Source: Parcubacteria bacterium C7867-007
GTDB lineage: Bacteria > Patescibacteriota > Minisyncoccia > Phycocordibacterales > Phycocordibacteraceae
Assembly (NCBI GenBank): GCA_001189195.1
Contig: LFCQ01000003.1
Coordinates: forward strand, 7,059-71,058
DNA length: 64,000 bases
Direction of reading: 5' to 3'
Part shown: one piece after another, positions 1-64,000 of the stretch
How the letters are laid out: every line of letters starts with the position of its first letter
Numbering within the stretch: position 1 is the stretch's first letter
Translations under genes and position numbers: made by a program
The notes under the pieces: model-generated
Told to the model about the DNA's origin: nothing
Seen by the model: the letters and a program-made list of their open reading frames with translations, nothing else
Database searches by the model: none

Positions 1-1
1 G

Positions 2-601
2 AACACTTCAGGGGCATTGGGTGGTGTTTCTCCTTCTGAATCAGCTCTGAACTTCTACACACAATTCTCTGATCCTGCGAAGACGGTGTATTCCTGGAAC
101 AATGCGCTCCCTGAAGCAAGACAAGCATTTATTTCAGGAGACCTTGCACTCTATGTGGGATTTGCCTCAGAGGCACCCTTCCTCAAGGCATCTAATCCAA
201 ATCTTGATTTTGATATGACGCATGTACCTCAGCCTGCAACGAGTCAGTCTCGTATGACGTACGGCAAGGTATATGCGCTCTCAGTTCCAAAAGCATCTGC
301 TAATCCTAATGGTGCTATAGCAGTGGCACGGGTATTGAGTAGTAAGGAGGAGGGAGGACAGGTTGCACGGGTACTCTCAATGGCACCTGCACAACGAGCA
401 CTCTTGGCACCCTCTGCTACCGACCCGTATCAAGCTATCTACTACCCCGACGCTCTCATTGCCAAGGGTTGGCTATCCCCATCACCTACGAATACGGACA
501 CTATATTTGCCGCTATGATAGGAGATATAACCAGCGGTAGATCTACGGTGCGTGAGGCGCTCAACCGAGCAGGCCAGGCACTTGATTCTGCACTGCAATA
601 A
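2..601 (+). CDS. 5'-truncated extracellular solute-binding protein (ABC transporter substrate-binding, family-1-like); the reading frame is open to the window edge
   Basis: Long ORF in a frame that continues to position 2. The C-terminal region has the composition and architecture of periplasmic solute-binding proteins. No database search was possible. Confidence 0.35.
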   Translation, partial: NTSGALGGVSPSESALNFYTQFSDPAKTVYSWNNALPEARQAFISGDLALYVGFASEAPFLKASNPNLDFDMTHVPQPATSQSRMTYGKVYALSVPKASANPNGAIAVARVLSSKEEGGQVARVLSMAPAQRALLAPSATDPYQAIYYPDALIAKGWLSPSPTNTDTIFAAMIGDITSGRSTVREALNRAGQALDSALQ

Positions 602-609
602 TCTCACCC

Positions 610-867
610 ATGCTTACGAACCCGCTTCAGTTTGACTCACTTCCAGAACTCCTCACTGGGGTATTAAGTGGACTGGTTGAAATTGGAGTGATTGTTCTCA
701 TCATCGCTTTTGTCTGGGTGGGTTTCTCATTTGTCCGTGCGCAGGGAAAGCCAGCCGAACTTGAGAAAGCAAAGGCAGCTTTTCTCTGGACGGTGATTGG
801 TGGCGCCATACTTCTTGGTGCACAGGGAATCGCAACGCTCGTTGAAGCTACGGTAACCGGCCTATGA
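610..867 (+). CDS. small 2-TM pilin-like protein, paralog 1 (TrbC/VirB2-like architecture; weakest member of the array)
   Basis: 85 aa with two hydrophobic helices separated by a short charged loop (AQGKPAELEKAK). It starts 9 bp after the upstream gene and overlaps the next gene by 4 bp (ATGA). Same architecture as the four downstream paralogs. Confidence 0.4.
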   Translation: MLTNPLQFDSLPELLTGVLSGLVEIGVIVLIIAFVWVGFSFVRAQGKPAELEKAKAAFLWTVIGGAILLGAQGIATLVEATVTGL

Positions 868-1334
868 CCTACACACGCAGCACAGGCATACTCCTAACCC
901 TTATAGCGGGCTTATTCCTCTTTGCTGCTACGACGACACAGGCGCAGACATGCACTCCGTCTTGTGGTACAGGAATGATCTGTGTGTATGAAGGATCTAA
1001 TGGATACACTGCAACATGTATAAAGGCTGCAGCTAGTGACGGTACGGTAGATGTGATTGAAGTGACCGCTACCGCAAAGTGTTCAGGAAAGTCTCTTTGT
1101 GCACTGGTGAACAACACTATTATTCCGATAGGTAACAGTATTGTTGGGTTGCTGTTTGCAGTGGCATTCCTCTTGTTTATCTATGGAATGTTTAAATACT
1201 TCTTCCTTAAGGGAGGAGATCCTAAAGCACGTTCAGAGGGCAGGATGTTCATGCTATGGAGTATTATTGCCTTTGCGGTGATGTTCTCCGTATGGGGACT
1301 AGTGAATCTCATCATTAATATAATTCCGACATAG
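864..1334 (+). CDS. secreted Cys-rich domain fused to a 2-TM pilin-like core (paralog 2)
   Basis: Signal peptide followed by a Cys-rich module (CTPSCGTGMICVYEG...CIKAA...CSGKSLC). Then helix 1, the loop GGDPKARSEGR, and helix 2 (SVWGLVNL). The motif is shared with ORFs at 1337, 1882 and 2300. Confidence 0.55.
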   Translation: MTYTRSTGILLTLIAGLFLFAATTTQAQTCTPSCGTGMICVYEGSNGYTATCIKAAASDGTVDVIEVTATAKCSGKSLCALVNNTIIPIGNSIVGLLFAVAFLLFIYGMFKYFFLKGGDPKARSEGRMFMLWSIIAFAVMFSVWGLVNLIINIIPT

Positions 1335-1336
1335 GT

Positions 1337-1783
1337 ATGGGTATACAGAACTTGATTGCGAGCAGTATTAACTTTATTAACAATGTGCTCGTGCCGTTCA
1401 TATTCGCTCTTGCCTTTGCATTCTTCTTGGTGCGGGTGTTCCAGTTCTTCTTTGTTAAAGGAACGGACCCAAAGGCACGGGTAGAGGGAAGGAACTTTAT
1501 TATTGGCTCCATCATTGCTCTCGCGGTAATGGTTTCTGTGTGGGGTCTCGTGAACCTTGTTGCCGGTACCTTCCGTCTAGATCGTAATCAGCCACGACTC
1601 CCAATATTCAATGCGGGAGGAGGTTCATCTGGTGGTTTCTTGGGTGGTTCAGGAAACGATGAAAGGATTCCTGCGGGCACATCAGATTCAGCAATTCCTG
1701 CAGGATCTGCACAAACAAGCCCATCTACTTCAGGTGGTGACAACTGTTTTATTAACAATGATGGTGAAAACATTTGTCTCTAG
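1337..1783 (+). CDS. 2-TM pilin-like protein with Gly/Ser-rich C-terminal tail (paralog 3)
   Basis: Helix 1, the loop KGTDPKARVEGR, and helix 2 (SVWGLVNL), followed by a low-complexity G/S tail ending in a Cys pair. It starts 3 bp after the upstream stop. Confidence 0.55.
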   Translation: MGIQNLIASSINFINNVLVPFIFALAFAFFLVRVFQFFFVKGTDPKARVEGRNFIIGSIIALAVMVSVWGLVNLVAGTFRLDRNQPRLPIFNAGGGSSGGFLGGSGNDERIPAGTSDSAIPAGSAQTSPSTSGGDNCFINNDGENICL

Positions 1784-1881
1784 CACAATAGCGTTGTCCC
1801 CACTCGCGCATTCTTCATATTGACGATGCGTTTGAGGGGTTTATCCTATACCTTGTACCTAATACCTATATTTGTATCTCT

Positions 1882-2235
1882 ATGAAAACACTTGCCTACA
1901 TAGGCGCAGCATCCGCTCTTCCGTTTATTGCGTTTGCGCAGAACGTAAACAGCGTTCAGGATCTCGCGTCGTTCATCATCAGCTTGATCAATAACGTAGC
2001 GGTACCGCTCGTATTTGCGCTCGCATTCATCGTATTTATCTGGGGCGTGTTCCGCTACTTCATTCTTGGTGGTAGCGATCCTAAGAAGCGCGATGAAGGT
2101 CGCCAGCTTATGATCTGGGGCATCGTTGGTTTCGCATTGATGGTTTCTGTGTGGGGTCTCGTACGTATCCTCACCGGTTCTGTGAACCTTAACAATGCAC
2201 CGCTTGAGGTACAGCCAGTTCGTCAGGTTCGTTAA
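1882..2235 (+). CDS. 2-TM pilin-like protein with signal peptide (paralog 4; closest to the TrbC/VirB2 / T4SS-pilin architecture)
   Basis: Signal peptide (…AFAQN), helix 1, the loop GGSDPKKRDEGRQ, and helix 2 (MVSVWGLVRIL). Followed by a rho-independent terminator. Confidence 0.6.
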   Translation: MKTLAYIGAASALPFIAFAQNVNSVQDLASFIISLINNVAVPLVFALAFIVFIWGVFRYFILGGSDPKKRDEGRQLMIWGIVGFALMVSVWGLVRILTGSVNLNNAPLEVQPVRQVR

Positions 2236-2258
2236 GCAAGGTTTCATTCTCCACTAAG

Positions 2259-2290
2259 AAAGCCGCTCCTTAGGAGCGGCTTTCTGCTAT
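2259..2290 (+). terminator. rho-independent terminator after pilin-like paralog 4
   Basis: Inverted repeat agccgctcc/ggagcggct with a 3-nt loop, followed by a T-rich tract. Confidence 0.6.
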
Positions 2291-2299
2291 CATAAACAC

Positions 2300-2551
2300 A
2301 TGGACGCATTTCATACTTTCCTGGACAATGTGCAGCGTGAGATCCTAACCCCTATTGTCGCGGTTATTGCACTCGCTGCTTTCATTCTCTTTATATACGG
2401 TATGGTGAAGTTTATATACAATGCTGGTGATGCAGCAAAACGAGCAGAGGGGCAGAAGCAGATGCTGTATGGAATCATCGGACTCGCTATTATGTTTGGT
2501 GCAAATGCACTTGTGAACCTTCTTCAAGGCACGGTATCGTCTCTATTCTAA
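2300..2551 (+). CDS. 2-TM pilin-like protein (paralog 5)
   Basis: 83 aa with helix 1, the loop NAGDAAKRAEGQKQ, and helix 2 (GANALVNLL). Same architecture as the neighbouring paralogs. Confidence 0.5.
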   Translation: MDAFHTFLDNVQREILTPIVAVIALAAFILFIYGMVKFIYNAGDAAKRAEGQKQMLYGIIGLAIMFGANALVNLLQGTVSSLF

Positions 2552-2567
2552 TTAATGTATGTGAAAA

Positions 2568-2590
2568 GGCCCGGAAGTTTCCTTCCGGGC
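2568..2590. terminator. GC-rich hairpin between convergent genes (functions mainly as terminator for the minus-strand gene 2601-3275)
   Basis: ggcccggaag/cttccgggcc perfect 10-bp stem. The T-run (ttttc) lies on the minus-strand side. Confidence 0.55.
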
Positions 2591-2600
2591 CCGTGTTCCA

Positions 2601-3275
2601 CTAGGGAACAGTGATGACGGCGATGTTCACCAGCATCGGATCTTGTTCTTCAGCACTTCCGCGCTGAAATCCGACAGCAGTACATCGCTTCTGCGTTGTC
2701 CATATCGAGCGCTCGCCGGTCTCTGCATCTTCGCAGTGCAGAATGAACGGCGTGTTCTCTGGCTTCTTCATCCCACAGTATTCGGGGAATCGAAACCAGA
2801 ATGGCTCCTCTCCCCGCACACGAATGGGTACGACCGGCTGCTCGTTGCACACGGGCGGTCCAGGGGGTGCAGGCACCTCCTGAACTTCCTCTTCAGGTTC
2901 AGCTTGCGCTTGTTCCTGAGGAGGAGTGCGGGGTGCTGAGTGCGTTGGTGTTTGATCCACAAACAACAGTTGAAACAAGAACCAACCGACAACACCGATG
3001 GCCAGGATGGCCAGGATGAGCAGTGCAGTTCGTAGCGGAGGCCCCATGCCCGTTTTGGACGCCGGAGACTTCGCAGGTTTCACCGCCATAGTTGTCGGTG
3101 TGACGACAACGACCTTTGGTTGAGACTGATTGGTGTTTCCACCCTTCAATCTCCGAGCAGGCCCTTTCTTTTTCAATCTCCGCAGGAGCGTCACACCAAA
3201 GGCAATGACGATCAAAACGAAGATAACCCACTCCCAAAAGATGATTGATTTCAGGAAGTTAAGCCACTCAGGCAT
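2601..3275 (-). CDS. Pro-rich single-pass membrane protein, function unknown
   Basis: The start is reassigned to the ATG at 3275, which has the RBS aagggg 6 nt upstream; the longer ORF to 3353 has no RBS. One TM helix, a Pro/Gln/Glu-rich linker, and a C-terminal domain containing cysteines. Confidence 0.45.
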   Translation of the reverse strand: MPEWLNFLKSIIFWEWVIFVLIVIAFGVTLLRRLKKKGPARRLKGGNTNQSQPKVVVVTPTTMAVKPAKSPASKTGMGPPLRTALLILAILAIGVVGWFLFQLLFVDQTPTHSAPRTPPQEQAQAEPEEEVQEVPAPPGPPVCNEQPVVPIRVRGEEPFWFRFPEYCGMKKPENTPFILHCEDAETGERSIWTTQKRCTAVGFQRGSAEEQDPMLVNIAVITVP

Positions 3276-4626
3276 CGGTTTTCCCCTTAGGTTCTGGAGT
3301 CTTATTCTTCCCGAGCACACCCTCGAGCATGTCGTCGACGGCGCCTCGGACATCGATACCGAGAATCAACTTAGCGTTGTCACCGATGATTCTCTCAGCG
3401 GCTTCAGCACCATAGATCTCTCGACCCTCAAGTCCAAGGGTATTGGCTTCGTACTTCTTGCCGTCAGCGATTGCTGTACGGCGGGCGAGTTCTACAGCTG
3501 CCGCAGCGGCACCGGCCTTGGTCGTCACATAAGCGTCGGCGTCGGCTTTGGTGTTGCTGGCTAGTTGGGCTGCGAGGGCCTTACCGATGCCAGTGAGTTC
3601 CTTGCTCAGGTCGTGGCTCAGATCAGGGGCGAGGAGTGTGATCTCCAATATTTTTATACCCCAGTCATTGGTTAGTGTTTCAAGTTCTTCCTCAACCAAT
3701 TCACTGATTGTGATCAAGTCCTTGACCACGCGGCCAATTGGTCGCTGCAGGAATTGCTGCGTTACGGCGCGTGACCATGTGTCGTTTAGTTGTCGGTTAG
3801 CATAGGCAAGCATATCTTCTGGAGTGTCACCTTCCATTGCCATGGCAAAGGACATGACATCTTCGATCTTGTAGCGGACCGTACCAGTGACTGTGGTGGT
3901 CATCTGGATGTTGAGTGGGCCGAGCTCCAAGCCTTTTCTACCAGGCTCAGGTGTACCGCTAATTGGACGGAATGGCCGCACCATGCCCGGAGGCAGGTCA
4001 ACTTTGTCGTCTCCGTGGAAAACCTCCTCAGGTTCACCAGGGATTTGGATTTGCTGAGCTGCGCGAGGCAGCCGAACCATACCCATCCAGGGCACAAGCC
4101 GGAACGTCAGACCAACTTTCGGTTGCCGAATAGGTCTATCGAAGAAAGTGATACTTACGAGATCTTTATATCCGACCTTGTCGATCGAGAAAAGAGTTTG
4201 CAAGATTGCGCCCCCGACGACGAGGTACCACGGATGGCCGAAGAAAGACATGACGATCGCAAGCAGGGCCAGTGCAGCATAGTTGAGGATGATGACTAGT
4301 TTGTAGAGTGCCTTGTCAACTTTCACTGCAGACTTACTCTTACGAGGTTTGTCGGCAGCTCCAGTCTCGGAGGTTTCTTCAGAGTCTTCATCCTGCTCAG
4401 CATCCGTCTCACGTTGCTGGCGACGCTTCTCGAGATGTTCTCGGAACTTGCGCGCCAGAAACTGAGACAAAGTCCTCACGGACTTACCAAGCCATGCGAG
4501 GAAGCCGTCACGAAGACGGGCGATTTCCGATTGGGGCTTTGCCTGGGAAATGACCCAGACAGATACCGCAATAAAGATCCACGGCCCGACTTGAGCCAGG
4601 ACCTGAATCCAATTATTGGTTTCCAT
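3268..4626 (-). CDS. SPFH/Band-7 (stomatin/prohibitin/HflKC-like) membrane protein
   Basis: N-terminal TM segments followed by an SPFH-like core and an Ala-rich coiled-coil tail (…AAQLASNTKADADAYVTTKAGAAAAAVELARR…). The N-terminal region is acidic. Confidence 0.7.
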   Translation of the reverse strand: METNNWIQVLAQVGPWIFIAVSVWVISQAKPQSEIARLRDGFLAWLGKSVRTLSQFLARKFREHLEKRRQQRETDAEQDEDSEETSETGAADKPRKSKSAVKVDKALYKLVIILNYAALALLAIVMSFFGHPWYLVVGGAILQTLFSIDKVGYKDLVSITFFDRPIRQPKVGLTFRLVPWMGMVRLPRAAQQIQIPGEPEEVFHGDDKVDLPPGMVRPFRPISGTPEPGRKGLELGPLNIQMTTTVTGTVRYKIEDVMSFAMAMEGDTPEDMLAYANRQLNDTWSRAVTQQFLQRPIGRVVKDLITISELVEEELETLTNDWGIKILEITLLAPDLSHDLSKELTGIGKALAAQLASNTKADADAYVTTKAGAAAAAVELARRTAIADGKKYEANTLGLEGREIYGAEAAERIIGDNAKLILGIDVRGAVDDMLEGVLGKNKTPEPKGKTDA

Positions 4627-4717
4627 GTTTGGGCCCTCCTAGAGCCAATTTTATTAGGACACGTCAATGTCCATCCACTAAGTATTTTATACCTTCTATG
4701 GGCACTTTGTCAAGTTG

Positions 4718-4798
4718 TGCTGGAGAGAGGACTTGAACCTCCACCCCCGAAGGGACCTGCTCCTAAGGCAGGCGTGTCTACCATTTCACCACTCCAGC
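4718..4798 (-). tRNA. tRNA-Leu (anticodon TAG)
   Basis: Folded by hand as a cloverleaf. The reverse complement reads GCTGGAGTGGTGAAATGGTAGA…CCTGCCTTAGGAGCAGG…long variable arm…GGTTCAAGTCC. Anticodon loop CTTAGGA. Confidence 0.85.
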
Positions 4799-4824
4799 AA
4801 TGTTCTTAGTATACCTAGAACTAG

Positions 4825-4897
4825 TCCGCCTTCTTGGATTCGAACCAAGGACCATCTCCTTAAGAGGGAGTTGCTCTACCAACTGAGCTAAAGGCGG
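4825..4897 (-). tRNA. tRNA-Lys (anticodon CTT)
   Basis: Cloverleaf with D-arm TAGCTCAGTTGGTAGAGC, anticodon loop CTCTTAA and T-arm CTTGGTTCGAATCCAAG. C1-G72 terminal pair. Confidence 0.8.
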
Positions 4898-6067
4898 TTA
4901 ATCCGGAGTATACCGCGCCAACCCATATTCCACGACTCTCTTAAGATGCTGGGGAATATGGGTAAGGATGACGTAGGGGGTGGTTCCTGCAAGAGTTGCC
5001 ATGTGCTCCACAGAGCACTGCTCTGCAGGATTCCTGCTAATAGCAATCACCCCATCACCTTGTTTGGCTTCAGTAATATTCGTGATCTCTATCGTGGACA
5101 TGTTCATGCTCACACGCCCTGCAATAGGTGCAGGTTTGCCGCACACGAGCATGCTGCCCACGTTTGAGAGTGCACGATCTATCCCTTCAAAGTATCCAAC
5201 GGGGACCGTAGCGATGCGTACCGGCTTAGTTGCGGTGAATGTTGCGTTGTACCCAACAAAGTCTCCCACAGGAATGTCTCGTATGGATGTAATCATGCTG
5301 CGAAGCTCCAGGACAGGCTTCAGAGCTGCGTGCTCCTCATGAGAGGTATCAAAGCCGTACAAACCGATTCCAAGACGCCCTACGTTCGTTCCTGCTTCTT
5401 CTGCCCACTTCATACCCTTGGTTGCGGCAATGTGTTTGTGTGTGAGAGAGGGGAATACTGCACTGATCTGTGCAACACCTTCTTTCCATACGTTCACCTG
5501 TTTATCAGTGTTTGCAGGGTTTGGGCCATCAGCATCTGCAAAGTGTGATCCTGCCCCAACCACAATCACATGCCTATTGGACTGAAGAAGCTTTATTGCT
5601 TCGGGAACATCCTTCTGCATGATGCCGTGTCGGTGCATGCCAGTATCTAGTTTGATGTGCAAACGAGTGCTGTGGTGTGCGACCTTAACCAGTGTGCGAA
5701 GTTGCTCCAAGTCAACAATCGCAAAGTCTACATTCTTAAGATGATTGTGTGCAATATCCTCTGGACGAACGTATCCAAGTACAAGGATAGGAGAACGTAT
5801 TCCACCACGTCGTAGCGTACGAGCCTCGTACAGCGAATCAACCATAAAGAAAGCAATGTTCTCCTTATCAAGAAGCTTTGCAATTGTGCAGAGCCCATGT
5901 CCATACGCGTTGCTCTTTAGTACAGGAGCAAAGGTGAGGTGCGGGTATAACTTCTGATAGGTGTGGAGATTGTGAAGAAGGTTCTCCTGCGATATAGAGA
6001 CCTCAATCAAAGGATGTGCAGAACTAAAGAGTCGTTCAATACGCGCAATAATGCGTGAGAGTGTCAT
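4898..6067 (-). CDS. alr: alanine racemase
   Basis: 389 aa with the N-terminal PLP-lysine motif (VLKSNAYGHG) and the overall alr architecture. Confidence 0.85.
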   Translation of the reverse strand: MTLSRIIARIERLFSSAHPLIEVSISQENLLHNLHTYQKLYPHLTFAPVLKSNAYGHGLCTIAKLLDKENIAFFMVDSLYEARTLRRGGIRSPILVLGYVRPEDIAHNHLKNVDFAIVDLEQLRTLVKVAHHSTRLHIKLDTGMHRHGIMQKDVPEAIKLLQSNRHVIVVGAGSHFADADGPNPANTDKQVNVWKEGVAQISAVFPSLTHKHIAATKGMKWAEEAGTNVGRLGIGLYGFDTSHEEHAALKPVLELRSMITSIRDIPVGDFVGYNATFTATKPVRIATVPVGYFEGIDRALSNVGSMLVCGKPAPIAGRVSMNMSTIEITNITEAKQGDGVIAISRNPAEQCSVEHMATLAGTTPYVILTHIPQHLKRVVEYGLARYTPD

Positions 6068-6105
6068 AACGTAACTATACCAAGTGTGAACCAGATTCGT
6101 TTCAG

Positions 6106-6189
6106 TGCCGAGGGCGGGGGTCGAACCCGCAAGAGCGTTAGCTCACGACGGTTTAAGCGTCGCGTGTATACCAATTTCACCACCTCGGC
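6106..6189 (-). tRNA. tRNA-Leu (anticodon TAA)
   Basis: Cloverleaf with GCCGAGGTGGTGAAATTGGTATAC…, anticodon loop CTTAAAC, a long variable arm, and T-arm GCGGGTTCGACCCCCGC. Confidence 0.85.
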
Positions 6190-6275
6190 AGGTGTGACTG
6201 TACGTGATAAGTATATATCTCGTACAGTTATATTTCATATTAGACCCTTTCATTTAAATGATCCGCACGTTTTTG

Positions 6276-6348
6276 AGGCCTGGGCGGGAATCGCACCCGC
6301 GCAATAATGGGTTTGCAATCCACTGCGTTTCTACTTCGCCACCAGGCC
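6276..6348 (-). tRNA. tRNA-Cys (anticodon GCA), unusual T-loop
   Basis: Perfect 7-bp acceptor stem GGCCTGG/CCAGGCC with discriminator U. 3-bp D-stem and anticodon loop TTGCAAA. The T-loop reads TGCGATT, i.e. G at the normally invariant U55 position. Confidence 0.6.
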
Positions 6349-6554
6349 GATAGCACGCATGGTAGCATATATCTATGAAGTAGGGGATCTCAAGGTTGAG
6401 ATGGGAGAAGTTAAAGAACGACTAGGTTCGATAGAGGTTACGATCGACAGGATTGCTGGAGGTGTAGATACTCTTCTTCAAGAAAATGCAGCTGGAGGAG
6501 TGATCCTTAGTCGCCACAGTCGACAGATTAGCGCACTTGCACTGCACGCTGGTG

Positions 6555-6926
6555 CTACGCTTCCGGATTAGAATCCTCAGGCTCTTCTGCTTCAGGGATC
6601 ACTAGACCACGTGTAATCTCCTCTAGGTGCTGACGATTACGTTCACCGTAATCGAGCTCAAATGTTATATAGGGAAGCACTGCTAAACGTGTGGTGCCTT
6701 TCATTGAGTTACGGAAAAGATCCTTGTGGCGCTTGAGAAAGGCGAGCGCATGATCACTCTGGGCATCAGGGAACACACTTACATAAATAGTGGCATTCTT
6801 GCGGTCTGGAGAGATATCCGCACGCATAGGAGTGATGAGGGTGCTGCGTCCCGCTTCACGGGCGATGTACTTTGCAGCCAACTCAACGATGAGTGACTCT
6901 GCCTTATTTTCACGCATGCTTCCCAT
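6555..6926 (-). CDS. rbfA: ribosome-binding factor A
   Basis: Immediately downstream of infB on the same strand (the classical infB-rbfA order). RbfA-like core with an acidic C-terminal tail. The start is set to the ATG at 6926, which overlaps the infB stop. Confidence 0.65.
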   Translation of the reverse strand: MGSMRENKAESLIVELAAKYIAREAGRSTLITPMRADISPDRKNATIYVSVFPDAQSDHALAFLKRHKDLFRNSMKGTTRLAVLPYITFELDYGERNRQHLEEITRGLVIPEAEEPEDSNPEA

Positions 6927-6927
6927 A

Positions 6928-8409
6928 CTATGATTCAACAACGCGGAAGGTGATAAGGGTGTCGCCACCAGCGATGTCTACCTTGGTTTCAATTTGGAGG
7001 CCAAATTCACCCTCCACCTTAATTTCCTGCACATCCATGCGAGCAACCTGTAGGTTGGTGATACGACCCTGTCCAAGCGGAATACCACGACGCTCGATCT
7101 TAACCTGGCTCTTTGGAGTGAGAATACCTGACTCCCAGCGTGCACCAAGCACCACCTTTCCTGACGATGCATTAAATGTTTTAAGAACCTTTGCCTGACC
7201 AGTGAGTTCTTCTGTGGTGATGCGGGGTGCGTGCTCCTTCACAAGCTGCTCAATACGCTCCTTAAGCTCATAAATAATCTTGAAGGATTCAATGAGAATA
7301 GCTGCGCGTTCTGCGAGCTCACGCGCAGAGTTGTCTGTACCAACGGTAAAGCCGATAACAATAGCGCCACTTGCTTGTGCTTGCTTAACATCACCCTCGC
7401 TTACGGCACCTACACCTTCAACAATGACGCGTATTGCAACACGGTCATGCTGAATCTTGTTGAGCTCATGCTTAATTGCTTCAAGACTTCCAGTGACGTC
7501 TGCTTTAAGGATGATGGGTAGAACCCTTTTGCCGTCCTCTGTCTCAAGTGCCTTTGCAGGGATATTAGCAATGACCACCTTCTCCGTTGCAAGTTTCTCC
7601 GCATCCTTCTTAGAAGCTGCTGCAGCAAAAGGAGTACCAGCAGGAGGAAGGCTACTCCAACCTGCAATAAGTACGGGTTGTGAGGGAAGTGCAGTATCAA
7701 TGCGATCTCCTTTAAAGTCTTCGATGAAACGAACCGGTGCAATTGCACTTCCCGCCACCACAAATGAACCCGTACTAAGTGATCCGTCTTTGATAATGAG
7801 GGTAGCGGTCATTCCCTGACGAGGGTCTTGAGAAGATTCAAGAATAAAACCTTCTGCTGTTTTAGAAGAGTCTGCAGTTAGTTCCGCAAAATCAGCGGTT
7901 AGAAGAACGAGATCAAGAAGTTCAGGAACACCCTCACCTGTCTTAGAAGAAACACCCGTGTATGAAATAGAACCACCGAGACCTTCAAGATATATGCCGT
8001 GCTCTATGGTGCTCATCTTTGCACGCTCAATGTCTGCACTGTTCTTATCTATCTTGGTAAAGGCAACCACGAATGGTGTACCTGCTTCCATAATTGCTTC
8101 GTATGCTTCAAGCGTCTGTGGCTTCACTCCTTCCTCTGCTGCAATAACCAGGATTGCCACATCTGCTGCGGTTGCACCACGTGCGCGAAGTACGCGGAAT
8201 GCCTCGTGGCCCGGAGTGTCTAGGAATGTAATTGTGCGGGGGGCACCTTCGTGTTCGTGCACCACTTCATACGCAGATACGTGCTGTGTAATACCTCCTG
8301 CCTCACCTGCAGCAACATTAGACTTCCGGATGTAATCCAGAAGAGAAGATTTGCCGTGGTCGATGTGACCCATGACGGCCACTATTGGTGGACGGGGAGC
8401 AACAGCCAT
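6928..8409 (-). CDS. infB: translation initiation factor IF-2 (minimal form, G-domain near N-terminus)
   Basis: Contains GHIDHGKSSLLDYIR (G1) and DTPGHEAF (G3), plus C-terminal beta-barrel domains. The start is reassigned to the internal ATG (MAVAPRPP…), giving 494 aa. Confidence 0.85.
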   Translation of the reverse strand: MAVAPRPPIVAVMGHIDHGKSSLLDYIRKSNVAAGEAGGITQHVSAYEVVHEHEGAPRTITFLDTPGHEAFRVLRARGATAADVAILVIAAEEGVKPQTLEAYEAIMEAGTPFVVAFTKIDKNSADIERAKMSTIEHGIYLEGLGGSISYTGVSSKTGEGVPELLDLVLLTADFAELTADSSKTAEGFILESSQDPRQGMTATLIIKDGSLSTGSFVVAGSAIAPVRFIEDFKGDRIDTALPSQPVLIAGWSSLPPAGTPFAAAASKKDAEKLATEKVVIANIPAKALETEDGKRVLPIILKADVTGSLEAIKHELNKIQHDRVAIRVIVEGVGAVSEGDVKQAQASGAIVIGFTVGTDNSARELAERAAILIESFKIIYELKERIEQLVKEHAPRITTEELTGQAKVLKTFNASSGKVVLGARWESGILTPKSQVKIERRGIPLGQGRITNLQVARMDVQEIKVEGEFGLQIETKVDIAGGDTLITFRVVES

Positions 8410-8474
8410 AATATGCGTATTATTCCATAAAATAAGCCTTTTGCAAAGAAGTCTCTCATGAGAGACTAGGGTAT

Positions 8475-9641
8475 ATGCACCTGGGGAAGAAACGAATCTA
8501 TTTAGATTGGGCATCGGCTACACCGGTCTCTATGCGTGCACGATCTGCATTTGAGCAGGCATTGAGGTTTGACGGCAACCCGTCAGCTCCTCATACCGAA
8601 GGTCGGGCAGCCAAGAAGATTCTTGAAGATGCACGCACCACTATTGCGAGACTTGCAGAAGTGAAAACAGAAGGGGTTATTTTCACTTCTGGGGCCACTG
8701 AGGCAAACAACCTGGCGCTCTCGGGATATATACAGGCGTTACGTGCAAAGAACCCAACACAAAAGCTTCACGTTCTATACCTGCCCACAGCACACGCTTC
8801 TGTTATAGAAACAGTGAAGATGCTTTCTTGGTATGGGGTTGAGGTTGAACCGCTCACTGTTTCTGAGGGTGCGGTAGACGTACAGGTACTTTCAACACAG
8901 GTTCGTTCTGACACGGTCCTCGTTACGGTTGATGCGGTCTGTGGAGAAACAGGTATTCGATACGATACACGCGATATACGCCGTACGCTTGATGCTATTC
9001 GCTCAGGGATTGTGTTGCATGTGGATGCAAGCCAGCTCCCTCGTATTGCCCCGTTTGAATTAACGCGTCTTGGAGCAGATCTCCTCACGCTTGATGCACA
9101 GAAGGTGGGTGGGGTACGGGGTATTGGTGCATTAATTGTTCGCCACGGTGTTGAACTCTCACCTATCTTGCATGGAGGAGGTCAGGAGCAAGGAATGCGT
9201 CCTGGTACAGAAGTCCCTGCACTCGCAATGAGTTTCGCTGAAGCGCTCACAGAAACAAAGGAGCAACGAGATTCATTCCATGACAGAGCAGATGTTGCTC
9301 GTACAGAGCTCATTGCAAAGATTTCTGCAGTTATACCTGACGTGCAGATTAACGAAGGGAAACAACAGGCACCCCATATTCTTAATCTCTCTTTCCCTGG
9401 ACGTGATACAGACTATGCCGTTGCAGTATTAGATACGGCAGGCTTCGCCGTCTCAACCAAGAGCGCATGTGAGACTGACGCAGAGGGGTCTCGTGTCATT
9501 ACTCTTCTAACAGGGGACGCGGAACGAGCGGCAAGCACCCTGCGTATTTCATGGGGTTCCAGCACCACGCCCCGCGATATGGCGCGCTTTGCCACAGAAC
9601 TTATCCGCACGATTCGATTTCTTGATGCGCATCGTCTATAA
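8475..9641 (+). CDS. cysteine desulfurase-like class-V aminotransferase (IscS/NifS/Csd family)
   Basis: Has TSGATEANN, a PLP-lysine region (LDAQKVGGVRGIGALIV), and a C-terminal Cys (STKSACETD). Confidence 0.75.
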   Translation: MHLGKKRIYLDWASATPVSMRARSAFEQALRFDGNPSAPHTEGRAAKKILEDARTTIARLAEVKTEGVIFTSGATEANNLALSGYIQALRAKNPTQKLHVLYLPTAHASVIETVKMLSWYGVEVEPLTVSEGAVDVQVLSTQVRSDTVLVTVDAVCGETGIRYDTRDIRRTLDAIRSGIVLHVDASQLPRIAPFELTRLGADLLTLDAQKVGGVRGIGALIVRHGVELSPILHGGGQEQGMRPGTEVPALAMSFAEALTETKEQRDSFHDRADVARTELIAKISAVIPDVQINEGKQQAPHILNLSFPGRDTDYAVAVLDTAGFAVSTKSACETDAEGSRVITLLTGDAERAASTLRISWGSSTTPRDMARFATELIRTIRFLDAHRL

Positions 9642-9651
9642 TTAAGTACAT

Positions 9652-10395
9652 ATGGATATAGAGGATTTGACCAAGACACAATTGCTGATGCTCACGATTC
9701 TCGTGAACTTCATTCTTTCGATTGCAACCGGTGTGCTGGTTATATCAATGTTGGATCAGTCACCTGCACCAATCACTCAGACGGTGCAACAGATTGTGGA
9801 TCATACGATAGAAACGATCTCTGCACCGATCTCTAGCCCTATTGTTATAAACAAGCCGGCTCCTGCTACACCAACTCAAGAGCAACAGCTCACGGCAGCG
9901 GTTGCAGCCGATGGAGCACGCACCGTTCTTATCCACAAGAACTCAACCTCAACTCCTGCGATAGCATTTGGATTGTACCTTCCAAAGTCTCGTGCAGTTG
10001 CAACATCTGCGGGAGTACCGCTCCCCAAGGAGGTGCTTATAGCCTTTGCTGATGGGTCTGCTGCAGAAGCATCACTTTCAAAGCAAGGGACAGGTATCAC
10101 CATCTACGGATTTGCAGACGATGCGACCCTCCCAGAAGCACCTGCAGCAAATCCTGTAGCAGCTGCAGACTTGAAGCAAGGACAGACTGTTGTTGCACTC
10201 ACGAAAGATCGAGCCGCTATAACCGGCATCATTAGCAAGGTGGATGCTTCAGGTATCACCACCACCTTAACCAGCGTTCCTGCAGGTGCTGGAGTAGTTG
10301 ATCTTTCTGGGAATGTTATTGGCATTGGTTCACCAAGCGGTATTCTATATCCGACGGACCGCATTATGGCGCTGTTGGAGTCGGTATCGCCATAG
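9652..10395 (+). CDS. membrane-anchored Ala/Thr-rich protein with a degenerate trypsin-like (HtrA/S1-like) C-terminal region lacking the GDSGG motif
   Basis: N-terminal TM helix. C-terminal …AGAGVVDLSGNVIGIGSPSG… resembles the S1 oxyanion/Ser region, but the catalytic Ser/His pattern is absent. Confidence 0.35.
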   Translation: MDIEDLTKTQLLMLTILVNFILSIATGVLVISMLDQSPAPITQTVQQIVDHTIETISAPISSPIVINKPAPATPTQEQQLTAAVAADGARTVLIHKNSTSTPAIAFGLYLPKSRAVATSAGVPLPKEVLIAFADGSAAEASLSKQGTGITIYGFADDATLPEAPAANPVAAADLKQGQTVVALTKDRAAITGIISKVDASGITTTLTSVPAGAGVVDLSGNVIGIGSPSGILYPTDRIMALLESVSP

Positions 10396-10439
10396 CGTCT
10401 TCACCGGGCATTTATAAGGTCTAACGGACTATTCATTCT

Positions 10440-13133
10440 ATGCCCCCTTTCAAGAACTTCACCACCAAGGCAAAAGAAGCTATAAAGCGAGCCCACGAGC
10501 TCGCTATTGAACGTGGTCAGAACCACGTAAGTCCGCTTCACCTCCTCACGGCCCTCATACACCAGGAGGAAAGTCTTGTATTTTCTGTACTTGATCGCAT
10601 GGACATCGATACCATGCTTCTCTCGGACACACTCCTTGAGTCACTTGAATCTCCGGACCCCACGTCGGTACTTTCTCCTTCCTATAACCTGTACCTCACT
10701 CCGGACCTTGCGGAGGCACTTGAGGCAGCAGGAAAGGTTGCTGCACGCATGAACGATTCCTTCATTGGAACAGAACATCTCTTTGTTGCGGTTATTGAAC
10801 ACCCTGGCCCTGCAGAAGAGATCCTTAGTCGATTCAAGATTGATGAGGAAACAGTCGAGCTTGTGCTCAAGGAACTTAAAACATCTAAGGATGGACAGAT
10901 TGCTGAACCAAAGCGCTTCCGTGCACTTTCTAAGTACACACGTAACCTAACGAAGCTTGCTCAGGACAATGCGCTTGATCCGGTCATTGGTCGTGACCAG
11001 GAAATCAATCGTGTGATTCAAATTCTGTCACGCCGTACCAAGAACAACCCTGTCCTTATCGGTGAAGCAGGTGTGGGGAAGACTGCTATCGCAGAGGGTC
11101 TCGCCCTACGCTTAGCAACCGGTGACGTTCCTGAGTCACTTAAGAATAAGGAACTCCTCTCCCTAGACCTTGGCATGATGATCGCGGGTACTAAGTACCG
11201 TGGTGAGTTTGAGGAGCGCATGAAGGCAGTGATGAAGGAGGTGGAGAAGTCCGAAGGGAAGGTGATTGTATTTGTGGATGAGCTCCATACATTGGTGGGT
11301 GCGGGTGCTGCAGAGGGATCACTAGACGCAACCAACATGTTGAAGCCTGCACTGGCACGCGGTGAGATACGTATGATTGGTGCCACCACCCTTAAGGAGT
11401 ATCAACAGCATATTGAAAAGGATGCTGCCCTCACACGCCGCTTCCAGCCTGTGTATGTGAACGAACCAAACACTGAAGATGCCATTGCCATCCTTCGTGG
11501 TCTACGTGATAAGTACGAACTCTTCCATGGTGTTCGTATCACTGATGGGGCCATTGTGTCTGCGGTAGAACTATCTAGTCGCTATATCACCGACCGATTC
11601 CTTCCCGATAAGGCTATAGATCTTGTGGATGAAGCAGCCTCTGGTCTGCGTATTGCTCTTGAAAACAAACCACCACTCCTTGAAGATACGGATCGCAAGA
11701 TACGACGTCTGGAAATTGAACACGCAGCCCTTAAGAAGGATGATGCAACGCTTTCAGAGCAAGGTCGTGAGAACAGCAAGGATATTCGTGAGCGCGTAAA
11801 GGCAATTGATACAGAGATAGCTGATCTTCGTGAAAAAACTGCAGAGCTTGAACTGAAGTGGAAGAATGAGAAGGAAGTACTGCAAGATATTCGTTCACTC
11901 AAGGGTGAGCTTGATCGCCTTCGTGTTGCCGCAGACAATGCAGAAGCAACCGCAGACCTTGGTACAGCAGCAGAGATTCGGTATGGACGGATCCCACACC
12001 TTCAGAAGGAGCTGGAGGCGAAGACCAAACGTCTTAAGACACTTCAGAAGTCTCGCCGTATCTTGCACGAAGAGGTAACAGAGCATGAGATTGCTGGAGT
12101 GGTCTCACGATGGACGGGAGTACCCGTAGCTAAGATGATTGAAGAAGAAGCAGCAAAGCTTGCTCGCATGGAGGAAGCGCTTCAAGGTGCCGTCATCGGA
12201 CAGAGCCAAGCTATCAGAATTGTTACCGATGCCGTAAAGCGATCACGGGTGGGTATCGCAGATCCTAACCGTCCGATTGGTTCATTCATCTTTCTTGGAC
12301 CAACAGGAGTGGGAAAGACAGAACTATCAAAGCGTCTTGCAGAATTCATGTTCAATGATCGTGATGCACTCGTTCGTGTAGATATGTCTGAGTTTATGGA
12401 GAAGCACTCAATTGCAAAACTCATTGGTGCTCCTCCAGGCTATGTTGGCTACGATGAGGCAGGTTCACTCACTGAACGTATTCGACACCGTCCGTATGCC
12501 GTTGTTCTCTTCGATGAAATTGAGAAGGCACACCCTGAAGTATTTAACATTCTCTTGCAGGTACTTGATTCAGGACATCTCACCGACAGCAAGGGGCGCA
12601 AAGTGAACTTCAAGAACACCATCATCATCCTCACCTCAAACATTGGTGCAGAGTATATGGACCGTATGGCTAACATCGGATTCGGTGCTGCTGAACAGGT
12701 TGAATCTGCACAATACGAACAGATGAAAGAGAAGGTTCTTGGTTCTCTCAAGGAGCAATTCCGTCCCGAGTTCCTCAATCGCCTGGATGACATAATTATC
12801 TTCGATCCTCTTTCAAAGGAAGCGCTTGTAGATATTGTTGAGAATCAAGTGGCCGAAGTGGTGGAGCGTCTAAGTGGCAAGCGTATCACTCTCGCTATCA
12901 TGCCTGAAGTACGTGCATGGCTTGCCGAGAAGGGATATAACCCTCAGTACGGAGCACGTCCTCTAAAACGTACTATTCAGGATAAGATCCTCACCCCTAT
13001 CGCTTCACTTATGGTTGGACAGGGAATTATGGATGGAGGAACCGTTACGATCTCTCTTAAGAACGGGGAACCCCACTTTGAGGTGAAGAAGGCCGCAACC
13101 CGAACCCGTCGCAACGCGGCCGTACCTGCCTAG
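10440..13133 (+). CDS. clpB: ATP-dependent chaperone ClpB
   Basis: 897 aa with a Clp N-domain, two AAA+ modules ([10 protein letters not shown] and [10 protein letters not shown] Walker A motifs), a middle coiled-coil, and a C-terminal D2-small domain. Confidence 0.95.
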
Positions 13134-13169
13134 TTGCCGGTATACCGCCACTCTGGTACAGTATTCCCA

Positions 13170-13322
13170 ATGTCACAGGTAAACCTCATAAAGGTGAAGA
13201 GCGCCTCAGGCCTCGTACTATTCACCCGCAAGAATAAGAAAAAGGTGGATCGTAAGCTTGAACTTAAGAAGTTCGACAAGAACACCCGCAAGCGTGAAAT
13301 CTTCAAGGAAGTAAAGAAGTAA
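13170..13322 (+). CDS. rpmG: 50S ribosomal protein bL33
   Basis: 51 aa with …KLELKKFDKNTRKREIFKEVKK matching the bL33 signature. The start is reassigned from the TTG at 13134 to the ATG at 13170. Confidence 0.75.
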   Translation: MSQVNLIKVKSASGLVLFTRKNKKKVDRKLELKKFDKNTRKREIFKEVKK

Positions 13323-13326
13323 AAGA

Positions 13327-13352
13327 AACCGCCCGAAAGGGCGGTCTTCTTT
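13327..13352 (+). terminator. rho-independent terminator after rpmG
   Basis: accgccc-gaaa-gggcggt hairpin followed by cttcttttgtc. Confidence 0.65.
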
Positions 13353-13442
13353 TGTCTTGATTGAGAATACAATCCTTACGTGCAAGTTGACATATGTAGC
13401 ATAAGAATGCATTATATGATCTGGACAACAAAGGAGAAGTAG

Positions 13443-13616
13443 ATGTCCGAAGACTTGGAACCACTGCCATCCTCAGAGGAAATGATCGAACGGATTTGTG
13501 AGAAACTGTACGGTCCGATCGTAGACCTCGAGTTCCACAGGGCAGTGAGAAAAATTGAAGGTGTATCTATTGATTCCGAACATGCTGAATGGGTACTTTC
13601 GTTGTTCGGTGTCTAA
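13443..13616 (+). CDS. 57-aa small acidic protein with near-perfect Shine-Dalgarno (below the ORF-track size cutoff)
   Basis: AAGGAG lies 6 nt upstream of the ATG at 13443. The ORF is MSEDLEPLPSSEEMIERICEKLYGPIVDLEFHRAVRKIEGVSIDSEHAEWVLSLFGV. A hairpin plus T-run at 13686-13716 could terminate it. Confidence 0.3.
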   Translation: MSEDLEPLPSSEEMIERICEKLYGPIVDLEFHRAVRKIEGVSIDSEHAEWVLSLFGV

Positions 13617-13685
13617 GTGAAGTAAGAATAGTTGTGTGTAAAGAAACATCTTAGAAAATACCAAGGGTTCTAAAGGAACCAAACC

Positions 13686-13716
13686 GCACCTGTCCTAGAC
13701 GGGTGCATTTTATTTC
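13686..13716 (+). terminator. putative terminator hairpin
   Basis: gcacc-N11-ggtgc followed by attttatttc. Confidence 0.35.
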
Positions 13717-13813
13717 TATTAGGAAGTGTGCGGGTCCTGTGGGACGATATTCGACTCAATATATAAAAGAAATACCCCAGGCAGAGGAGTCGGACCTCGG
13801 CCTGGGGCAACTG

Positions 13814-14146
13814 TTAGAACCAGTCGTACTTTGGATCATCCATACGGACGAGCCGGATGGACCTTTCGTACCTGACCCAGAACTTTCCCGGCTTGTACAT
13901 AGGAAGCCGAGGGATAGATTCCAATCGCGGTTGCTCGATCTTGCCTGCAGCAATGAATTCACGGCAGAGAGCCTCAGCCTGTTCGGGGAATTCGTGCCAC
14001 GGCCACCCCTTGTATTGTTGGATGACCTTGTCCCAATCCTCAGGGATTCGGCAGGCAGTTCGGCTCACGATTTTCACAACGATGGCGGGATTCTTTTTCC
14101 CCTCCACCATATCAGCGATGCAGTTTGAAACACTAAGTCCGATCAT
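13814..14146 (-). CDS. hypothetical 110-aa protein
   Basis: The start is chosen at the internal ATG (14146) because AAGGAG lies 7 nt upstream. The alternative overlapping plus-strand ORF 13703-14128 lacks an RBS. Confidence 0.35.
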   Translation of the reverse strand: MIGLSVSNCIADMVEGKKNPAIVVKIVSRTACRIPEDWDKVIQQYKGWPWHEFPEQAEALCREFIAAGKIEQPRLESIPRLPMYKPGKFWVRYERSIRLVRMDDPKYDWF

Positions 14147-14327
14147 GGTCAGTCTCCTTGAATGGTTGGTACGCGTGAGCGCACCTTCCATAGAAGAAGA
14201 AAGAGTAATCGGAGGTGCGCGGTGATAGCCTGCAATCAGCCTTTATCTTCGATGACGCATTATGTCCTCCGTACGTTAATGTGCAGTACAGAAAGCATAA
14301 AAACACGTATAATATGAAAAGTCAATG

Positions 14328-14398
14328 CGGGCCCACGAGGAATCGAACCTCGGCCGACGGTTTTGGAGACCGACGTTCTACCATTAAACTATAGGCCC
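14328..14398 (-). tRNA. tRNA-Trp (anticodon CCA)
   Basis: Cloverleaf GGGCCTATAGTTTAATGGTAGAAC…, anticodon loop CTCCAAA, T-arm CGAGGTTCGATTCCTCG, discriminator G. Confidence 0.85.
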
Positions 14399-14473
14399 TG
14401 TATAGGAACGATAGCAGAACCGTGCGCTACGGGCAAAGCTGCTTATTTGAGGTGGTACGATACAAGTAACAAT

Positions 14474-15430
14474 ATGGTGGCTAAACGCGCGCTTTTAAGT
14501 TTTGTTCTCTTTACTCTTGTTTCAGTGCCGCTTTCTGTGTTTGCTGCGGAGACAAGCTTCTTTGGTCCGATCATTCCTCAAGAAGGAGATAAGTGTTATT
14601 GCCCTGGTAAGGCAATGGACTGGGGGTGTGCACTCGAAGTGTTTCAGAATGTGTTGAACGCCCTAATTTCACTTGGAGTAGTAGCGGTGGTGTTTTTCAT
14701 CGGATGGGCAGGGTTCCTGCTTATGACGGGTGGATCAAATCCAGCAACACGCACGAAAGCAAAGAATCGTATGCTCAGTGGGGTGGTTGGCCTCGCAGTT
14801 ATTCTCGGCGCCTTCCTTATCGTTGATACGGTAATGAAGATCCTCTATAACCCAGATACTGCTCTTGAAAAAGGTACCTTCGGTCCTTGGAATGAGATTC
14901 TCTCTGGTGCAGAAGATAACTATTGCGTGGTTGTGAACGAGACTCCCGGTGTGCTGAATAATGGAAGTGTGATGGATATCATAAGCAACGCACTTAATCT
15001 TGGCACCACTAATTCATCAACCAAAGGTGCTGCCACCACTCCCGGTGGAACAATATCTGGAGGATATACCTATGATCCTGGTATTAAAGCCCAGACTGTT
15101 CATGCATCAGGTGAGCTCACCGCCCTGCTAAGTTGTATGAGACCAAAACTTCCCGCAGGTGTTGGTCGTATATCTTCGATCTCAGATAGTGCCATTGTGA
15201 ACGGAAGCAAAACCTTTAATAAGTGTGCAGCGTCAGGCTGTGCACACACCATTAATTCATGTCACTACGGAGGCAAAGCATGTGTGGGGCGCTCACTTGC
15301 TGTTGATTTTGGTGATGAAGACAATGCAAGCGTGCTTAAGGCAGCTGCTATTTCGTGTGGAGCAAACACAGCAGTGAATGAAGGCGATCACCTTCATGTG
15401 AGTGTGGGGAAGTCGTGTGGTTGTAACTGA
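14474..15430 (+). CDS. secreted pilin-like 2-TM module fused to a LAS-type (M15/M23-like) zinc peptidase-like domain; putative peptidoglycan peptidase
   Basis: Signal peptide with mature N-terminus AETSFFGPIIPQ…C.C. Then helix 1, the loop GGSNPATRTKAKNRM, helix 2, a Thr/Gly linker, and a C-terminal …SCHYGGKACVGRSLAVDFGDED…GDHLHVSVG (an H…D plus HxH zinc-ligand pattern). The start is moved to 14474 to avoid overlap with tRNA-Trp. Confidence 0.55.
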   Translation: MVAKRALLSFVLFTLVSVPLSVFAAETSFFGPIIPQEGDKCYCPGKAMDWGCALEVFQNVLNALISLGVVAVVFFIGWAGFLLMTGGSNPATRTKAKNRMLSGVVGLAVILGAFLIVDTVMKILYNPDTALEKGTFGPWNEILSGAEDNYCVVVNETPGVLNNGSVMDIISNALNLGTTNSSTKGAATTPGGTISGGYTYDPGIKAQTVHASGELTALLSCMRPKLPAGVGRISSISDSAIVNGSKTFNKCAASGCAHTINSCHYGGKACVGRSLAVDFGDEDNASVLKAAAISCGANTAVNEGDHLHVSVGKSCGCN

Positions 15431-16455
15431 TGTCGTACAATAGAAATACTTATATGGGAATGCGCGCTTTTCTTTTCTCTTCCAGTGCTGCAGCACTGGC
15501 ATCTGTGCCCTTTGCAGTCTTTGCGGCAGAGACAAGCTTCTTTGGTCCTATCATTCCACAGATTGGTGAGTGTGTATGCGAAGGAAGTGCAATGGATTGG
15601 GGATGTGTACTGGTTGTTGCGCAAGGATTTCTAGGAGCACTCGTTTCCTTTGGTGTTCTGGCAGTGGTCTTCTACATTGGCTATGCAGGCTTCACTCTTA
15701 TAACGAGTGGTGGTAACCCGGCAACCCGTACGAAAGCAAAGAATCGTATGCTCAGTGCCGTAGTTGGTCTCGCGGTTATTCTCGGGGCATTCCTTATCGT
15801 TGATACGGTAATGAAGATTCTCTATAACCCAGATACTGCTCTTGAAAGCGGCACCTTTGGTCCTTGGAATGAAATCTTTGTAGGAGGAGAAGAAAACTAT
15901 TGTGTTGCAGTGAATATGAATCCAGGTGTGCTGAATGATGGAAGTGTGGCAGACATTATAAGCAACGCACTTAATCCAGGCACCACTACCTCATCGACAA
16001 TGGGTGGAGGGACTGCTCCGTCAGGTTCAGGTGCTCCTAGCTCAGCGGGAGGAAGGTGTCAGGTTAAAACCAGTGGACCATGCGCAACCTCAAACTTCAC
16101 GGCAGCATTTGGTGCAGCGGCAGGTCAAGCCTCGCAAATCTGTTCTGCAGAAAGTGGTAACGGAACTCTTCTTGAAGGAGATAGAACCACTTCAGGCAAG
16201 CCGGTGTCGTTCGGACTCTTTCAGATTAATATAACGGCGCATCCTGTTGCTGGACTGCAGTGTCCAAAAGCATTTGATCGCTTGTTCACGGGGTCAAACA
16301 AGAACGTTAAAATACTAGATGCGGATCTCTATCAAAAGTGTAGAACGGCTGCTCTTAATAGTTCTAATAATGCAGCGGTTGCCGCTAAAATATTCAAGGG
16401 CGATAAAAATAGCTGGAGGCAGTGGAGTACCCGTAGAACGTGTGGATTACCCTAA
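15430..16455 (+). CDS. secreted pilin-like 2-TM module fused to a lytic transglycosylase (SLT/VirB1-like) domain
   Basis: TGATG overlap with the upstream gene. The mature N-terminus is identical to that gene (AETSFFGPIIPQ…) and it has the same GGNPATRTKAKNRM loop. C-terminal …CSAESGNG…SGKPVSFGLFQINIT… resembles the family-1 lytic transglycosylase catalytic motif (ES…GLMQ). Confidence 0.55.
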   Translation: MSYNRNTYMGMRAFLFSSSAAALASVPFAVFAAETSFFGPIIPQIGECVCEGSAMDWGCVLVVAQGFLGALVSFGVLAVVFYIGYAGFTLITSGGNPATRTKAKNRMLSAVVGLAVILGAFLIVDTVMKILYNPDTALESGTFGPWNEIFVGGEENYCVAVNMNPGVLNDGSVADIISNALNPGTTTSSTMGGGTAPSGSGAPSSAGGRCQVKTSGPCATSNFTAAFGAAAGQASQICSAESGNGTLLEGDRTTSGKPVSFGLFQINITAHPVAGLQCPKAFDRLFTGSNKNVKILDADLYQKCRTAALNSSNNAAVAAKIFKGDKNSWRQWSTRRTCGLP

Positions 16456-16458
16456 TAT

Positions 16459-17004
16459 ATGCCTATGAAAAAAACTCTTGTAATTAGTAGTGTGGTCGTA
16501 GTTGTTGCTCTTGTTGCGATGGGAGTATTTTTGGTCATGACTAATTCTAGTAACCCATCAGGTATTGCTACATCCACCAACCCGTTCGGGAATCCTGGAT
16601 TAGGTGGTGGTCAAGGTACCACTACAATGAGTGAAATCATTTCGATTAAGAATCGTGATGGAGAGATACGAACCGTTCCTGATTTTACAAAAGACCACCC
16701 AAGCATTGAGCAGACAAGTGGAACGTACTATTACGTTACCCAAAACGAGCAGAACGAAGAAATGTATCCGGACTTCTCGATTGTCTACGGTTCAGACTCG
16801 TCACTGTCTATCGGTATCTTCGCTGAACCACTCGGTGCATCTCGCCTCCACGCAGAGCAAGTACTTAAGAAACTTCTTGGACTTTCAAATAGTGAACTTT
16901 GTAAGCTGGATGTAGCGGTCATGGTCCCTGTTGATGTGAGCGAGACCTATGCAGCTAGAGATCTAGGACTTAGCTTTTGTCCGGGAGCGGTGAAGCTTCC
17001 GTAA
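16459..17004 (+). CDS. membrane-anchored secreted protein, same operon as the two hydrolase fusions
   Basis: Starts 4 bp after the upstream stop. N-terminal TM/signal anchor, a Gly-rich segment, and a C-terminal Cys pair. Confidence 0.45.
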   Translation: MPMKKTLVISSVVVVVALVAMGVFLVMTNSSNPSGIATSTNPFGNPGLGGGQGTTTMSEIISIKNRDGEIRTVPDFTKDHPSIEQTSGTYYYVTQNEQNEEMYPDFSIVYGSDSSLSIGIFAEPLGASRLHAEQVLKKLLGLSNSELCKLDVAVMVPVDVSETYAARDLGLSFCPGAVKLP

Positions 17005-17842
17005 GCTTCCTGAGCCACTTCTTTTGTTCTCGGGCATAATGCCACAGCTTCACTGAAAGAGCGCCTAAGAGGGAATCTTCACTACGTTCACCGCGCAGGT
17101 ATTCACCAACCACGCGATACTCAAGGCCTAATTCAGTAAGCCTTGTGTCTCCCACACGATCACGGGTACGGCGTACTTCGTCTATTAGACCCCGATCTAG
17201 TGCCTGCTGTAGTCGAGCTTCAATACGTGGACGGAGCTCTTCTTTAGGAGGGTCAATAACAACCCACTCTACATCGTATGCAGCATTGGTCCGTTGCCTT
17301 TCTGGTACGGAACCGTGGAGTGCAATCATTTCTGCTGCCCGCACTAACCGGCGACGGTTATGAGGATCAAGCATTTGTGCACGACGAGGATCCTTGGCGC
17401 TTATGCGTGCAAAGAGTTCAGCAGTCGGAAGTGTCTCTAACTCTGCACGAATGATCGGGTCACTTTGAATCTCAGGAAGTCCATACAAAAGAGCATCAAA
17501 ATAGAAGTGGGTACCTCCTGCAAGTACTGCTTTCTTTCCCTGTCTATGCAGATCTGCAATGATCGTTCGTGCATCTGATACAAAGTCTCCGGCACTGTAC
17601 ACCTCTTCAGGTTCACGAACATCTATTAAGTGATGTACCACACCCTGCATTTCCTCTGTAGTGAGTTTCTCAGTACCTATATCAAGAGTTCGATACACCT
17701 GACGTGAATCAACAGATATAACCTCACTCCCCAGCTCCTTTGCAAGAGAAATGGCACGCGCTGACTTACCACTTGCAGTGGGTCCAATGACGGCAATTAT
17801 AGGAATTCGCTGCTCTGTCATGTATGCTCGCGATCCTACCAC
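16970..17842 (-). CDS. miaA: tRNA dimethylallyltransferase
   Basis: P-loop IAVIGPTASGKSARAI, SVDSRQVYRTLDIGT, and the overall MiaA length (290 aa). Confidence 0.85.
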   Translation of the reverse strand: MVGSRAYMTEQRIPIIAVIGPTASGKSARAISLAKELGSEVISVDSRQVYRTLDIGTEKLTTEEMQGVVHHLIDVREPEEVYSAGDFVSDARTIIADLHRQGKKAVLAGGTHFYFDALLYGLPEIQSDPIIRAELETLPTAELFARISAKDPRRAQMLDPHNRRRLVRAAEMIALHGSVPERQRTNAAYDVEWVVIDPPKEELRPRIEARLQQALDRGLIDEVRRTRDRVGDTRLTELGLEYRVVGEYLRGERSEDSLLGALSVKLWHYAREQKKWLRKLTEASPLPDKS

Positions 17843-17855
17843 ATAAAACCATTAG

Positions 17856-17937
17856 TGCCGGGGGAGGGAGTCGAACCCTCATGCCTTGCGGCAGTGGGTT
17901 TTGAATCCACCGCGTATAACCATTCCGCCACCCCGGC
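17856..17937 (-). tRNA. tRNA-Leu (anticodon CAA)
   Basis: GCCGGGGTGGCGGAATGGT…, anticodon loop TTCAAAA, a long variable arm, and T-arm GAGGGTTCGACTCCCTC. Confidence 0.85.
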
Positions 17938-18006
17938 GATACGCACATCGTACTCCAGTGGTACGCGCATCGCAAAGTCATGTTCGGGTGATACAATTGC
18001 GTAATC

Positions 18007-18999
18007 ATGAACGATGCAAATTACGTCCCCACCAAATACGACTCTGTATTCTGGGTCCCCACGGATCGCATCCAACCAAACCCCTATCAACCACGTCGTG
18101 AGTTTGATGAAGATCGTCTCAAAGCGCTCGCAGAAAGTATTCGGCAGTATGGTGTGCTTCAACCGTTAGTCGTCACTCGCACGGAAGTTGAGACATTGAG
18201 TGGTGGACTACAAAGCTCCTATGAACTCATTGCAGGAGAACGTCGTCTCCGTGCATCAAAACTCATTGGTCTGAAAGAAGTACCGGTGGTGATTCGTGTT
18301 GGCGAGCAGTCTGATAGCGTAAAACTTGAACTCGCTATCATTGAGAACGTACAACGTGAAGACCTTAACTCTATCGATCGTGCCAAGGCACTCGCACAGC
18401 TTGCAGAAGAGTTCGGTCTATCGCACGGAGAGATTGGTGCAAAGGTAGGTCGTAGTCGTGAGTATGTTTCCAACTCCATTCGTCTCCTCCTCCTTCCTGA
18501 AGCCATCCAACAAGCAGTCGTTGATAAGGAAATCACAGAAGGGCATGCACGTGCACTTCTTATGCTTAACGATAAGCCAGAAGAGCGAGACACACTTTTC
18601 AAGGAGATCGTCCTTAAGAAGACATCGGTTCGTATGGTGGAACAACTTGCTCGCCGTCTAGCACAAGACAAGATTCGTAAGCATGACAAGACACCAGAAA
18701 TGATGGCTCTGGAAAAGTCCCTCACCGAAACACTTGGTACCCGTGTACTTATTGAGAACCGTCCGAAAGGTGGACGTGTACTTATTGAATTCTTCTCTTC
18801 AGAAGACCTCGCACACATTGCACAGATTCTCGCTGAGCGTCAGGAGCACGAGGCAACTATGAGCAAAGCAGCACAGTTGAGTGTGGCAGAAGTCGCATCA
18901 GCTGAGATGCCTATTCATCCCAACACGACCCAACTCAACCCTATCGCACAAGAGTCTACCGATGAGGATATATATGCGGTGAGCAGCTTCTCTGTTTAA
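18007..18999 (+). CDS. parB: chromosome partitioning protein ParB/Spo0J
   Basis: ParB box GERRLRASKLIGLKEVPVVI and an HTH region. No parA is adjacent. Confidence 0.85.
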   Translation: MNDANYVPTKYDSVFWVPTDRIQPNPYQPRREFDEDRLKALAESIRQYGVLQPLVVTRTEVETLSGGLQSSYELIAGERRLRASKLIGLKEVPVVIRVGEQSDSVKLELAIIENVQREDLNSIDRAKALAQLAEEFGLSHGEIGAKVGRSREYVSNSIRLLLLPEAIQQAVVDKEITEGHARALLMLNDKPEERDTLFKEIVLKKTSVRMVEQLARRLAQDKIRKHDKTPEMMALEKSLTETLGTRVLIENRPKGGRVLIEFFSSEDLAHIAQILAERQEHEATMSKAAQLSVAEVASAEMPIHPNTTQLNPIAQESTDEDIYAVSSFSV

Positions 19000-20654
19000 T
19001 GCTTTGAAGAACGTTTCTTGTGCGTTTTGATGGGCTTGAGATCTCCCTTTACTGACGTGGTGCCGCGCTCAGGAATTTCCAATGACACACGAATGTGTCT
19101 GCGTGCCATGCTGGTGCGCGCATAATCAAGCCACTTAGTGGTTGGATGTGCAGATGCCTTCTCAAGAATCTCCACCACATCACCGTTGCGAAGCACAGTA
19201 TCAAAGGACACCATCTTGCTATTCACCTTTGCACCGTACATGTGGTTACCCAACTCACTATGAATCGCATAGGCGAAGTCCACTGCCGTTGAATTAATCG
19301 GGAGGTCTATAACATCACCCTTTGGAGAGAATACAAATACACGATGTGAGAAGAAGTCTTCTCGAAGTCCTTGTACGAAATCCTCACTGCCCGCGGTTGG
19401 CGCATGTGCATCAGCGAGTTCAGAAAGCCATCGGGGTGCTTCCTGTACCTTCTTTGCTTTCACCTTAGCGGTTGGAGCAGGAACGATAGGAGAGGTCATC
19501 TTTCCACGAGAGAGATTAAGAAGACTTGGAACGAGTCCACGCATCCATGAGAAAGAGAGTCGCTCAAACGCAACACGTTGTGCCTGCTTCTCAAGCTTCT
19601 GACCCTTATCACCCAGCTGCTTGTATGACATGTGTGAGGCAATGCCATACTGCGCATTCTGATGCATTTCTTCAGTGCGTACCTGTACTTCCACAATACC
19701 CGCATCACCAGTTAGGATCGTGGTGTGCAGTGACTGGTATCCATTTGGTTTGGTGAAGGAGATATAGTCTTTAAATTCTCCTGGAAGTGGTTTCCAGAGT
19801 GAATGAATCACTCCAAGTACCGTATAGCAGTCGTCTACCGTTGGGACGATAACCCGCAAAGCAGCAATGTCGTGAATGGCAGCAATGTCGTCATTCTTGC
19901 GTACCAGCTTCTGATGCAGGCTCCATAACCCTTTCATACGAATGTCGGTACGGAAGTTCTTGAGTCCGCGACGTACGAGTGCGTGTTGGAGTTCTTTCTG
20001 TACCCGCACGAGACCTTCTTGTGTCTCTTTAGTCTTAAGCTTACGTACTTCCATCACGTGTGTGTGTGCATCCGCGTCAACGTACGGGAACGATAGGTCT
20101 TCCAAATCTCGTTTAAGCATACCCATACCAAGACGGTCTGCCAGTGGGGCATAGATTTCCAAGGTCTCTAGTGCGATGCGACGACGCTTTGCTTCAGGCA
20201 CATGCTCAAGCGTGGTCATGTTGTGATAGCGGTCTGCAAGCTTGATGATAAGCACACGAACATCAGCTGATGTCGCAACAAGAAGACGTCTGAGAGACTC
20301 TGCATGACGCTCTGCGCCCCGATACTTATGCTTTCCGAGCTTGGTGACACCTTCAACTAAGAAACGCACGTCAGAGCCAAATTCTTGCTCTATCTGATCT
20401 TCAGTCACTCCGGCATCTTCAACAGTGTCGTGAAGGAGTCCTGCTGCAACGGTATCTGCATCCATGCCAAGTTCAGCAAGATGTCGTGCAACCGCAGCAG
20501 GGTGGAGGAAATACTGTTCACCGGAATAGCGCTTGTGTTCTTTGTGTGCTTCTTCAGAAAATACATATGCCTTGCGTATGAGCGCCTCCTCCTCAGGTGA
20601 GACGTCTCGCATTGCTGCCAGGATTTCCTTGACGGTCGTCATACAGTACCGCAT
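18996..20654 (-). CDS. rel: bifunctional (p)ppGpp synthetase/hydrolase RelA/SpoT homologue (HD + synthetase + TGS; no obvious ACT)
   Basis: HD motif (LLHDTVEDAGV), a RelA_SpoT synthetase region, and a TGS domain (VFVFSPKGDVIDLPINSTAVDFAYAIHSELG). Confidence 0.9.
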   Translation of the reverse strand: MRYCMTTVKEILAAMRDVSPEEEALIRKAYVFSEEAHKEHKRYSGEQYFLHPAAVARHLAELGMDADTVAAGLLHDTVEDAGVTEDQIEQEFGSDVRFLVEGVTKLGKHKYRGAERHAESLRRLLVATSADVRVLIIKLADRYHNMTTLEHVPEAKRRRIALETLEIYAPLADRLGMGMLKRDLEDLSFPYVDADAHTHVMEVRKLKTKETQEGLVRVQKELQHALVRRGLKNFRTDIRMKGLWSLHQKLVRKNDDIAAIHDIAALRVIVPTVDDCYTVLGVIHSLWKPLPGEFKDYISFTKPNGYQSLHTTILTGDAGIVEVQVRTEEMHQNAQYGIASHMSYKQLGDKGQKLEKQAQRVAFERLSFSWMRGLVPSLLNLSRGKMTSPIVPAPTAKVKAKKVQEAPRWLSELADAHAPTAGSEDFVQGLREDFFSHRVFVFSPKGDVIDLPINSTAVDFAYAIHSELGNHMYGAKVNSKMVSFDTVLRNGDVVEILEKASAHPTTKWLDYARTSMARRHIRVSLEIPERGTTSVKGDLKPIKTHKKRSSKH

Positions 20655-20967
20655 AGTCTATCACCAGAGACGCACACCACCAACTTGGGGAACGTTAATG
20701 CGCAAAAAAATCGGTACTCCTGGCATCCACTGTGATGAAGGGGCGGTAGCCACCATATGCAGTATCTGCAGCGGGGCACACCGAACCCCTGATTGTCCAC
20801 GACTCAGGACGCTTGATAAATGCGGTTTCTTTGAGGGTGACGGAGGCGAGATTCCACTAAGTCCCAGAAGGATCCGCATGTTCGGTCTCCCTGATTTCCC
20901 GCCATTCATAGACTGAATGGCAAAGCAGTGTAACGAGAAAGTCGTGTCCCGAGGGACACGACTTTTC

Positions 20968-23376
20968 CTATTTCAAATACTCTGCAGCTTCAAGCGGCGT
21001 GAGTTCTTCGGGCTTCTGAGACTCTGGCAGGTATATCCTGCGCAAACCTTTCTTTAGGAATAGACCTTGTTTGGACTTGTATAGCACGATCGTTTTCCCA
21101 GTCTTTGGATGCTTCCCAACCTCGGTAACAATTTCAACACCACGGGGTGGTTGCTTCGGCTGATTAAGAATTGCAATAGCCTCATCAAGAGTAATAGTGT
21201 ACGGATCAAGTTTCTTGATAGAGCGGAACTCTCCATCGTGTGCAACGTATGGACCAAAACGTCCTGTGTTTGCAACAATCATCTTTCCGCTCACAGAATG
21301 CGCACCAAGGTCTCGTGGCAGTGAAAGATATTTAACGGCATCTGCAAGCGTTACGTTTGCAAGATCGGTTCCTGCAGGAATACTTGCACGCTTAACATTC
21401 AACTTTGGCTTCTTTTTCTTTGCTACACGCTTGGCACCCTTCTTCTTAGGTTTCTCTTCTTTGACCTCTGCAACCTCTTCAGCAGGTGCGTCTTCAAGAG
21501 GCATCTCAACATAGGGACCATAGCGGCCTGTGCGAATGAAAATAGGGAAGCCGGTATCTGGGTGCATACCGATAGGCTCATCTTGTTTAAGCTCCGTACC
21601 ATCTTCCTGACGTGCGCCATCACACTCTGGATATCGGGTGCAGCTCATGAAGATACCGCCACGACCTAGCTTGAATTCCATAGGTGCGCCACAGATAGGG
21701 CAAGGGAATTCTGCAGGTACTTCTCCCAGTGATGTTGCTTTAGGAAGTTTGTCTTTAGCGGCAATGGCCTTCTCAAATGGACCATAGAAAGCAGTCATGG
21801 TTGGAAGGTATCCTCGTTCACCTCGTGCTATTTCATCAAGCTCGTCTTCCATCTCTGCAGTGAACACATCAGAAATATATTCTGCAAAGTGTTCTTCAAG
21901 CCAACCAGATACCACCATACCGGTTGCCGTTGGAGTTAGAGTGCGACCAGTCTTCTCAACATAGCCACGATCCTGAATCGTTTTCATGGTGGATGCATAC
22001 GTTGAAGGGCGACCGATACCACGCTTTTCAAGCTCCTTAATTAAACCTGCTTCGGTATATCGGTTTGGTGGCTCAGTTTGCTTCTCTTCTTCACCAAGAG
22101 AGATAAGAGAGAGGATTTCGTTGATCTCTAGTTTTGGAAGCTCAACATCTTCGCCCCGAGCACGGGTATCGCAGGCGAGCCAGCCCGGGAAAAGGATACG
22201 AGAACCGGTGGTGGTGAATGCAGGAATCTCTGCTTCCGCTTGGCTGGTTACCGTGGTGCGTAGGGTACGTGCTGCTTTCATCTGAGACGCTACCGTACGA
22301 CGACGTATCAAATCATAGAGCGCCTGCTCATCTCCCACGGCTCCTGCGGTTGCACGACTTGGATCTGTTGGACGTACCGCTTCGTGTGCCTCCTGCGCAT
22401 TCTTGCTCTTTGTCTTGTATACACGCTTCTCTGCATATTCCTTTCCATATTCTTTCTCTGCAACAGAAAGCAACTTAGTGATTGCGTCCATACCTAGGTT
22501 TACTGAGTCAGTACGCATATACGTGATGTGTCCTGCCTCATACAGTTTCTGTGCGGCACGCATAGTACGACTTGGAGAGAATCCAAGGCGTGTGCTTGCT
22601 GCCTGCTGCAGTGTGGAGGTGGTGAATGGAGGACGGGGAACGCGCTCTTCTTCACGCTCTTTGATATCTGCGATTTTCCACGCAGCCTCACGACCAAGCA
22701 TTACGATACGTTCCGCTTCCTCCCGTGTCGCAGGTTGCTCTACACACTTTGCCGTGAATTCTGTTCCTTTCCCTTTCAGGATTGCTTCGAGTACAAAATA
22801 CGTAACAGGAATGAATGCTTTGATCTCGCGCTCACGTTCTGCAAGGATGCGTAGGGCAGGAGATTGCACACGACCTGCCGAGAGTCCGTAGCGAACCTTC
22901 TTCCAGATGAGACCAGAGAGGTCATAGCCAACAATACGATCGAGGACACGACGCGCCTCCTGTGCTTCACGCAGGTTCTCGTCAATAAGGCGGGGATGGG
23001 CTAGCGCCTCCTCCACTGCTGCTTTGGTGATTTCGTGAAATACCACACGCTTTGGTTTCTTAAGTCCAACAGCTTGCTGGATGTGCCAAGCGATTGCCTC
23101 ACCTTCGCGGTCAGGGTCTGTTGCAAGAAAGATGTCACTAGCCTTCGCGGCTGCCTTCTGGATCTTTTCAATTACCTCACGCTTGTCTGCATTAATCACG
23201 TAGCGGGGTACGAAACCACCCTCAATATCTACTGCATCCTTATTCGTCTTTGGAAGATCTCGTACGTGACCCACAGACGCAAGCACCTCGTATTCGTTTC
23301 CGAGGTACTGTTGGATCGTTCGCGCCTTTGCGGGAGACTCTACGATGAGAAGCTTTTTTCCTGTAGTGGTTGCCAT
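20968..23376 (-). CDS. topA: DNA topoisomerase I
   Basis: 802 aa with a TOPRIM N-terminus (LLIVESPAKARTIQ), Tyr-containing catalytic core, C-terminal Zn ribbons (CPICGAPM…C…C), and a basic tail. Confidence 0.95.
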   Translation of the reverse strand: MATTTGKKLLIVESPAKARTIQQYLGNEYEVLASVGHVRDLPKTNKDAVDIEGGFVPRYVINADKREVIEKIQKAAAKASDIFLATDPDREGEAIAWHIQQAVGLKKPKRVVFHEITKAAVEEALAHPRLIDENLREAQEARRVLDRIVGYDLSGLIWKKVRYGLSAGRVQSPALRILAEREREIKAFIPVTYFVLEAILKGKGTEFTAKCVEQPATREEAERIVMLGREAAWKIADIKEREEERVPRPPFTTSTLQQAASTRLGFSPSRTMRAAQKLYEAGHITYMRTDSVNLGMDAITKLLSVAEKEYGKEYAEKRVYKTKSKNAQEAHEAVRPTDPSRATAGAVGDEQALYDLIRRRTVASQMKAARTLRTTVTSQAEAEIPAFTTTGSRILFPGWLACDTRARGEDVELPKLEINEILSLISLGEEEKQTEPPNRYTEAGLIKELEKRGIGRPSTYASTMKTIQDRGYVEKTGRTLTPTATGMVVSGWLEEHFAEYISDVFTAEMEDELDEIARGERGYLPTMTAFYGPFEKAIAAKDKLPKATSLGEVPAEFPCPICGAPMEFKLGRGGIFMSCTRYPECDGARQEDGTELKQDEPIGMHPDTGFPIFIRTGRYGPYVEMPLEDAPAEEVAEVKEEKPKKKGAKRVAKKKKPKLNVKRASIPAGTDLANVTLADAVKYLSLPRDLGAHSVSGKMIVANTGRFGPYVAHDGEFRSIKKLDPYTITLDEAIAILNQPKQPPRGVEIVTEVGKHPKTGKTIVLYKSKQGLFLKKGLRRIYLPESQKPEELTPLEAAEYLK

Positions 23377-23529
23377 GTTGCTAACTCATACCGCGCATAC
23401 CTATATATGGTCAAGGAGGAGATGCCGTACAGAGGTTGTGTGGTAGTGCAGTATTTCTTGATAAAACCCTGTAGTTGAAAGCTGGTAATAGGAAAGTGAT
23501 GTCGTGAATTTGCATCTTTGCACGCCTAA

Positions 23530-24237
23530 TCAAAACATCTCATGAACATCGATACGAAGTGCTTCAAGTATATGTTCTGGTTCTGACACAAGCTGTGCAC
23601 CGAGACGAATGAACTGGTGGGAACCAGCACTATTCATGTCACGTATACGGTGCGGAACACAGAGTAGGTCTCGATCGTATTCAGCGGCTAATCGTGCACT
23701 TATAAGCGTACCGGACTTCTCCCCTGCCTCTATCACGAGAACCGCATCAGCCATCCCCACCATGATCCGGTTACGCGAAGGGAAGTCTTGCACTTGTGCT
23801 TGGTGGTCCGATGGATGTTCAGATACCAGTGCACCACCCGCACTAAGTATTCTGTTTGCAAGATCAACGTTAGTGCGTGGATACAATACCGTATCTGATA
23901 GTCCTGAACCCGGAATACCGATGGTATGTATTCCCACTGCTAGTGCCGCTTCGTGCGCGCAGGCGTCAGCACCTAAAGCGAGACCAGAGATTATTGATAG
24001 AGGGTATCCAGCTAAGCCACCAATAAGATATTCGCAGGATTCTTTTCCATACGGTGTAAGAGCTCGTGAACCCACTACCGTTAAACATTTTGTTTCTGGT
24101 ATTGGTAACGTGCCACGTACCCAAAGCTGTTCTGGTGGGTTAGGGATCTGAAGTAATTGCAATGGAAACCTCTCTTTTGTAAGTATTGAAGCTTCCATGC
24201 ACTCATAATCGCAAATGAGTGATAGTGTTCCAGTCAA
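23530..24237 (-). CDS. dprA: DNA processing protein DprA/Smf (Rossmann domain only)
   Basis: GSRALTPYGKE…SGLALGADACAHEAAL…GIHTIGIPGSGL. Sits upstream of topA in the conserved dprA-topA arrangement. Confidence 0.8.
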   Translation of the reverse strand: MTGTLSLICDYECMEASILTKERFPLQLLQIPNPPEQLWVRGTLPIPETKCLTVVGSRALTPYGKESCEYLIGGLAGYPLSIISGLALGADACAHEAALAVGIHTIGIPGSGLSDTVLYPRTNVDLANRILSAGGALVSEHPSDHQAQVQDFPSRNRIMVGMADAVLVIEAGEKSGTLISARLAAEYDRDLLCVPHRIRDMNSAGSHQFIRLGAQLVSEPEHILEALRIDVHEMF

Positions 24238-24307
24238 TTCTTTCTAAACAAACGCTGATTTTCTGCTGCTTTTCGTAATGGTAAACCTGTCGTAGAATGC
24301 GGAGAAC

Positions 24308-25576
24308 ATGCTTGATATTAATTTCATCCGCGAGAACGCTGATGTCGTAAAGGCGGGCGCTGAAAAGAAGCGCCTAGAAGTTGATATTGATCGACTCCTT
24401 TCTCTTGATAGCGAACGTAAAGTGCTGCGTGCAAAGCTTGATGACGGCAAAGCAGAGCAGAATCGTATGAGTGCAACGATTGCTAAGGCAGAAGGTGATG
24501 AACGTACCCAATACATTGAACGCATGCGTAGTGTAAAAGATGGCATGGTTGAGCTTGAGACCCAGTACGCAGCAATTCTTGAAGAGTGGCAGAAGATAAT
24601 GCTCACGGTCCCAAACATCCCTGATATGACCGTACCGGAAGGTGAGGATGATGCAGATAATCAGGAAGTACGTACGTGGGGTGAGATTCCTTCATTCTCA
24701 TTCACTCCAAAAGACCACATCGAGCTCATGACCGCTACAGGCATGGCAGACTTTGAGCGCGGTGCAAAAGTGGCAGGGTTCCGTGGATACTTCCTAAAAG
24801 GAGACGGAGTGCTTCTTGCGAATGCCCTATCACAGCTCGCCCTCAATCACTTCATGAGCAAGGGATTCGATCCGATGATGGTACCGAGCTTAGTACGTCG
24901 TGAGACATTCATGGGCACAGGATATCTTCCTCAAGGTGAAGATGATTTATATAAAACACAGGATGGTGAATACCTGGCAGGCACAGGTGAGGTTGCCGCA
25001 ATGGGATATCACATGGATGAGGTGCTTGAATGCACCGACCTACCAAAGCGCATGCTTGCATACTCGCCCTGCTTCCGTCGTGAGGCAGGAAGCCACAGCA
25101 AAGATACAAAGGGACTTATTCGTGTGCATGAATTCTTTAAATGGGAACAGATTGTACTTGCAGAAGCGTCACACGAAGGCTCGGTCCAGCTTCACGAGGA
25201 GATCACTGCAAATGCAGAAGAGTTCATGCAGAAGCTTGGTCTCCCATATCATGTCGTGGTGAACTGTGGTGGTGACCTAGGACTTGGACAAGTGAAGAAG
25301 TATGACATTGAGGCATGGATGCCATCACAAAATGCATACCGTGAGACCCACTCTGCTTCATACTTCCATGACTTCCAGACACGACGTTTGAACATTCGAT
25401 ATCGTGATGCAGAAGGGAAGATGCAATTCGCCCACTCACTCAACAACACGGCGGTTGCTATGCCGCGTGTACTCACCATGATCGTAGAGAATTATCAGCA
25501 GGAGGACGGCACTATCCGTGTTCCAGAAGTACTCGTTCCGTATGTCGGAAAGGAAATCCTGGGACGTCGTTCGTAA
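24308..25576 (+). CDS. serS: serine--tRNA ligase
   Basis: N-terminal coiled-coil arm followed by class-II aaRS core motifs (FRREAGSHSKDTKGLIRVHEF, GLG…, RVPE). Confidence 0.95.
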   Translation: MLDINFIRENADVVKAGAEKKRLEVDIDRLLSLDSERKVLRAKLDDGKAEQNRMSATIAKAEGDERTQYIERMRSVKDGMVELETQYAAILEEWQKIMLTVPNIPDMTVPEGEDDADNQEVRTWGEIPSFSFTPKDHIELMTATGMADFERGAKVAGFRGYFLKGDGVLLANALSQLALNHFMSKGFDPMMVPSLVRRETFMGTGYLPQGEDDLYKTQDGEYLAGTGEVAAMGYHMDEVLECTDLPKRMLAYSPCFRREAGSHSKDTKGLIRVHEFFKWEQIVLAEASHEGSVQLHEEITANAEEFMQKLGLPYHVVVNCGGDLGLGQVKKYDIEAWMPSQNAYRETHSASYFHDFQTRRLNIRYRDAEGKMQFAHSLNNTAVAMPRVLTMIVENYQQEDGTIRVPEVLVPYVGKEILGRRS

Positions 25577-26486
25577 GCCGGTAAAGCCTGTTGGTCACCC
25601 CGTCGCAACTCATGCGCCGGCAGTTTCAAGTGGTCCTCGTAGAAACACACCTACCAAGCGTACCTCTTCTCGACCACTAAAGGAGCAGCGCAAGAAGCAA
25701 CGTAAAACGGTTCTTATTATAGTAAGTATCATTTTGGTAATACTTGTTGCTGCAGCTATGTATGTTGCCTGGCTCCCTGCACTTCGTGTGAGTGCGTTTG
25801 AGGTAAAGGGATCAGAACAAGAAGGTATTCGTGCAACTGCTGAGCGTGCAATCACTGGCATTCACTGGTTTGGTTTGCCACGTAATTCTATTTTTGTACT
25901 TCCTGAAACTGCTATTCGTGATCAAATACTTGCAGACTACCCATCAGTGAGCGCGGTTTCTCTAAAGCCTACAGCGCTCAACACTATACTCATTACCGTC
26001 ACACCACGCGTATCAGGATTCATCTGGTGCGGTGTTTCAGTGGACGCACCTCCTGCAGATGGACAATGCTTTGATACTGATTCTGAGGGGTTAGTATTTG
26101 GACCCGCAACATACACTCAAACCTCTGCAAGCTCTTCTCTTCGTATCTTTGCTCCCCTTGATCGTGAGATCGGTGTGTCACCTGTTGGTGCGCATGTGGT
26201 GAACTCAAAGCAGATACCTGATGCACTACGCTTTGTTAAAGCAGTTCGAAGTCTCGGTGCTCCCGTCTCTACTCTTTCCATACAAGGAGACGAAGCAGAC
26301 CTGTACCTTCAAGGCCCCACCCGTATTAGATATGTGCTTGGACGTGAAGAACAAGCTGCGCAACTTGCAACCAGTGTTTTTCCAACCCTCACCCTCACTG
26401 ATCGCACCATTGAATATATTGACCTGCGATTCGTGGGGGAACCAGGCCAACCAGGCAAGGTATACGTGAAAAGATTCGGAGAATAA
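25542..26486 (+). CDS. FtsQ/DivIB-like cell division protein (POTRA domain), start uncertain
   Basis: Basic N-terminus, one TM helix, and a POTRA-like β-α-β region (…VSAFEVKG…PTALNTILITVTPRVSGFIWC…). Confidence 0.4.
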   Translation: MSERKSWDVVRKPVKPVGHPVATHAPAVSSGPRRNTPTKRTSSRPLKEQRKKQRKTVLIIVSIILVILVAAAMYVAWLPALRVSAFEVKGSEQEGIRATAERAITGIHWFGLPRNSIFVLPETAIRDQILADYPSVSAVSLKPTALNTILITVTPRVSGFIWCGVSVDAPPADGQCFDTDSEGLVFGPATYTQTSASSSLRIFAPLDREIGVSPVGAHVVNSKQIPDALRFVKAVRSLGAPVSTLSIQGDEADLYLQGPTRIRYVLGREEQAAQLATSVFPTLTLTDRTIEYIDLRFVGEPGQPGKVYVKRFGE

Positions 26487-26500
26487 GGTACGGTGCCCGT

Positions 26501-27484
26501 ATGGACTCATTCTGGAGCAAACTTCCAAAACCATTCTTTGCACTAGCGCCCATGGCGGATGTGACGGACCCTGCGTATCGTCGCCTTATCGCTGAGTATG
26601 GTGCCCCACACGTAACCTGGACGGAATTCGTCTCGGCGGATGGTCTATATCATACCCGTGAGAAGAAGGGCATGAAGGATGGAGAGAATCCCCTTGTCCG
26701 TGATCTTCAGTACTCAGAAGCAGAGCGCCCTATCGTCGCGCAGATATTCGGAAGTATCCCAGAGACGATTGAATATGCATCTGAACTAGTGGCAACACTC
26801 GGGTTTGATGGAGTGGATATAAATATGGGATGTCCTGACCGCTCCATTGAGAAGCAGGGTGCAGGTGCCGGCATGATAAAGACTCCTGAACTCGTGGCGC
26901 CCATTGTTGAGGCGGCACGCCGTGGAGCCGCACGTGGAAAAGAAGGAGGTATTCCTGTCTCACTTAAGACGCGTATCGGATACCATCAAGAAACCATGGA
27001 TACCTGGCTACCGGTGGTGCTTGCAGCAAAGCCTGATGCTCTCACGGTGCACCTGCGTACTCGTAAGGAGATGTCTAAGGTGGATGCACATTGGGAACTT
27101 ATGGCACGTGCAGTCGCGTTGCGTGATGCACATAGTCCAAACACGATCATTCTTGGAAACGGTGATGTAAACGATTTGAATGATGCACGCACTAAAGCAG
27201 AAGCATCGGGAGCAGATGGCATCATGCTCGGCCGCGCCATATTTGGTACCCCGTGGTTGTTCACTGATCGTGTGGAGGTAACCCCTGCAGAGCGCATTGA
27301 AGCACTCCGTACACTTGCACAGTATTTTAGTGAACTCCGACCCACAAAGTCCTTCCACCTACTCAAGAAGCACATTAAATCATTCATAACCGGCTGGGAT
27401 GGTGCTGCACAGCTCCGTGGGGCACTTATGAATGCCAGTACCCTAGAAGAATTGGAAAGTATTCTCGCTGCAGCAAAGCCGTAG
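26501..27484 (+). CDS. dus: tRNA-dihydrouridine synthase
   Basis: ALAPMADVTDPAYRRL, DINMGCP, and a C-terminal helical domain. Confidence 0.85.
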   Translation: MDSFWSKLPKPFFALAPMADVTDPAYRRLIAEYGAPHVTWTEFVSADGLYHTREKKGMKDGENPLVRDLQYSEAERPIVAQIFGSIPETIEYASELVATLGFDGVDINMGCPDRSIEKQGAGAGMIKTPELVAPIVEAARRGAARGKEGGIPVSLKTRIGYHQETMDTWLPVVLAAKPDALTVHLRTRKEMSKVDAHWELMARAVALRDAHSPNTIILGNGDVNDLNDARTKAEASGADGIMLGRAIFGTPWLFTDRVEVTPAERIEALRTLAQYFSELRPTKSFHLLKKHIKSFITGWDGAAQLRGALMNASTLEELESILAAAKP

Positions 27485-27500
27485 TGGTACACTTTGAGTA

Positions 27501-28535
27501 ATGGCGCATCAGTCTCTGTATCGCAAATATCGTCCGTACACCTTCAAGGATGTTGCAGGACAAGATCAAGTTATCGTGCCACTTCAGGCACAGATAGAAG
27601 GGAAATCAGTGGGGCACGCATACCTCTTTGCAGGATCCCGTGGCTTAGGAAAGACCTCAATTGCTCGTATCTTTGCTCGTGAACTTGGTACTCAAGATTC
27701 AGATCTCTATGAGATAGATGCTGCTTCAAATAACAGTGTTGATGATATTCGTGCCCTCACAGAGAATGTGTACACACTTCCTTTTGCCTCTCCATACAAG
27801 GTATATATTCTTGACGAGGCACACATGCTCTCAAAGGGAGCATGGAATGCGTTCCTGAAGACCCTTGAAGAGCCTCCTGCACATGCACTGTTCATTCTTG
27901 CGACGACTGAACTTGATAAGGTGCCTGAAACAGTACAGTCTCGTTGTCAGGTATTTCAACTCCGAAAGCCAACACGTTCTGGTCTTGCTTCCCTTGTTAC
28001 CGATATTGCAAAGAAGGAGGGATACTCTATTGAACCTGCAGCTGCTGATCTCCTTTCACTCATGGGAGATGGTTCATACCGTGATGCGCTCTCTATGCTT
28101 GAGAAAGCACTAGCCTCAGCAACAGGAAAGAAACTCACCCTTGAAGAAACTGAACAGGCAACCGGTGCACCAAAACATAGCCTCGTGTATGCACTTGTTC
28201 TAGCACTTTCAAGTGGAAACACGGAAGGTGCACTCACTAGTATTTCTAAGGCAGCAGCAGCTGAAGTGAATATGAACCTCTATCTCACACTCATTCTTGA
28301 GCGTATGCGTCTCATCCTCCTCACACGCCATGCGTCAGATATGCGTACTCAAATTAAAGAAGAAGTTGGTGCAGAAGAATATGCGGACATTGAGAAGATC
28401 GCTTCTTCAAAGGAATCAGTACTCACCCATCAAACACTCCGTATCTTTATTGATGCAGCAGCACGTATTCGTTTTTCACCTATCCCTCAGCTTCCGCTAG
28501 AGCTTGCGGTGTTGGAAGCAACAACGGGGAGCTAG
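27501..28535 (+). CDS. dnaX: DNA polymerase III subunit gamma/tau (short form)
   Basis: GSRGLGKTSIARIFAREL (Walker A), ILDEAHMLS (Walker B), and SRCQ sensor. Confidence 0.85.
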   Translation: MAHQSLYRKYRPYTFKDVAGQDQVIVPLQAQIEGKSVGHAYLFAGSRGLGKTSIARIFARELGTQDSDLYEIDAASNNSVDDIRALTENVYTLPFASPYKVYILDEAHMLSKGAWNAFLKTLEEPPAHALFILATTELDKVPETVQSRCQVFQLRKPTRSGLASLVTDIAKKEGYSIEPAAADLLSLMGDGSYRDALSMLEKALASATGKKLTLEETEQATGAPKHSLVYALVLALSSGNTEGALTSISKAAAAEVNMNLYLTLILERMRLILLTRHASDMRTQIKEEVGAEEYADIEKIASSKESVLTHQTLRIFIDAAARIRFSPIPQLPLELAVLEATTGS

Positions 28536-28819
28536 TGGTTTGCGAGAAGATTTCCTCCTCCACGGATACTTTGAACATCTACCAGCTGACGAGGGGTGAT
28601 TTGGTAGTTTGCTTGTACATACCGAAGATCATGACGGAGTTCACGTGCCATAGCGCGTTCACGCTCTGATACTAATTCAGACTCGCAGTTATTAAGAGCT
28701 TCTTCAAGAAAGCCCATCATGGTTGCAAGGAAGGCGAAGTAGTCACCCGTCTTAATATGGAAATCAATATGCTGTGGCGAGTCGTTCAGTATGAGGGTGG
28801 TGGTTGGGGTGCTGTACAT
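28532..28819 (-). CDS. hypothetical protein
   Basis: 95-aa ORF convergent with dnaX. No recognisable motif. Confidence 0.3.
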   Translation of the reverse strand: MYSTPTTTLILNDSPQHIDFHIKTGDYFAFLATMMGFLEEALNNCESELVSERERAMARELRHDLRYVQANYQITPRQLVDVQSIRGGGNLLANH

Positions 28820-28938
28820 ACTCTCAGTCTACGTACTAAGCAGGGGTGTGGGGAAGCTTTGTCTGGGGAAAACTTACTCAGTATCTTCATCGTTTCTTTA
28901 CTTGCCCGACCAACAGCTTCCGTGCATGATGAATCCAT

Positions 28939-29009
28939 TGGGAGATCGTCTAATGGTAGGACAGCGGCCTTTGAAGCCGTGAATCTAGGTTCGATCCCTA
29001 GTCTCCCAG
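28939..29009 (+). tRNA. tRNA-Gln (anticodon TTG)
   Basis: U1-A72 acceptor stem (TGGGAGA/TCTCCCA), anticodon loop CTTTGAA, T-arm CTAGGTTCGATCCCTAG. Confidence 0.85.
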
Positions 29010-29062
29010 CTTGCAGTGTTATAAAAAATCGCCCCCACCTGAGCAGGAGCGATTGGGTAACG

Positions 29063-29293
29063 TTACCCAGCGTTGTAGGAACCTAGCACAATTCCTTGCG
29101 GGGCCGTTTCGCTTGCGCAACCAAGCCGTACGCAAGAAACTATGCTCAGATCATCCCAGATTTTACCTTCATCAGCAGCGCGACCGTTGGCGAGCCTTCT
29201 CGCTTCTTCTTCGGAAGACGCAACAATGACAAAAGCATCGTACTGCTCATACCCTGGCAATCTAGCGTCCTGCGAGAGGAGATAAATATGCAC
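29063..29293 (-). CDS. hypothetical small protein (GTG start with GGAGGG RBS)
   Basis: 76-aa ORF with GGAGGG 5 nt upstream of a GTG start codon. Confidence 0.3.
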   Translation of the reverse strand: MHIYLLSQDARLPGYEQYDAFVIVASSEEEARRLANGRAADEGKIWDDLSIVSCVRLGCASETAPQGIVLGSYNAG

Positions 29294-29457
29294 TGTAGCC
29301 CTCCGTGGTTAGTGTAGATTGGCTACGACTTTCCACGAAGCACATAGAGGAAGGGGCAAGTACGCAGGCTTGGTTTATCTTTTATTTGGGACGGTGTCAA
29401 TCAAAAAGGTTCCAACATCGTCCCATACAACCCTCACAAGCTGCTATACTCCCTGAT

Positions 29458-30159
29458 ATGTTTCCGCACCCAGAATCTCATACAGGCTCAGTAGCATCGT
29501 TACAAAACTGGCTACGAGCAGCAGTGCTGGGTGCTAATGATGGTATCGTCTCACTCGCTGCTCTGGTAGTTGGTATTGCAGCCACTTCAGCAAGTACTCA
29601 AACACTCCTTGTTACCGGTGTCGCTGCATTGGTGGCAGGAGCACTATCTATGGCGGTGGGTGAGTATGTATCCGTAAGTAGTCAAAGAGATATTGAACAT
29701 GCACTCCTTGCTAAGGAACGATACGAGCTTGAACACTACGCAGATGAAGAGCTTGCAGAGCTTATCGGTATTTATGAAAAGAAAGGCCTCTCGCATGAGA
29801 CCGCACGTACCGTTGCTCTAGAACTAACAGCACATGATGCATTTGCTGCACATGTTGATGCGGAGTTAGGTATTGATCCTGATGATCTCACAGATCCTTT
29901 GCAGGCTGCATTTGCTTCTGCAGCAGCATTCTCACTGGGTGCCGTCATTCCCCTCATCGCTATTGTTACCGCACCAGTTGATATTCGTGTGCAGGTAACG
30001 TTCGTTGCTGTACTCATCGCTCTGGTTGGTACAGGACTTATCAGTGCAAAGATGAGTGGTGCGGGAACTCGCATGGTGATTGTGCGTATGATATTCGGTG
30101 GCTTGCTCGCCATGGTCATCACCTTTGGTATCGGTAGGTTGTTTGGTGCAGGATTCTAG
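29458..30159 (+). CDS. VIT1/CCC1-family membrane protein (putative Fe/Mn transporter)
   Basis: LRAAVLGANDGIVSLAALVVGIAAT N-terminal signature and a C-terminal TM bundle. The start is set at the ATG at 29458. Confidence 0.7.
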   Translation: MFPHPESHTGSVASLQNWLRAAVLGANDGIVSLAALVVGIAATSASTQTLLVTGVAALVAGALSMAVGEYVSVSSQRDIEHALLAKERYELEHYADEELAELIGIYEKKGLSHETARTVALELTAHDAFAAHVDAELGIDPDDLTDPLQAAFASAAAFSLGAVIPLIAIVTAPVDIRVQVTFVAVLIALVGTGLISAKMSGAGTRMVIVRMIFGGLLAMVITFGIGRLFGAGF

Positions 30160-30192
30160 TTCTTGTCTTGTGAGTGTTGGTATACTTATCGC

Positions 30193-30984
30193 ATGAACCT
30201 ATTTCTTGTTGCAGGCCTCTTTCTCTTTATATACATGTGTTTTGCGTTTGTGGTCTCACTCATACGCAAGGATAACGGGACCGCAGATATCGCTTATGGA
30301 TGGGGCTTTGTACTGCTTGCGTGGATCACCTTCTCACACGGTATGCCGGGTCTCCCTGCAACCGTTGTAAACATCCTTGTGACTATTTGGGCCGTACGCC
30401 TCTCCCTCCGCATCTACCTACGTGGTCGAGGGAAACCAGAAGACTTCCGTTATAAGAAATGGCGTGAGGAGTGGGGAAAGACCTTCGTGATACGAAGTTT
30501 CCTTCAGATCTATATGCTCCAAGGTCTAATCATTTATCTCGTATCTATACCAGTGATGATGCTTAACGCATACAATGGGGTGATTATCTTTGGTCTCATT
30601 GCACTCTTTGGTGCTGCGTTCTGGCTTAAAGGATTCTTCTTTGAAGCAGTGGGTGATGCTGAGCTTGCACGATTCATGAAGGATCCAAAGAATAAGGGTC
30701 ATGTTATGCAGACCGGCCTCTGGTACTACACACGCCATCCCAACTATTATGGTGAGTCACTTATGTGGTGGGGTATTGCACTCATATCGTTTGGTACTCT
30801 TGGTGCAACACAACCCCTTTGGTTTGCCGCACTTGCCTTCATTGGTCCACTCCTTATCACCTTCCTTCTCCTAAAAGTTTCTGGTGTACCGATGCTTGAA
30901 GAGAGATTCAAAGGCAATCCAGAATGGGAAGCGTATAAGGCGCGTACCAGTGTATTCATACCGTGGTTTCCTAAGAAGCAGTAG
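30193..30984 (+). CDS. DUF1295 / steroid-5α-reductase / ICMT-like membrane methyltransferase-fold protein
   Basis: Polytopic membrane protein with C-terminal …[23 protein letters not shown]…. Confidence 0.6.
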
Positions 30985-31027
30985 TAGTACTGGGCTAACA
31001 GCGCAACATGCGGTAAGGTGGGTGTAA

Positions 31028-32521
31028 ATGGCTGATAAGAAAGGCGGCGACCAGAATGGCGCGCCTCCACGAGAGATCATCACACGATTTGAGGAGGCGT
31101 CATTCGAATACGGGCACAATCACCCCATCCTAGATGAGGTTAGTTTTTCTATACGCAAAGGAATGAAGGTAACCCTGATGGGACAGAATGGTGCAGGGAA
31201 GTCCACCATCTTTAAACTCATCACAGGAGAACTCAAACTGAATAATGGACGCGTTCTCAATTCTCGGGGAGTGAGTATTGCAATGGCAAGTCAGGTTATC
31301 CCTCCAGCACTCCGTGAGCGCACTGTACGTGAGTTCTTCGAGTCCTGCTTCCCTGAGAAGGTATACGACATTGATCCAAAGATCGATGCTGTACTTGAGG
31401 TGGTTAACCTCCATGCTCCCAAGGAACGCATCATTAGCTCATTCTCTGGAGGTCAACAGGCACGCCTTCTTCTTGCGAGTGCCCTTATACAGGATCCAGA
31501 CCTCCTTCTGCTTGATGAGCCAACAAACAATCTTGATACTGGTGGTATTGAACACCTCACTGACTTCCTTAAGAAGTACGATAAGAGCTGTCTTGTTATT
31601 TCGCATGATGCAGAATTCCTTAATTCATTCACTGATGGTGTGCTGTATCTTGATGTGCACACTCGAAAGATTGAGCAGTATTCCGGTAACTATAATGATC
31701 TTTTGAAAGAGATCACTGCACGTATTGAGCGTGAGAACCGAAAGAACGCACAGTTGGAGAAGAAGATCCAAGAAAACAAAGATAAGGCTAACTTCTTTGC
31801 ACAGAAGGGAGGAAAGATGCGTTTGGTTGCAAAGAAGATGCGTGAAGAGATTGAAGAGATGGAGGATGATAAGGCAGATGTGCGTCGTGAGGATAAGACT
31901 ATTCGTCCCTTTGTTATTCCCTCACAGCCAGAAATACTTGGTGATGTTATTACGATTACTTCGTATGTAACCATTGACCCTAAGAAGCATGTGCCGGTTG
32001 TACACAATAAGTCTCTGTCACTTCGAAAGAAGCAGCATCTCCTTTTGCGTGGTCCTAATGGTATTGGCAAGACTACGCTTCTTGAAGCACTGGCAAGTGG
32101 AAAGGCAGAGGGTGCACAAATAGCTAAAGGTGTACGCACCGGTTACTATCGCCAGGATTTCTCCACACTAAACTTTGATCATTCAGTACGTGAATCACTC
32201 CTGTCAGTGATGGAGAAACAGGATGAGGAACGTATGCGTGCTGTTGCTGCAGGGTTCTTGATTAATGCAGACCACATCAACAAGAAGATTGGGGTGCTTT
32301 CAGAGGGACAGAAGGGTCTTGTTGCTTTTGCACGTCTGGTACTTGAACGCCCGGGCCTCCTTATCCTCGATGAGCCAACCAACCATATTAACTTCCGCCA
32401 TCTACCAGTTATTGCAAAGGCACTGGATCAGTATGAAGGCGCTATGATTATGGTGAGTCACGTACCTGAGTTCGTGAGCCAGATACGTATTGATGAGATA
32501 CTAGATCTTGATAAGAAATAA
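31028..32521 (+). CDS. ABC-F family ATPase (two ABC domains, no TM domain)
   Basis: Two Walker A motifs (GQNGAGKST, GPNGIGKTT) and two signature motifs (SGGQQARLLLA, SEGQKGLVAFA). Confidence 0.85.
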   Translation: MADKKGGDQNGAPPREIITRFEEASFEYGHNHPILDEVSFSIRKGMKVTLMGQNGAGKSTIFKLITGELKLNNGRVLNSRGVSIAMASQVIPPALRERTVREFFESCFPEKVYDIDPKIDAVLEVVNLHAPKERIISSFSGGQQARLLLASALIQDPDLLLLDEPTNNLDTGGIEHLTDFLKKYDKSCLVISHDAEFLNSFTDGVLYLDVHTRKIEQYSGNYNDLLKEITARIERENRKNAQLEKKIQENKDKANFFAQKGGKMRLVAKKMREEIEEMEDDKADVRREDKTIRPFVIPSQPEILGDVITITSYVTIDPKKHVPVVHNKSLSLRKKQHLLLRGPNGIGKTTLLEALASGKAEGAQIAKGVRTGYYRQDFSTLNFDHSVRESLLSVMEKQDEERMRAVAAGFLINADHINKKIGVLSEGQKGLVAFARLVLERPGLLILDEPTNHINFRHLPVIAKALDQYEGAMIMVSHVPEFVSQIRIDEILDLDKK

Positions 32522-32526
32522 CTTCT

Positions 32527-32889
32527 ATGAAGAACTCGCTACGAACAAAGGAAATGGTTCAAAGCATTAGAGACTACAATGCTGAACATCCAGAAGAAAA
32601 GAATGGAGAGTGTGCACTTTGCACCAAAGAAGCTGTTGAAACATTCTCTCACTGGAAGATTACTGAAAACAAGTTCCCCTACGATCTCGTTGCCACAACG
32701 CACCACATGATCATGCCGCTTCGTCATGCAACTGAAACTGAACTCACCATGGATGAGTGGAAAGAATATCAGGAGATAAAGCACAGTAAGTTACAAGAGT
32801 ACGACTATCTCCTTGAAGGTACTTCGAAGACGAAGTCTATCCCTGCACACTTTCATATTCATTTGATTATTGGAAAGGGACCTCAGTAG
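32527..32889 (+). CDS. HIT-family (histidine triad) protein
   Basis: C-terminal HFHIHLI histidine-triad motif. Confidence 0.65.
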   Translation: MKNSLRTKEMVQSIRDYNAEHPEEKNGECALCTKEAVETFSHWKITENKFPYDLVATTHHMIMPLRHATETELTMDEWKEYQEIKHSKLQEYDYLLEGTSKTKSIPAHFHIHLIIGKGPQ

Positions 32890-32910
32890 GTTCGATCCCT
32901 GGTCTGCGAG
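32887..32910 (+). repeat. 24-nt tRNA 3'-end-like fragment (20 of 23 aligned positions identical to the tRNA-Gln T-arm/acceptor 3' strand at 28986-29008)
   Basis: TAGGTTCGATCCCTgGTCTgCgAG versus TAGGTTCGATCCCTaGTCTcCcAG. It overlaps the HIT gene stop. Confidence 0.3.
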
Positions 32911-32975
32911 TAACTAAAGCAAAAGTCGCCCGACGGAATTCGGGCGACCACGTAGCGGAAATAGTCCTCTTAATC

Positions 32976-33548
32976 TCAACGAAGATAACGAGTGATGGTG
33001 TGTGCAAGGCCATCGATTGTGTGACGCACCTCGTAACCTCCTTCGTCTCCACCGCCTGTAAACAGACGAGGAGGATCAGCAGGTATACCACCTGTGATCC
33101 AGAGCCCGTACTTGCGAGAGAGAGCTTCAAGTTCATCAGCAAATGCCTGTGCCTTCATAGTGTGGTTCTCAACCCATGGCAACTCAGGCCAAAGGACTTC
33201 GGCAAGTTGTCGCGCCCTCTTGACGGTGTAGTTGTGAACAGGACGAGTTGCATATAGTTCGTTAGCCGTAATTTCACGGATATCGAAAGGAGGGGACAAG
33301 AAGTGTCCACCGAATTCTTCTTCCGTGAGCAAGCCGCGTACATCATGGATTCTGCCGTCTGGAGCGCGCACACCTGCGTGCCAAATCACTGCGTCCTTCA
33401 TTAAGCCGGCCATTGGCCAGTTAAGGCCTTGATTGAGTGCTATCGCGAAGGCATAACATTCTCCTTCAAGAAAGACACCGCGGTACATGTCATGCAACAT
33501 CTCGTGGTCTTCAGGGCTTTGTTCCAGTTTGCGAAGGATCGTAGGCAT
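32976..33548 (-). CDS. hypothetical protein
   Basis: 190-aa ORF. No recognisable motif. Confidence 0.4.
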   Translation of the reverse strand: MPTILRKLEQSPEDHEMLHDMYRGVFLEGECYAFAIALNQGLNWPMAGLMKDAVIWHAGVRAPDGRIHDVRGLLTEEEFGGHFLSPPFDIREITANELYATRPVHNYTVKRARQLAEVLWPELPWVENHTMKAQAFADELEALSRKYGLWITGGIPADPPRLFTGGGDEGGYEVRHTIDGLAHTITRYLR

Positions 33549-33700
33549 CAGTCATCTCCTAAAAAGAGTTGAACGGCTAAGGCCGCTTATCTAGACAGAA
33601 GCTAGCACATGTAGCAAAAGGCTACCAACATTGCTTAGACAGTCCTTCATTGACACCTTATGAATAAACATTAGAATCCGGACAGAAAAGGAGACCAGAA

Positions 33701-34084
33701 ATGAGTAGTTTCAAGTTGGGTGGGATCCCCACTCATGCCTGCGAACACTTCTATGCCTTGCGAGACAAGGTGTGTGGTGAAAACGGCCAGCAGTGGTCCG
33801 ACGCTTTAGGGGCTTTGCTTGCGCATGCAGATCCTGTGCAAGCGAAACACCTGCTCACTCCCGTCCCGCAGTTTGGGCCTGAGTACCCCTTGTTTCTCAT
33901 GCAAGCGGGCGCCATGTTCCAGTTCCTGCCTCTTCGCGAAGCAGGTATTCTGTATGACAACGGCCTCGTGGACGTCAAATTCGGTACCTTTGTTCTCGAA
34001 GAAGGTCTCAAGATCAGACTCATGACTGATGAGGAGAAAGGCAAGATTTCTGAAATTGCCGACCGGTACAGTGAGAACAAATAA
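33701..34084 (+). CDS. hypothetical protein
   Basis: 127-aa ORF followed by a strong terminator. Confidence 0.4.
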   Translation: MSSFKLGGIPTHACEHFYALRDKVCGENGQQWSDALGALLAHADPVQAKHLLTPVPQFGPEYPLFLMQAGAMFQFLPLREAGILYDNGLVDVKFGTFVLEEGLKIRLMTDEEKGKISEIADRYSENK

Positions 34085-34116
34085 GCCACCGCGAGGGTCA
34101 CCCTCCGGTGGCTTTC
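34085..34116 (+). terminator. rho-independent terminator
   Basis: gccaccg…cggtggc long hairpin followed by tttcg. Confidence 0.55.
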
Positions 34117-34164
34117 GTGCATACTGCGCTCTCCCATATCAGATAGCCGTTATATACTTTCCCC

Positions 34165-34761
34165 ATGAAGCTTGATCGGGTACTAGCATTCACAGAGATG
34201 CTGCAGGAATTTCAGAAGATTGATCGTGTTATGCACGTGCCTGGTTTTCCCGATCGTTTAGAAAATGATGTAGAACACAGCTATACGCTTGCAATGCTTG
34301 CCTGGTATCTGGTCTCGAGTGAGAAACTACCGCTTGACGCAGATCTAGTTCTTAAATACGGGATGATTCATGACCTTGTAGAGGTATATGCTGGAGACAC
34401 CTATATCTACGGCAATGAAGAACACCTTGCCAGCAAACATGAGCGGGAGGCTGCAGCGATACTGCGATTGCAGGAGGTATTTCCAGAGTTCACTGATCTC
34501 CACAAACTTATTGAGCAATATGAACGACGTGAGGATGCAGAGAGCAAGTTTATATACGCTCTTGATAAGCTACAACCAATTATTCATGCGTACATAGGAG
34601 GTGGAGTGACGTGGAAGAAGATGAACATTGTTCTTGCAATGGTGATTGAGAACAAGACTCCCAAGATCGCTGTCGATCCGTATGTAACGGAATGCTATGA
34701 AGAACTCTTGGATATTCTCCGTGAACGTGAAGAAGAGTTCTTTGGCTCTATAACTACCTAG
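34165..34761 (+). CDS. HD-domain phosphohydrolase (YfbR-like 5'-deoxynucleotidase family)
   Basis: H…HD motif (VEHSYTLAMLAWYL…MIHDLVEVYAGD). Confidence 0.7.
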   Translation: MKLDRVLAFTEMLQEFQKIDRVMHVPGFPDRLENDVEHSYTLAMLAWYLVSSEKLPLDADLVLKYGMIHDLVEVYAGDTYIYGNEEHLASKHEREAAAILRLQEVFPEFTDLHKLIEQYERREDAESKFIYALDKLQPIIHAYIGGGVTWKKMNIVLAMVIENKTPKIAVDPYVTECYEELLDILREREEEFFGSITT

Positions 34762-35567
34762 AGACCCAAAAGCTGGAGGAACTCCTTCAATTCCTCTCCT
34801 TCAATGGGACGGAATGCACCCGCATGTAGTTTGCCTAGTTTGATATTTAATACACGACTTCGCTTCAAATCCTCCACCTCATTGTGCATTGCCACAACCA
34901 TACGGCGTACCTGATGTTTCTTTCCTTCCGTTAGAGTGATGGAAAAGCTTTTCTCGCCTAAGATCTTCACCTTTGCCGGCTTAGTTACATACCCCTCAAT
35001 ATCTACACCTGCTTCCATGTGTGTTCGGAAACTATCTCGCATCGGGTACTTTGTCTTAACGGTGTACTCCTTATCATGTTCCGCAGCAGGATTGAGAAGA
35101 CGATCTGTTATGCGACCATCGTTGGTGAGGATAATGAGACCATGTGAGTCCTTATCAAGGCGACCGATAGGGAACACGCCTTTATCAGCGAGCTCTGGAA
35201 CACTCTCACGTATATCGGTCTCTGATTCTCCTGGGGAGTGAGTGATAACACCGCGTGGTTTGTTGTATGCAAAGTACAACCGCTCCGTTCCTTTCTTGCC
35301 ACTTTTCACCTCTACCTTGTCTGTTTCGTTCACCTTGTCTCCGAGGACCGCAATACGTCCATTTATGAGCACCCGATGCTTATCAATTAGTTCATCTGCC
35401 CCGCGCCGTGTTGAGTGCCCCTTGAGTGCAAGGTATTTATTGATACGCATGGGATATACCAGTACTTCATGTTCTTGTTTTGCCTGAACTTTAATCGGCA
35501 ACTTCTTACTAGGAGTCTTCTTCATTGTTTCCAGTATAGCGTCTAATGTATTTCTCTGCCCGCTCAC
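34758..35567 (-). CDS. RsuA/RluB-family pseudouridine synthase with N-terminal S4 domain
   Basis: S4 domain (MRINKYLALKGHSTRRGADELI) and catalytic GRLDKDSHGLIILTNDG. Confidence 0.85.
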   Translation of the reverse strand: MSGQRNTLDAILETMKKTPSKKLPIKVQAKQEHEVLVYPMRINKYLALKGHSTRRGADELIDKHRVLINGRIAVLGDKVNETDKVEVKSGKKGTERLYFAYNKPRGVITHSPGESETDIRESVPELADKGVFPIGRLDKDSHGLIILTNDGRITDRLLNPAAEHDKEYTVKTKYPMRDSFRTHMEAGVDIEGYVTKPAKVKILGEKSFSITLTEGKKHQVRRMVVAMHNEVEDLKRSRVLNIKLGKLHAGAFRPIEGEELKEFLQLLGL

Positions 35568-35765
35568 ATTTTCTTCATTACCAACTGCATAAGATAGCAG
35601 AGTATCGAAGTTACTCGCACCTAACCTACTTCTATGCTTAAAAACATGAAATACGATCTACTGCTTGCGATCCCTGCACTCATGCTTGCAAGCATACTTG
35701 GTGCCTTTACGGTCGTGCACTCATAGAACGGAATCATCTGTTAAAATAGACGGGCGACGATAACA

Positions 35766-35790
35766 GGAACGGCGTAAGTTGCGCCGTTCC
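35766..35790 (+). promoter_or_regulatory. perfect 9-bp stem-loop in the leader of the ECF sigma gene, 15 nt upstream of its ATG
   Basis: ggaacggcg-taagttg-cgccgttcc. No T-run follows, so it is not a terminator. Confidence 0.35.
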
Positions 35791-35805
35791 TGCACGTCAT
35801 ATCCT

Positions 35806-36315
35806 ATGGACCAGGACCAAGCAAAGGCATATTTCCTTGATATTCATGAGAAGCATGCGGATGAGATATTCCGATTCTGCCTCATGAAGGTCTCAAATAA
35901 GGAAAAGGCGGAGGATTTGACCCAAGAAGCATTTATGCGGTTTTGGCAGTCCGTTCGCACTGGAGAGACGATCCGTCAGGAGCGTGCCTTCCTCTATACA
36001 CTTGCTCGCAACCTGGTTATAGACTGGTACCGTAAGAAGAAGGAAAGCTCCCTCGACGCTATTCAGGAGGAGGGAATGGACTTTGCTGGAGAAGGGAAAG
36101 CAGATGTTGAGCAGCTTGCGCAGATGAACGAAGCCCTTGCGGTTATCGATACTCTTGATGCTTCATCTCGTGAAGCAGTGCTCCTCCGCTACGTGGAAGG
36201 GTGGTCTCCGCAAGAGATTGCCGCCCTCACCGGAGAAACAGCAAATGCCGTGTCTGTGCGTCTCAACCGTGCTATCAAGAAGGTGCAAGAACGAATACAT
36301 GCGACCAACCCGTAA
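35806..36315 (+). CDS. ECF-type RNA polymerase sigma-70 factor
   Basis: Region 2 (…LTQEAFMRFW…LYTLARNLVIDWYR…) and region 4 (…EIAALTGETANAVSVRLNRAIKKV…). Confidence 0.8.
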   Translation: MDQDQAKAYFLDIHEKHADEIFRFCLMKVSNKEKAEDLTQEAFMRFWQSVRTGETIRQERAFLYTLARNLVIDWYRKKKESSLDAIQEEGMDFAGEGKADVEQLAQMNEALAVIDTLDASSREAVLLRYVEGWSPQEIAALTGETANAVSVRLNRAIKKVQERIHATNP

Positions 36316-37363
36316 AACAACTGAATATCTAAAATCACTCCAGACTCTCAAGCTCGATGAGAGTGTTAAAGCACGTATGCGTGATGGACTTGATGCATAC
36401 GCTGATCTACACACTCTCAAGACTCCCATTTCAATACCTGTGCGCTCACCATTCTTTGCATACTCATTCATGCGCACAAGCTACGGAGTCTTTGCTGTTG
36501 CCCTCATGCTGCTCGTTTCCGGTACGGGTGCTGCCTACGCTTCCGAAGCAAGTGTGCCAGGAAGTCCTCTGTATAGGGTTAAGGTCTCTGTTATTGAGCC
36601 TGTACGTGGTGCTCTTATAACCAGTGCACAGGGTCAAGCGGAGTGGCATGCGAATCTTGCTGCACGTCGTCTTGAAGAAGCAACGAAGCTTGCGGTGGCC
36701 AATAAGCTTGATGCAGAATCTAGTGCATACCTCCAGGATCGATTTGAATCTGAAGTACGCATTTCAAGTCAGGCAGCGGATGCACTAACCGTAACAGGTA
36801 ACACAGAAGCAGCACTAGATGTGCGCTCCGATCTTGAAGCACGCATTACAGCTCACGCACAGATCCTTGGTCTCGTATCTGAACACCTTAAAGCAACGGT
36901 GGGTGAAGATGCTTCAGGTTTTCTTGATACCCGAGCATTTCTTGCGGTGATCAACGAACATCGTGAGGAGGTGGTACAAGCACGTCTGGCACTTGAAGAC
37001 TCTGCAAGTGACACCGATCCGGTGGTTACCCTTGCGCGTGCAGATGTAACGGCAAAGACCGTGGTCTCTCTTGCTCGTGCCAATCCAGCCGGTACTGTTG
37101 AAGATATTTCTGAACCTCATCTTGATACTGCTCGTGCTGCACTTATGCAGGCACAGGGAGCGTCAAGTGAAATAGAGGCTTCAAACAAGGCCCATGAGGC
37201 AGAGCGTGCTTCTGATGTAGCAACTATCCTTTTGCAGCACGCAAAACTGATTAGTACCCTCACTATTGCAACAAGCACAGCAACCACCACCCCTGTGGAA
37301 ATCCCAACAGAAACACCTGATGATACTGAGAAATCTGTTCAGAAGGACCCTATATCTCGATAA
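36299..37363 (+). CDS. putative anti-sigma factor / DUF5667-like membrane protein (overlaps the sigma stop)
   Basis: The start is reassigned to the ATG at 36299, which overlaps the sigma gene by 17 nt. Short cytoplasmic N-terminus, one TM helix, and a long Ala-rich helical extracytoplasmic domain. Confidence 0.45.
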   Translation: MRPTRKTTEYLKSLQTLKLDESVKARMRDGLDAYADLHTLKTPISIPVRSPFFAYSFMRTSYGVFAVALMLLVSGTGAAYASEASVPGSPLYRVKVSVIEPVRGALITSAQGQAEWHANLAARRLEEATKLAVANKLDAESSAYLQDRFESEVRISSQAADALTVTGNTEAALDVRSDLEARITAHAQILGLVSEHLKATVGEDASGFLDTRAFLAVINEHREEVVQARLALEDSASDTDPVVTLARADVTAKTVVSLARANPAGTVEDISEPHLDTARAALMQAQGASSEIEASNKAHEAERASDVATILLQHAKLISTLTIATSTATTTPVEIPTETPDDTEKSVQKDPISR

Positions 37364-37398
37364 TAAGTGCTTTGGGTGTCGTTTGATACAATGTACCT

Positions 37399-39108
37399 AT
37401 GACGCAAAGCGAAGCGTTGCGAATCCTCGCAACGGGAGTAAACGTATTCCTAACAGGTGAGCCCGGTAGCGGTAAAACGCATACGGTTAACGCCTATGTG
37501 CAGTGGCTACGTGAGCGGGGCATCGAGCCTGCAGTAACTGCATCAACCGGTATTGCTGCCACCCATATTCAAGGCATGACCATTCACTCATGGAGTGGCA
37601 TTGGGGTTAAAGAGTTTCTGTCAGACGCTGATATAGATGCAATTGCAAGCAAGGAGCATGTGGTGCGACGTATTCAACGTACAAGCGTGCTTATCATAGA
37701 TGAGGTATCTATGCTCTCTGGCGCAGTACTCACCATGGTCGATGCAGTGTGTCGTGAAGTACGCCATCGTCCCGATGATGCGTTTGGGGGCATGCAGGTA
37801 GTACTTGTTGGTGACTTCTTTCAGCTTCCCCCTATTTCTCGTAACAACTCAGCATCATTTGCGTTTGAGTCTCCTGCATGGAAGGAACTTAAACTAGTTG
37901 CCTGCTATCTAACAGAGCAGCATCGCCAGGAAGATAAGAAGTTCCTAAATGTACTGGGTGCTATCCGTTCACGTGAATGGGACCAGGGAACCGTCTCTAC
38001 CATCATGACGCGTGAGACTGATGGGTATGAACTAGACGAAGACATCCCTCGCCTGTACACCCATAACGCTGATGTAGATCGCATCAATGAAGAGAAGCTT
38101 TCCACCCTAGAGGGAACGGGCAAGGTGTACCGCATGAGTGCAGAAGGAGCACCACCCCTTATAGAGGCACTTAAGCGTGGCTGTCTTTCTCCAGAAACAC
38201 TAACCCTTAAAGAGGGTGCGGTGGTGATGGGGACCAAAAACAATCCTGCAAATGGTATGACCAACGGTACTCTCGCAACAGTTACGGGCTTTGAGAAGGG
38301 ATCTAACTTCCCTATCGTTGAAACCTTTGATGGTCGCACACTCACCATTTCTGAATTGGAGTGGGCGGTGGAAGAAGGAGGACGGGTGCGTGCAAAGATA
38401 CGACAGATTCCACTGCGTCTTGCATGGGCAATCACCGTGCACAAGAGTCAGGGTATGAGTATGGATGCTGCAGCAATAGATCTTTCTCGTGCCTTTGAAT
38501 ATGGGCAAGGGTATGTTGCACTCTCCCGTGTACGATCACTCGCAGGTCTGCACATACTTGGATGGAGTGAGGGTGCCTTTCAGGTACACCCTGAAGTGGG
38601 ACGAAAGGATGATGAATTCCGTTCTCTATCTGAGGAAGCGCGCATTGCCTTTGATCAGCTCGAAGAAGCAGGTGAACGTGAAGCACTTGCACGCAGCTTT
38701 GTTCGTTTCAGTGGTGGTACCTATGAACCTGAATTTAAAAAGGCTGCTGAGGGAACGGTATCACTTCCTAAAGCAGCAAAGCGAAGTACCTATGACATCA
38801 CTCTTGAACTTCTTAAGGAAGGAAAGTCTCTTGATGAGATTGCAAAGGAACGAAACCTAACTCTTGGGACCATCTGCGGACACGCAGAGAAGCTACTAAC
38901 TGCAAAGCGCATTGAACGAGACCTTATCCAGACCGCTATTTCTGATCGTTTGAACGCAAGTCTGCCTAAAATACAAACCGCATTCAAGAAGTTTCCTAGC
39001 AAAGAGTTAACACCCATATTTGCACACCTGAAGGGTGCCTATACGTTTGATGAACTTAAACTAGCTCGCCTGCTTATGGATGAAGAGGTGGCCCAGGAGG
39101 TATGGTAG
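37399..39108 (+). CDS. PIF1/RecD-like SF1 helicase with C-terminal helix-turn-helix extension
   Basis: Walker A GEPGSGKTH, DEVSM, and C-terminal AITVHKSQGMSMD…GQGYVALSRVRS (UvrD_C_2-like). Confidence 0.8.
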   Translation: MTQSEALRILATGVNVFLTGEPGSGKTHTVNAYVQWLRERGIEPAVTASTGIAATHIQGMTIHSWSGIGVKEFLSDADIDAIASKEHVVRRIQRTSVLIIDEVSMLSGAVLTMVDAVCREVRHRPDDAFGGMQVVLVGDFFQLPPISRNNSASFAFESPAWKELKLVACYLTEQHRQEDKKFLNVLGAIRSREWDQGTVSTIMTRETDGYELDEDIPRLYTHNADVDRINEEKLSTLEGTGKVYRMSAEGAPPLIEALKRGCLSPETLTLKEGAVVMGTKNNPANGMTNGTLATVTGFEKGSNFPIVETFDGRTLTISELEWAVEEGGRVRAKIRQIPLRLAWAITVHKSQGMSMDAAAIDLSRAFEYGQGYVALSRVRSLAGLHILGWSEGAFQVHPEVGRKDDEFRSLSEEARIAFDQLEEAGEREALARSFVRFSGGTYEPEFKKAAEGTVSLPKAAKRSTYDITLELLKEGKSLDEIAKERNLTLGTICGHAEKLLTAKRIERDLIQTAISDRLNASLPKIQTAFKKFPSKELTPIFAHLKGAYTFDELKLARLLMDEEVAQEVW

Positions 39109-39150
39109 GTCTTCATCAACGCTCCAGATAGGGTAACGTAGTATGCATAC

Positions 39151-39618
39151 ATGATGAAAGTGTTCGGTTTAGCTATGATTGTGGTTCTTGCCGTTGGCGC
39201 ACTTGCGTTCTGGGTACGCATGCAAACAGACCTACCCACAGTTTCTCTTCCAACAGTTGAATCGCTGGTTGAGGCAAAGCCAGTGATCCTCACCGCGAGT
39301 GTTGCAAATGCCATTAGTGAAAATGAAGATCAATATGTTGATCGTACAGGAATGATTCTTCTTGATACTGCAGGGGGAACCTCCGTACCTTATATTCAAT
39401 ACGCAACAGATAACGAGAAAGTTGCCACGAGACAACTAATATTCGCAGGAAGTCGTGGCTGTGCCGCCAATGCAGGTGATCTCCCTTGTGTGGCAGTGGA
39501 TCCTGATGCGGCGTACCCTCAGTACCCAACCGGCACCAATGTCCGAGTGCGGGGTATGCAGATGGCAGATCGTATTTTGGTGTATCAGATCGATGTCGTA
39601 ACACCAGCTGCGAATTAA
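39151..39618 (+). CDS. hypothetical membrane-anchored/secreted protein
   Basis: N-terminal hydrophobic anchor, 155 aa. Confidence 0.4.
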   Translation: MMKVFGLAMIVVLAVGALAFWVRMQTDLPTVSLPTVESLVEAKPVILTASVANAISENEDQYVDRTGMILLDTAGGTSVPYIQYATDNEKVATRQLIFAGSRGCAANAGDLPCVAVDPDAAYPQYPTGTNVRVRGMQMADRILVYQIDVVTPAAN

Positions 39619-39642
39619 ACCCTCAGGACGTATACTGATGCT

Positions 39643-40218
39643 ATGACGCGATTTGGATGGATGGTATTGGGGCTTGTATTGCTGGGTATCGCACTTATCG
39701 CAGCAGGCTGGTACTTGGTTCGTAACTACGCCACACAACAGAGTCCAGCACCTATCGCGACGTCCACTCCTCAAACTGATCTCACTGAGAGCTCCATATA
39801 TACGAATGGTACGTATGGATTCTCTATCATCTATCCAGCATCAGATAGTATTTCTGAATCCTTCACCCCGTGGCGCGCAGGAGCCGTAGCGAGTGGCACA
39901 CCGCTTGTATCAATCACTGATATAGAAGGGGTGGTACGAGTGGGTGCAAGTTCTGACCCTAAGGCAATTGATTCTTGTATTAAAACGGGGCAAGCAGAAA
40001 AAGTATTAGCAGACATGGCACTTGGCAGCAGCACGTTTAAAGTTTTCACACGTGATGAGGTGGGGACCGAAAATGAACGACGTATAACCAGCTACCGCAC
40101 TATTCATGAAAAGGCATGTGTGGCGATAGAGCTATTTCAGCCATTAATGGAGGGGGTACCTGCTACAAGTACTCGATTGAACGATATGTTGTTAAGTTTC
40201 TCGTTCGCGCGCCCATAG
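39643..40218 (+). CDS. hypothetical membrane-anchored protein
   Basis: N-terminal TM helix, 191 aa. Confidence 0.4.
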   Translation: MTRFGWMVLGLVLLGIALIAAGWYLVRNYATQQSPAPIATSTPQTDLTESSIYTNGTYGFSIIYPASDSISESFTPWRAGAVASGTPLVSITDIEGVVRVGASSDPKAIDSCIKTGQAEKVLADMALGSSTFKVFTRDEVGTENERRITSYRTIHEKACVAIELFQPLMEGVPATSTRLNDMLLSFSFARP

Positions 40219-40294
40219 CGCACCTTGGTCCATTGAATCTATTGATAGCAGAGGTACCATATATACACGCCTATCAGCACTAACCTTATTCTGT

Positions 40295-40630
40295 ATGATG
40301 CTCATCGTTCACTGGATTATCTCTGCAATTGCCATTGTTATCTCTGCGTACCTCATTCCAGGGGTGCAAGTCACCCTTGTGAGTGCTTTGGTTCTTGCGG
40401 TGGTACTTGGCATCATTAACACCTTCCTTAAGCCCGTTGTTAATTTGATTACTCTTCCAATTAACATCATTACGCTTGGACTGTTCTCATTGGTGATTAA
40501 TGCGCTGTTTATTCTTCTGGCTGCACAGGTTGTGCCAGACTTCTCCGTTACCGGCTTCTGGCCTGCATTCTTCTTTGCAATTGTGCTCTCACTGGTGAAT
40601 GCGGTGCTTGGTGCGATGAATCGCGACTAG
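40295..40630 (+). CDS. 4-TM small membrane protein of the phage-holin-IV / DUF360 (YvlD-like) type
   Basis: 111 aa with four hydrophobic helices and a pattern typical of that family (…WIISAIAIVISAYLIPGV…). Confidence 0.5.
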   Translation: MMLIVHWIISAIAIVISAYLIPGVQVTLVSALVLAVVLGIINTFLKPVVNLITLPINIITLGLFSLVINALFILLAAQVVPDFSVTGFWPAFFFAIVLSLVNAVLGAMNRD

Positions 40631-40650
40631 TTAGTATAGAAAAACGGATG

Positions 40651-40680
40651 GGGCTCAGGGGTGAACCCCTGAGCCCTTTT
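40651..40680. terminator. bidirectional rho-independent terminator
   Basis: gggctcagggg-tgaa-cccctgagccc followed by tttt. Confidence 0.6.
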
Positions 40681-40981
40681 CTGTATAGCCACCGTTTTCA
40701 AGTCTATTAACGACAGCGCTGACGTGTTTGTCGAGGTCATTCTTGTACTCTCGGATCTCGACTTCACCGCGTCGTGCGTACTGCCGGATCACATACCCCT
40801 CGCGAAGTTCTCCCGGCAGCAACTGCAGAATGAAGCCGTTCAGGTTAAGGCAGCGATGCAATTTGTCTTTTGGAATGTACCACTGCGTACAGAGCCACCA
40901 GACTAAGCACACCGCCCCGATGACAAACTCAAGGAATCCCATGAGCGCCATATACAAACGAGTACCCATTTCAACCTCCAA
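40655..40981 (-). CDS. hypothetical small membrane protein
   Basis: 108 aa with an N-terminal TM segment. Its 3' end overlaps the terminator hairpin. Confidence 0.3.
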   Translation of the reverse strand: MEVEMGTRLYMALMGFLEFVIGAVCLVWWLCTQWYIPKDKLHRCLNLNGFILQLLPGELREGYVIRQYARRGEVEIREYKNDLDKHVSAVVNRLENGGYTEKGSGVHP

Positions 40982-41080
40982 AGATCAGATTTAGAGAAAG
41001 CATGTGTTTCAAGATCGATTGTCAATATATTCAACGCATAACTAATCGCGAAGGGCAAAGCGTGTCGTATACTTATCGTA

Positions 41081-43831
41081 ATGGCACTGGAAGGACCAGC
41101 GCGACCAATACGGTCGCCAGAAGAAGAACTTGCATACCTGCGTGCAGAAGTGCTCGCAAAGGAACAAGAACTTGCTTCACTGCGCGTGGATAAACCACGT
41201 GAGACTGTCATACATGAACGCATTCTGCACCATGCAGAACAGCCGGGACACCAGGTACTTGATTCGAAGTACCAGATGAAGCAGGAGGAGAAGCACGAGC
41301 TTGCACTTAACCTTGAGCCTCGGGCTGATGATGAGACCATGGAGGAACTCCGAAAGATTATCGAGACAAAAGGCATTCATAATGCGTTCGGTGTACTTGA
41401 GAAGCTTAAAAACCCGCACCTAGAAGATGATTTCCATCGGTTCCTTGTGCAGTATCTTCTTGCAGGTATGCCACTTGGCATGAATGAGAAGCAGCCAGAG
41501 TGGAAAGGTCTCCATATGACGCTGTATGAAGTCTCCTTGCCTGAGGCAAACGCTGATGATGAATCACGGAGGAAATCTCTTAAGGAATTGATATCTGCTA
41601 TGGAGCAGTTCTATTCCGGTATGCTTGCAACAGAGCATGCGGTTGCAGGAGAGCCTGCACACTTCACGCTTGAACTAGCTGTACCGGTAAACAAAGCTCA
41701 TTTGATGTTTTATGCCGCTGTTCCAAACACCAAGCGTGATTTGTTTGAGAAACAACTGCTCGCCATCTTCCCAAGTGCACACATCGCTCCACAACCAAAC
41801 GACTACAACATCTTCACGAATGGTGGTGCATCATTTGGTTCGGTAGCGGCACTAGGAAGGCCGGGTATGCTTCCTTTAAAGGATTACGGAGACTTTGATT
41901 ATGATCCAATCAATTCGATCCTAAACGCCTTTGCAAAGATTGCCCCTGAAGGTGAGGGTGCATCACTGCAAATCGTTATTGCGCCACAAGGAGATAGATT
42001 CATAAAACACTACAGGAAGGTATTGAGTGCACTTCGTAGCGGAGAGACGAGTCATACCGCCTTTCATCTTCCCGAGTCTTTCTTGGGAGAAGCAGCACGC
42101 GATATCACTAAGACTTTTTTCAGCAAACAGAAGACAGAGGATGACTCTCAAGAGAAGGCACGACAAATTGAATCTAATAAAGGAGAAATTGAGCATGTTG
42201 AGCGAAAGCTAGCGGCACAAATAGTCGCTACCAATATGAGATTGGTAGTTTCCTCAATGGATGGAAATAGAGCTGAACAGATATTGGGTGAGCTCGAGTC
42301 TGCGTTCCATCAGTTTGAGAACCCAACGAGTAACCGGATTGAATGGAAACGAGTGTCGCGTAACACCCAGCGTACCCTCTTTCATGACTTCACCTTTCGC
42401 ACCTTTGAAAAGGGCAGTGAAGTACCTCTTTCAATTAAGGAGCTCACCACCATCTTCCATTTCCCTCCTTCAGGTATTGCATCATCTCCGCATCTAAAGC
42501 AATCTCGCTTCACCGCAGCAGCTGCTCCACTAGAACTTCCTCATGAAGGTATTCAACTTGGTACTAATACGTATCGTGGGCAAGACACGGATGTGTTGCT
42601 GGCACCCGAAGATCGTCTCCGTCATTTGTATGTGATCGGACAAACTGGTACCGGTAAGACATCATTTATGAAAACGCTCATTGAGCAGGACATAAAAGCG
42701 GGGAATGGTGTTTGTTTCATTGATCCCCATGGCAATGACATTCTTGATGTGCTGGCATGCGTGCCTCCTGAGCGATATGAGGATGTTATATACTTTGACC
42801 CCGCATATCTTGATCGCCCTTTTGGTCTCAATCTCCTGGAATACGATCCTGCATTCCCTGAACAGAAGACATTCATAGTTAACGAGCTCCTTGCAATCTT
42901 CCGTCGTTTGTATGGAGATGTACCTGAATCCATGGGCCCTGCCTTTGAACAGTATTTCCGCAACGCAACATTGCTCGTGATGGAAGACCCTGCTTCAGGT
43001 TCAACTCTCATGGATATTGGTCGGGTGCTTTCAAATAAAGACTTTAGAGATCTAAAACTATCTCGGAGCATGAATCCGGTAGTGAATCAGTTCTGGAATG
43101 AAATAGCCTCACAGGCTGAAGGTGAGGCATCACTTGCAAACATTGTGCCGTACATCACAAACAAGTTTGATGACTTCACCGCGAATGATTTCATGCGTCC
43201 TATCATTGGCCAACAAGAATCATCCTTCAACTTCCGGGACATCATGGACAAGAGAAAGATTCTTCTGGTGAATCTTTCTAAGGGTCGTTTGGGTGAACGG
43301 AATGCAAACCTCATTGGTTTGATCATGGTGGGCAAACTCTTTATGGCGGCACTTTCTCGTGCAGATGATCCACGGGCAGTGTTCCCTCCGTTCTATGTGT
43401 ATATAGATGAATTCCAAAACATAACCACAGACTCAATTCCCGCTATCCTCTCTGAAGCACGCAAATACAAGCTTTCCATGACCATGGCACACCAGTTCTT
43501 GGCACAGGTTGATGAAAAGACTCGTGATGCAGTATTCGGGAACGTGGGATCCATGGCTGTGTTCCGAGTTGGCCAGGAGGATGGAGAATTCTTTGCAAAA
43601 CAATTTGCACCCACGTTCTCTGCGCCAGACTTCATTAACATTGAAAACTACAACGCATACGTGCGTATGCTTGCAAATGGTGTTCCTCAAAAGCCATTCA
43701 ACATCCACTCACTAAAGCCCGTTGAAGGAAATCAAAATCAGATTGATGACTTACGAGAACTTTCATACCTCACGTATGGACGTGATCGTGCTACTGTTGA
43801 GGGAGCAATTAGAGCAAAATATCTTTCGTAA
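41081..43831 (+). CDS. FtsK/HerA-superfamily ATPase of type-IV-secretion type (VirB4/TraC/TrbE-like or VirD4/TraD-like); no N-terminal TM helices
   Basis: 916 aa with a mid-protein Walker A (LYVIGQTGTGKTSFMKTL) followed by CFIDPHGNDIL. Walker B/C-terminal block YVYIDEFQNITT…EARKYKLSMTMAHQFLAQV…AVFGNVGSMAVFRVG, as in T4SS ATPases. Confidence 0.6.
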   Translation: MALEGPARPIRSPEEELAYLRAEVLAKEQELASLRVDKPRETVIHERILHHAEQPGHQVLDSKYQMKQEEKHELALNLEPRADDETMEELRKIIETKGIHNAFGVLEKLKNPHLEDDFHRFLVQYLLAGMPLGMNEKQPEWKGLHMTLYEVSLPEANADDESRRKSLKELISAMEQFYSGMLATEHAVAGEPAHFTLELAVPVNKAHLMFYAAVPNTKRDLFEKQLLAIFPSAHIAPQPNDYNIFTNGGASFGSVAALGRPGMLPLKDYGDFDYDPINSILNAFAKIAPEGEGASLQIVIAPQGDRFIKHYRKVLSALRSGETSHTAFHLPESFLGEAARDITKTFFSKQKTEDDSQEKARQIESNKGEIEHVERKLAAQIVATNMRLVVSSMDGNRAEQILGELESAFHQFENPTSNRIEWKRVSRNTQRTLFHDFTFRTFEKGSEVPLSIKELTTIFHFPPSGIASSPHLKQSRFTAAAAPLELPHEGIQLGTNTYRGQDTDVLLAPEDRLRHLYVIGQTGTGKTSFMKTLIEQDIKAGNGVCFIDPHGNDILDVLACVPPERYEDVIYFDPAYLDRPFGLNLLEYDPAFPEQKTFIVNELLAIFRRLYGDVPESMGPAFEQYFRNATLLVMEDPASGSTLMDIGRVLSNKDFRDLKLSRSMNPVVNQFWNEIASQAEGEASLANIVPYITNKFDDFTANDFMRPIIGQQESSFNFRDIMDKRKILLVNLSKGRLGERNANLIGLIMVGKLFMAALSRADDPRAVFPPFYVYIDEFQNITTDSIPAILSEARKYKLSMTMAHQFLAQVDEKTRDAVFGNVGSMAVFRVGQEDGEFFAKQFAPTFSAPDFINIENYNAYVRMLANGVPQKPFNIHSLKPVEGNQNQIDDLRELSYLTYGRDRATVEGAIRAKYLS

Positions 43832-43841
43832 CAATTGATGT

Positions 43842-45836
43842 ATGTCTGAATGGCCTCCAAATAGAACACCAACACAGAAGGAAGAGGTACCTGAAACTGT
43901 TGAAGTTGAACAGGTATCACGAACCCACAATGAACATGTTGATACGCATACGGAATCTGCAGAAGTCTTTCAAGCAGCAAACGAAGATTTCGAACACGAA
44001 GCACAACTCCTAGAGAAAGGTGCCACTGATCAATATATGGAAATCGCAGCTCATATTCGAGCTGCAGGTGTTGAGCCTAATGATATTAAGGATGCATGGG
44101 GTCCAGCATACAGTCTCCTAACACGTATGCGCGGAGCCGCTCATTCCTATGGAACTGCAAAAACAAGCGCAGATCGGAAGAAGTTGTTGAAGCTATACAA
44201 CAAGCTAGAAAATGAACTTCTCACTGATATTGCACCAAAAACAAAGGCTGCAACTGAAGCATGGTTAGAGAATCATGAGCCAAAGGAAGTATCACCAGAT
44301 GCTGGGTTGGAGGAACTAGGTGATCTTGAACATGTTGAGACTCCATCTGAGATTGTGACTGAACCAGAGGTTCAAGAAACAGATGGACCTTCTCCTGATA
44401 CCAGTAACGGAGTTAAGGGTATTGATAGTGATGCAGATGAGCCAATCACTATGCTCAACCCAGCGCTTAATAAGTTGTTTGAGGGCAAGCAGAAGAAGCC
44501 CAAAGCTCGTACTCCGCGTGTAAAACCACTTGTATTCAGTGAGCCTGAACCATGGATGACGACATACAAAGGAGGTACAGACAGTATTCCTGAGACCCAC
44601 GCCGAACAGAAGGCCGCATTGCGTCGTAGTGTAGAGGAAATCCAGAAGGACCTAGATACTAAGCAGGCAATTCTAAAAGCCTTTTACGCAAATGCTGCAA
44701 AGACTGAAGGTATCAAAGAAACCAAACGCTTCCAGGAACATAATGGTGGGAAGGTTGAGGACAGTCTTGAAAAGAAGATTGTTGATACCGAAGCAGAGGT
44801 TATCAAGCTTGAGAAAGAGCGAGCTGAAGCAGCTGCAGCTCCACACATGGAAACTGCAGTAGCTGCTGCAGAGATCGCCAGCGATGTTGTTGCAGATCAG
44901 TCGGAGCAGGAAGTGAATGATAGTAACGTGTTTGAGCTAGCAGACGCACGAGACGCACGTATGAAAGCGCGTCAGCAGAGTATCGTAAAGAAGCATGGCA
45001 AGGGAATGGTAGGTGCTCTGGGTGCACTCGTTGTTTCATTCTTCGGATTCTCCTCAACAGAGAAAAGTACTGCAGCGGAGAATGCCGAGAACACTGCACG
45101 ATTTACTTCAACGGGGGCAGTACAAGAGCAAAAGGCAGAGGGTGAAAGAATCTTGGCAGGCGGAAAACCAAAACCAGTAGTGATTCCTTCCTCGAGAAAG
45201 ACACGTGTCACACAATCTGAGGTTGATACTCCAGAGATTGATCGCACCAGTGATATTGAATTGATCAATAGGGAACAATTAAAGGTAGACAGACCCCTAG
45301 AGGAACACGGTCTCCCAGTAGGCACCGATGCAAGGATTAGTGACTTCTTGAAGGAGATTAAAGAAAGAGATGCGCGCCCAACAGTATTAACCTCAGTCTC
45401 TGAATCAACTGTTTCCGATGGGGCACCAGAATTAAAGTCAGGTCCGGAATCTGTATCCGACCTTGCAGAAATGAATGTAGGTATTCTTGATGAAAAGAAA
45501 GTCTATACCAATAGACACGGAGAAACTATTGATCTGAGTGTTCCTAAGCAGTACGCATGGCGTATGCCTGGAAGCAAGGAGACATTCCCTGTGGTAGATG
45601 GAGGTACTCAAGAAGAACGTGAAGCATGGGCAGATGAGTTTTTAAACAACAACCCAGGCTTTGAATACATACTAGTTCCAACACGTAACCAAGTATCAGG
45701 AGAGGTGGAGTTGCGAATGCGAACCCGGGAGAAGAATGTTAGTTCAGGGCTGGTTGGTCCCGTGTGGCTTAAGAACACAGGATCCGAGCTTCCTGTACCA
45801 AGCCCTGAAGATTATGTGCGTCGCCCTGGGACCTAG
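43842..45836 (+). CDS. large acidic, predicted disordered protein with one central TM helix; 10 bp downstream of the ATPase
   Basis: 664 aa, Glu/Asp/Lys-rich, with a single hydrophobic segment (GMVGALGALVVSFFGF). Confidence 0.5.
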   Translation: MSEWPPNRTPTQKEEVPETVEVEQVSRTHNEHVDTHTESAEVFQAANEDFEHEAQLLEKGATDQYMEIAAHIRAAGVEPNDIKDAWGPAYSLLTRMRGAAHSYGTAKTSADRKKLLKLYNKLENELLTDIAPKTKAATEAWLENHEPKEVSPDAGLEELGDLEHVETPSEIVTEPEVQETDGPSPDTSNGVKGIDSDADEPITMLNPALNKLFEGKQKKPKARTPRVKPLVFSEPEPWMTTYKGGTDSIPETHAEQKAALRRSVEEIQKDLDTKQAILKAFYANAAKTEGIKETKRFQEHNGGKVEDSLEKKIVDTEAEVIKLEKERAEAAAAPHMETAVAAAEIASDVVADQSEQEVNDSNVFELADARDARMKARQQSIVKKHGKGMVGALGALVVSFFGFSSTEKSTAAENAENTARFTSTGAVQEQKAEGERILAGGKPKPVVIPSSRKTRVTQSEVDTPEIDRTSDIELINREQLKVDRPLEEHGLPVGTDARISDFLKEIKERDARPTVLTSVSESTVSDGAPELKSGPESVSDLAEMNVGILDEKKVYTNRHGETIDLSVPKQYAWRMPGSKETFPVVDGGTQEEREAWADEFLNNNPGFEYILVPTRNQVSGEVELRMRTREKNVSSGLVGPVWLKNTGSELPVPSPEDYVRRPGT

Positions 45837-45891
45837 GCACTGGTTTGTGCAGTGATATACTAATCCCACTAACAGCTAATAACCGTTTCGT

Positions 45892-46422
45892 ATGCAAGTT
45901 ACTTCTACTGGTATCGCTGTGGCCCTTGCGGTCGTTGTGGCACTCGGGCTTCTTTTCTTTGGGCCTAGCGTGTTTGCTCCGTTCTCTTCAGAACCAGCGG
46001 CAACAGAGATGGAAATGATGCAGATGGCAACAACTACCGAATCCATGGATATAAATAATGAAGCAATGGGTGCATCAGCAGCAAATGCACTGCCAACTCA
46101 ATTCACCGTAACTGACGTTGTTGTTGGTACCGGTGCAGAGGCAACTGCAGGAAAAACAGTAACCGTTAACTATGTTGGAATGCTTCCAGACGGTACGGTC
46201 TTCGATGCGTCTGCAAATCATGGCACCACAGGTTTCAGCTTTCCTCTCGGTGCAGGTCGCGTCATTAAGGGATGGGATCAGGGTGTTGCGGGTATGAAAG
46301 TGGGTGGCAAGCGTCATCTCGTGATTCCTCCAGAGCTAGCCTATGGAAATCAGGCAGTGGGTGGAGTTATTCCTGCGAATGCAACACTCGTATTTGATGT
46401 TGAATTGGTTAACGTTCAGTAA
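45892..46422 (+). CDS. FKBP-type peptidyl-prolyl cis-trans isomerase (secreted)
   Basis: Signal peptide plus FKBP domain (…GWDQGVAGMKVGGKRHLVIPPELAYG…). Confidence 0.8.
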   Translation: MQVTSTGIAVALAVVVALGLLFFGPSVFAPFSSEPAATEMEMMQMATTTESMDINNEAMGASAANALPTQFTVTDVVVGTGAEATAGKTVTVNYVGMLPDGTVFDASANHGTTGFSFPLGAGRVIKGWDQGVAGMKVGGKRHLVIPPELAYGNQAVGGVIPANATLVFDVELVNVQ

Positions 46423-46438
46423 GAAAAGATAAGAAGAA

Positions 46439-46476
46439 GGACCCGGCACGAATGTGCGCCGGGTCCTTTTTGTTTG
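46439..46476 (+). terminator. rho-independent terminator after the FKBP gene
   Basis: ggacccggc…gccgggtcc hairpin followed by tttttgttt. Confidence 0.65.
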
Positions 46477-46491
46477 GTCGACCGAAACGAC

Positions 46492-47094
46492 CTAGTCAGG
46501 AGTTGTCGCAGCAGCCGTAGCCGGTGCGACCTTGATCCTGCCATTGGCTCCAGGAGCCTTCCCGCCGGTCACGACGAGGACGATCGCGCCAGGGAATTCC
46601 CCAGCGACGCGGTCCATCTTCTCTTTGGTGCAGGTGCCTTTGGCAGCACCTGCCGAGTTGGCCCCGGTCATGGCGCCAGCGACAACGCCGTTGGCGCCGC
46701 CAGCGACTGCGCCGTAGCCGCCGTATCCAGTGGCCGTCTTGGAGACGTACTTGACGCCGCCCTCGAGGCCCAAGCCACCGGAGACGGCGTATAGGCCGGC
46801 TCCATAGGCGCTGGATTGCAGCAGTCCGGCGACCTGTTGGTCGACGTCCTTGCTGCAGGTCACCGAATAGCGGACGGCGGTGTCGTACGCCAACTTCGGA
46901 ACGAGACGTTCCGGGTTCGCATTCGAACCGACCTTGCAGGTTCCGGTGACGAGGTCGCAGTCCTCGTGGCCGACGATGGCGTTTTGCGCCAGCGGGGCTT
47001 GCGAGTATCCTGCGAGCGGTGAGGTGGCGCAGGCCCCCACGGTCAGGGAGACCATGATCACCAGTGCCGTTGACATGATACGCATGTGGATCAC
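46492..47094 (-). CDS. lipoprotein with glycine-zipper (17-kDa-antigen/Gly-zipper_2TM-like) region, in a high-GC islet
   Basis: Signal peptide with lipobox-like LTVGAC. Gly/Ala-rich GxxxG repeats (YGAVAGGANGVVAGAMTGANSAGAA). The gene is >60% GC, against ~50% in its neighbours. Confidence 0.5.
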   Translation of the reverse strand: MIHMRIMSTALVIMVSLTVGACATSPLAGYSQAPLAQNAIVGHEDCDLVTGTCKVGSNANPERLVPKLAYDTAVRYSVTCSKDVDQQVAGLLQSSAYGAGLYAVSGGLGLEGGVKYVSKTATGYGGYGAVAGGANGVVAGAMTGANSAGAAKGTCTKEKMDRVAGEFPGAIVLVVTGGKAPGANGRIKVAPATAAATTPD

Positions 47095-47233
47095 TCCAGG
47101 TTGGTTGTTTCGATTGAAATTTGTTAGAGCAACGCCCTCTGGGTATATTTATATCACACTAAAAAGAGTATTGTCAAGGCCTTGTATAAGGCCGTAGCTT
47201 GCGTAAATAGCAAGGCACGGATACGGTAGGAGT

Positions 47234-48454
47234 ATGAGTTCCCTTAGGTTTTCTATAACTTCCCGTGAGGGTATGGCACGTGCAGGTACCCTTGGTACCC
47301 CGCACGGTGAGATCCAGACCCCTGCATTTGTGCCGGTGGGTACAAAGGCGGGTGTGAAAGGCATACTACCGAGCATTCTTGAATCACTTGGAGCACAGGT
47401 GGTTCTTGCAAATACATACCACCTATACCTTCAACCGGGAGAACAGATAGTTAAGGATGCAGGGGGTCTTGGTACCTTTATGGACTGGAAAGGTCCCACC
47501 ATGACTGATTCTGGTGGCTTCCAAGTCTTTTCACTGGGTGCTGCTTTTGGTCGTACTATTACGAAGATTGCAAAAGGTGAGGAACTTCCTCGAGATCAAG
47601 GGATGGCTGTGTATGACCAAGAAGTACAGAGCCAACACGGACAACTGGCAGTCATAGATGATCAGGGAGTAACCTTCACCTCGCATCATGATGGATCACT
47701 CCATCGTTTCACCCCAGAACGATCTATTGAAATTCAGCATGCTCTTGGCGCAGACATGTTCTTTGCCTTTGATGAATGCACTGCACCAACAGAACCGTAT
47801 GAGTACCAGAAGGAAGCGATGGAGCGCACTCATCGTTGGGCACTTCGTTCCATCAAGGCACATCGTCAGAACATAGAAGCTAGTCGCACGCAGGCAATCT
47901 TCGGTATTGTGCAGGGAGGTCGTCATACTGATCTCCGAAAGGAAAGTGCAAAGGAGATTGCCTCACTGGGCTTTGATGGTATTGGCATCGGTGGTTCCTT
48001 TAGCAAGGAAGATATGCGGGGAGCACTCCAAGCAGCTATTCCTGAACTTCCTGATGAGCTACCACGCCATTTCCTCGGTATCGGTGAGCCAGGTGACGTA
48101 CTAACAGGTATTGCAGAAGGTATGGATCTCTTTGATTGTGTTGCGGCAACACGGCTTGGACGACATGGCACTATTTATACGAAACGTGGTCCGATAACCC
48201 TCACAAATGAGAAGCATCGAACAGAATTCATGCCTCTTGATCCAGAAACTCTAGTGCCTGGCACAGAAGGGTTCACTCGTGCGTATGTATCGCATCAGCT
48301 CCGGAGTCACGAACTGCTGGGACAAATCATTGCTTCAATGCACAATCTTGGATTCATTATCCAATTGGTTGATGGGGCACGGGAGGCAATACATGAGGGG
48401 CGGTTCGCGACATACCGCGAAGACTTCATCAGGAATTACTACGGCACTGTATAG
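47234..48454 (+). CDS. tgt: queuine tRNA-ribosyltransferase (Tgt), variant lacking the canonical CxCxxC…H zinc site
   Basis: Has DSGGFQVFSLG and GMDLFDCVAATR (catalytic Asp region). The segment where bacterial Tgt carries the zinc-binding Cys motif reads LVPGTEGFTRAYVSHQL, with no Cys. Confidence 0.8.
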   Translation: MSSLRFSITSREGMARAGTLGTPHGEIQTPAFVPVGTKAGVKGILPSILESLGAQVVLANTYHLYLQPGEQIVKDAGGLGTFMDWKGPTMTDSGGFQVFSLGAAFGRTITKIAKGEELPRDQGMAVYDQEVQSQHGQLAVIDDQGVTFTSHHDGSLHRFTPERSIEIQHALGADMFFAFDECTAPTEPYEYQKEAMERTHRWALRSIKAHRQNIEASRTQAIFGIVQGGRHTDLRKESAKEIASLGFDGIGIGGSFSKEDMRGALQAAIPELPDELPRHFLGIGEPGDVLTGIAEGMDLFDCVAATRLGRHGTIYTKRGPITLTNEKHRTEFMPLDPETLVPGTEGFTRAYVSHQLRSHELLGQIIASMHNLGFIIQLVDGAREAIHEGRFATYREDFIRNYYGTV

Positions 48455-48486
48455 ACGCGTGAAGGACCGATCTCATGGATCGGCCC

Positions 48487-48786
48487 TTACTTGATTCGCC
48501 AGAAGCGCATTCTGCCCCCACACACTTGGGATTCTATCTCATGATACCTTGCAGCGTGGTAGCACTGCTCATTTAATGTTTCTCGTTCAACGTCGCTTGA
48601 AACTTCTGGAGAATGGAAATGAGTCCAAATAATTCTAAGCATCATCTCTTCAAATGAAGTACCTGGCCATCCCATAGAAACGGGACGACTGACGCATATC
48701 AAATACCTACGTATATTTGGGTACTGCGCCAATTCCTCCCTAAACGCCTCCAGCAGTCCAAGTGCAATACTTGCATGTATCATCAT
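48487..48786 (-). CDS. hypothetical protein
   Basis: 99-aa ORF. No motif recognised. Confidence 0.3.
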   Translation of the reverse strand: MMIHASIALGLLEAFREELAQYPNIRRYLICVSRPVSMGWPGTSFEEMMLRIIWTHFHSPEVSSDVERETLNEQCYHAARYHEIESQVCGGRMRFWRIK

Positions 48787-48835
48787 GTGTCACCTCGTGC
48801 ACTGATTCCTAAATAACTATACAATTGAGACATCT

Positions 48836-50908
48836 ATGAGCAACTTCAAGCTCCATGTGCCATTTCCTCCTGCGGGTGACCAGCCTAAGGCAATAAAAGA
48901 CCTCGTAAAGGGGGTTAAGGATGGTCTGAGATATCAGACTCTTCTTGGTGCAACAGGCACCGGAAAGACCTATACGGTGGCAAACATTGTTGCACAGATT
49001 GATAAGCCAACGCTGGTAATGGCACACAACAAAACCCTTGCAGCACAGCTTGCCCAAGAGTATCGCGAGTTCTTTCCAGAGAATGCAGTCCATTACTTTG
49101 TCTCCTATTACGACTACTACCAGCCAGAGGCGTACATTGCGCACTCAGATACATACATCGAAAAGGAAGCACAGATCAACGCTGAGATTGACCGTCTTCG
49201 TCATGCCGCAACACAGGCACTGCTAACGCGTAAGGATGTGCTGATTGTTGCCTCGGTGTCAGCAATCTACGGTCTTGGCTCACCTGCTCAATATGAAAAG
49301 GTGCACATCAAACTTGTGAAAGGAGGCAAGGAAGACCGTGCATCACTTATACGCAAGTTGATTGGTATTTATTTTGAGCGAACCAACGCAGACCTGGAAC
49401 CAGGAAAACTCCGTGCGGTGGGTAACTCGCTTGAGCTCATGCCTGTGAATGAGCGCGCCATATACCGCATCGTATTCACGGGTGATGAAATCAGCCTGAT
49501 TGAATGCCTTGATCCTGTTTCTCGTGCAAAAACAGGGGAGCCAGACTCCCTATTTGTATTCCCTGCAAAACACTTTGTTTCTAGTGAGGATGAACGCACT
49601 AAAGCACTTGAGAGTATTCGTGCAGAACTTGATGAGCGTCTTGAGCAGCTAAAGCGCGAGGAGAAGCCGCTTGAAGCAGAGCGCCTTAAACGGCGTACAC
49701 TCCATGACATCGCATTGATCAGAGAGATTGGCTATTCAGGCGGTATTGAAAACTACTCACGACACTTTGATGGGCGTGCACCCGGTGAACCACCCCATAC
49801 ACTCCTCTCCTATTTCCCACACAAGGAGGATGGTTCAGCAGACTTCCTCACCGTGATTGATGAATCTCATGTGGCTGTGTCTCAGATTGGTGGCATGTAC
49901 GCAGGAGATAAGTCACGCAAGGATATTCTTGTTGAACATGGCTTCCGCCTCCCCTCTGCACGTGATAACCGACCTCTTAAGTTCGATGAGTTTGAGAAGA
50001 GGATTGGGCAAGTGATCTTCACCTCTGCAACGCCAGGAAACTACGAGCGTGAACACTCAATTGCGCCTGAGGGCCAAGTGGTACAGCAAATCATTCGTCC
50101 AACAGGTCTTGTGGACCCAGAACTGGTGGTACGTCCTATTAATGAAACGGGAGAATACAAGGGACAGGTTGCTGACTTTATCATTGAGGCGGAGAAGACT
50201 ATCAAGGGAGGAGGTCGTGCGCTTGCAACCACCCTCACCAAACAGATGGCCGAAGACCTTGCTGACTTCCTTCGTCAGAAGGGTATTAAGTCTGAATATC
50301 TCCACAGTGACATTAAAACCATTGAACGTATTGATATCCTCACTGCATTCCGAAAGGGAGAGTTCGATATTCTTGTTGGCGTGAACCTTCTCCGTGAGGG
50401 TCTCGATCTTCCAGAAGTTGAACTGGTGGGTATTCTTGATGCTGATAAGGAAGGATTCTTGCGTTCAGAAACCTCACTCATTCAAACGATTGGCCGTGCT
50501 GCGCGTAACATTCTTGGTCGCGTGATTCTCTATGCAGATGTCATGACGGGCTCTCTCACCCGTGCCATTGAAGAGACGGAGCGCCGTCGGACGATTCAGC
50601 TTGCATACAACAAAGAACACGGCATCACCCCTATTACGATCAAGAAGGAGATCAAGGATATTGCTGAAAGTATGAGAAGTGAGCACCAGAAGACCGTACA
50701 CACACTTCTGGAACTAGATGCAAAGCTATATCAGGAAGATCCAAAGACATTCCTTGCTGACAAACGAAAGCAAATGAATGAAGCCGTTGAAGCACTAGAC
50801 TTTGAAACAGCTGCCATCATCCGTGATGAGATATATACCCTTGAAGGAAAAGAAGTTCCCGAGAAGAAAGCAACACGTGCACGTACCGGAAGACGAAAGG
50901 GGCGTTAA
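48836..50908 (+). CDS. uvrB: excinuclease ABC subunit B
   Basis: 690 aa with Walker A GATGTGKT, a β-hairpin region, helicase motifs, and a C-terminal UVR domain (…ALDFETAAIIRDEI…). Confidence 0.95.
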   Translation: MSNFKLHVPFPPAGDQPKAIKDLVKGVKDGLRYQTLLGATGTGKTYTVANIVAQIDKPTLVMAHNKTLAAQLAQEYREFFPENAVHYFVSYYDYYQPEAYIAHSDTYIEKEAQINAEIDRLRHAATQALLTRKDVLIVASVSAIYGLGSPAQYEKVHIKLVKGGKEDRASLIRKLIGIYFERTNADLEPGKLRAVGNSLELMPVNERAIYRIVFTGDEISLIECLDPVSRAKTGEPDSLFVFPAKHFVSSEDERTKALESIRAELDERLEQLKREEKPLEAERLKRRTLHDIALIREIGYSGGIENYSRHFDGRAPGEPPHTLLSYFPHKEDGSADFLTVIDESHVAVSQIGGMYAGDKSRKDILVEHGFRLPSARDNRPLKFDEFEKRIGQVIFTSATPGNYEREHSIAPEGQVVQQIIRPTGLVDPELVVRPINETGEYKGQVADFIIEAEKTIKGGGRALATTLTKQMAEDLADFLRQKGIKSEYLHSDIKTIERIDILTAFRKGEFDILVGVNLLREGLDLPEVELVGILDADKEGFLRSETSLIQTIGRAARNILGRVILYADVMTGSLTRAIEETERRRTIQLAYNKEHGITPITIKKEIKDIAESMRSEHQKTVHTLLELDAKLYQEDPKTFLADKRKQMNEAVEALDFETAAIIRDEIYTLEGKEVPEKKATRARTGRRKGR

Positions 50909-50923
50909 GCGGATGCTATTATA

Positions 50924-52033
50924 GTGTTCATGAAGCCCATGAGCATCCGAATGATGATGGCGCTGCTATTTGTTGGCACGCTAGGTCTTTCGTATGGATT
51001 TGTTCTCCTCACCATTGTTCTTCTTGAAGGACAGCTCCAACTTCTCCTTCCAGCCGATCTTGTTCCGCAGGTGATGAATGGAATACATACACTTTTTCTC
51101 TTTCAGGTAATTGCGATTGGTATTGTTGCTGCGGTTCTGGCAATAATTGCATTCTTTATGCTTAGTTCAATCGTTGTCGTACCTCTTCGAAAAGTGTTGG
51201 GTGTTATGGCAGCATTCTCAGAACGAGGTGAGCGTCAACCTATGCCCACATCCGGCATGATGCCTGCAGAAATAAGTACTCTTGCAGAGGTCCTCACGCA
51301 CTACATGGACAGAGTGGAAGCGGCACACAATAAAGATACCGAGATATCACGCGTTAAATCAGACTTTATCTCGACTGCCGCCCATCAACTCCGCACTCCT
51401 CTCACGGGCATTCGCTGGGCACTCGAAGCTCTTGAACGTGAAGGACTTTCTCAAGAACAACAGGTGTTGGTTAAGAGTGCTGTTGATAAGAGTCATGATC
51501 TCGTGGCCATTGTTGGTACCTTGCTTGATATCTCCTCTATTGAATCAGGAAAGTACAAGTACACCTTTGCTCCGGTTGATATGACCCAATTGGTCTCAGA
51601 GGTAACTGGTGACTTCACTCCTTTAGCAACACAACGCAAAGTTTCTCTAAACTATGCTCCAAGCAGGGAACAGCTCCCTCCTGTTAAGGCAGATCGCGAT
51701 CGCATTAAGTGGATTCTCAATAACCTCATTGAGAACGCTATTCGGTACACTCCTGATGGCGGTTCGATCACTGTTTCCACAAACCGTGCCGCTAAACAGG
51801 TACAGGTTCGTGTACGTGATACCGGTATTGGTATTCCAGAGACAGAGCGTGGGAACATATTTGAGCGCTTCTTCCGTGCAGGAAATGCAATCACCAAAGA
51901 GAACCAGGGAAATGGTCTCGGTCTGTATATAGCACGTACTATTGCCACAGATCATGGGGGAGATCTTGATTTCGTAGCAAATACTGAGGGTCCGGGTACC
52001 ACCTTTATCCTCTCCTTCCCGATTCCAAGCTAG
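50924..52033 (+). CDS. sensor histidine kinase (HisKA + HATPase_c), two N-terminal TM helices
   Basis: H-box FISTAAHQLRTPLT, N-box LNNLIENAIRYT, and G-boxes DTGIGI…GNGLGL. Confidence 0.8.
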   Translation: MFMKPMSIRMMMALLFVGTLGLSYGFVLLTIVLLEGQLQLLLPADLVPQVMNGIHTLFLFQVIAIGIVAAVLAIIAFFMLSSIVVVPLRKVLGVMAAFSERGERQPMPTSGMMPAEISTLAEVLTHYMDRVEAAHNKDTEISRVKSDFISTAAHQLRTPLTGIRWALEALEREGLSQEQQVLVKSAVDKSHDLVAIVGTLLDISSIESGKYKYTFAPVDMTQLVSEVTGDFTPLATQRKVSLNYAPSREQLPPVKADRDRIKWILNNLIENAIRYTPDGGSITVSTNRAAKQVQVRVRDTGIGIPETERGNIFERFFRAGNAITKENQGNGLGLYIARTIATDHGGDLDFVANTEGPGTTFILSFPIPS

Positions 52034-52051
52034 TGGTATACTTTTGATACT

Positions 52052-52798
52052 ATGGCTGACACGAAATTCATTCTGGTCGTTGAAGACGATCCAATTCTTA
52101 AAAACCTTTTAGGTCACACCTTCGCAGGCAAGTACCAGACGCTATATGCATCAAACGGTGCAGAAGCTCTTGCACTTATTAACCAGTACACTCCTGCAGT
52201 GGTGCTTCTGGATCTTATGCTTCCAGACATGGATGGCTTCACTATTCTAAAGACTATCCGTGAACGTGCAGATGCCGCTAAGTCTGTACCAGTTATTATT
52301 GTTTCAAATCTTGGACAGCAGTCAGACAAGGATCGTGCTCTTTCTATTGGAGCAAACGACTACATTGTTAAAGCAGAAGTTGATATTGAGGAGATTGTAG
52401 GGCGTATTGAGAAGATGCTTGAACCTTCGGGGGCTGTTCCATCAGTTCCTGTTGCGGCGACAGACCCAACCCTTGTTTCTCAGGTACCAGAGCCCATGTC
52501 TATACCAACCGCACCAGGCCCTATAGCAATGGCTATGCCGGTATCTCCTGCACCAATGCCAGCTCCAGTGGCAGAGGTCCCTATGCCACAATCTGCAGCT
52601 CCAATGCCTGAAGCAATACCTGTTGTTGCAGTTCCAGAACCAACTGCACCTATAGCAATGGCTATGCCTGAAGCAGCACCGATGATGCCTGCTCCTCCCG
52701 TACCACCTGCAATGCCAGATCCACTTTCTGGACTCATGCCGAGCAATCCTGAAGCCGCAATGACAGAGGGAACTCAGGAGAAGCCTTTCATCGTTTAG
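52052..52798 (+). CDS. response regulator: receiver domain plus Pro/Ala/Met-rich low-complexity tail, no recognisable output domain
   Basis: Receiver domain (…LVVEDD…LLDLMLPDMDGF…KSVPVIIVSNLG…) followed by about 120 aa of PAPMPAP-type repeats. Confidence 0.75.
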   Translation: MADTKFILVVEDDPILKNLLGHTFAGKYQTLYASNGAEALALINQYTPAVVLLDLMLPDMDGFTILKTIRERADAAKSVPVIIVSNLGQQSDKDRALSIGANDYIVKAEVDIEEIVGRIEKMLEPSGAVPSVPVAATDPTLVSQVPEPMSIPTAPGPIAMAMPVSPAPMPAPVAEVPMPQSAAPMPEAIPVVAVPEPTAPIAMAMPEAAPMMPAPPVPPAMPDPLSGLMPSNPEAAMTEGTQEKPFIV

Positions 52799-52881
52799 CT
52801 AAGAGATAAGCGCAAAATAGGTGAATGCGCTATACTCACTACGTACCAGTCCCACCATGGACTGGGGCAATTCCATAGGAT

Positions 52882-55539
52882 ATGAAAAAGCCTTTAAAGA
52901 ACTCTGAAGACGCACACGCGCAATTCACTGGTGAAAACTGGATTGAAGTGAAGGGTGCACGTACGCACAATTTAAAGAACCTCTCGGTAAAGCTACCAAG
53001 AGGGGCTATGACTGTGCTCACGGGTCTTTCTGGTTCGGGCAAGTCATCATTGGCCTTCGATACCATCTTTGCAGAAGGTCAGCGCCGCTATGTGGAATCG
53101 CTCTCAGCCTATGCCCGACAATTCCTCAATCAAATGCAGAAGCCGGATGTTGATGAAATCACCGGTCTGTCTCCTGCTATTTCTATAGATCAGAAGTCTC
53201 GTTCAAATAATCCCCGTTCAACCGTTGCAACGGTAACTGAAATCTATGACTACCTCCGCGTGCTCTATGCACGTGCTGGTCAGCCGTACTGTACGCAGCA
53301 TGATGTACCAATCTCGCGCCTTTCAAAGGAAGAAATGATTCGTTTGGTGTGGGGCCGCGTGCAGGCGAAGACGGGAGAGGGTGAAAAAGTGATGGGTGTT
53401 GAGTTCGATCGCTCAACCGTAACGATATACGCGCCTGTGGTTGTAGGTCGCAAAGGTGAATACTATCAACTCCTCTATGATCTTCTTGGTCGTGGGTATG
53501 AACGCGTTGTTATCAATGGGACAGAGCAGTCTCTGCGTGAGAAAGCAGTATTGGATCGTAACAAGCGTCATGAAATTGATGCCGTCGTTGATTCTATTTT
53601 TGTATCTGAGTTCGTACGTACTCCAGATGGTGCACGTGAGCGTCTCTCAGAAGCACTGGAGCTCGCACTAAAGGAAGCAGATGGTCTTGTGAAGATAAAA
53701 CATGCAGACGGTACGATTGAGACACTTTCTTCCAAGTTCATCTGCCCTGATGACGGTATGTCTTTCCCAGAGGTAGAGCCCCGTCTCTTCTCATTCAACA
53801 GCCCGTATGGAGCATGTCCTGCGTGTAACGGTTTAGGTACCAAGTCTCTCTTTTCGGATGAAGTGTGTCCTGTCTGTGAAGGGAAGCGTCTGCGTCCTGA
53901 AGCACTGCGTGTATATCTTGGACAGAAGAAGAACACCAAGGAACACCCGCTTGGTCGTAACGTAGTGGATTTCACTGACTTCTCCATTAAGGATGCCAAG
54001 GATTTCATGGATAATCTTCAGCTCTCAGATATGCGCATGGAGATTGCCAAGCCAATCATTCGTGAGATCACTGCACGTCTCGACTTCATGCTAAACGTGG
54101 GGCTCGACTACCTCACCCTTAATCGTTCCGCAGCAACCCTTTCAGGAGGTGAGTCTCAACGTATTCGTCTTGCCTCACAACTTGGTACCGGCCTCGTGGG
54201 TGCGTTGTACGTGCTTGATGAGCCAACCATTGGTTTGCATCAGCGTGATAACGATCGACTCATTAAAACTATGCTCACACTCAAGGAGCTCGGCAATACC
54301 ATCCTTGTGGTGGAGCATGATGAAGATACTATTTATGCTGCAGACTACATTGTGGACATCGGTCCCGGAGCCGGGGTGCATGGAGGCAGGGTGGTTGCTG
54401 AAGGATGGTTAGATGATCTGCTCACGGCACCAAAGAATGATTCAGGTTCCCTCACCCTTTCATACCTTCGAGAAGAAACACGTATTGAACTGCCTGAAGA
54501 GCGTCGTACCAGTGATAAGGGAAGTATCAAGGTGAAGGGAGCAACACTCCATAACCTTAAGAACCAGAATATTGATGTACCCCTAGGAAAGCTTGTGTGT
54601 ATCACCGGTGTCTCCGGTTCAGGAAAGTCCACCTTCCTCTACGATATCCTTCATCGCAACGTTGCCGCCCGCTTTGCAAAGCGTGAAGTGAAGCTTGAAA
54701 ACGTGGCGAGCATAACGGGTACCGAGTATCTTGCTCGTGTGGTACTTATCGATCAATCTGCTATTGGTCGTACTCCCCGTTCTAACCCTGCAACATACAC
54801 AGGAGCGTTCACTCATATCCGTGATCTCTTCTCATCAACCAGTGAGGCTCGTGCTCGTGGCTGGAAGCCAGGACGCTTCTCATTCAACGTACCAGGAGGT
54901 CGCTGTGAGGCATGTCAGGGCAATGGCATGATCGCTGTGGAGATGCACTTCCTTCCAACGGTGTATGTGACCTGCGATGTGTGTGAAGGAAAGCGATTCA
55001 TGAAAGAAACCCTTGAGGTTACCTATCGTGGAAGAAGTATTCATGATGTTCTTCAAATGACTGTTGAAGAAGCTGCCAAGTTCTTCGAGGACATTCCTTC
55101 TATCGGCGAACGTCTTGAAACACTTAAATCAACCGGTCTCGAATATTTAACCCTTGGCCAGTCTGCAACCACCCTTTCCGGTGGTGAAGCACAACGTGTG
55201 AAGATTGCTGCTGAGTTGTACCGCCCAACAACCATGAAGACACTCTATCTTCTAGACGAACCAACGGTTGGTCTTCACTACGAAGATGTCCGCAAACTTA
55301 TTGAGATTCTTCAGGAACTCGTACGCAGGGGCAACACGGTGGTGGTGATTGAACACAACCTTGATCTCGTAAAGTCTGCAGACTATCTCATAGACTTTGG
55401 TCCAGAGGGTGGTATCAAAGGAGGAAAGATTATTGCAAAGGGAACTCCAGAGGAAGTTGCTGAAGCAGAGGGCTCATATACAGGGGAATACCTTGCAAAG
55501 ATCCTCAAGAAACATCGTAAGAAGGTGAAGGAGGGATAA
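52882..55539 (+). CDS. uvrA: excinuclease ABC subunit A
   Basis: 885 aa with two ABC modules (GLSGSGKSSLAFDT and GVSGSGKSTFL Walker A motifs; two LSGGE signature motifs) and zinc-finger Cys clusters. Confidence 0.95.
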   Translation: MKKPLKNSEDAHAQFTGENWIEVKGARTHNLKNLSVKLPRGAMTVLTGLSGSGKSSLAFDTIFAEGQRRYVESLSAYARQFLNQMQKPDVDEITGLSPAISIDQKSRSNNPRSTVATVTEIYDYLRVLYARAGQPYCTQHDVPISRLSKEEMIRLVWGRVQAKTGEGEKVMGVEFDRSTVTIYAPVVVGRKGEYYQLLYDLLGRGYERVVINGTEQSLREKAVLDRNKRHEIDAVVDSIFVSEFVRTPDGARERLSEALELALKEADGLVKIKHADGTIETLSSKFICPDDGMSFPEVEPRLFSFNSPYGACPACNGLGTKSLFSDEVCPVCEGKRLRPEALRVYLGQKKNTKEHPLGRNVVDFTDFSIKDAKDFMDNLQLSDMRMEIAKPIIREITARLDFMLNVGLDYLTLNRSAATLSGGESQRIRLASQLGTGLVGALYVLDEPTIGLHQRDNDRLIKTMLTLKELGNTILVVEHDEDTIYAADYIVDIGPGAGVHGGRVVAEGWLDDLLTAPKNDSGSLTLSYLREETRIELPEERRTSDKGSIKVKGATLHNLKNQNIDVPLGKLVCITGVSGSGKSTFLYDILHRNVAARFAKREVKLENVASITGTEYLARVVLIDQSAIGRTPRSNPATYTGAFTHIRDLFSSTSEARARGWKPGRFSFNVPGGRCEACQGNGMIAVEMHFLPTVYVTCDVCEGKRFMKETLEVTYRGRSIHDVLQMTVEEAAKFFEDIPSIGERLETLKSTGLEYLTLGQSATTLSGGEAQRVKIAAELYRPTTMKTLYLLDEPTVGLHYEDVRKLIEILQELVRRGNTVVVIEHNLDLVKSADYLIDFGPEGGIKGGKIIAKGTPEEVAEAEGSYTGEYLAKILKKHRKKVKEG

Positions 55540-55546
55540 AAGGAAA

Positions 55547-55580
55547 GCGGCGCGATTCATTCGCGCCGCCCTTTTGTCTC
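55547..55580 (+). terminator. rho-independent terminator after uvrA
   Basis: gcggcgcga-ttcat-tcgcgccgc followed by ccttttgtctc. Confidence 0.65.
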
Positions 55581-55598
55581 CCCAATGTGCGTGCCGAG

Positions 55599-55961
55599 CT
55601 ATTCGGCGGCCTGCAGTACGACCACAGGCCGTTCCAGGGAAGTGTCCCAGCGTGCATCCGTGCAGAGCAGAGTGATCCTGAACGCCGTGCAGCCGGCGAT
55701 CGATTCGATCACGAGGCGCTCGCAAGGTTGGCCATAGATCATTTCGCCGGCACGATGTCCGCACTCGCCGGGCCGCACATGCTTGATGCGGGCGAAGTCG
55801 TTGACATTCACCTCACAGGCAGTCGCGACGTGTCTGAGGAAATTGCCCTCTTCCTCGTCAGCGAATCCACTGACCATGAACTTGCGTTCACTTTCAAGAT
55901 CGATCTCACCGCATGTCATTGCGCGGTCACGGACCGATCTCATACCACAGATACTTGCCAT
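55599..55961 (-). CDS. hypothetical 120-aa Cys-containing protein in a high-GC islet
   Basis: The start is set at the ATG at 55961, with GGAGAG 5 nt upstream. The region is roughly 60% GC against about 50% in flanks. Confidence 0.4.
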   Translation of the reverse strand: MASICGMRSVRDRAMTCGEIDLESERKFMVSGFADEEEGNFLRHVATACEVNVNDFARIKHVRPGECGHRAGEMIYGQPCERLVIESIAGCTAFRITLLCTDARWDTSLERPVVVLQAAE

Positions 55962-56037
55962 TTGTTCTCTCCACAAAACCCGCTAATACCATAGCGTAAT
56001 TCGCCCTAATGTCAATTTACTGGCATACTGACTATCT

Positions 56038-57294
56038 ATGCAGCGTAGTGATCTAACTAAGTTTGAACTGCCCGATGTACCTGGTGTCTATTTGTTTACG
56101 CAGGGCAAAGGGAAGTCTAAGAAGGTGTTGTACGTGGGGAAAGCTACATCCCTGCGTGATCGTGTGCGCTCCTATTTTGATATTGAACTCATTGCCACCC
56201 GTGGTCCCCGTATTGTGGATATGGTTACGCAAGCAGACGGAGTAATGCACGAGACCACACCAACGGTACTTGAAGCACTGGTGCGTGAAGCAGCATTTAT
56301 ACGTCGCTATGATCCACCTGCAAACACGCTAGGGAAGGATGGCAAGTCTTTCCTGTATGCAGTTATCACCGACGAACAGATTCCGCGAGTACTTGCTATT
56401 CGTGGCAAGGATATTGATTTTGAAAACCTGCAGGCAGGGGATACAAAGCTCAAAGCAACCTATGGCCCGTTCCCTTCTGGATTCCAGTTACGTGAGGCAT
56501 TGCGTCTCATTCGTCGCATCTTCCCTTTCTATGACACTGCACGACCAGTTGGAGAGGGAAATAAGCACCTGCAAGCCAAGGTGGAGTTCAATCGTCAGAT
56601 TGGGCAGTATCCAAAAGACATGAGCAAGAGTGAATACATGCGCTCTATTCGTAACGTGGGGATGTTCCTTGCAGGGAATGTTAAAGCACTACGCACTCAG
56701 CTCACCAAGGATATGAAGGCTGCTGCTAAGGCAGAGAACTTTGAGGATGCTGCAGTGATGCGCAGACAATTGTTTGCTCTAGATCATGTGCAGGATGTTT
56801 CCCTTATCAAAGAAGATCGCAGTGAAGACAAAGCTGCACCACGTATTGAAGCATATGACACTGCACATCTTTCAGGTACCAATGCGATTGGTGTTATGAC
56901 CGTAGTTGAGAATGGTCTCACCATGAAGCGTGACTATCGAACCTTTAAGATTCAAGGACGTGGAGGCAAGTCCACAAATGATGATATTGCATCTCTCAAA
57001 GAGATCCTCTCACGTCGTCTAGGGCACCCAGAATGGCCTATGCCACGCGCAATTGTTGTTGATGGAGGCAAGACACACAAGAAGGCTGCAGAGGAAGTAC
57101 TGGCGCAATATGAGATCGGCATTCCTGTTGCTGCAGTGGTGAAGGATGAGAAGCATCGCCCCCGTGAAGTGCTGGGTGCAGTACGGGCGGGTATTAGCGA
57201 AGCCGATGCGGTGCTTGCCAATAGTGAGGCACATCGATTCTCTATAACCCTTCACCGAAAGGCTCGGAATAAGACCATGCGAAAAGGTGCTTGA
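56038..57294 (+). CDS. uvrC: excinuclease ABC subunit C, short form (GIY-YIG + UvrC core + RNase-H-like endonuclease; no C-terminal HhH)
   Basis: GIY-YIG (GVYLFTQGKG…LYVGKATSLRDRVRSYF) and the C-terminal endonuclease region (IEAYDTAHLSGTNAIGVMTVV). Ends at 418 aa without an HhH domain. Confidence 0.85.
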   Translation: MQRSDLTKFELPDVPGVYLFTQGKGKSKKVLYVGKATSLRDRVRSYFDIELIATRGPRIVDMVTQADGVMHETTPTVLEALVREAAFIRRYDPPANTLGKDGKSFLYAVITDEQIPRVLAIRGKDIDFENLQAGDTKLKATYGPFPSGFQLREALRLIRRIFPFYDTARPVGEGNKHLQAKVEFNRQIGQYPKDMSKSEYMRSIRNVGMFLAGNVKALRTQLTKDMKAAAKAENFEDAAVMRRQLFALDHVQDVSLIKEDRSEDKAAPRIEAYDTAHLSGTNAIGVMTVVENGLTMKRDYRTFKIQGRGGKSTNDDIASLKEILSRRLGHPEWPMPRAIVVDGGKTHKKAAEEVLAQYEIGIPVAAVVKDEKHRPREVLGAVRAGISEADAVLANSEAHRFSITLHRKARNKTMRKGA

Positions 57295-57578
57295 CAAGAT
57301 AAGGATAGTACGGTAGGGTATTCCCAGACCCATCAACACGGAACGGGAAAACGCCCATGATTTGGAATTCCACCAAGGCGTAAGGGAAGAGCCCCAGAAG
57401 TGAGCTTCTGACAAAAGCCACAGCAACTCTGGCCCCCTTGCGTCTTTCGCTAGGATTCTCACACAATCTTAGCGACTCTCGTGTCGTACCGACGAGCCCA
57501 GAGGCCATGGATTTTCTTTTTTTAGAAAGTTCATGGCCTCACCTTTTTATATACATGGTGCTGGTATACTCTTTTTAT

Positions 57579-58562
57579 ATGCGTGGCACAGTAGTCGGAG
57601 TATTGCGTGGTGGCCCTTCTCGAGAGTATGAAGTCTCGCTTGCTAGTGGTCATGCAATCATCGCGAATCTCCCTAAAGAGCACTTCACGGTGCGTGATAT
57701 TTATATAGACAAGCAAGGAGTATGGCATGAGCGTGGTCGTCCTGTTACACCGCATCGTGCACTTCATTCCTTAGATGTTGTAGTGATTGGTTTGCATGGT
57801 GAATATGGAGAAGATGGTGAAGTGCAGAAGCTTTTGGAAAAGAGTGGAGTTCCCTATACCGGTTCAGATTCATTCTCCTCATTTGTTGCAATGCATAAAG
57901 TGCTCTCCAAAGAGAGAGCTAAACAAGCTGGACTCAAAACTCCCAACTACTACTACATTGAAGAAAGTACCGCTCCCCATCACATGGAGCATATGCTTCG
58001 TGAGGTGGTACGTACTTGGCCACAACCCGTAGTGGTGAAACCAACACGCTGGGGATCTTCTGTGGGTGTGACTATGACGACGGGATACGCACCTCTCCAC
58101 ACCGCAGTAACAGGATTATTGGCGCAAGGTGCAGGAGGAGTACTTGTTGAGGAATATGTAAAGGGAACTGAAGCCACTGCAGGAGTGGTGGAAGAGATGC
58201 GGGGAGAGAAACTATACGCACTTCCTCCTGTTGAAATCATTCCTCCTTCCTCAGACTTCTTCTCATACGAAGCTAAGTACTCGGGTATCTCCAAAGAAGT
58301 ATGCCCGGGACGCTTTGATAAGCAGGTACAGGCAGAACTAGAGCGGCAGGCACGGGTTATGCATGATGCACTGGGTCTTCGCCACTACTCCCGATCAGAC
58401 TTCATTGTCACCCCCAAAGGTATCTACTACCTGGAGACCAACTCTCTCCCTGGTCTCACCAATGAATCACTCCTTCTTTCCTCCTTGTCGGCTGTGGGGA
58501 TCTCCTTTAGTGATTTCCTATCCCATATAGTTGCCCTTGCACGAGCAGGCAAGAAACGGTAA
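57579..58562 (+). CDS. ddl: D-alanine--D-alanine ligase
   Basis: Start reassigned to MRGTVVGVLRGGPSREYEVSL. ATP-grasp motifs (…VVVKPTRWGSSVGV…, EEYVKGTE…, RSDFIV…YYLETNSLPGLT). Confidence 0.85.
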   Translation: MRGTVVGVLRGGPSREYEVSLASGHAIIANLPKEHFTVRDIYIDKQGVWHERGRPVTPHRALHSLDVVVIGLHGEYGEDGEVQKLLEKSGVPYTGSDSFSSFVAMHKVLSKERAKQAGLKTPNYYYIEESTAPHHMEHMLREVVRTWPQPVVVKPTRWGSSVGVTMTTGYAPLHTAVTGLLAQGAGGVLVEEYVKGTEATAGVVEEMRGEKLYALPPVEIIPPSSDFFSYEAKYSGISKEVCPGRFDKQVQAELERQARVMHDALGLRHYSRSDFIVTPKGIYYLETNSLPGLTNESLLLSSLSAVGISFSDFLSHIVALARAGKKR

Positions 58563-58599
58563 AGTTTCCCCTATAGAAACGGCTTTTAGTCGTTTCTAT

Positions 58600-58645
58600 G
58601 CGGGCCGTTAGCTCAGTTGGTAGAGCGCTTCATTTGCAATGAATA
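58600..58645 (+). pseudogene. truncated tRNA: 5' half of a tRNA-Ala(TGC)-like gene (acceptor 5' strand, D-arm, anticodon arm), no T-arm or 3' acceptor strand
   Basis: GCGGGCCGTTAGCTCAGTTGGTAGAGCGCTTCATTTGCAATGAA. A canonical D-arm and a 7-nt anticodon loop TTTGCAA are present. The downstream sequence runs straight into the ORF at 58656 with no T-loop. Confidence 0.4.
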
Positions 58646-58655
58646 AGTCAACAGG

Positions 58656-59111
58656 ATGAAAATTCATCTCGGGAAGCAACAATACCTTAAGTTACTAACT
58701 TTCATCTTTGGGTTTGCCTTGGTTATATTGGGTTTTTTCGTTGACAACCTTAAGGAATTCTCCGGTGTTGCAAGGATATTCTTTCCAGATGCATATTACC
58801 TAAACGAAGCGTTGGTGCATTTGGATTCCAAGAAAGATGTTCATGTCGGCGATCCGTCGTTCAAGTATGTGATTAAGCGGTGTGCGCCACCAGACTTTGA
58901 TTCGACGTTAGTAACGAGCTTTACAAAGGGCACTACAACTTATTACGTGACCTCGATGAGTCGTAAACCAGATTTTGGGATTCACGCACGGATTGGTGAG
59001 CTGACATCAGAGAGACCCATCTGCAACTCTCAAGCTCTTGAGGTGTCCGAGGACAAGATTTTGCTCTACGTCGGTCTACTTATTTCAATTGTGGGTTTTC
59101 TGATTAAGTAA
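58656..59111 (+). CDS. hypothetical membrane protein (N- and C-terminal TM helices)
   Basis: 151 aa in a low-GC region. No motif recognised. Confidence 0.4.
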   Translation: MKIHLGKQQYLKLLTFIFGFALVILGFFVDNLKEFSGVARIFFPDAYYLNEALVHLDSKKDVHVGDPSFKYVIKRCAPPDFDSTLVTSFTKGTTTYYVTSMSRKPDFGIHARIGELTSERPICNSQALEVSEDKILLYVGLLISIVGFLIK

Positions 59112-59221
59112 TTCCCTGCGAGGAGTGTGTGTAGCAGCTAATCATCATCACCAATGCCAGCGACAGCACCCCATAATTTGAGCTTCTTGCAGAAGCTCAT
59201 CTCAACTGGTTATAGTTAGGT

Positions 59222-59254
59222 ACACCCAATAAAACTTCAGTTTGTCACGGCGGC
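59222..59254 (+). repeat. direct repeat R1 (33 nt; partner at 60242-60274, 29 of 33 identical)
   Basis: aCACCCAATAAAAcTTCagTTTGTCACGGCGGC versus cCACCCAATAAAAaTTCgaTTTGTCACGGCGGC. Confidence 0.6.
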
Positions 59255-59284
59255 TCCTATCCCGTTTCCGCCACATATACAGAT

Positions 59285-59998
59285 ATGGAAATAAATCGAC
59301 AGGATTCCGAAAATTCGCATAAGGATAGCTACTCCTTCTGGCCCTTTGTAAGGGAGCGGCTATTTTCAATTTGTACTGCCTTACATGCGTGGGGGATCGG
59401 CCGATCTTTTGATAAGGTGATCGTGATTCTCACACTTGCTATTGCACTCATTAGCTTGGCTCTTTCCTATCAATCAGTCTTACTGGCTCGAGAGGCCGTT
59501 GATCTGTCAACGTCTCCACAGATTAATTACTATCTTCAGACGGAAGATTTGAATAGTGGTGAATATACTTTCGGCATTGAGAATAACGGCGTTATTTCTG
59601 TTCGCGATCTGTCTGTAAGTTACGTTACAACGGACATATACAAACGAGACTGCGACATAAAGAGAACACAAATAGTAATCTGCGGCGGCAGTTCTGCAGG
59701 TATGTCTAATGCTGTTCCTTCAAAAAAGAGCAAACTACAGCCGGGAGAAACTTTTACGTTTAAATTACTAACTGGTACATCACCCGACATGATCGTCGCG
59801 GTTTCTGTAGTGACTAATTACACTCGCAATGTGGACGGGCGCAGGGCGTCTGACCGAGTCACCTATTTCATTGATAACCACAGCGTGTATACGTTAGAAG
59901 CGATAAGGGATATACCAAGTATGCAAGCGTATATTGCTGCATTCCGCCAATTTTCAGCAGACAGCACGCTTGGAAATGAAAAGATCTATTGGCAATGA
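59285..59998 (+). CDS. hypothetical membrane-anchored protein
   Basis: 237 aa in a low-GC region, with one TM helix (VIVILTLAIALISLAL). Confidence 0.4.
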   Translation: MEINRQDSENSHKDSYSFWPFVRERLFSICTALHAWGIGRSFDKVIVILTLAIALISLALSYQSVLLAREAVDLSTSPQINYYLQTEDLNSGEYTFGIENNGVISVRDLSVSYVTTDIYKRDCDIKRTQIVICGGSSAGMSNAVPSKKSKLQPGETFTFKLLTGTSPDMIVAVSVVTNYTRNVDGRRASDRVTYFIDNHSVYTLEAIRDIPSMQAYIAAFRQFSADSTLGNEKIYWQ

Positions 59999-60026
59999 TT
60001 TAGACATTCCTACGCAGACTCATTCC

Positions 60027-60082
60027 CATACCAATCCTTCTTCAACCGCGTCACCCTCCGCTCCCAGTTGATGCGCCGTATG
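60027..60082 (+). repeat. direct repeat R2 (56 nt; partner at 61923-61978, 1 mismatch)
   Basis: CATACCAATCCTTCTTCAACCGCgTCACCCTCCGCTCCCAGTTGATGCGCCGTATG is repeated with a single g/t difference. Confidence 0.7.
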
Positions 60083-60241
60083 GCTGCATGGCCCGGATTT
60101 GGAGGACGCTCTGGGGGCGTAGGAGGGATGAACGGAGGAAGTCGATCGAGAATGAGCGGGTCCTGTACGCACTTGTCCATAATTCCCGTCACCAGTTCTG
60201 AAATCTGCTCTCGCTCTGTTCGAACGTGTGCATGACTCGGT

Positions 60242-60274
60242 CCACCCAATAAAAATTCGATTTGTCACGGCGGC
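60242..60274 (+). repeat. direct repeat R1' (copy of R1) followed by a terminator-like hairpin
   Basis: See R1. It is followed at 60268-60290 by cggccc-ttg-ggccg and a T-rich tract. Confidence 0.6.
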
Positions 60275-60518
60275 CCTTGGGCCGCTTTGTGCGTTATATA
60301 AGAACTCCACACGTACCGAGCATCTATTGAACTGCGTGTGAACAAGCGCAAACGACCATTTCTGACGCTAAAAGGCCGCAGTACTTGACTTTATATATGA
60401 ACCGGAAGTATTATTTCAATGTCAGTTCACGCAGATAGCTATTCTGATGAATAAACAAAGGGTTTTATACGGGACGCCCTAAAAAGAAATAGTCTCGAAT
60501 TATAAAAGTACTTTCTAC

Positions 60519-61100
60519 ATGAGCACTCTCACACCTCAGCAGATGAAGGAAATGATTCAGGCATCGGAACAAGCTGTTTCCGGTATGCAGGATGAAAGCC
60601 TCAAGCGTGCAGCATTTGAAGCGATCTTGTCCCGCTTGTTGAGCGGCGATACCCCGAGTCCAACTGGACCCGTTCGAAAGCAAAAAAAAGCGGCCAGTAA
60701 GCGAAAACCAGGAACAACTAACCCTGGCTCAGGTCGTGTTCGTGCAGCAACACGTATTTCATCCCTAGAGCTCGATGCCGCCCAACTGAAGGCGCTTAAA
60801 GAATTCTATGACCACTATGCTCCCGATGGGCAAGAGGAGGCCGTATTCACACTCGCTTACTTTGCACACGATAAACTAGCAATGAAGCAGTTTCAGGATG
60901 TCGATCTACACCGGCTCTATACGACCCTACTATCATTGAAACCAACAACCAAACCACCCTCGATGTCCGCTGAAGAGGTGACACGCGCTTCCCGTTGGCT
61001 GGTTGCCCCTAGTCGAAAGAAGCAGTGGCTCAAAAGTGTCGGGGAAGGAATATTTGAAGTCAGTCCGCACGGAATGCTGCGTATGACCTACGACGCATAA
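60519..61100 (+). CDS. hypothetical protein (cassette gene A), basic central linker
   Basis: 193 aa, 7 bp upstream of gene B. The cassette is flanked by the R2 and R2' repeats. Confidence 0.45.
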   Translation: MSTLTPQQMKEMIQASEQAVSGMQDESLKRAAFEAILSRLLSGDTPSPTGPVRKQKKAASKRKPGTTNPGSGRVRAATRISSLELDAAQLKALKEFYDHYAPDGQEEAVFTLAYFAHDKLAMKQFQDVDLHRLYTTLLSLKPTTKPPSMSAEEVTRASRWLVAPSRKKQWLKSVGEGIFEVSPHGMLRMTYDA

Positions 61101-61107
61101 GCTCTCG

Positions 61108-61845
61108 ATGATCAATTCTCCGATCGAATTCTTGCAGGCTGTCGATGCCGAATTGAAGAACGCTGTTGAGCGCGCGCGTGCCATTCTTTGGTATGCCAGT
61201 TCGAGAAGCCAAAGCGAAGGGCTCACCACAGCAGAAATTACGGACGTAATGGAGACTGCTGGTCATGCCAAGCAGAACAGAGCGCGGCTTGATACGCTTC
61301 TCACTCGGGATAAGAGATACATAAACCGAGTTCCAGGTCGCTCACAATGGCGACTCAGTGCCGTTGGAAAGCGTGAGCTTGATCCTGTGTATAGAACAGT
61401 TTCTCCGACACCGGTAACGATTGTTGTAACCGACAGCGTCCTACCTCGTGCTCTTGTTACAGGAACACGCGGTTATATTGAGAAGGTTACTCACCAAATC
61501 AATGGGTCGTACGACTGCGGACTGTATGATGCGTGCAGTGTGATGTGCAGGAGACTCTTGGAAACTCTGATTATCGAGGTATATGAACAAGCTGGCAGGA
61601 CCGATGAGATAAAAGGGGTCGACGGGAACTTCTTAATGTTCTCCGGCCTACTGGACGTTTTCGAAAAAGACAAAACGTTCACCCTCAGTCGAAATGGGAC
61701 CAAGGGATTGAGTGACTTCAAGTCTCTAGGTGACCTATCCGCACACAGTCGTCGATACAATGCCCTAAAGGCTGATATTGATCGAGTGCAAAGCGGTCTT
61801 CGTGTTGCGGTCGAAGAACTATTGCATCTAGCTAAACTCAAGTAA
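61108..61845 (+). CDS. hypothetical protein (cassette gene B): predicted winged-helix N-terminus and DUF4145/HEPN-like helical C-terminus
   Basis: N-terminal …LTTAEITDVMETAGHAKQNRARLDTLLTRDKRYINRV… (wHTH-like). C-terminal …CRRLLETLIIEVYEQ…FKSLGDLSAHSRRYN… resembles the (R/K)xLGNxAAH pattern of DUF4145/HEPN-type domains. This is inference without a database search. Confidence 0.45.
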   Translation: MINSPIEFLQAVDAELKNAVERARAILWYASSRSQSEGLTTAEITDVMETAGHAKQNRARLDTLLTRDKRYINRVPGRSQWRLSAVGKRELDPVYRTVSPTPVTIVVTDSVLPRALVTGTRGYIEKVTHQINGSYDCGLYDACSVMCRRLLETLIIEVYEQAGRTDEIKGVDGNFLMFSGLLDVFEKDKTFTLSRNGTKGLSDFKSLGDLSAHSRRYNALKADIDRVQSGLRVAVEELLHLAKLK

Positions 61846-61922
61846 GAGGTACGTGAAAGACGTCTCTACCACTTGAACTGCATCTCTATCGGGATTTAGG
61901 CAGCCTCTCCTCTATCCTTCTC

Positions 61923-61978
61923 ATACCAATCCTTCTTCAACCGCTTCACCCTCCGCTCCCAGTTGATGCGCCGTATGT
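61923..61978 (+). repeat. direct repeat R2' (copy of R2)
   Basis: See R2. Confidence 0.7.
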
Positions 61979-62022
61979 CATAGTTATTCAAACAACTCAC
62001 CCACACTGACACAAACACCAAT

Positions 62023-62481
62023 TTGTTAAAACCAAAATACTATTGTATAAAGTACTCGGCACAGGGGAGAGCTGCAATGATTGAAATAGAGCACGGCTTC
62101 ATTTCCTTCAAAGGACTTGAAGTACTACCGAACACCAAGATATACCTTGACCCCGAACCGCAAGGGAGAGCATTCCGGACGGGTCGTGTGGGTCGTCCAC
62201 GGAAGTCGGAAGTCCTTCATCCACCACACTTCTACATGTCGTTCGTGGTGGAGTGCAACGGTCAGACTGAGCGTATTGAGCACGAGGAGTTGATTCCCTT
62301 CACCTTCTTCCCGCTCACACACGATGTCTGTATCTGCATCACATACCGTAGCCAGACCGTGTTCTTTGCACTCTCTATCAGCAAGAAGCAAAGTCTCAAA
62401 GTGAAAGGGGAGGAAGACATCTTCCTTGAGGTTGCTTTGTCCTGGGAACAGGCAAAGAACTTCTTTCAGGTGATTCGCTAA
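62023..62481 (+). CDS. hypothetical protein
   Basis: 152-aa ORF (the start may be the internal Met at 62077), followed by a strong terminator. Confidence 0.35.
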   Translation: MLKPKYYCIKYSAQGRAAMIEIEHGFISFKGLEVLPNTKIYLDPEPQGRAFRTGRVGRPRKSEVLHPPHFYMSFVVECNGQTERIEHEELIPFTFFPLTHDVCICITYRSQTVFFALSISKKQSLKVKGEEDIFLEVALSWEQAKNFFQVIR

Positions 62482-62508
62482 CTATCGTGCGAGCACTAAT
62501 ACTGCAAC

Positions 62509-62540
62509 GGCGCCCCCTCATCGAGGGGCGCTGTTTTGTT
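62509..62540. terminator. bidirectional rho-independent terminator between convergent genes
   Basis: gcgcccc-ctcatcga-ggggcgc followed by tgttttgtttc. Confidence 0.65.
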
Positions 62541-62551
62541 TCTATTACAGG

Positions 62552-63676
62552 CTACGCACGCTTGAATATAAAGCGTGAAAGCACAAGGAAACTTTCAATA
62601 GCGATAATGAGTGCAGCAATTGCTTGAGCCAAAATGTACCAAACTCCTAGATAGTGTACGAGAATAAATACTATCCCTGTGTTTAGAACAAGGTTAATAG
62701 ACGCAACGAGCAAGTGAAGGGGAACCTGTATTGCCGTTGATTTCTGATGCTTGTAGTTAAAGGTCCAGTATTTATGAAGCAAGAAGTTCACAACACCTGA
62801 TGTCACAAACGCCACAACTGATGAAAGCAAATACCAGAGGTGTGAGATATCGGTGAGGATATAGAGAACTGCAATATTCACCAGTACACTTATCGAACCA
62901 GTGGTGAGAAAGCGGAGTGCCTTAGGAACCTCTTTGCCCATCGGTGCGCTGTGTATACCTAAACGGAAGAATACGATTGCTAACAGGCAATACAAGCCAT
63001 GTCTGGCACGTATCTTCTTTCCTTCTGTGACAGTGCGAGGATGATAGCTGATGGGTACCTGCGTAACGGTACCTGCGTGCTGGAGTATGTACGTCATCTC
63101 AATAGCATCAAAGACGAAGTCGTCACTCGGTGCTGCCAAGAGCGCAGGTATACGTTCACGAGGAAAGACCTTGTAGCAGCAAGGAACATCTTTAAATGAA
63201 CTTTTAAAGGCAAGATTATAGAACGATGATACTAACCTGCCTCCATAGAACAACATTCTATTTCGGTGAGCATCCTCTTCGGCAAGGGTACGGTATCCAA
63301 ATACCGTATCAACTCTCCCTTCAATGATTGGTGCAAGAAGTGATGGGTATTGTCCAGGATCAATCTCAAGGTCTGCATCTTGAATGATGCAGTATTCACC
63401 CGTTGCATGACGGAGTCCTTCTTTAACGGCACCACCTTTGCCTAGGTTCAGTGGAAGGTACACAACCTGCACAGTATTCTCTACACTACCAGATGAGAGT
63501 TTCCTTAATGCAACATGCGTCTCTTCTTTAGAGCCATCATCAACAACAATGATCTCTTTGGACCACCCAGAAGGAAGTTCAGTTGCAGTTACACGCTCAA
63601 CAACCTGGACAATAGTCTCAGCCTCGTTGAAACAAGGGATGATAACGCTTAGAAGTCTTTCCTCAGTCCTACTCAT
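62552..63676 (-). CDS. family-2 glycosyltransferase fused to a C-terminal GtrA-like 4-TM domain (polyprenol-phosphate sugar synthase-like)
   Basis: N-terminal GT-A fold (SVIIPCFNEAETIV…DDGSKEE…IQDADLE, DXD) and a C-terminal GtrA-like membrane domain. The start is reassigned to the ATG at 63676. Confidence 0.75.
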   Translation of the reverse strand: MSRTEERLLSVIIPCFNEAETIVQVVERVTATELPSGWSKEIIVVDDGSKEETHVALRKLSSGSVENTVQVVYLPLNLGKGGAVKEGLRHATGEYCIIQDADLEIDPGQYPSLLAPIIEGRVDTVFGYRTLAEEDAHRNRMLFYGGRLVSSFYNLAFKSSFKDVPCCYKVFPRERIPALLAAPSDDFVFDAIEMTYILQHAGTVTQVPISYHPRTVTEGKKIRARHGLYCLLAIVFFRLGIHSAPMGKEVPKALRFLTTGSISVLVNIAVLYILTDISHLWYLLSSVVAFVTSGVVNFLLHKYWTFNYKHQKSTAIQVPLHLLVASINLVLNTGIVFILVHYLGVWYILAQAIAALIIAIESFLVLSRFIFKRA

Positions 63677-64000
63677 AGAATTGTACAAGGGCATACTTGC
63701 CAGAACGTAGCAGCGCCCGCTTCTCACAAGATGCAACGCCTTCAGTGAAGTCTGTCATATCAAGAAGGCCATACTGGAGATCGTGCGCCTTTCCGTAGTC
63801 AGCAAAGGCAACACAATCTTTAGTTTCAAGTACGTCACGTACTTCGTGGTATCGAGCAAACCACTGATCTGCCGCTGCACCATCATACAAGGCAACGTTG
63901 CCATCCTTTCGAGCCACATACGTTGAACGATTTCCATAGGCACGCACCAGATTAGCCTCACCGTCTGGATTGGCAAGAACCATACTCTGTGGAGGTATGA
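63669..64000 (-). CDS. 3' portion of a gene whose frame stays open past the window end; hypothetical, possibly a sugar-modifying enzyme given the GT2 neighbour
   Basis: The reading frame remains open upstream of the Met at 63983, so the gene begins outside the window. No secure motif. Confidence 0.3.
   Translation of the reverse strand, partial: IPPQSMVLANPDGEANLVRAYGNRSTYVARKDGNVALYDGAAADQWFARYHEVRDVLETKDCVAFADYGKAHDLQYGLLDMTDFTEGVASCEKRALLRSGKYALVQFYE

Follow-up and report, generated by a model that had tools for sequence, protein, structure and literature searches.

Near the start of the window, by which we mean the whole 64,000-nucleotide stretch of DNA that was analysed, five neighbouring open reading frames (ORF1 to ORF5) lie on the forward strand (Table 1). 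An earlier note on this DNA had described five small same-strand ORFs of 83-156 aa at this locus, and the coordinates match exactly. The note also had the genes overlapping or 3-9 bp apart. This holds for ORF1-ORF2-ORF3 only, with spacings of -4 and +2 bp (ORF2 overlaps ORF1 by 4 nt, and ORF3 starts 2 nt past the end of ORF2), but not for the gaps of 98 and 64 bp that precede ORF4 and ORF5. A core of about 75 residues, seen in both hydropathy profiles and alignments, is common to all five proteins and consists of two hydrophobic helices with a short polar loop; identity in the core among the five is 18-49%. While the two-helix core is thus shared by the whole set, the exact loop and helix motif once ascribed to it, G(G/T)(D/S)PKxRxEGR ... 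SVWGLV(N/R)(L/I), is found in ORF2, ORF3 and ORF4 only, and ORF1 (QGKPAELEKAK ... GAQGIATL) and ORF5 (AGDAAKRAEGQ ... GANALVNL) have degenerate forms of it.

Table 1. Features of the pilin-like array, its flanks and its two larger paralogues (positions refer to the window).
Feature	Position	Strand	Evidence or detail
Membrane-anchored, MalE-like (carbohydrate-type) solute-binding protein (SBP), 3' part	17..601	+	SBP_bac_8, SBP_bac_1
ORF1, 85 aa, bare two-helix hairpin, without signal peptide	610..867	+	First-position paralogue; PF18895, PF04956, hydropathy
ORF2, 156 aa, signal-peptide-like N-terminus, 6-Cys N-terminal domain, then hairpin	864..1334	+	PF18895; position kept across species
ORF3, 148 aa, hairpin, then 63-aa Gly/Ser-rich tail	1337..1783	+	PF18895 sub-threshold; window family profile 100.8 bits
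Promoter-like region of ORF4	1796..1847	+	GTCCCCA (1796-1802), 17 nt, TTGAC (1820-1824), 17 nt, TATCCT (1842-1847)
ORF4, 117 aa, signal peptide (..AFA↓Q), hairpin, short tail	1882..2235	+	Most conserved paralogue
Terminator-like hairpin, 13-bp stem, between ORF4 and ORF5	2257..2285	+	-23.9 kcal/mol, z = -5.4
ORF5, 83 aa, bare hairpin, without signal peptide	2300..2551	+	Last-position paralogue; PF18895
Hairpin between convergent genes ORF5 and 2601-3353(-)	2568..2591	.	z = -4.9 on +, -6.9 on -
PF18895 hairpin fused to C-terminal Cys/His-rich domain, Hedgehog/DD-peptidase (LAS) fold	14474..15430	+	Signal peptide, hairpin, putative peptidoglycan peptidase
PF18895 hairpin fused to C-terminal lysozyme-like SLT_3 domain	15430..16455	+	PF18895 28.2 bits

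The decorations that surround the core differ from gene to gene, as had been proposed: a Cys-rich N-terminal domain in ORF2 (Cys at positions 30, 34, 40, 52, 73 and 79), a Gly/Ser tail in ORF3, a signal peptide in ORF4, and none in ORF1 and ORF5. The tail of ORF3 is made up to 65% of G, S, T, P, N and A and has two Cys residues, as a closing Cys pair; in related loci, the C-terminal extensions of the middle-position paralogues are variable and reach up to 360 aa. Most orthologues of ORF1 have a signal peptide and an N-terminal extension. The ORF4 protein and AB202_00055 of Parcubacteria bacterium C7867-007 have the same sequence; the signal peptide and both helices are kept in 25 orthologues, in which AFA↓Q is conserved.

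Profile searches place all five proteins in the Pfam family PF18895 (T4SS_pilin). The scores of ORF1, ORF2, ORF4 and ORF5 (37.1, 42.0, 44.7 and 43.3 bits) are above the gathering threshold of 26.6 bits, and that of ORF3 is just under it (24.6 bits, E = 2.6e-5). With PF04956 (TrbC/VirB2), ORF1 passes the gathering threshold of 27.9 bits (28.4 bits), ORF5 and ORF4 reach 23.1 and 15.9 bits, and the Pfam profile search found no match for ORF2 or ORF3. When the array proteins of the window and of 15 related species were taken together, all 80 matched PF18895 and 32 of the 80 also matched PF04956 at E <= 0.01 (best 8e-8). Relatives are named 'pilin' by NCBI, and at E <= 1e-3 the family counts 18,702 representatives. 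The HMM searches are thus in agreement with the TrbC/VirB2-like pilin call of the earlier note and, judged by these profiles, the five proteins are members of the known PF18895 T4SS_pilin family, within the VirB2/TrbC superfamily; PF18895 is characteristic of the Patescibacteria (candidate phyla radiation). A tblastn search of 72,556 plasmids with ORF1 and ORF5 gave no match, indicating that homology to classical pilins is visible only with profiles. A family profile of ORF4, run against all PDB chains, retrieved only a de novo designed channel (E = 3). In NCBIfam, four of the five proteins match best to the Mbov_0395 family pilin-like conjugal transfer protein of Mycoplasma ICEs (NF045849), a family that likewise consists of small two-helix proteins, from the T4SS of wall-less or monoderm bacteria; at 20.4-33.5 bits the scores are below the cut-off of 40 bits, and the array proteins are therefore not members.

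The same core extends beyond the array. A family profile searched against the 794 six-frame ORFs of the window recovered exactly seven members, each at E <= 1e-30, with the next match at E = 0.018. The seven are the five array genes and two larger proteins at 14.4-16.4 kb, so that the proposed window-wide paralogy with two hydrolase fusions is borne out far beyond chance. The first of the larger proteins scores 37.3 bits with PF18895. The deposited gene, AB202_00150, codes for 318 aa with its start at Met38 (14474); the longer reading of the ORF, from 14363, overlaps a tRNA-Trp gene (14327-14398). No Pfam family matched its C-terminal domain, in which H258, H264, D278 and H308 are invariant among 30 homologues and H306 is present in at least 90% of them. 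In a Foldseek search with the AF2 model of this protein, the top 8 matches were Hedgehog N-domains (probability 0.96-1.0, E = 0.02-0.035). The second larger protein matches PF18896 (SLT_3) at 25-26 bits, just under the threshold of 27, and its pilin part shares 77% DNA identity with that of the preceding gene. The C-terminal domains of both fusions look like cell-wall hydrolases. Type IV pilins, including those of the type IV pilus and the pseudopilins of T2SS, were considered as an identity for the family and rejected, because the class III signal G↓F-T-L-x-E is absent from all seven members.

The order of an SBP gene followed by five, sometimes six or seven, pilin genes is found in 74 related species, and arrays of five genes are modal (55 of 81 loci). 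For the first, second, penultimate and last genes, the array position of the best cross-species match agrees in 72-74 of 74 cases; for genes in the middle it does so in 90 of 95. Orthologues of ORF1 are always first in the array and those of ORF5 are last in 74/74. A comparison with the closest relative gave dN/dS values of 0.10-0.19 for every array gene. ORF4 has the highest median core identity to its orthologues, 63%, and the other four genes have 41-49%. The array shows no traces of recent duplicates or of gene conversion, and at the DNA level its genes have just a single 42-nt stretch in common. Likewise, we saw no repeats or invertible elements there that might drive switching; the inverted repeats between 1700 and 2700 are the two hairpins and an imperfect 15-nt palindrome (73% complementary) within ORF4. 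One-to-one positional orthology across about 74 species and purifying selection argue against the variable subunits and antigenic variation envisaged in the earlier note, and for non-interchangeable subunits. Together, these features argue for an array that would be an ancient, fixed set of position-specific paralogues.

ORF4 appears to have its own conserved promoter, predicted from sequence features to be of the sigma-70 type with an extra upstream box. The site was first located by a consensus scan, and the ORF4 ATG is 34 nt downstream of it. Its three-part layout, with fixed 17-nt spacings, recurs in 44 of 45 related loci, and the gap before the ORF4 position has an interquartile range of 85-100 bp over 74 species. 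In relatives, the region after the penultimate gene, which here holds the hairpin between ORF4 and ORF5, folds more stably than a coding control (median -30.6 vs -20.7 kcal/mol). The hairpin after ORF5 is flanked by a T-run on the minus strand only, suggesting that it is common to ORF5 and the convergent gene 2601-3353. Of the terminators with which the earlier note had the array end, the hairpin at 2568-2591 stands at its end; the second strong hairpin sits within it, after ORF4. We infer a transcript structure in which the SBP gene, ORF1, ORF2 and ORF3 would be tightly coupled, ORF4 would be transcribed from its own promoter with a hairpin following, and ORF5 would come next and end at the shared terminator. 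Two further candidates in this region were discarded. The conserved upstream box, [T/G/C]TCC[A/C]CA, is no recurring element of the window, where it has one other match (28864, minus strand, without a promoter; 2.5 expected by chance), and the ORF3-ORF4 spacer is unremarkable as a structured RNA (z = -1.7), with pairing that is not conserved by eye in relatives. A search of the window with Rfam returned tRNAs only.

The SBP gene begins upstream of the window and its stop is 8 bp before ORF1. The full-length protein has 438 aa with a visible N-terminal TM anchor; SBP_bac_8 and SBP_bac_1 match both the partial and the full-length sequence, and its closest relatives, both among solved structures and in NCBIfam, bind maltose or oligosaccharides. 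In each of the 73 related loci that were measured, the SBP gene is the direct neighbour of the array, its stop lying a median of 2 nt from the first pilin start. The wider neighbourhood is syntenic as well, in the order gyrA, methyltransferase, SBP, array, SPFH, alr and infB. No gene for an ABC permease or ATPase was found within 6-10 kb in two annotated loci, or in the neighbourhood clustering of 80 related loci. Nor were genes for VirB3, VirB4, VirB6 or VirB8 found within 6-10 kb of the array in the window and the 80 related loci. The sole T4SS-like gene of the window (41081-43831) codes for a soluble 916-aa VirD4/DUF87-type ATPase, 38.5 kb from the array. We considered it as the missing VirB4 and rejected it: its matches are of the VirD4/TraD type and DUF87, and the plasmids that carry its closest relatives are mostly non-mobilizable. 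The source genome (Parcubacteria bacterium C7867-007, GCA_001189195.1, class Paceibacteria) is listed with 'Presence of VirB4: Yes' in Table S1 of a survey of Patescibacteria (Quinonero-Coronel et al., 2025; PMC12102498).

In the AF2 model of ORF4, the helices span residues 25-62 and 67-100, with a pLDDT of 80-89 over the hairpin. A Foldseek search of this model against solved structures gave no significant match (best E = 2), and no conjugative pilin was among the matches. The expected architecture of a signal peptide followed by a two-helix hairpin is seen in ORF2 and ORF4; in ORF1, ORF3 and ORF5 the hairpin is present without a signal-peptide-like N-terminus, as assessed with a heuristic and not with SignalP. 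All Cys residues and add-on domains sit before helix 1 or after helix 2, and the hydrolase-like domains of both proteins at 14.4-16.4 kb are placed after helix 2. Because of the signal peptides, the hydropathy, the positions of the Cys residues and the extracellular type of the hydrolase domains, the hairpin would have both of its ends on the extracellular side and its loop on the cytoplasmic side, which is the arrangement of classical VirB2. The positive-inside rule was of no help in testing this topology, as the charge of the loop is near zero or negative in many orthologues. Among protein sequences from elsewhere are some in which one chain carries the domain 2-11 times in tandem (4-22 membrane helices).

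The array is one more instance of the VirB2-like pilin arrays published for Patescibacteria, and its kind is already known. The survey reported 441 arrays in 383 assemblies, with 2-11 pilin genes each and a mean identity of 25% (maximum 54%; Quinonero-Coronel et al., 2025; PMC12102498). The likeness lies in the matches to PF18895 and PF04956, the tandem genes, the low identity within the array (18-49% here) and the phylum; the source genome is itself part of the survey dataset, with VirB4. The difference is one of context, as the array described here is not beside virB4 or T4SS core genes and follows an SBP gene in a housekeeping neighbourhood, whereas other Patescibacteria arrays sit within T4SS clusters in which no SBP gene was reported (PMC12102498; PMC10633639). 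In Southlakia epibionticum, the one genetically tractable patescibacterium, T4SS components including the pilin series (cluster SEML1_0006-0019) are essential for host-dependent life by Tn-seq, and the requirement for epibiotic growth was shown in that species only (Wang et al., 2023; PMC10633639). A review counts 6 divergent VirB2-like pilins at the S. epibionticum locus and goes no further on Patescibacteria pili than a 'potential to elaborate conjugative pili'; the literature cited here contains no report of a T4SS pilus actually seen in Patescibacteria.

To this picture the locus adds five position-specific paralogues under purifying selection, fixed in Paceibacteria, one of them with its own conserved promoter, in a set coupled to a sugar-type SBP and not to virB4. 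Term searches of the survey article (PMC12102498) found no mention of position-specific orthology, of a dedicated ORF4 promoter or of coupling to an SBP. The points added here speak more for subunits with separate tasks in a single structure than for variants that can stand in for one another, and they lead to specific predictions for genetics, structure prediction and studies of expression; apart from them, the locus is an ordinary instance of a described family.

With TrbC, VirB2 and TraA of diderm T4SSs (PF04956), the proteins share a hydrophobic two-helix hairpin of about 70 aa, a signal peptide in some members and homology at the profile level (ORF1 above threshold, and the 32 of 80 array proteins that match). 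Those systems, however, have one major pilin gene inside a virB/trb operon, whereas the five paralogues here lie outside such an operon, in a monoderm organism; they also have no pairwise plasmid match and no fold-search match. In Bartonella and Anaplasma, too, several VirB2-type genes stand in a row, and these arrays have been interpreted as variation for immune evasion (as cited in PMC12102498). In contrast, purifying selection acts on the paralogues described here, which are old and have kept their order. The major and minor pilin sets of type IV pili and T2SS offer an analogy only, that of one abundant subunit encoded together with fixed, decorated low-copy subunits; there is no homology, and none of the five proteins has the class III signal (G-F-T-L-x-E).

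Among the readings offered by the earlier note, that of major and minor pilins would fit best, judged from conservation and promoter signals only. We consider it probable (roughly 0.6) that the five genes code for a fixed, ancient set of paralogues, with ORF4 as the major subunit and distinct low-copy roles for the others, of a surface filament or conduit assembled by a T4SS. ORF4 would be the abundant subunit because of the 63% identity of its orthologues, its conserved promoter, the conserved 85-100 bp gap and the hairpin that follows it. ORF1, ORF2, ORF3 and ORF5 may be low-copy partners with distinct structural roles, for example as start, tip or adaptor, and ORF2 and ORF3 may display lineage-variable extracellular modules. 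From the literature, the subunits would be extracted from the membrane and assembled, by a T4SS of the monoderm type encoded elsewhere in the genome, into a surface filament or conduit that serves in host-cell contact. Against this reading, no T4SS core gene is near the array, three of the five proteins are without a signal peptide and no solved structure matches. In addition, if the polypeptides with 2-11 domains are not cleaved, it is hard to see how single subunits could be drawn from them into a filament.

It is possible, although rather less probable, that the proteins stay in the membrane and form no pilus. They would then make up a fixed hetero-oligomer, such as a ring or channel collar of a T4SS or a platform, whose hairpins also anchor and display extracellular modules (the Cys-rich domain, the Gly/Ser tail and the cell-wall hydrolases). 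The same hairpin does anchor two hydrolase-like domains in the window, and SLT, SLT_3 and VanY domains in relatives. A strict set of five members with one orthologue per position suits a defined complex, the ORF4 model is without a match to a solved pilin, and the natural polypeptides with 2-11 hairpins suggest side-by-side packing in the membrane, although such polyproteins, known from protein sequences, could be processed after synthesis. Polymerisation is, however, what the known members of TrbC/VirB2 do, to which the proteins are homologous at the profile level, and a dedicated strong promoter and a terminator for ORF4 suggest unequal stoichiometry, which is typical of a major filament subunit. 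That the pilins are interchangeable variants, serving antigenic variation or host-range switching as proposed for Bartonella and Anaplasma, seems very unlikely. The idea has been floated for Patescibacteria (PMC12102498), and both the divergence within the array and the lineage-specific extracellular add-ons at positions 2 and 3 are in its favour; one orthologue per position in about 74 species, a modal copy number of five and the low dN/dS throughout are not, nor is an array with no recent duplication or gene conversion and no switching repeats or invertible elements seen.

The constant presence of the SBP gene directly upstream (73/73 measured loci, median 2 nt), its resemblance to oligosaccharide binders and the lack of a nearby ABC permease or ATPase gene would be in line with a device for capture, uptake or sensing, in which the two-helix proteins are the membrane part and act independently of any T4SS. 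This seems very unlikely, as VirB2-like hairpins have no precedent as a transporter and other Patescibacteria arrays are in T4SS clusters for which an SBP gene is not reported; moreover, the wider neighbourhood is also syntenic, suggesting that the adjacency may be partly an inherited backbone order. A doubtful but conceivable arrangement for the hairpins of Paceibacteria, in place of a homopolymeric pilus, is a five-component hetero-oligomeric assembly of the membrane or surface, with ORF4 in excess, made with the anchored oligosaccharide-type SBP for recognising or tapping the host. The polyproteins with 2-11 hairpins would then be a single-chain version of it.

The earlier note had described five consecutive forward-strand ORFs, and its coordinates were matched exactly. 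In hydropathy profiles, each of the five proteins (ORF1 to ORF5, hereafter the array) has two strongly hydrophobic segments with a short polar loop between them, and the five can be aligned across a core of about 75 residues, with pairwise identities of 18-49%. When the 794 six-frame ORFs of the window were searched with a family profile, exactly seven were recovered, all at E <= 1e-30, and the runner-up had E = 0.018; the tandem family is therefore real and far above chance. Besides ORF1-ORF5, the profile caught two longer genes in the 14.4-16.4 kb region (the fusion proteins, a pilin hairpin with a C-terminal domain), which bears out their proposed paralogy with the array. Other details stood only in part. 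The loop and helix motif ascribed to all five proteins is present in ORF2, ORF3 and ORF4 but not in ORF1 and ORF5, and the spacing is tight for ORF1-ORF2-ORF3 (-4 and +2 bp) but not at the later junctions (+98 and +64 bp). Of the terminators placed at the array end, one hairpin does lie 3' of ORF5, but the other strong hairpin lies inside the array. An antisense ORF spans all of ORF4, and 52 related loci have a comparable open antisense frame; it is without evidence of coding and is most likely a by-product of codon composition in a conserved membrane-protein gene.

Features of the array and its surroundings (window positions)
Feature	Position	Strand	Remarks
SBP gene (solute-binding protein)	17-601	+	also at L001:6323-7639
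ORF1	610-867	+	85 aa
ORF2	864-1334	+	156 aa
ORF3	1337-1783	+	148 aa
Three-part element of ORF4	1796-1802, 1820-1824, 1842-1847		box, TTGAC, TATCCT; conserved in relatives
Antisense ORF	1846-2247	-	133 aa
ORF4	1882-2235	+	117 aa
Hairpin	2257-2285		directly 3' of ORF4, inside array; z = -5.4
ORF5	2300-2551	+	83 aa
Hairpin	2568-2591		between ORF5 and convergent gene 2601-3353; T-run on minus strand
Membrane protein gene	2601-3353	-	250 aa; no family match
SPFH/Band-7-like protein gene	3268-4626	-	452 aa
First fusion gene	14474-15430	+	318 aa
Second fusion gene	15430-16455	+	SLT_3 lysozyme-like domain, score slightly under threshold
Soluble ATPase gene	41081-43831	+	916 aa
Gene directly after ATPase	43842-45836	+	664-aa acidic protein; no family match

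The Pfam model PF18895 (T4SS_pilin) matched all five array proteins, four of them above the gathering score and ORF3 slightly under it (24.6 against 26.6 bits), and ORF1 also passed the TrbC/VirB2 model PF04956 (28.4 bits; threshold 27.9). In a one-by-one Pfam scan of 80 array proteins from the window and 15 related species, PF18895 was found in 80/80 and TrbC in 32/80 (best TrbC E = 8e-8). The NCBIfam model for a Mycoplasma ICE 'pilin-like conjugal transfer protein' was matched at sub-threshold scores only, and several relatives are named 'pilin' by NCBI. The family is very large: at E <= 1e-3, a profile of the five window proteins matched 18,702 cluster representatives. ORF4 and AB202_00055, a protein of Parcubacteria bacterium C7867-007, have identical sequences; the genome was assembled from a groundwater metagenome (PMC4508563). 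That genome, entered as VirB4-positive, is among the 3,035 Patescibacteria genomes surveyed with the models PF18895 and PF04956 in a study that found 441 pilin arrays in 383 assemblies and suggested a role in antigenic variation or host adaptation (PMC12102498). The published arrays have 2-11 genes each and a mean identity of 25% (maximum 54%), against five genes at 18-49% here. A predicted pilin series within the T4SS cluster of Southlakia epibionticum is essential to epibiotic growth (PMC10633639). Given the Pfam matches and these published arrays, the TrbC/VirB2-type family call was correct and the feature is of a known kind.

Scanning an ORF4 alignment against one genome per species gave 80 related loci, in Paceibacteria MAGs. 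In almost every locus with enough flank the genes follow one order on a single strand: SBP (438 aa), an ORF1-type gene, two to four middle genes, an ORF4-type and an ORF5-type gene. Five family genes are present in 55 of 81 loci, six in 17 and seven in 2, lower counts being mostly those of loci whose short contig or flank truncates the array. The best cross-species match kept its array position 72-74 times out of 74 at the first, second, penultimate and last positions, and 90 times out of 95 at the middle ones. This makes ORF1-ORF5 long-established paralogues whose orthologues correspond one to one, and not a recent or shifting expansion. Every array gene has a dN/dS of 0.10-0.19 against the closest relative, C7867-008, ratios that are rough because dS is 1.0-2.3. 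At DNA level, the array genes resemble one another in a single stretch of 42 nt (86% identical; 1510-1551 in ORF3 and 2121-2162 in ORF4) that codes for the ...MVSVWGLV... portion of helix 2, so the array carries no sign of gene conversion. Lineage variation of the add-ons is concentrated at the first and middle positions, the longest being an N-extension of 256 aa in a first-position protein and a C-extension of 360 aa in middle-position proteins. The penultimate and last proteins are constant in build across relatives. Against its orthologues ORF4 has a median core identity of 63%, and the other four have 41-49%.

The SBP stop and the first pilin gene are separated by a median of 2 nt among 73 species, and ORF1, ORF2 and ORF3 overlap or almost touch. 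ORF4 is preceded by a spacer, with an interquartile length range of 85-100 bp across 74 species, that holds a conserved three-part element: [T/G/C]TCC[A/C]CA - 17 nt - TTGAC - 17 nt - TATCCT. This layout was found in 44 of the 45 loci examined, and within 12-kb loci the combination is essentially confined to the ORF4 upstream site. The hairpin 3' of ORF4 is stable in the window, and relatives show a stable one on average. From these signals we infer the transcription units SBP-ORF1-ORF2-ORF3, ORF4 alone, and then ORF5, which may have a start of its own or be transcribed by read-through of the ORF4 hairpin. The non-coding box, exactly 17 nt 5' of the -35 hexamer (TTGAC) of the ORF4 promoter, is also found upstream of the ORF4 orthologue in related loci L003-L082, and may be a binding site for a regulator.

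A predicted cleavable signal peptide ahead of two membrane helices would place both ends of ORF2 and ORF4 outside and the loop inside. The positive-inside rule gave no guidance, since many orthologues have a near-neutral or acidic loop. Consistent with this topology are the placement of the eight Cys residues of ORF1-ORF5 (six in the ORF2 N-domain, two in the ORF3 tail), a Cys pair that recurs directly before helix 1 in ORF2, both fusions and distant family members, and the cell-wall-type domains that follow helix 2 of the fusions. The true start of the first fusion gene (Met38) matches the deposited annotation; a start at 14363 was rejected in view of that annotation and of tRNA-Trp (14327-14398, minus strand), with which the longest ORF (14363-15430, plus strand) overlaps at its 5' end. 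The C-terminal domain of the first fusion gave no match in a Pfam search. Across 30 homologues, His258, His264, Asp278 and His308 are invariant and His306 is present in at least 90%. The best eight PDB matches of an AF2 model were Hedgehog N-terminal domains (probability 0.96-1.0, E = 0.02-0.035), and we assign the domain, with moderate confidence because these E-values are weak, to a predicted zinc-peptidase fold (LAS / DD-peptidase group). At DNA level the two fusion genes are 77% identical in their pilin parts (14522-15029 and 15502-16006), pointing to recent duplication and a swap of the enzymatic domain; in relatives the same module is fused to SLT, SLT_3 or VanY. In S. epibionticum, a peptidase and a lysozyme homologue that adjoin virB4 are both essential (PMC12102498); in the window the equivalent pair is joined to pilin modules.

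The array lies in a conserved housekeeping neighbourhood of gyrA, a methyltransferase, SBP and the array, followed on the opposite strand by an SPFH protein, alanine racemase and IF-2. The two minus-strand genes next to the array are convergent to it, and an SPFH homologue is found there in about half of the related loci. SBP is MalE-like, a distant relative of maltose/oligosaccharide binders with an N-terminal membrane anchor. No transporter partner (ABC permease or ATPase) was found within 6-10 kb in the two annotated loci, nor did clustering of conserved neighbours across the 80 related loci bring one up, and SBP looks like an orphan binding protein, presumably co-expressed with the array. 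Genes of VirB3, VirB4, VirB6 or VirB8 type were absent within 6-10 kb of the array in the window and the 80 related loci. The window has a single T4SS-like gene, for a soluble ATPase that was deposited as 'putative VirD4 component' and is 70-90% identical across the Paceibacteria clade. We did not accept it as the missing VirB4: its matches are to DUF87 and TraG-D_C and, weakly, to TraD/VirD4 models, and the plasmid proteins most similar to it are DUF87 proteins, for the most part from non-mobilizable plasmids.

We favour, at a probability of about 0.6, a reading in which the array encodes five VirB2-superfamily subunits that cannot replace one another and are inserted with both termini outside. 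ORF4 would be the abundant major subunit and the other four low-copy partners, two of which would display variable outer modules; a monoderm-type T4SS encoded elsewhere would assemble the set into a surface filament or conduit acting on a host cell. Of the options raised in the earlier note, major and minor pilins fit best, with a stoichiometry that we infer. Its other idea, variable subunits serving antigenic or host-range variation, is opposed by the position-specific orthology and the low dN/dS, and we consider it improbable. In the main, less likely alternative, the hairpins would remain in the membrane as a defined complex or an anchoring platform. That they serve as anchors of hydrolases speaks for such a role, as do putative polypeptides of other organisms with 2-11 tandem hairpins (P0241, P0242, P0254 and P0323), which, short of cleavage, would fit poorly into pilus assembly; they may have arisen in nature by fusion of array members, and none was found in the 80 related loci. 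A T4SS-independent capture or uptake device coupled to SBP, suggested by the tight and conserved SBP linkage, seems very improbable.

The array is one more case of the published Patescibacteria pilin arrays, and the additions are modest. Those without a match by term in PMC12102498 are the five-position orthology fixed in Paceibacteria, the conserved promoter dedicated to ORF4, the linkage to a sugar-type binding protein at translational-coupling range, the peptidase and lysozyme domains anchored by a pilin module, and the putative polyprotein relatives of the family. In the latter, a Cys pair precedes each hairpin copy.

Follow-up and report, generated by a model that had tools for sequence, protein, structure and literature searches.

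Predicted peptidoglycan-cleaving domains joined to a VirB2-like pilin hairpin in a gene pair of Parcubacteria bacterium C7867-007

Two adjacent genes of Parcubacteria bacterium C7867-007 encode paralogous proteins, P1 and P2, in which a VirB2-like helical hairpin is joined to a C-terminal domain that resembles a zinc peptidase in P1 and a lysozyme in P2. On balance we favour the reading, held with moderate confidence, that the two are membrane-tethered peptide- and glycan-cleaving enzymes serving the VirB2-like pilus/T4SS of Patescibacteria, in the manner of VirB1/PrgK. It draws on the domain identities, topology logic, catalytic-residue conservation, and fusion and neighbourhood patterns described below; enzymatic activity, the substrate bond and the link to a pilus/T4SS in the C7867-007 genome are what we infer from them. 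The architecture of pilin hairpin plus hydrolase is common in the phylum and barely described. The combination T4SS_pilin+SLT_3 is already present in precomputed Pfam annotation, under the NCBI name 'pilin', and what has so far gone undescribed is the LAS domain and the biological meaning; the name masks what is predicted to be a modular enzyme family, anchored and extracellular.

The window (the whole stretch of DNA analysed) is a 64-kb part of the C7867-007 genome, and its relevant genes are as follows.

610 to 2551, plus strand: array of five small VirB2-like pilin genes (PF18895), 12 kb upstream of the locus
14327 to 14398, minus strand: tRNA-Trp, bounding the locus upstream
14474 to 15430, plus strand: gene 1 (P1, 318 aa), signal peptide, VirB2-like hairpin, linker and LAS (Hedgehog/DD-peptidase-like) domain
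15430 to 16455, plus strand: gene 2 (P2), signal peptide, VirB2-like hairpin, linker and lysozyme-like/SLT_3 domain
16459 to 17004, plus strand: gene 3 (ORF3, 181 aa), N-terminal membrane anchor, Gly-rich linker and extracytoplasmic domain of about 110 aa
16970 to 17842, minus strand: miaA (IPPT), convergent, bounding the locus downstream and kept in about 20 related loci
41081 to 43831, plus strand: T4SS coupling-protein-like ATPase with DUF87 and TraG-D_C; TraD/VirD4-like NCBIfam matches fall below cut-off

Both candidate hydrolase ORFs lie where the initial annotation had placed them, and P1 matches AB202_00150 of Parcubacteria bacterium C7867-007 at 100% identity. A longer, TTG-initiated ORF (14363-15430) was rejected, because it overlaps tRNA-Trp and the homologues begin at the ATG at 14474. 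The TGATG overlap described for the pair is present (...AAC TGA TG TCG...), the TGA of gene 1 (15428-15430) and the ATG at 15430 having one base in common, but the start codon of gene 2 is uncertain. The gene could equally well begin at either of the in-frame ATGs at 15454 and 15460, so translational coupling of the two genes is plausible, not established. P2 has 341 aa from the ATG at 15430 and 333 aa from that at 15454; many homologues open with 'MGxR...', and one 333-aa database copy fits the latter start. The third gene is membrane-anchored as claimed, but it begins 3 nt after the TAA of gene 2 and not 4; its NCBI copy begins two codons further downstream, and its 3' end overlaps that of miaA by 35 nt. 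In a promoter/terminator scan of 13100-17900, promoter-like sites were rarer than in shuffled sequences. The features of the gene pair are not due to chance, since P1 has more than 200 full-length homologues.

The N-terminal parts of P1 and P2 are 76% identical across 176 residues and contain the following features.

14474 to 14545, plus strand: predicted Sec signal peptide of P1 (residues 1-24), cleavage between VFA and AE placed by an A-x-A-type motif
14639 to 14830, plus strand: T4SS_pilin (PF18895) match of P1 (residues 56-119), two TM helices and a positively charged loop, NPATRTKAKNR
14849 to 15058, plus strand: conserved segment after the second TM helix of P1 (FGPWN...C151) and low-complexity Gly/Thr/Ser linker (residues 126-195, low pLDDT)
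15652 to 15807, plus strand: T4SS_pilin match of P2 (residues 75-126), by Pfam HMM and predicted structure

The two signal peptides had been called near-identical, but their hydrophobic cores are merely similar; what does hold is the identical mature N-terminus, the cleavage context and the residues after it reading VFA / AETSFFGPIIPQ ... CxC ... AMDWGC in both proteins. Within the signal peptide of P1, P19 and A24 are almost invariant among homologues. The pilin-like module with two TM helices was confirmed: T4SS_pilin scores 37.6 bits in P1 and 28.2 bits in P2 (gathering cut-off 26.6 bits) and matches 52 of 53 P1 homologues, and AlphaFold models show two helices of about 36 residues joined by a 4-residue loop (P1, 50-85 and 90-125; P2, 57-92 and 97-132). 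Hydrophobic segments were found at residues 4-30, 52-88 and 98-127 of P1 and 13-38, 54-94 and 104-134 of P2. TrbC matches to the hairpins fall below cut-off, and the sole NCBIfam match is a sub-threshold ICE pilin model. All cysteines lie, in even number, in segments predicted to be outside. The core that the pair was said to have in common with the small proteins at 610-2551 is indeed PF18895, matched by all five and above cut-off by four of them; such arrays of small VirB2-like pilin genes have been reported in Patescibacteria (PMC12102498). P1 and P2 are not hairpin-only proteins, their 318 and 341 aa including predicted catalytic C-terminal domains of about 125-130 residues.

That the hairpin is a genuine VirB2-family module, with five small pilins encoded nearby, is compatible with a host-directed weapon or feeding device, in which the pilin modules would co-polymerise with the small pilins and the pilus would display the hydrolases. 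The displayed enzymes would digest the wall of a host or partner cell, allowing attachment, penetration or the scavenging of muropeptides. Sterically, a cargo at the C-terminus is conceivable, because VirB2-type pilins expose both termini on the outer face of the filament. Within genomes, the N-modules of the two paralogues also co-evolve (identity 60-76% inside one genome, 49-64% from one genome to another), but long runs of identical codons, a signature of gene conversion, explain this similarity at least partly. Patescibacteria are episymbionts that cannot grow on hosts without their pilin arrays and T4SS (PMC10633639, PMC12857230), which fits such a device; C7867-007, however, comes from groundwater and is described as putatively free-living. 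For every subunit to bear some 200 residues of cargo would have no precedent. Moreover, we know of no evidence for pilus formation by any VirB2-like protein of Patescibacteria, and we regard a host-directed device as distinctly improbable. A broader version, which we consider unlikely, takes the VirB2-like hairpin as a general 'cargo-carrying pilin' scaffold, and a T4SS pilus armed with peptidoglycan-degrading enzymes would breach or harvest the host wall. It would involve co-assembly with the small pilins, with other paralogues displaying further domains. If true, this would be an enzymatically armed pilus of conjugative type, which is without precedent.

The C-terminal part of P1 contains two features.

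15059 to 15427, plus strand: LAS-type zinc-peptidase-like domain of P1 (residues 196-318), with eight cysteines and no covering Pfam family
15263 to 15397, plus strand: predicted zinc site of P1, H264 (15263-15265), D278 (15305-15307) and H308 (15395-15397)

The H…D plus HxH pattern first reported for P1 was recovered as SCHYGG...AVDFGD...GDHLHVSVG, and its key residues are invariant across homologues: H264, D278 and H308 are present in all 150 LAS cluster representatives. The presumed catalytic helpers H258 and H306 are each kept in 148/150, and E303 in 124/150. The domain was assigned to the Hedgehog/DD-peptidase fold in a membership test. By hhalign (score 29.1, shuffle maximum 20.3) the proposed zinc ligands align with the zinc triad of Shh, as the LAS reading had predicted, with H264, D278 and H308 falling on H140, D147 and H182 and H306 on H180. 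E303 aligns with Shh E176 across a one-residue gap, at a position that is Asn in 16/150. The spacing from His to Asp is 12-21 residues in the family, mostly 13 (H-x13-D in P1), while the canonical LAS ligand spacing is H-x3-6-D. Other searches count against the LAS assignment. Peptidase_M15, VanY and HH_signal matched 0/53 family members, among which no C-terminal Pfam match was found at E <= 1, and a Foldseek search of P1 against the PDB returned nothing significant and did not recover the LAS fold. A direct search of the P1 and P2 sequences against PDB chains gave insignificant or zero matches, as did a profile of the full-length P1 family, with none; a profile of the C-terminal domain retrieved Hedgehog proteins only (Desert hedgehog), with E ~0.5. 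An M23/lysostaphin identity, also suggested at the outset, was rejected, being without structural or HMM support.

The closest matches in structure and sequence are Hedgehog N-domains, in which the zinc site has been termed a 'pseudo-active site' (PMC6027127), no M15 Pfam model matched, and the ligand spacing is unusual, all of which would suit a non-catalytic Hedgehog-like module that binds zinc or a ligand, for example in wall binding or signalling. However, the full catalytic constellation is kept and not the metal ligands alone (H258, H306, E303), and the domain recurs fused to or beside SLT and glucosaminidase domains, a classic architecture of bifunctional murein hydrolases; we therefore hold a non-catalytic role to be very improbable. 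The P1 domain is read as a putative zinc peptidase of LAS/Hedgehog-DD-peptidase type, its activity being predicted from sequence, and it defines a Hedgehog-like zinc-peptidase domain family that is so far unannotated.

The C-terminal domain of P2 has the following features.

16057 to 16452, plus strand: lysozyme-like (SLT_3) domain of P2 (residues 210-341), pLDDT > 90
16150 to 16155, plus strand: E241-S242, predicted catalytic motif
16207 to 16209, plus strand: S260, at the position of HEWL D52
16213 to 16224, plus strand: GLFQ motif

P2 scores 25.0 bits (E 2.6e-5) with SLT_3, just under the gathering threshold of 27, and orthologues that share 47-54% identity with it carry a PF18896 annotation, and two carry PF01464. 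A membership test gave a lysozyme-like fold. The SLT-like motif proposed earlier is found as ES...SFGLFQIN; E241, G262 and Q265 are invariant among 29 sequences and S242 is kept in at least 90%. E241 aligns with E35 of HEWL, the catalytic Glu of lysozyme, while the position of HEWL D52 is taken by S260, in a column that is mostly Ser. Lacking this second catalytic carboxylate, P2 is read as a single-glutamate lysozyme-like enzyme, most likely a lytic transglycosylase rather than a hydrolytic C-type lysozyme, as far as motif and alignment can predict activity. ORF3 has a single N-terminal hydrophobic anchor, and R129, E133, C148 and C174 are invariant in its extracytoplasmic domain. It has no relative in Pfam or NCBIfam and no significant one in the PDB, and it is a conserved partner in the hydrolase locus.

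The LAS-domain family comprises at least 607 protein clusters at 50% identity. The domain is always C-terminal and nearly always fused to the pilin hairpin: at least two hydrophobic segments are present in 135/150 representatives, and by HMM search the pilin module was missing from only two of the LAS-bearing ORFs in the loci listed. Pilin, SLT and LAS domains occur on a single chain in P0155 and P0273, SLT and LAS on one chain in L015, and a glucosaminidase is fused to LAS in P0279. A pilin-LAS gene is followed by a pilin-SLT gene in L032, and L033 and L039 hold arrays of several large pilin-fusion genes. P0137 (pilin-SLT-like) and P0250 (pilin-LAS) lie directly downstream of PrgI/TraC-like/VirB4 genes, adjoining dnaA; the T4SS clusters with such relatives are those of L036 and L039. 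The suggested link to a pilus or secretion apparatus is thereby strengthened for the relatives, and the C7867-007 locus itself is outside any T4SS cluster. The 64-kb window yielded no VirB4, VirB6 or PrgI, and the coupling-protein-like ATPase, 24 kb from the locus, is the only other T4SS-type gene found there.

The C7867-007 locus has a conserved order, clpB-rpmG-[locus]-miaA-parB-relA-topA, in about 20 genomes. An origin from a mobile element or ICE was rejected because these flanking housekeeping genes are conserved. A vertically conserved position between clpB/rpmG and miaA-parB-relA-topA, without adjacent mobile or T4SS genes, is also what would be expected of housekeeping autolysins for growth and division of the own wall, with the hairpin as a mere anchor unrelated to any pilus or T4SS. 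Many genomes hold pilin-LAS without pilin-SLT or ORF3 nearby, the pilin-LAS protein thus being kept even where its SLT partner is missing, and Ddl is encoded in the window, which indicates that the organism makes peptidoglycan, the synthesis of which belongs to the core functions of Parcubacteria (PMC4508563). Against housekeeping autolysins, the LAS domain is nearly exclusive to the pilin hairpin, as opposed to ordinary single-pass anchors, relatives lie directly after virB4 within T4SS clusters, and the large pilin-fusion arrays of L033 and L039 resemble an apparatus-linked family. We regard a purely autolytic role as rather doubtful.

In the favoured reading, that of a wall-opening component, P1 and P2 would be Sec-exported and their signal peptides cleaved. 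The VirB2/TrbC-type hairpin would keep them in the cytoplasmic membrane with the short Arg/Lys loop cytoplasmic and both termini outward, and the flexible linker of about 70 residues would place the disulfide-rich catalytic domain in the wall. There the zinc peptidase of P1 would cut stem peptides or cross-links of peptidoglycan and P2 would cut glycan strands, so that the two, probably with the anchored ORF3, may open peptidoglycan locally. The pilin-type anchor would direct P1 and P2 to the apparatus by which Patescibacteria handle their VirB2-like pilins, where they would be the VirB1/PrgK-like part that opens the wall for a pilus/T4SS. Most VirB2-bearing Patescibacteria are reported to have no recognisable VirB1, and in S. 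epibionticum homologues of a peptidase and a lysozyme downstream of virB4 are reported to be essential (PMC12102498). Fusions of pilin hairpin and wall-cutting enzyme may supply the wall-opening function that seems to be missing from the secretion system.

Much of bacterial diversity belongs to the Patescibacteria, whose T4SS and VirB2-like pilin arrays have proved indispensable to episymbiotic growth in the only system so far tested. Predicted wall-cleaving domains occur throughout a large family of proteins with the pilin hairpin, and since some of the fusion genes lie directly after virB4, they are a concrete candidate for the missing function.

Among known systems, the VirB1-class wall hydrolases of Gram-positive T4SSs (PrgK of pCF10, TraG of pIP501, TcpG and CD419; PMC12102498) are likewise membrane-anchored and extracytoplasmic and unite two activities, a peptidoglycan peptidase and a glycosidase of lytic-transglycosylase/lysozyme-like type. 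Relatives of P1/P2 are encoded directly after virB4. P1 and P2 differ from the VirB1 class in that a signal peptide plus VirB2-type two-helix hairpin replaces the single TM helix as anchor, a zinc LAS/Hedgehog-like domain stands in place of CHAP/NlpC-P60 or LytM as the peptidase, and the activities are split over two paralogous genes that in C7867-007 lie outside any T4SS cluster. With VirB2/TrbC pilins (PF04956, PF18895) they have in common the signal peptide, two hydrophobic helices and short basic loop, but they are three to four times longer, with a linker of about 70 residues and a predicted catalytic domain at the C-terminus, and the C7867-007 locus is not encoded with virB4 or other T4SS genes. 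Classical pilins, to our knowledge, have no enzymatic cargo. LAS peptidases (MEROPS M15-type) considered for P1 were the Streptomyces albus DD-carboxypeptidase, VanX, LysB4, which is a phage L-Ala-D-Glu endolysin, and bacterial Hedgehog-like proteins. Unlike these, the P1 domain has no sequence-level membership in Pfam or the PDB, contains eight cysteines and a Cys-containing insertion that stretches the His-Asp spacing, and is always C-terminal, almost always on a pilin hairpin. P2 resembles SLT (PF01464), SLT_3 (PF18896) and C-type lysozyme in its fold, E-S motif and G-L-F-Q-I-N motif, and C-type lysozyme also in being cysteine-rich, but differs from all three in being tethered to a pilin hairpin.

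The window comes from Parcubacteria bacterium C7867-007, a groundwater genome of ~0.7 Mb assigned to Parcubacteria (Paceibacteria) (PMC4508563). The open reading frames of the locus were found exactly where the initial annotation had placed them, and the product of gene 1 is 100% identical to AB202_00150.

14474-15430, + strand: gene 1, product P1 (318 aa)
15430-16455, + strand: gene 2, product P2 (341 aa)
16459-17004, + strand: gene 3 (ORF3)

The stop of gene 1 and one ATG of gene 2 do overlap as TGATG, and ORF3 begins 3 nt after gene 2 instead of the 4 bp previously given. The translational coupling proposed from the overlap is possible but unproven, because gene 2 could also start at either of two further in-frame ATGs (15454, 15460), many homologues begin with 'MGxR' and one database copy is 333 aa long. 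The residues encoded before the alternative start (15430-15460), SYNRNTY, are like the 'PYNGGI/PYNKEN' of some homologues; the TACAAT behind the conserved 'YN' may instead be a -10-like element outside the coding sequence. At the other end of the locus, ORF3 shares its last 35 nt (16970-17004) with the 3' end of the convergent miaA, and no terminator-like site was found between the two genes; relatives show a similar abutment or overlap of miaA with the final gene of the locus.

P1 and P2 are 76% identical over their N-terminal ~190 residues, with identical cleavage context and mature N-terminus, in agreement with the identical mature N-terminus first noticed. The pilin-like module thought to be common to both and to five small proteins at 610-2551 was recovered in all seven as Pfam T4SS_pilin (PF18895; 37.6 bits for P1 and 28.2 for P2, cut-off 26.6, which four of the five small proteins also exceed), with weaker TrbC/VirB2 matches and a sub-threshold NCBIfam ICE pilin match. 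Hydropathy reveals a signal peptide followed by two long hydrophobic segments, which the AlphaFold models fold as two ~36-residue helices with a 4-residue turn between them; after the hairpin comes a low-complexity linker of ~70 residues, modelled at low pLDDT. The two helices are joined by a strongly basic loop (NPATRTKAKNR), and the positive-inside rule accordingly puts both mature ends, and with them the C-terminal domains, on the predicted outside. All cysteines (12 in P1, 10 in P2) fall within the predicted outside segments, a placement that fits disulfide-stabilised, extracytoplasmic domains. The N-modules of the two paralogues share 60-76% identity within a genome (7 genomes), compared with 49-64% for the same type between genomes. 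In C7867-007 (14474-15050 against 15430-16040), TM2/post-TM2 has long identical-codon runs, with 72.8% nucleotide identity and the same codon at 59% of identical residues. This within-genome likeness, together with the codon runs, points to gene conversion or co-adaptation of the anchors.

The C-terminal domain of P2, modelled with pLDDT > 90, scores 25 bits against Pfam SLT_3 (PF18896; cut-off 27), and its orthologues are annotated as PF18895+PF18896 or PF18895+PF01464. E241, G262 and Q265 are invariant in the family and S242 nearly so. In an hhalign comparison with hen lysozyme (score 28.4, against 11.1 ± 2.2 for shuffled sequences), E241 falls on E35 and S260 on D52. A lone catalytic Glu without a second carboxylate is the pattern of lytic transglycosylases (or goose-type lysozymes).

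For the C-terminal domain of P1, no Pfam model matched any of 53 family members, no significant PDB sequence relative of P1 was found, and Foldseek against the PDB returned no significant match. Its closest matches were Hedgehog N-domains.

Matches of the P1 C-terminal domain, with scores
Sonic hedgehog N-domain: 9.3 (103 residues, 2.5 Å)
Drosophila Hedgehog: 9.1
Shh: 8.8
Streptomyces albus Zn D-Ala-D-Ala carboxypeptidase: 7.7
VanX: 7.4
L-Ala-D-Glu endolysin LysB4: 6.8

Residues of P1 and Shh paired by profile alignment to human ShhN (sequence identical to PDB 6e1h_C)
P1 H258: Shh H134
P1 H264: Shh H140
P1 D278: Shh D147
P1 E303: Shh E176
P1 H306: Shh H180
P1 H308: Shh H182

The hhalign comparison with ShhN gave an E-value of 4e-4 and a score of 29.1 (150 shuffles: 11.9 ± 2.3, maximum 20.3), and a domain-only profile against PDB retrieved Hedgehog proteins alone (E about 0.5). 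Shh H140, D147 and H182 (mouse H141/D148/H183) form the zinc triad, and E176/177 is the general base of the LAS arrangement (PMC6027127). An exhaustive profile search for this zinc-peptidase-type (LAS) domain, clustered at 50% identity, yielded 607 clusters with E ≤ 1e-3, of which 368 reached E ≤ 1e-10; the domain was C-terminal in every case. All 150 representatives examined have H264, D278 and H308, while H258 and H306 each occur in 148 of them and E303 in 124. Two points tell against the Hedgehog-type assignment: the empty Foldseek search, and the distance between the His and Asp ligands, which an insert containing Cys raises from the canonical 3-6 residues to 12-21 (mostly 13). We conclude that the domain is a putative, undescribed branch of Hedgehog/DD-peptidase (M15-like) zinc peptidases. 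Of the M15/M23 assignment made at first, the M15-like side stands, and the M23 reading was rejected for want of structural or HMM support.

The predicted glycan- and peptide-cleaving activities are also linked through fusion in other lineages. Two relatives (P0155 and P0273) carry T4SS_pilin, SLT (PF01464, 54 and 68 bits) and LAS in a single chain; another (P0279) joins a glucosaminidase to LAS; and locus L032 encodes pilin-LAS, then pilin-SLT. At L015, a 456-aa SLT-like + LAS chain (5005-6375) with one N-terminal hydrophobic segment and no pilin hairpin is directly followed by an ORF3 homologue (6401-7063). Among the HMM matches listed for the loci, all but two LAS-bearing ORFs have the pilin module, and 135/150 LAS representatives have at least two hydrophobic segments. 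Some loci encode three or four large (300-700 aa) T4SS_pilin-hairpin proteins in a row (L033 62-5573; L039 8102-13089; L025 5452-8521; L022 3875-7240), whose C-terminal domains, LAS/SLT-bearing members aside, had no Pfam match; it looks as if the hairpin generally serves to carry extracellular 'cargo' domains of diverse kinds. A reverse transcriptase (RVT_1) adjoining a bAvd-like gene lies some 3 kb downstream from P0273 (L038 14824-16203), a predicted signature of a diversity-generating retroelement.

The locus occupies the same housekeeping neighbourhood in ~20 related genomes, clpB-(rpmG)-[pilin-X]-[ORF3]-[pilin-LAS]-miaA(convergent)-parB-relA-topA. The order is usually pilin-SLT, ORF3, pilin-LAS, and in the window LAS, SLT, ORF3; some genomes retain pilin-LAS alone. 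ORF3 is conserved and anchored, with R129, E133, C148 and C174 invariant and no relatives detectable outside its group. Nine contigs (L005, L006, L009, L010, L014, L019, L022, L025, L029) labelled as Saccharibacteria, Bacillota, Patiriisocius, Pacearchaeota or Thermoplasmatales carry the Paceibacteria-type locus, most with clpB/miaA/parB synteny; mis-binning or mislabelling of MAG contigs is the probable cause. The housekeeping position of the window locus would suit a less likely reading, P1 and P2 as plain autolysins.

Links to secretion genes are found elsewhere. In T4SS clusters that adjoin rnpA-yidC-dnaA-dnaN, two relatives are encoded next downstream of PrgI/TraC-like/VirB4 genes: P0137, a pilin-SLT-like protein, and P0250, a pilin-X-LAS protein with further large pilin fusions, two in all, on its flanks. 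VirB4 and VirB6 were not found in the 64-kb window, where the search for T4SS-type genes outside the locus gave just the array of small pilins and one T4CP-like ATPase (41081-43831). The array (610-2551) consists of five tandem, strongly divergent VirB2-like genes (83-156 aa), some with Cys-rich or Gly-rich extensions, and matches the 'pilin arrays' reported in Patescibacteria. The ATPase (916 aa, TraD/VirD4-like, DUF87 + TraG-D_C) has no N-terminal membrane anchor apparent by eye; it is followed by an acidic protein of 664 aa that matched no family (together 41081-45836), and neither adjoins other T4SS genes. A probable sigma/anti-sigma pair lies at 35779-37363, where the gene of an ECF-type sigma factor runs into the start of one for a DUF5667 protein.

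The combination first noticed, a pilin hairpin with two different peptidoglycan-cleaving domain types, is thus confirmed and its interpretation supported: P1 and P2 are well supported as predicted extracytoplasmic, membrane-tethered peptidoglycan enzymes, one glycan- and one peptide-cleaving. The architecture could at first not be assigned to a described family; no paper describing pilin-hydrolase fusions was found, but T4SS_pilin+SLT_3 is already visible in Pfam-based annotation, and NCBI names the proteins 'pilin'. New here are a pilin-anchored wall hydrolase, predicted to be of the T4SS type, and a predicted Hedgehog-like peptidase family. A more radical and rather improbable reading, suggested by the pilin module, would have the hydrolases displayed on a pilus and directed against the wall of the host. 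Most likely, P1 and P2 would open the wall as a module coupled to the VirB2-like pilus/T4SS of Patescibacteria. A recent survey (PMC12102498) noted that VirB1 cannot be recognised in most Patescibacteria with VirB2, and that S. epibionticum depends on homologues of peptidases and lysozyme encoded downstream of virB4; fusions of pilin and hydrolase are a concrete candidate for the missing VirB1-type function. PrgK and TraG, the anchored bifunctional hydrolases of conjugation systems in Gram-positive bacteria, would be analogous.

What the first reader, a model, noticed from the sequence alone, without database searches (positions are those of the whole stretch)
39151..45836. T4SS-type FtsK/HerA ATPase with a 664-aa acidic partner and small membrane proteins, without other recognisable secretion-system components
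The 916-aa protein (41081-43831) has:
- a mid-protein Walker A (GQTGTGKT) followed by FIDPHGND;
- a C-terminal block IDEFQN…ARKYKLSMTMAHQ…AVFGNVGSMAVFRV.

This pattern is typical of VirB4/TraC/TrbE and VirD4/TraD-type ATPases. It has no N-terminal TM helices, which favours a VirB4-like protein.

Neighbouring genes:
- 10 bp downstream, a very acidic, mostly disordered protein with a single central TM helix (43842-45836);
- upstream, two membrane-anchored hypotheticals (39151-39618 and 39643-40218), a 4-TM holin-IV/DUF360-like protein (40295-40630), and a convergent small membrane protein.

No VirB6/8/9/10, relaxase or integrase is recognisable. With the pilin-like family elsewhere in the window, this suggests a dispersed, minimal type-IV-secretion or pilus-like apparatus rather than a classical conjugative island.
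Basis: partly seen in the sequence, partly recalled or inferred. Interest (0 to 1): 0.6.

Follow-up and report, generated by a model that had tools for sequence, protein, structure and literature searches.

The report
Orphan soluble type-IV coupling-protein ATPase operon
This gene encodes a membrane-helix-free relative of the motor that feeds DNA into bacterial conjugation machines; it is fixed as a highly conserved chromosomal gene across the ultra-small Patescibacteria, and its function there is still unknown.

Summary
The window comes from Parcubacteria bacterium C7867-007. The 916-aa protein has three parts:
- a helical N-module (residues 1-135), which is a separate ~140-aa gene in other lineages;
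- a DUF8128 domain (136-486), whose only significant PDB fold matches are TrwK/VirB4 chains;
- a motor (487-916) that is coupling-protein (T4CP) type by sequence and fold (TrwB, DotL), not VirB4, FtsK or HerA type.

The family is very large: 5,298 50%-identity clusters at E<=1e-30 and more than 597 species genomes. Its motor is as conserved as UvrB, and it sits among housekeeping genes. Relatives with the same architecture sit in the coupling-protein slot next to Replic_Relax relaxases in Bacillus and Embleya conjugation clusters. They also occur in SPO1-like phages.

Terminator-like hairpins bracket an operon of ATPase, 664-aa bitopic partner and membrane-anchored FKBP. The partner evolves very fast and is limited to one clade. 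The upstream small membrane genes lie across a terminator and are not conserved partners.

Verdict: this is a domesticated, soluble T4CP-type translocase, already noted in bulk in 2025 as orphan patescibacterial T4CP homologues.

The parts
41081..43831 (+). 916-aa ATPase. It is a member of the DUF8128 / DUF87 / TraG-D_C family: a soluble coupling-protein-type translocase.
   Evidence: It is 100% identical to P0001 of Parcubacteria bacterium C7867-007, which carries precomputed PF26449, PF01935 and PF12696. The AF2 model has pLDDT 89.8.
41081..41485 (+). N-terminal helical module, residues 1-135. It is encoded as a separate ~140-aa gene directly upstream of the ~800-aa short-form ATPases in other lineages.
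   Evidence: The region is all-helical in the model. An HMM built from the separate '-1' genes hits residues 13-127 of the window protein (28.3 bits). It also hits the N-termini of more than 30 long-form homologues. The '-1' gene family was found.
41486..42538 (+). DUF8128 domain, residues 136-486. Its fold resembles the N-terminal domain of VirB4/TrwK.
   Evidence: The domain-only AF2 model has pLDDT 92.6 and pTM 0.91. In Foldseek against the PDB, the only nine hits with E<=1e-3 are all TrwK/VirB4 chains (best 2.6e-6, TMq 0.40-0.43). No TrwB, HerA or FtsK chain appears.
42539..43831 (+). Coupling-protein-type motor, residues 487-916. It has a helical insertion (about residues 595-700) between Walker A and Walker B.
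   Evidence: TrwB matches with TM-score 0.61-0.67 (normalised to TrwB) and rmsd 4.3-5.9 over about 413-447 columns. Cag-beta, DotL and HerA also match. A family profile against PDB sequences gives TrwB 3.8e-7, DotL 2.5e-6 and HerA 1e-3.
42638..42661 (+). Walker A motif, GQTGTGKT, residues 520-527.
   Evidence: Read directly from the sequence. G520, G523 and K526 are invariant in 74 homologues.
43403..43420 (+). Walker B block, IDEFQN, residues 775-780.
   Evidence: Read directly from the sequence. D776 and E777 are invariant.
43842..45836 (+). 664-aa acidic bitopic partner. It has a cytoplasmic N-terminal half, one hydrophobic helix and a variable C-terminal half. It is proposed to tether the ATPase to the membrane.
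   Evidence: It starts 10 nt after the ATPase stop. It has only two database hits: itself and C7867-008 at 45% identity. Positional equivalents of 545-1045 aa occur only in the closest clade, and only some of them are detectably similar to each other. The window partner's one hit among them is to L027, E=2e-4 over its C-terminal ~100 residues.
45003..45053 (+). The single hydrophobic, glycine-rich helix of the partner, residues 388-404.
   Evidence: The Kyte-Doolittle 17-residue mean is 1.82 and the next best segment scores 0.86. The preceding KKHGKG suggests an N-in orientation. The helix is conserved in P0122.
45892..46422 (+). Membrane-anchored FKBP-type prolyl isomerase, the last gene of the inferred operon.
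   Evidence: FKBP_C matches at E=1.4e-33. It has an N-terminal hydrophobic helix. It lies downstream of the ATPase in 10 of the 11 related loci that carry it; in L069 it is upstream.
40650..40677 (.). Bidirectional terminator-like hairpin (12-bp stem, 9 G-C pairs) between the holin-like gene and the ATPase. It marks the upstream end of the operon.
   Evidence: Terminator scan and sequence.
46437..46468 (.). Terminator-like hairpin (13-bp stem) just after the FKBP gene. It marks the downstream end of the operon.
   Evidence: Terminator scan.
40295..40630 (+). Phage_holin_4_2 / DUF360-like four-helix membrane protein. It is adjacent and recurs upstream in the closest clade, but it lies on the other side of the terminator, so it is probably not part of the unit.
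   Evidence: Pfam match at E=1.2e-30. Present in 8 related loci.

Best explanation
The 916-aa protein is the local copy of a chromosomal ATPase family found throughout Patescibacteria. That family descends from the coupling proteins (T4CPs) of conjugation systems in single-membrane bacteria.

The protein combines three elements:
- a TrwB/VirD4-type motor, including the helical insertion typical of T4CPs;
- a VirB4-like N-terminal-domain fold (DUF8128);
- a small helical N-module that is a separate gene in other lineages.

It has no membrane helix of its own.

In this genome it is transcribed together with two other genes. One is a fast-evolving bitopic protein whose conserved cytoplasmic half most likely docks the ATPase at the membrane and whose variable half faces outward. 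The other is a membrane-anchored FKBP foldase.

The most likely mechanism is that the motor forms a ring at the membrane and uses ATP to recruit and push a macromolecule towards an envelope channel encoded elsewhere. The substrate is most likely nucleic acid, given the family's relatives; protein is less likely. The most plausible channel is the patescibacterial T4SS, whose VirB2-like pilins and a VirB1-like lysozyme fusion lie 25-40 kb away in the same window.

Shown here: gene structure, domain architecture, family membership, conservation, operon boundaries and the contexts of relatives.

Inferred: ring assembly, tethering by the partner, the nature of the substrate and coupling to the T4SS.
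For: Identity:
- Pfam DUF87 and TraG-D_C match (25.3 bits against a cut-off of 22). TraD and CD1115 VirD4-like models score far above VirB4 models.
- The family profile hits TrwB and DotL first in the PDB.
- Foldseek gives TrwB a TM-score of 0.61-0.67, normalised to TrwB, over almost the whole of TrwB.
- In a reference panel the motor HMM scores TrwB 36.5, Tn916 Orf21 17.7, PcfC 10.3 and FtsK 8.4 bits. Four VirB4s score at most 1.6 bits.
- DUF8128 matches only VirB4 chains.
- The catalytic residues are invariant.

Relatives occupy the coupling-protein slot:
- B. subtilis plasmid NZ_CP154917 has the order ParM, DUF8128-DUF87 protein, Replic_Relax, TcpC, TcpE, AAA_10 VirB4-like.
- An Embleya plasmid has the order PrgI, ATPase, DUF8128+motor protein, Replic_Relax, NlpC/P60.
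- SPO1 gp27.4 lies next to the Replic_Relax protein gp27.3. PMC3357382 called it a 'coupling ATPase'.

Domestication:
- The family has 5,298 clusters at E<=1e-30 and is in more than 597 species genomes.
- Immediate neighbours are housekeeping genes.
- The motor is 76-86% identical across genomes where UvrB is 77-81% identical.
- GC content is flat.

Operon: a 10-nt gap to the partner and flanking hairpins.

T4SS parts in the same window: four PF18895 pilin genes, one of them fused to SLT_3.

Literature: PMC12102498 reports 5,713 VirD4-like T4CP homologues in 2,918 of 3,035 Patescibacteria genomes, only 148 of them near virB4.
Against: - No part of the mechanism was tested.
- The ATPase is not linked to virB4, virB6 or any relaxase, either here or in the immediate neighbours of 80 related loci.
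- T4CP homologues occur in more genomes than VirB4 (2,918 against 2,417 of 3,035), which fits a role independent of the T4SS.
- The T4CP homologue of S. epibionticum was not essential, whereas the T4SS genes were. It was not established whether that homologue belongs to this DUF8128 family.
- The partner is absent from most lineages, and apparently from one close relative (L005), so tethering by it cannot be general.
- The small DUF5663 protein accompanies the ATPase in 16 related loci and on a Rhodococcus plasmid, but it is missing from this window.
- The DUF8128 to VirB4 fold match is only moderate (TM about 0.4).
Confidence: 0.55

Rival explanations
1. The protein is a housekeeping DNA translocase that works without any T4SS. 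It would be a ring ATPase acting on the cell's own chromosome in segregation, repair or recombination, in the manner of FtsK or HerA.
For: - The context is core-gene everywhere. In the ~50%-identity clade the order is secY, adk, map, ATPase, ndk, beta-CASP RNase. Here the neighbours include a Pif1-like helicase, tgt and uvrB/uvrA/uvrC.
- Motor conservation equals that of UvrB.
- T4CP homologues are present in more Patescibacteria genomes than VirB4.
- The phage and plasmid relatives lie next to ParM/MreB-like partition proteins.
Against: - There is no Pfam FtsK_SpoIIIE match, and FtsK scores only 8.4 bits against the motor HMM.
- The HerA matches are restricted to the P-loop.
- Both non-motor features, the VirB4-like domain and the TrwB-like helical insertion, are specific to secretion ATPases.
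- The closest relatives outside Patescibacteria sit in conjugation clusters.
Confidence: 0.2
2. The protein is a VirB4-type assembly ATPase. It would energise assembly of a minimal pilus or T4SS built from the VirB2-like pilins scattered in the genome.
For: - There is no transmembrane helix.
- The two-domain layout is collinear with TrwK/VirB4 over about 900 alignment columns, giving the best E-values of the PDB search.
- DUF8128 matches only VirB4 chains.
- Pilin genes are present in the window.
Against: - VirB4 models are far below threshold: TIGR00929 scores 16.5 against a cut-off of 643.1, and there is no CagE_TrbE_VirB or AAA_10 match.
- Four reference VirB4 proteins score at most 1.6 bits against the motor HMM.
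- The Bacillus plasmid carries a family member alongside a separate AAA_10 VirB4-like ATPase. The Embleya plasmid likewise has a second, unclassified ATPase.
- Patescibacteria have their own monophyletic VirB4, usually near dnaA.
Confidence: 0.07
3. The protein is a HerA-like ATPase of an anti-phage defence system.
For: There are weak PADLOC matches to mad8 (E=6e-12), DndH and HerA models. Except for mad8, they are confined to the P-loop region.
Against: - There is no effector partner such as a Sir2, nuclease or DUF4297 protein.
- The gene is near-universal, single and syntenic, with housekeeping-level conservation. Defence genes are typically patchy.
- The neighbours are core genes.
Confidence: 0.03

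Closest known systems
VirD4/TrwB-type type IV coupling proteins (R388 TrwB, PDB 1E9R/1GKI; DotL; Cag-beta)
   Same: - The motor fold matches, including a helical insertion between Walker A and Walker B.
- TrwB has a TM-score of 0.61-0.67 (normalised to TrwB) over almost its whole soluble part.
- The best profile hits in the PDB are TrwB and DotL.
- Pfam TraG-D_C is above its cut-off.
   Different: - There is no N-terminal transmembrane domain.
- There are about 485 extra N-terminal residues, the N-module and DUF8128.
- All curated TraD/VirD4 models are far below their cut-offs.
- The gene is chromosomal and housekeeping-like, with no relaxase or T4SS genes beside it.
DUF8128-DUF87 proteins in the coupling-protein slot of Gram-positive conjugation clusters, and SPO1-like phage proteins (B. 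subtilis plasmid NZ_CP154917 WP_345805471; Embleya WP_331738717; SPO1 gp27.4; phage G gp156; 0305phi8-36 orf201)
   Same: - The architecture is the same. The DUF8128 HMM gives E=1e-31 (B. subtilis plasmid), 2e-29 (SPO1 gp27.4) and 3e-15 (Embleya).
- The motor HMM scores them 184, 116 and 294 bits respectively.
- The Bacillus and SPO1 proteins have no transmembrane helix.
- The full-length fold match to phage JL has TM 0.58 over 849 columns.
   Different: - Those proteins lie directly next to a Replic_Relax relaxase, and in the plasmids next to T4SS genes such as TcpC, TcpE, AAA_10 and PrgI. The patescibacterial copies have neither.
- They lack the N-module.
- Identity to the window protein is only about 20-27%.
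VirB4/TrwK (PDB 7O42, 8RTD)
   Same: - Both have a two-domain layout with no transmembrane helix.
- DUF8128 resembles the VirB4 N-terminal domain at fold level.
- A small upstream protein is alternately separate or fused. From my own knowledge, not tested here, VirB3-VirB4 fusions behave the same way.
   Different: - There is no sequence-level similarity to VirB4 in either domain.
- The fused N-module is soluble, unlike VirB3.
- The motor is T4CP-type.
Orphan VirD4-like T4CP homologues of Patescibacteria (Quinonero-Coronel et al. 2025, PMC12102498)
   Same: This is very probably the same set of genes. The paper reports 5,713 homologues in 2,918 of 3,035 genomes, mostly far from virB4, and notes that they may have been exapted for other functions. 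NCBI already names this protein 'putative Type IV secretory pathway VirD4 component'.
   Different: The passages of that paper read here give counts only. The architecture (VirB4-like DUF8128, split or fused N-module), the DUF5663 association, the clade-specific partner and the link to Replic_Relax-associated plasmid and phage proteins come from this analysis.
FtsK/SpoIIIE and HerA translocases
   Same: They belong to the same ASCE P-loop superfamily. There is a DUF87 P-loop match, and HerA appears among the fold hits.
   Different: - There is no FtsK_SpoIIIE match, gamma domain or membrane domain.
- The HerA matches cover only the P-loop.
- FtsK scores 8.4 bits in the panel.

Membership tests
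Type IV coupling protein (VirD4/TrwB/TraD) | A nucleotide-binding domain of TrwB type with Walker A and Walker B motifs | tested here: met
   The motifs are invariant. TrwB and DotL are the top profile hits in the PDB. TrwB has TM-score 0.61-0.67. In the panel TrwB scores 36.5 bits against at most 1.6 for VirB4s.
Type IV coupling protein (VirD4/TrwB/TraD) | An all-alpha domain inserted in the nucleotide-binding domain | tested here: inconclusive
   Six helices (residues 595-700) lie between Walker A and Walker B. The alignments to TrwB span about 413-447 columns of its 411-427 residues. However, Pfam TrwB_AAD_bind matches only the P-loop and is below its cut-off (17.9 against 20.5).
Type IV coupling protein (VirD4/TrwB/TraD) | An N-terminal transmembrane domain | tested here: not met
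   No hydrophobic segment is found in the 916 residues. TrwB, PcfC and Orf21 all have one.
Type IV coupling protein (VirD4/TrwB/TraD) | A score above the curated cut-off of a T4CP family model | tested here: inconclusive
   Pfam TraG-D_C scores 25.3 against a cut-off of 22, so that model is met. NCBIfam SXT_TraD (48 against 366), TOL_TraD (36 against 648) and CD1115 (36 against 250) are not met.
Type IV coupling protein (VirD4/TrwB/TraD) | Genetic linkage to a relaxase and/or mating-pair-formation genes | tested here: not met
   There is none in the window and none among the immediate neighbours of 80 related loci. The feature is met only in plasmid and phage relatives.
VirB4 (TrwK/CagE/TrbE; AAA_10 in Gram-positives) | A match to VirB4 family models | tested here: not met
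   TIGR00929 scores 16.5 against a cut-off of 643.1, and VirB4_plasma scores 16.1 against 590. There is no CagE_TrbE_VirB or AAA_10 match. TrwK, PrgJ, Orf16 and the Bacillus AAA_10 protein score at most 1.6 bits against the motor HMM.
VirB4 (TrwK/CagE/TrbE; AAA_10 in Gram-positives) | A VirB4-type N-terminal domain preceding the motor | tested here: met
   This holds at fold level only. The nine PDB hits with E<=1e-3 for the DUF8128 model are all TrwK/VirB4 chains, with TMq 0.40-0.43. The full-length model aligns over about 900 columns. The residue ranges of the alignments were not available. That the match is to the N-terminal domain is inferred from the absence of TrwB, HerA and FtsK hits.
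VirB4 (TrwK/CagE/TrbE; AAA_10 in Gram-positives) | Adjacency to VirB3, VirB6 or VirB8-like genes | tested here: not met
   None are present in the window.
DUF8128 family (PF26449) | A match to PF26449 | tested here: met
   PF26449 is precomputed on the identical protein P0001 and on all 120 listed homologues. The name DUF8128 is given. The Pfam copy available to me lacks this model, so I could not rescore the match.
FtsK/SpoIIIE | An FtsK_SpoIIIE motor match, a membrane domain and a gamma domain | tested here: not met
   There is no Pfam match at E<=0.01. E. coli FtsK scores 8.4 bits. There is no transmembrane segment.
HerA | A full HerA central-domain match, a HAS-barrel, and a NurA or effector partner | tested here: not met
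   The DUF87 match covers only profile positions 3-62 of 220. The PADLOC HerA hits cover only the P-loop. There is no nuclease partner among the neighbours.

The most novel reading that the evidence does not exclude
The DUF8128 coupling-protein ATPase, conserved across Patescibacteria, may be a domesticated conjugation motor running in reverse or repurposed. It would be the cytoplasmic engine that pulls host-derived nucleic acid (RNA or DNA) into these nucleotide-auxotrophic epibionts through the T4SS pilus or channel.

This would explain several observations:
- its near-universality;
- its housekeeping-level conservation;
- the loss of the relaxase;
- its recurrent placement beside nucleotide-salvage genes (adk upstream; ndk and a beta-CASP RNase downstream).

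A second, compatible novelty is architectural. The family joins a VirB4-type N-terminal domain to a VirD4-type motor. It could therefore preserve the ancestral state from which the two T4SS ATPases diverged.
Probability: 0.1. Interest if true: 0.85.

Novelty: new variant of a known kind. Interest (0 to 1): 0.5.

Why it matters
Patescibacteria depend on host cells, and their T4SS is essential in the one genetically tractable species. Yet that T4SS lacks a recognisable coupling protein, and its substrate is unknown (PMC10633639; PMC12102498).

This analysis points to a ubiquitous, strongly conserved, soluble coupling-protein-type motor as a concrete candidate for the missing substrate-handling ATPase. 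Alternatively it could be a T4SS-independent translocase. Either way, the analysis provides an architecture and testable partners: the N-module, DUF5663 and the clade-specific bitopic protein.

It also defines a third architectural type of coupling protein, which is soluble and carries a VirB4-like domain. This type is shared with Replic_Relax-type conjugative plasmids of Bacillota and Actinomycetota and with large Bacillus phages. That is relevant to how VirB4 and VirD4 diverged.

Tried and rejected
- A literature search for 'DUF8128' returned nothing.
- The homology search with the partner returned only itself and one 45%-identical protein. Direct comparison with positional partners of related loci gave no significant match, apart from one C-terminal stretch of about 100 aa.
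- PADLOC gave only P-loop-level or weak hits, so the defence hypothesis was rejected.
- DUF5663 was searched for in the whole window with tblastn and with an HMM over six-frame ORFs. It is absent.
- The idea that the small upstream membrane proteins form an apparatus with the ATPase was rejected. They lie across a terminator, are not conserved, and the convergent ORF is an orphan.
- Whether the genome encodes a canonical FtsK, VirB4 or VirB6 could not be tested.
- The literature search on FtsK in the Candidate Phyla Radiation gave nothing decisive for Parcubacteria.

Full report
**Observation.** The ATPase is 41081-43831 (916 aa). The partner is 43842-45836 (664 aa) and starts 10 nt after the ATPase stop. 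Two genes encoding proteins with an N-terminal hydrophobic helix lie at 39151-39618 and 39643-40218. A Phage_holin_4_2 protein lies at 40295-40630 (E=1.2e-30). A convergent ORF lies at 40655-40981. The quoted motifs are present, and their key residues are invariant in 74 homologues down to about 30% identity. The ATPase has no hydrophobic segment. The partner has pI 4.95 and a single hydrophobic, glycine-rich stretch at residues 388-404, preceded by KKHGKG.

**Source and setting.** The ATPase is 100% identical to a protein of 'Parcubacteria bacterium C7867-007', on a 298-kb contig. NCBI already names it 'putative Type IV secretory pathway VirD4 component'. GC content is flat across the window. 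Every neighbour that can be identified is a housekeeping gene. These include an ECF sigma factor with a DUF5667 protein, a Pif1-like helicase, FKBP, tgt, uvrB, uvrA, uvrC, topA, dprA, serS, parB, relA/spoT, clpB, infB, alr and ddl, plus seven tRNAs. This is not a mobile island.

**Anatomy of the ATPase.** An AlphaFold2 model built from a 74-sequence alignment is confident (pLDDT 89.8). It shows three parts:
- Residues 1-135 form a helical module.
- Residues 136-486 form an alpha/beta domain, which precomputed Pfam annotation calls PF26449, DUF8128.
- Residues 487-916 form the P-loop motor, with six helices (about residues 595-700) inserted between Walker A and Walker B.

**The DUF8128 domain.** Modelled alone, it gives pLDDT 92.6 and pTM 0.91. 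Searched against the PDB, it gives nine hits with E<=1e-3, and all nine are TrwK/VirB4 chains (best 2.6e-6, TMq 0.40-0.43). The next hits are unrelated ferredoxin-like proteins, and no TrwB, HerA or FtsK chain appears. TrwB, HerA and FtsK share the motor fold with VirB4, so their absence implies that the match is to the VirB4-specific N-terminal domain. This is an inference, because the residue ranges of the alignments were not returned.

**The motor.** The full-length model aligns with TrwK over about 900 columns. It superposes best on TrwB, with TM-score 0.61-0.67 normalised to TrwB and rmsd 4.3-5.9 over about 413-447 columns. Cag-beta, DotL and HerA follow.

**Sequence-level classification.**
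- Pfam gives DUF87 (P-loop part only) and TraG-D_C (25.3 bits against a cut-off of 22).
- NCBIfam gives partial TraD (48 bits) and CD1115 VirD4-like (36 bits) matches. VirB4 models reach only about 16 bits. All are far below the equivalog cut-offs.
- A profile of the family searched against all PDB sequences finds TrwB (3.8e-7), DotL (2.5e-6) and HerA (1e-3). It finds no VirB4 or FtsK.
- I assembled a reference panel from R388, pCF10/Tn916, E. coli and the plasmid hits and scored it with HMMs of the three parts. The motor HMM gives TrwB 36.5 bits, Tn916 Orf21 17.7, PcfC 10.3, FtsK 8.4 and VirB11 5.7. The four VirB4s (TrwK, PrgJ, Orf16 and a Bacillus AAA_10 protein) score at most 1.6.

The motor is therefore coupling-protein (T4CP) type. 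The VirB4 likeness is confined to the fold of the middle domain.

**Size and conservation of the family.** A search of 1.84 billion 50%-identity representatives gives 20,925 hits at E<=1e-3 and 5,298 at E<=1e-30. The best 80 are almost all Patescibacteria MAGs by title or are generically labelled, spanning Kaiser-, Nomura-, Taylor-, Zambryski-, Adler-, Moran-, Falkow- and Komeilibacteria among others. Compared with syntenic genomes, the motor is 76-86% identical where UvrB is 77-81% and Tgt is 64-79%. DUF8128 is 47-66% identical and the N-module 35-61%. This is housekeeping-level purifying selection.

**Two forms of the ATPase.** One form is about 910 aa, as here. The other is about 800 aa, and its match to the window protein begins near residue 142. 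The short form is preceded by a conserved gene of about 140 aa. An HMM of that gene hits residues 13-127 of the window protein (28.3 bits) and the N-termini of more than 30 long forms. The N-module is therefore alternately a separate gene or fused to the ATPase.

**Relatives outside Patescibacteria.**
- PHROG 5156 matches over nearly the full length (E=9.5e-69).
- SPO1-like Bacillus phages carry homologues such as gp27.4. Phage G gp156 and a phage JL protein share the whole fold, with TM 0.58 over 849 columns for JL.
- In SPO1 the gene lies between a 'partition protein' and gp27.3, which is a Replic_Relax protein. Pathria et al. 2012 called gp27.4 and 0305phi8-36 orf201 a 'coupling ATPase' in a phage 'DNA translocation operon' (PMC3357382).
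- tblastn finds relatives on 297 plasmids.
- On a 27.5-kb B. subtilis plasmid the gene order is ParM, DUF87 protein, Replic_Relax, TcpC, TcpE, AAA_10 VirB4-like. The DUF87 protein is 885 aa, matches my DUF8128 HMM at E=8e-34 and the motor HMM at 184 bits, and has no transmembrane helix.
- On an Embleya plasmid the order is PrgI, ATPase, DUF8128+motor protein, Replic_Relax, NlpC/P60.

Outside Patescibacteria, the architecture thus occupies the coupling-protein slot next to a relaxase in conjugation systems of single-membrane bacteria. At least the Bacillus cluster also carries a separate VirB4.

**Neighbourhood.**
- A 12-bp-stem bidirectional hairpin at 40650-40677 separates the holin-like gene from the ATPase. 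A 13-bp-stem hairpin at 46437-46468 follows the FKBP gene. The inferred operon is therefore ATPase, partner, FKBP.
- The partner has only one detectable homologue, in the sister genome C7867-008 (45% identity). The N-terminal half and the hydrophobic helix are conserved between the two, and the C-terminal half diverges.
- Positional equivalents of 545-1045 aa occur only in the closest clade and a few others. Only some of them are detectably similar to each other, and the window partner's one hit is to L027 over its C-terminal ~100 residues. One close relative (L005) appears to lack the partner.
- The FKBP gene recurs near the ATPase in 11 loci and the holin-like gene in 8. The two small membrane genes occur only in one or two close genomes. 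The convergent ORF has a good ribosome-binding site but no homologue.
- A Pfam census of the immediate neighbours in 80 loci shows ndk (11 loci), map (6), SAICAR synthase (3) and similar genes, and no T4SS family among the 25 most frequent families shown.
- In the ~50%-identity clade the order is secY, adk, map, ATPase, ndk, small membrane protein, beta-CASP RNase.
- A small acidic DUF5663 protein accompanies the ATPase, on the same strand, in 16 patescibacterial loci. It also follows a related ATPase on a Rhodococcus plasmid. It is absent from this window.

**Interpretation.** The best-supported reading is a domesticated, soluble coupling-protein-type translocase. Ring formation, membrane docking through the cytoplasmic half of the partner, a nucleic-acid substrate and hand-over to the patescibacterial T4SS are all inferences.

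The T4SS link is plausible for two reasons. The window holds four PF18895 VirB2-like pilin genes, one of them fused to a lysozyme-like domain. Patescibacterial T4SS clusters also usually lack a nearby coupling protein.

Three observations argue against the link:
- There is no genetic linkage to T4SS genes.
- T4CP homologues occur in more genomes than VirB4 (2,918 against 2,417 of 3,035).
- The S. epibionticum T4CP homologue is non-essential.

A T4SS-independent housekeeping translocase is therefore the main rival. A VirB4-type assembly ATPase and a defence HerA are unlikely.

A speculative but not excluded reading is that this is the motor for import of host nucleic acid. That reading draws on the salvage-gene neighbours and a 2026 preprint on RNA-feeding Paceibacteria.

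**Novelty.** The gene is already annotated as VirD4-like. The abundance of orphan T4CP homologues in Patescibacteria was reported in 2025, and the phage homologues were noted in 2012. What this analysis adds:
- the VirB4-like fold of DUF8128;
- the split or fused N-module;
- the DUF5663 association;
- the clade-specific, fast-evolving partner and the operon structure;
- the link to Replic_Relax-type conjugation clusters.

I class it as a new variant of a known kind, of moderate interest.

Noticed in passing
window 864-1334, 1337-1783, 14363-15430, 15430-16455: There are four genes with the PF18895 T4SS_pilin (VirB2-like) domain, arranged as two tandem pairs. The last one also carries an SLT_3 lysozyme-like (VirB1-like) domain. 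No VirB4 or VirB6 lies beside them within the window.
   Followed up: partly
L001, L002, L004, L006, L008, L027, L035, L044, L067, L069 (about 2-3 kb downstream of the ATPase); L047, L048, L053, L076, L077, L078 (upstream); L086:8888-9211: A ~100-aa acidic DUF5663 protein sits on the same strand next to the ATPase in 16 patescibacterial loci. It also follows a related ATPase on Rhodococcus plasmid pYYL1.1. This window has none, so the module here is incomplete or the gene has moved.
   Followed up: partly
L009, L013, L014, L018, L019, L021, L023, L025, L031, L036, L049 and others: In the ~50%-identity clade the ATPase is inserted after secY, adk and map. It is followed within tens of bases by ndk, and often by a small membrane protein and a beta-CASP/RMMBL ribonuclease. 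This is a nucleotide-salvage context.
   Followed up: partly
window 40655-40981 (-): A convergent ORF, about 104 aa from the internal ATG at 40969, has a GGAGG-N5-ATG ribosome-binding site and one N-terminal hydrophobic helix. It ends in the bidirectional hairpin at 40650-40677. It has no homologue in any of the related loci, so it is either an orphan gene or a spurious ORF.
   Followed up: partly
window 37399-39108: A Pif1/RecD-like SF1B helicase with a C-terminal HTH_40 domain lies upstream of the small membrane genes. It is conserved in the same place in L001 (67% identity) and in L043 (47%). It gives partial matches to the helicase part of TraA-type relaxases but has no relaxase domain.
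   Followed up: partly
window 14327-14398 (-) and 14363-15430 (+): The tRNA-Trp gene overlaps the 5' end of the mechanically called pilin-domain ORF, which has a TTG start at 14363. The true start of that ORF is probably further downstream.
   Followed up: no
window 35779-36315 and 36137-37363: An ECF-type sigma factor is followed by a DUF5667 membrane protein, which is probably its anti-sigma factor. The mechanically called ORFs overlap by about 180 nt, so the second gene probably starts later. In L001 it is 357 aa and begins right at the end of the sigma gene.
   Followed up: no
window 23530-24237 (-) and 20968-23376 (-): DprA (the DNA-processing protein of natural transformation) lies next to topoisomerase I, about 17 kb upstream of the ATPase. 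This is noted as possible context for DNA uptake, but no linkage was shown.
   Followed up: no
L084 (SPO1 92636-97329), L085 (B. subtilis plasmid NZ_CP154917): The same three-gene arrangement appears in a lytic Bacillus phage and in small Bacillus plasmids: a ParM/MreB-like partition protein, the DUF8128 ATPase and a Replic_Relax protein. This suggests a mobile 'partition, coupling ATPase, nickase' module.
   Followed up: partly
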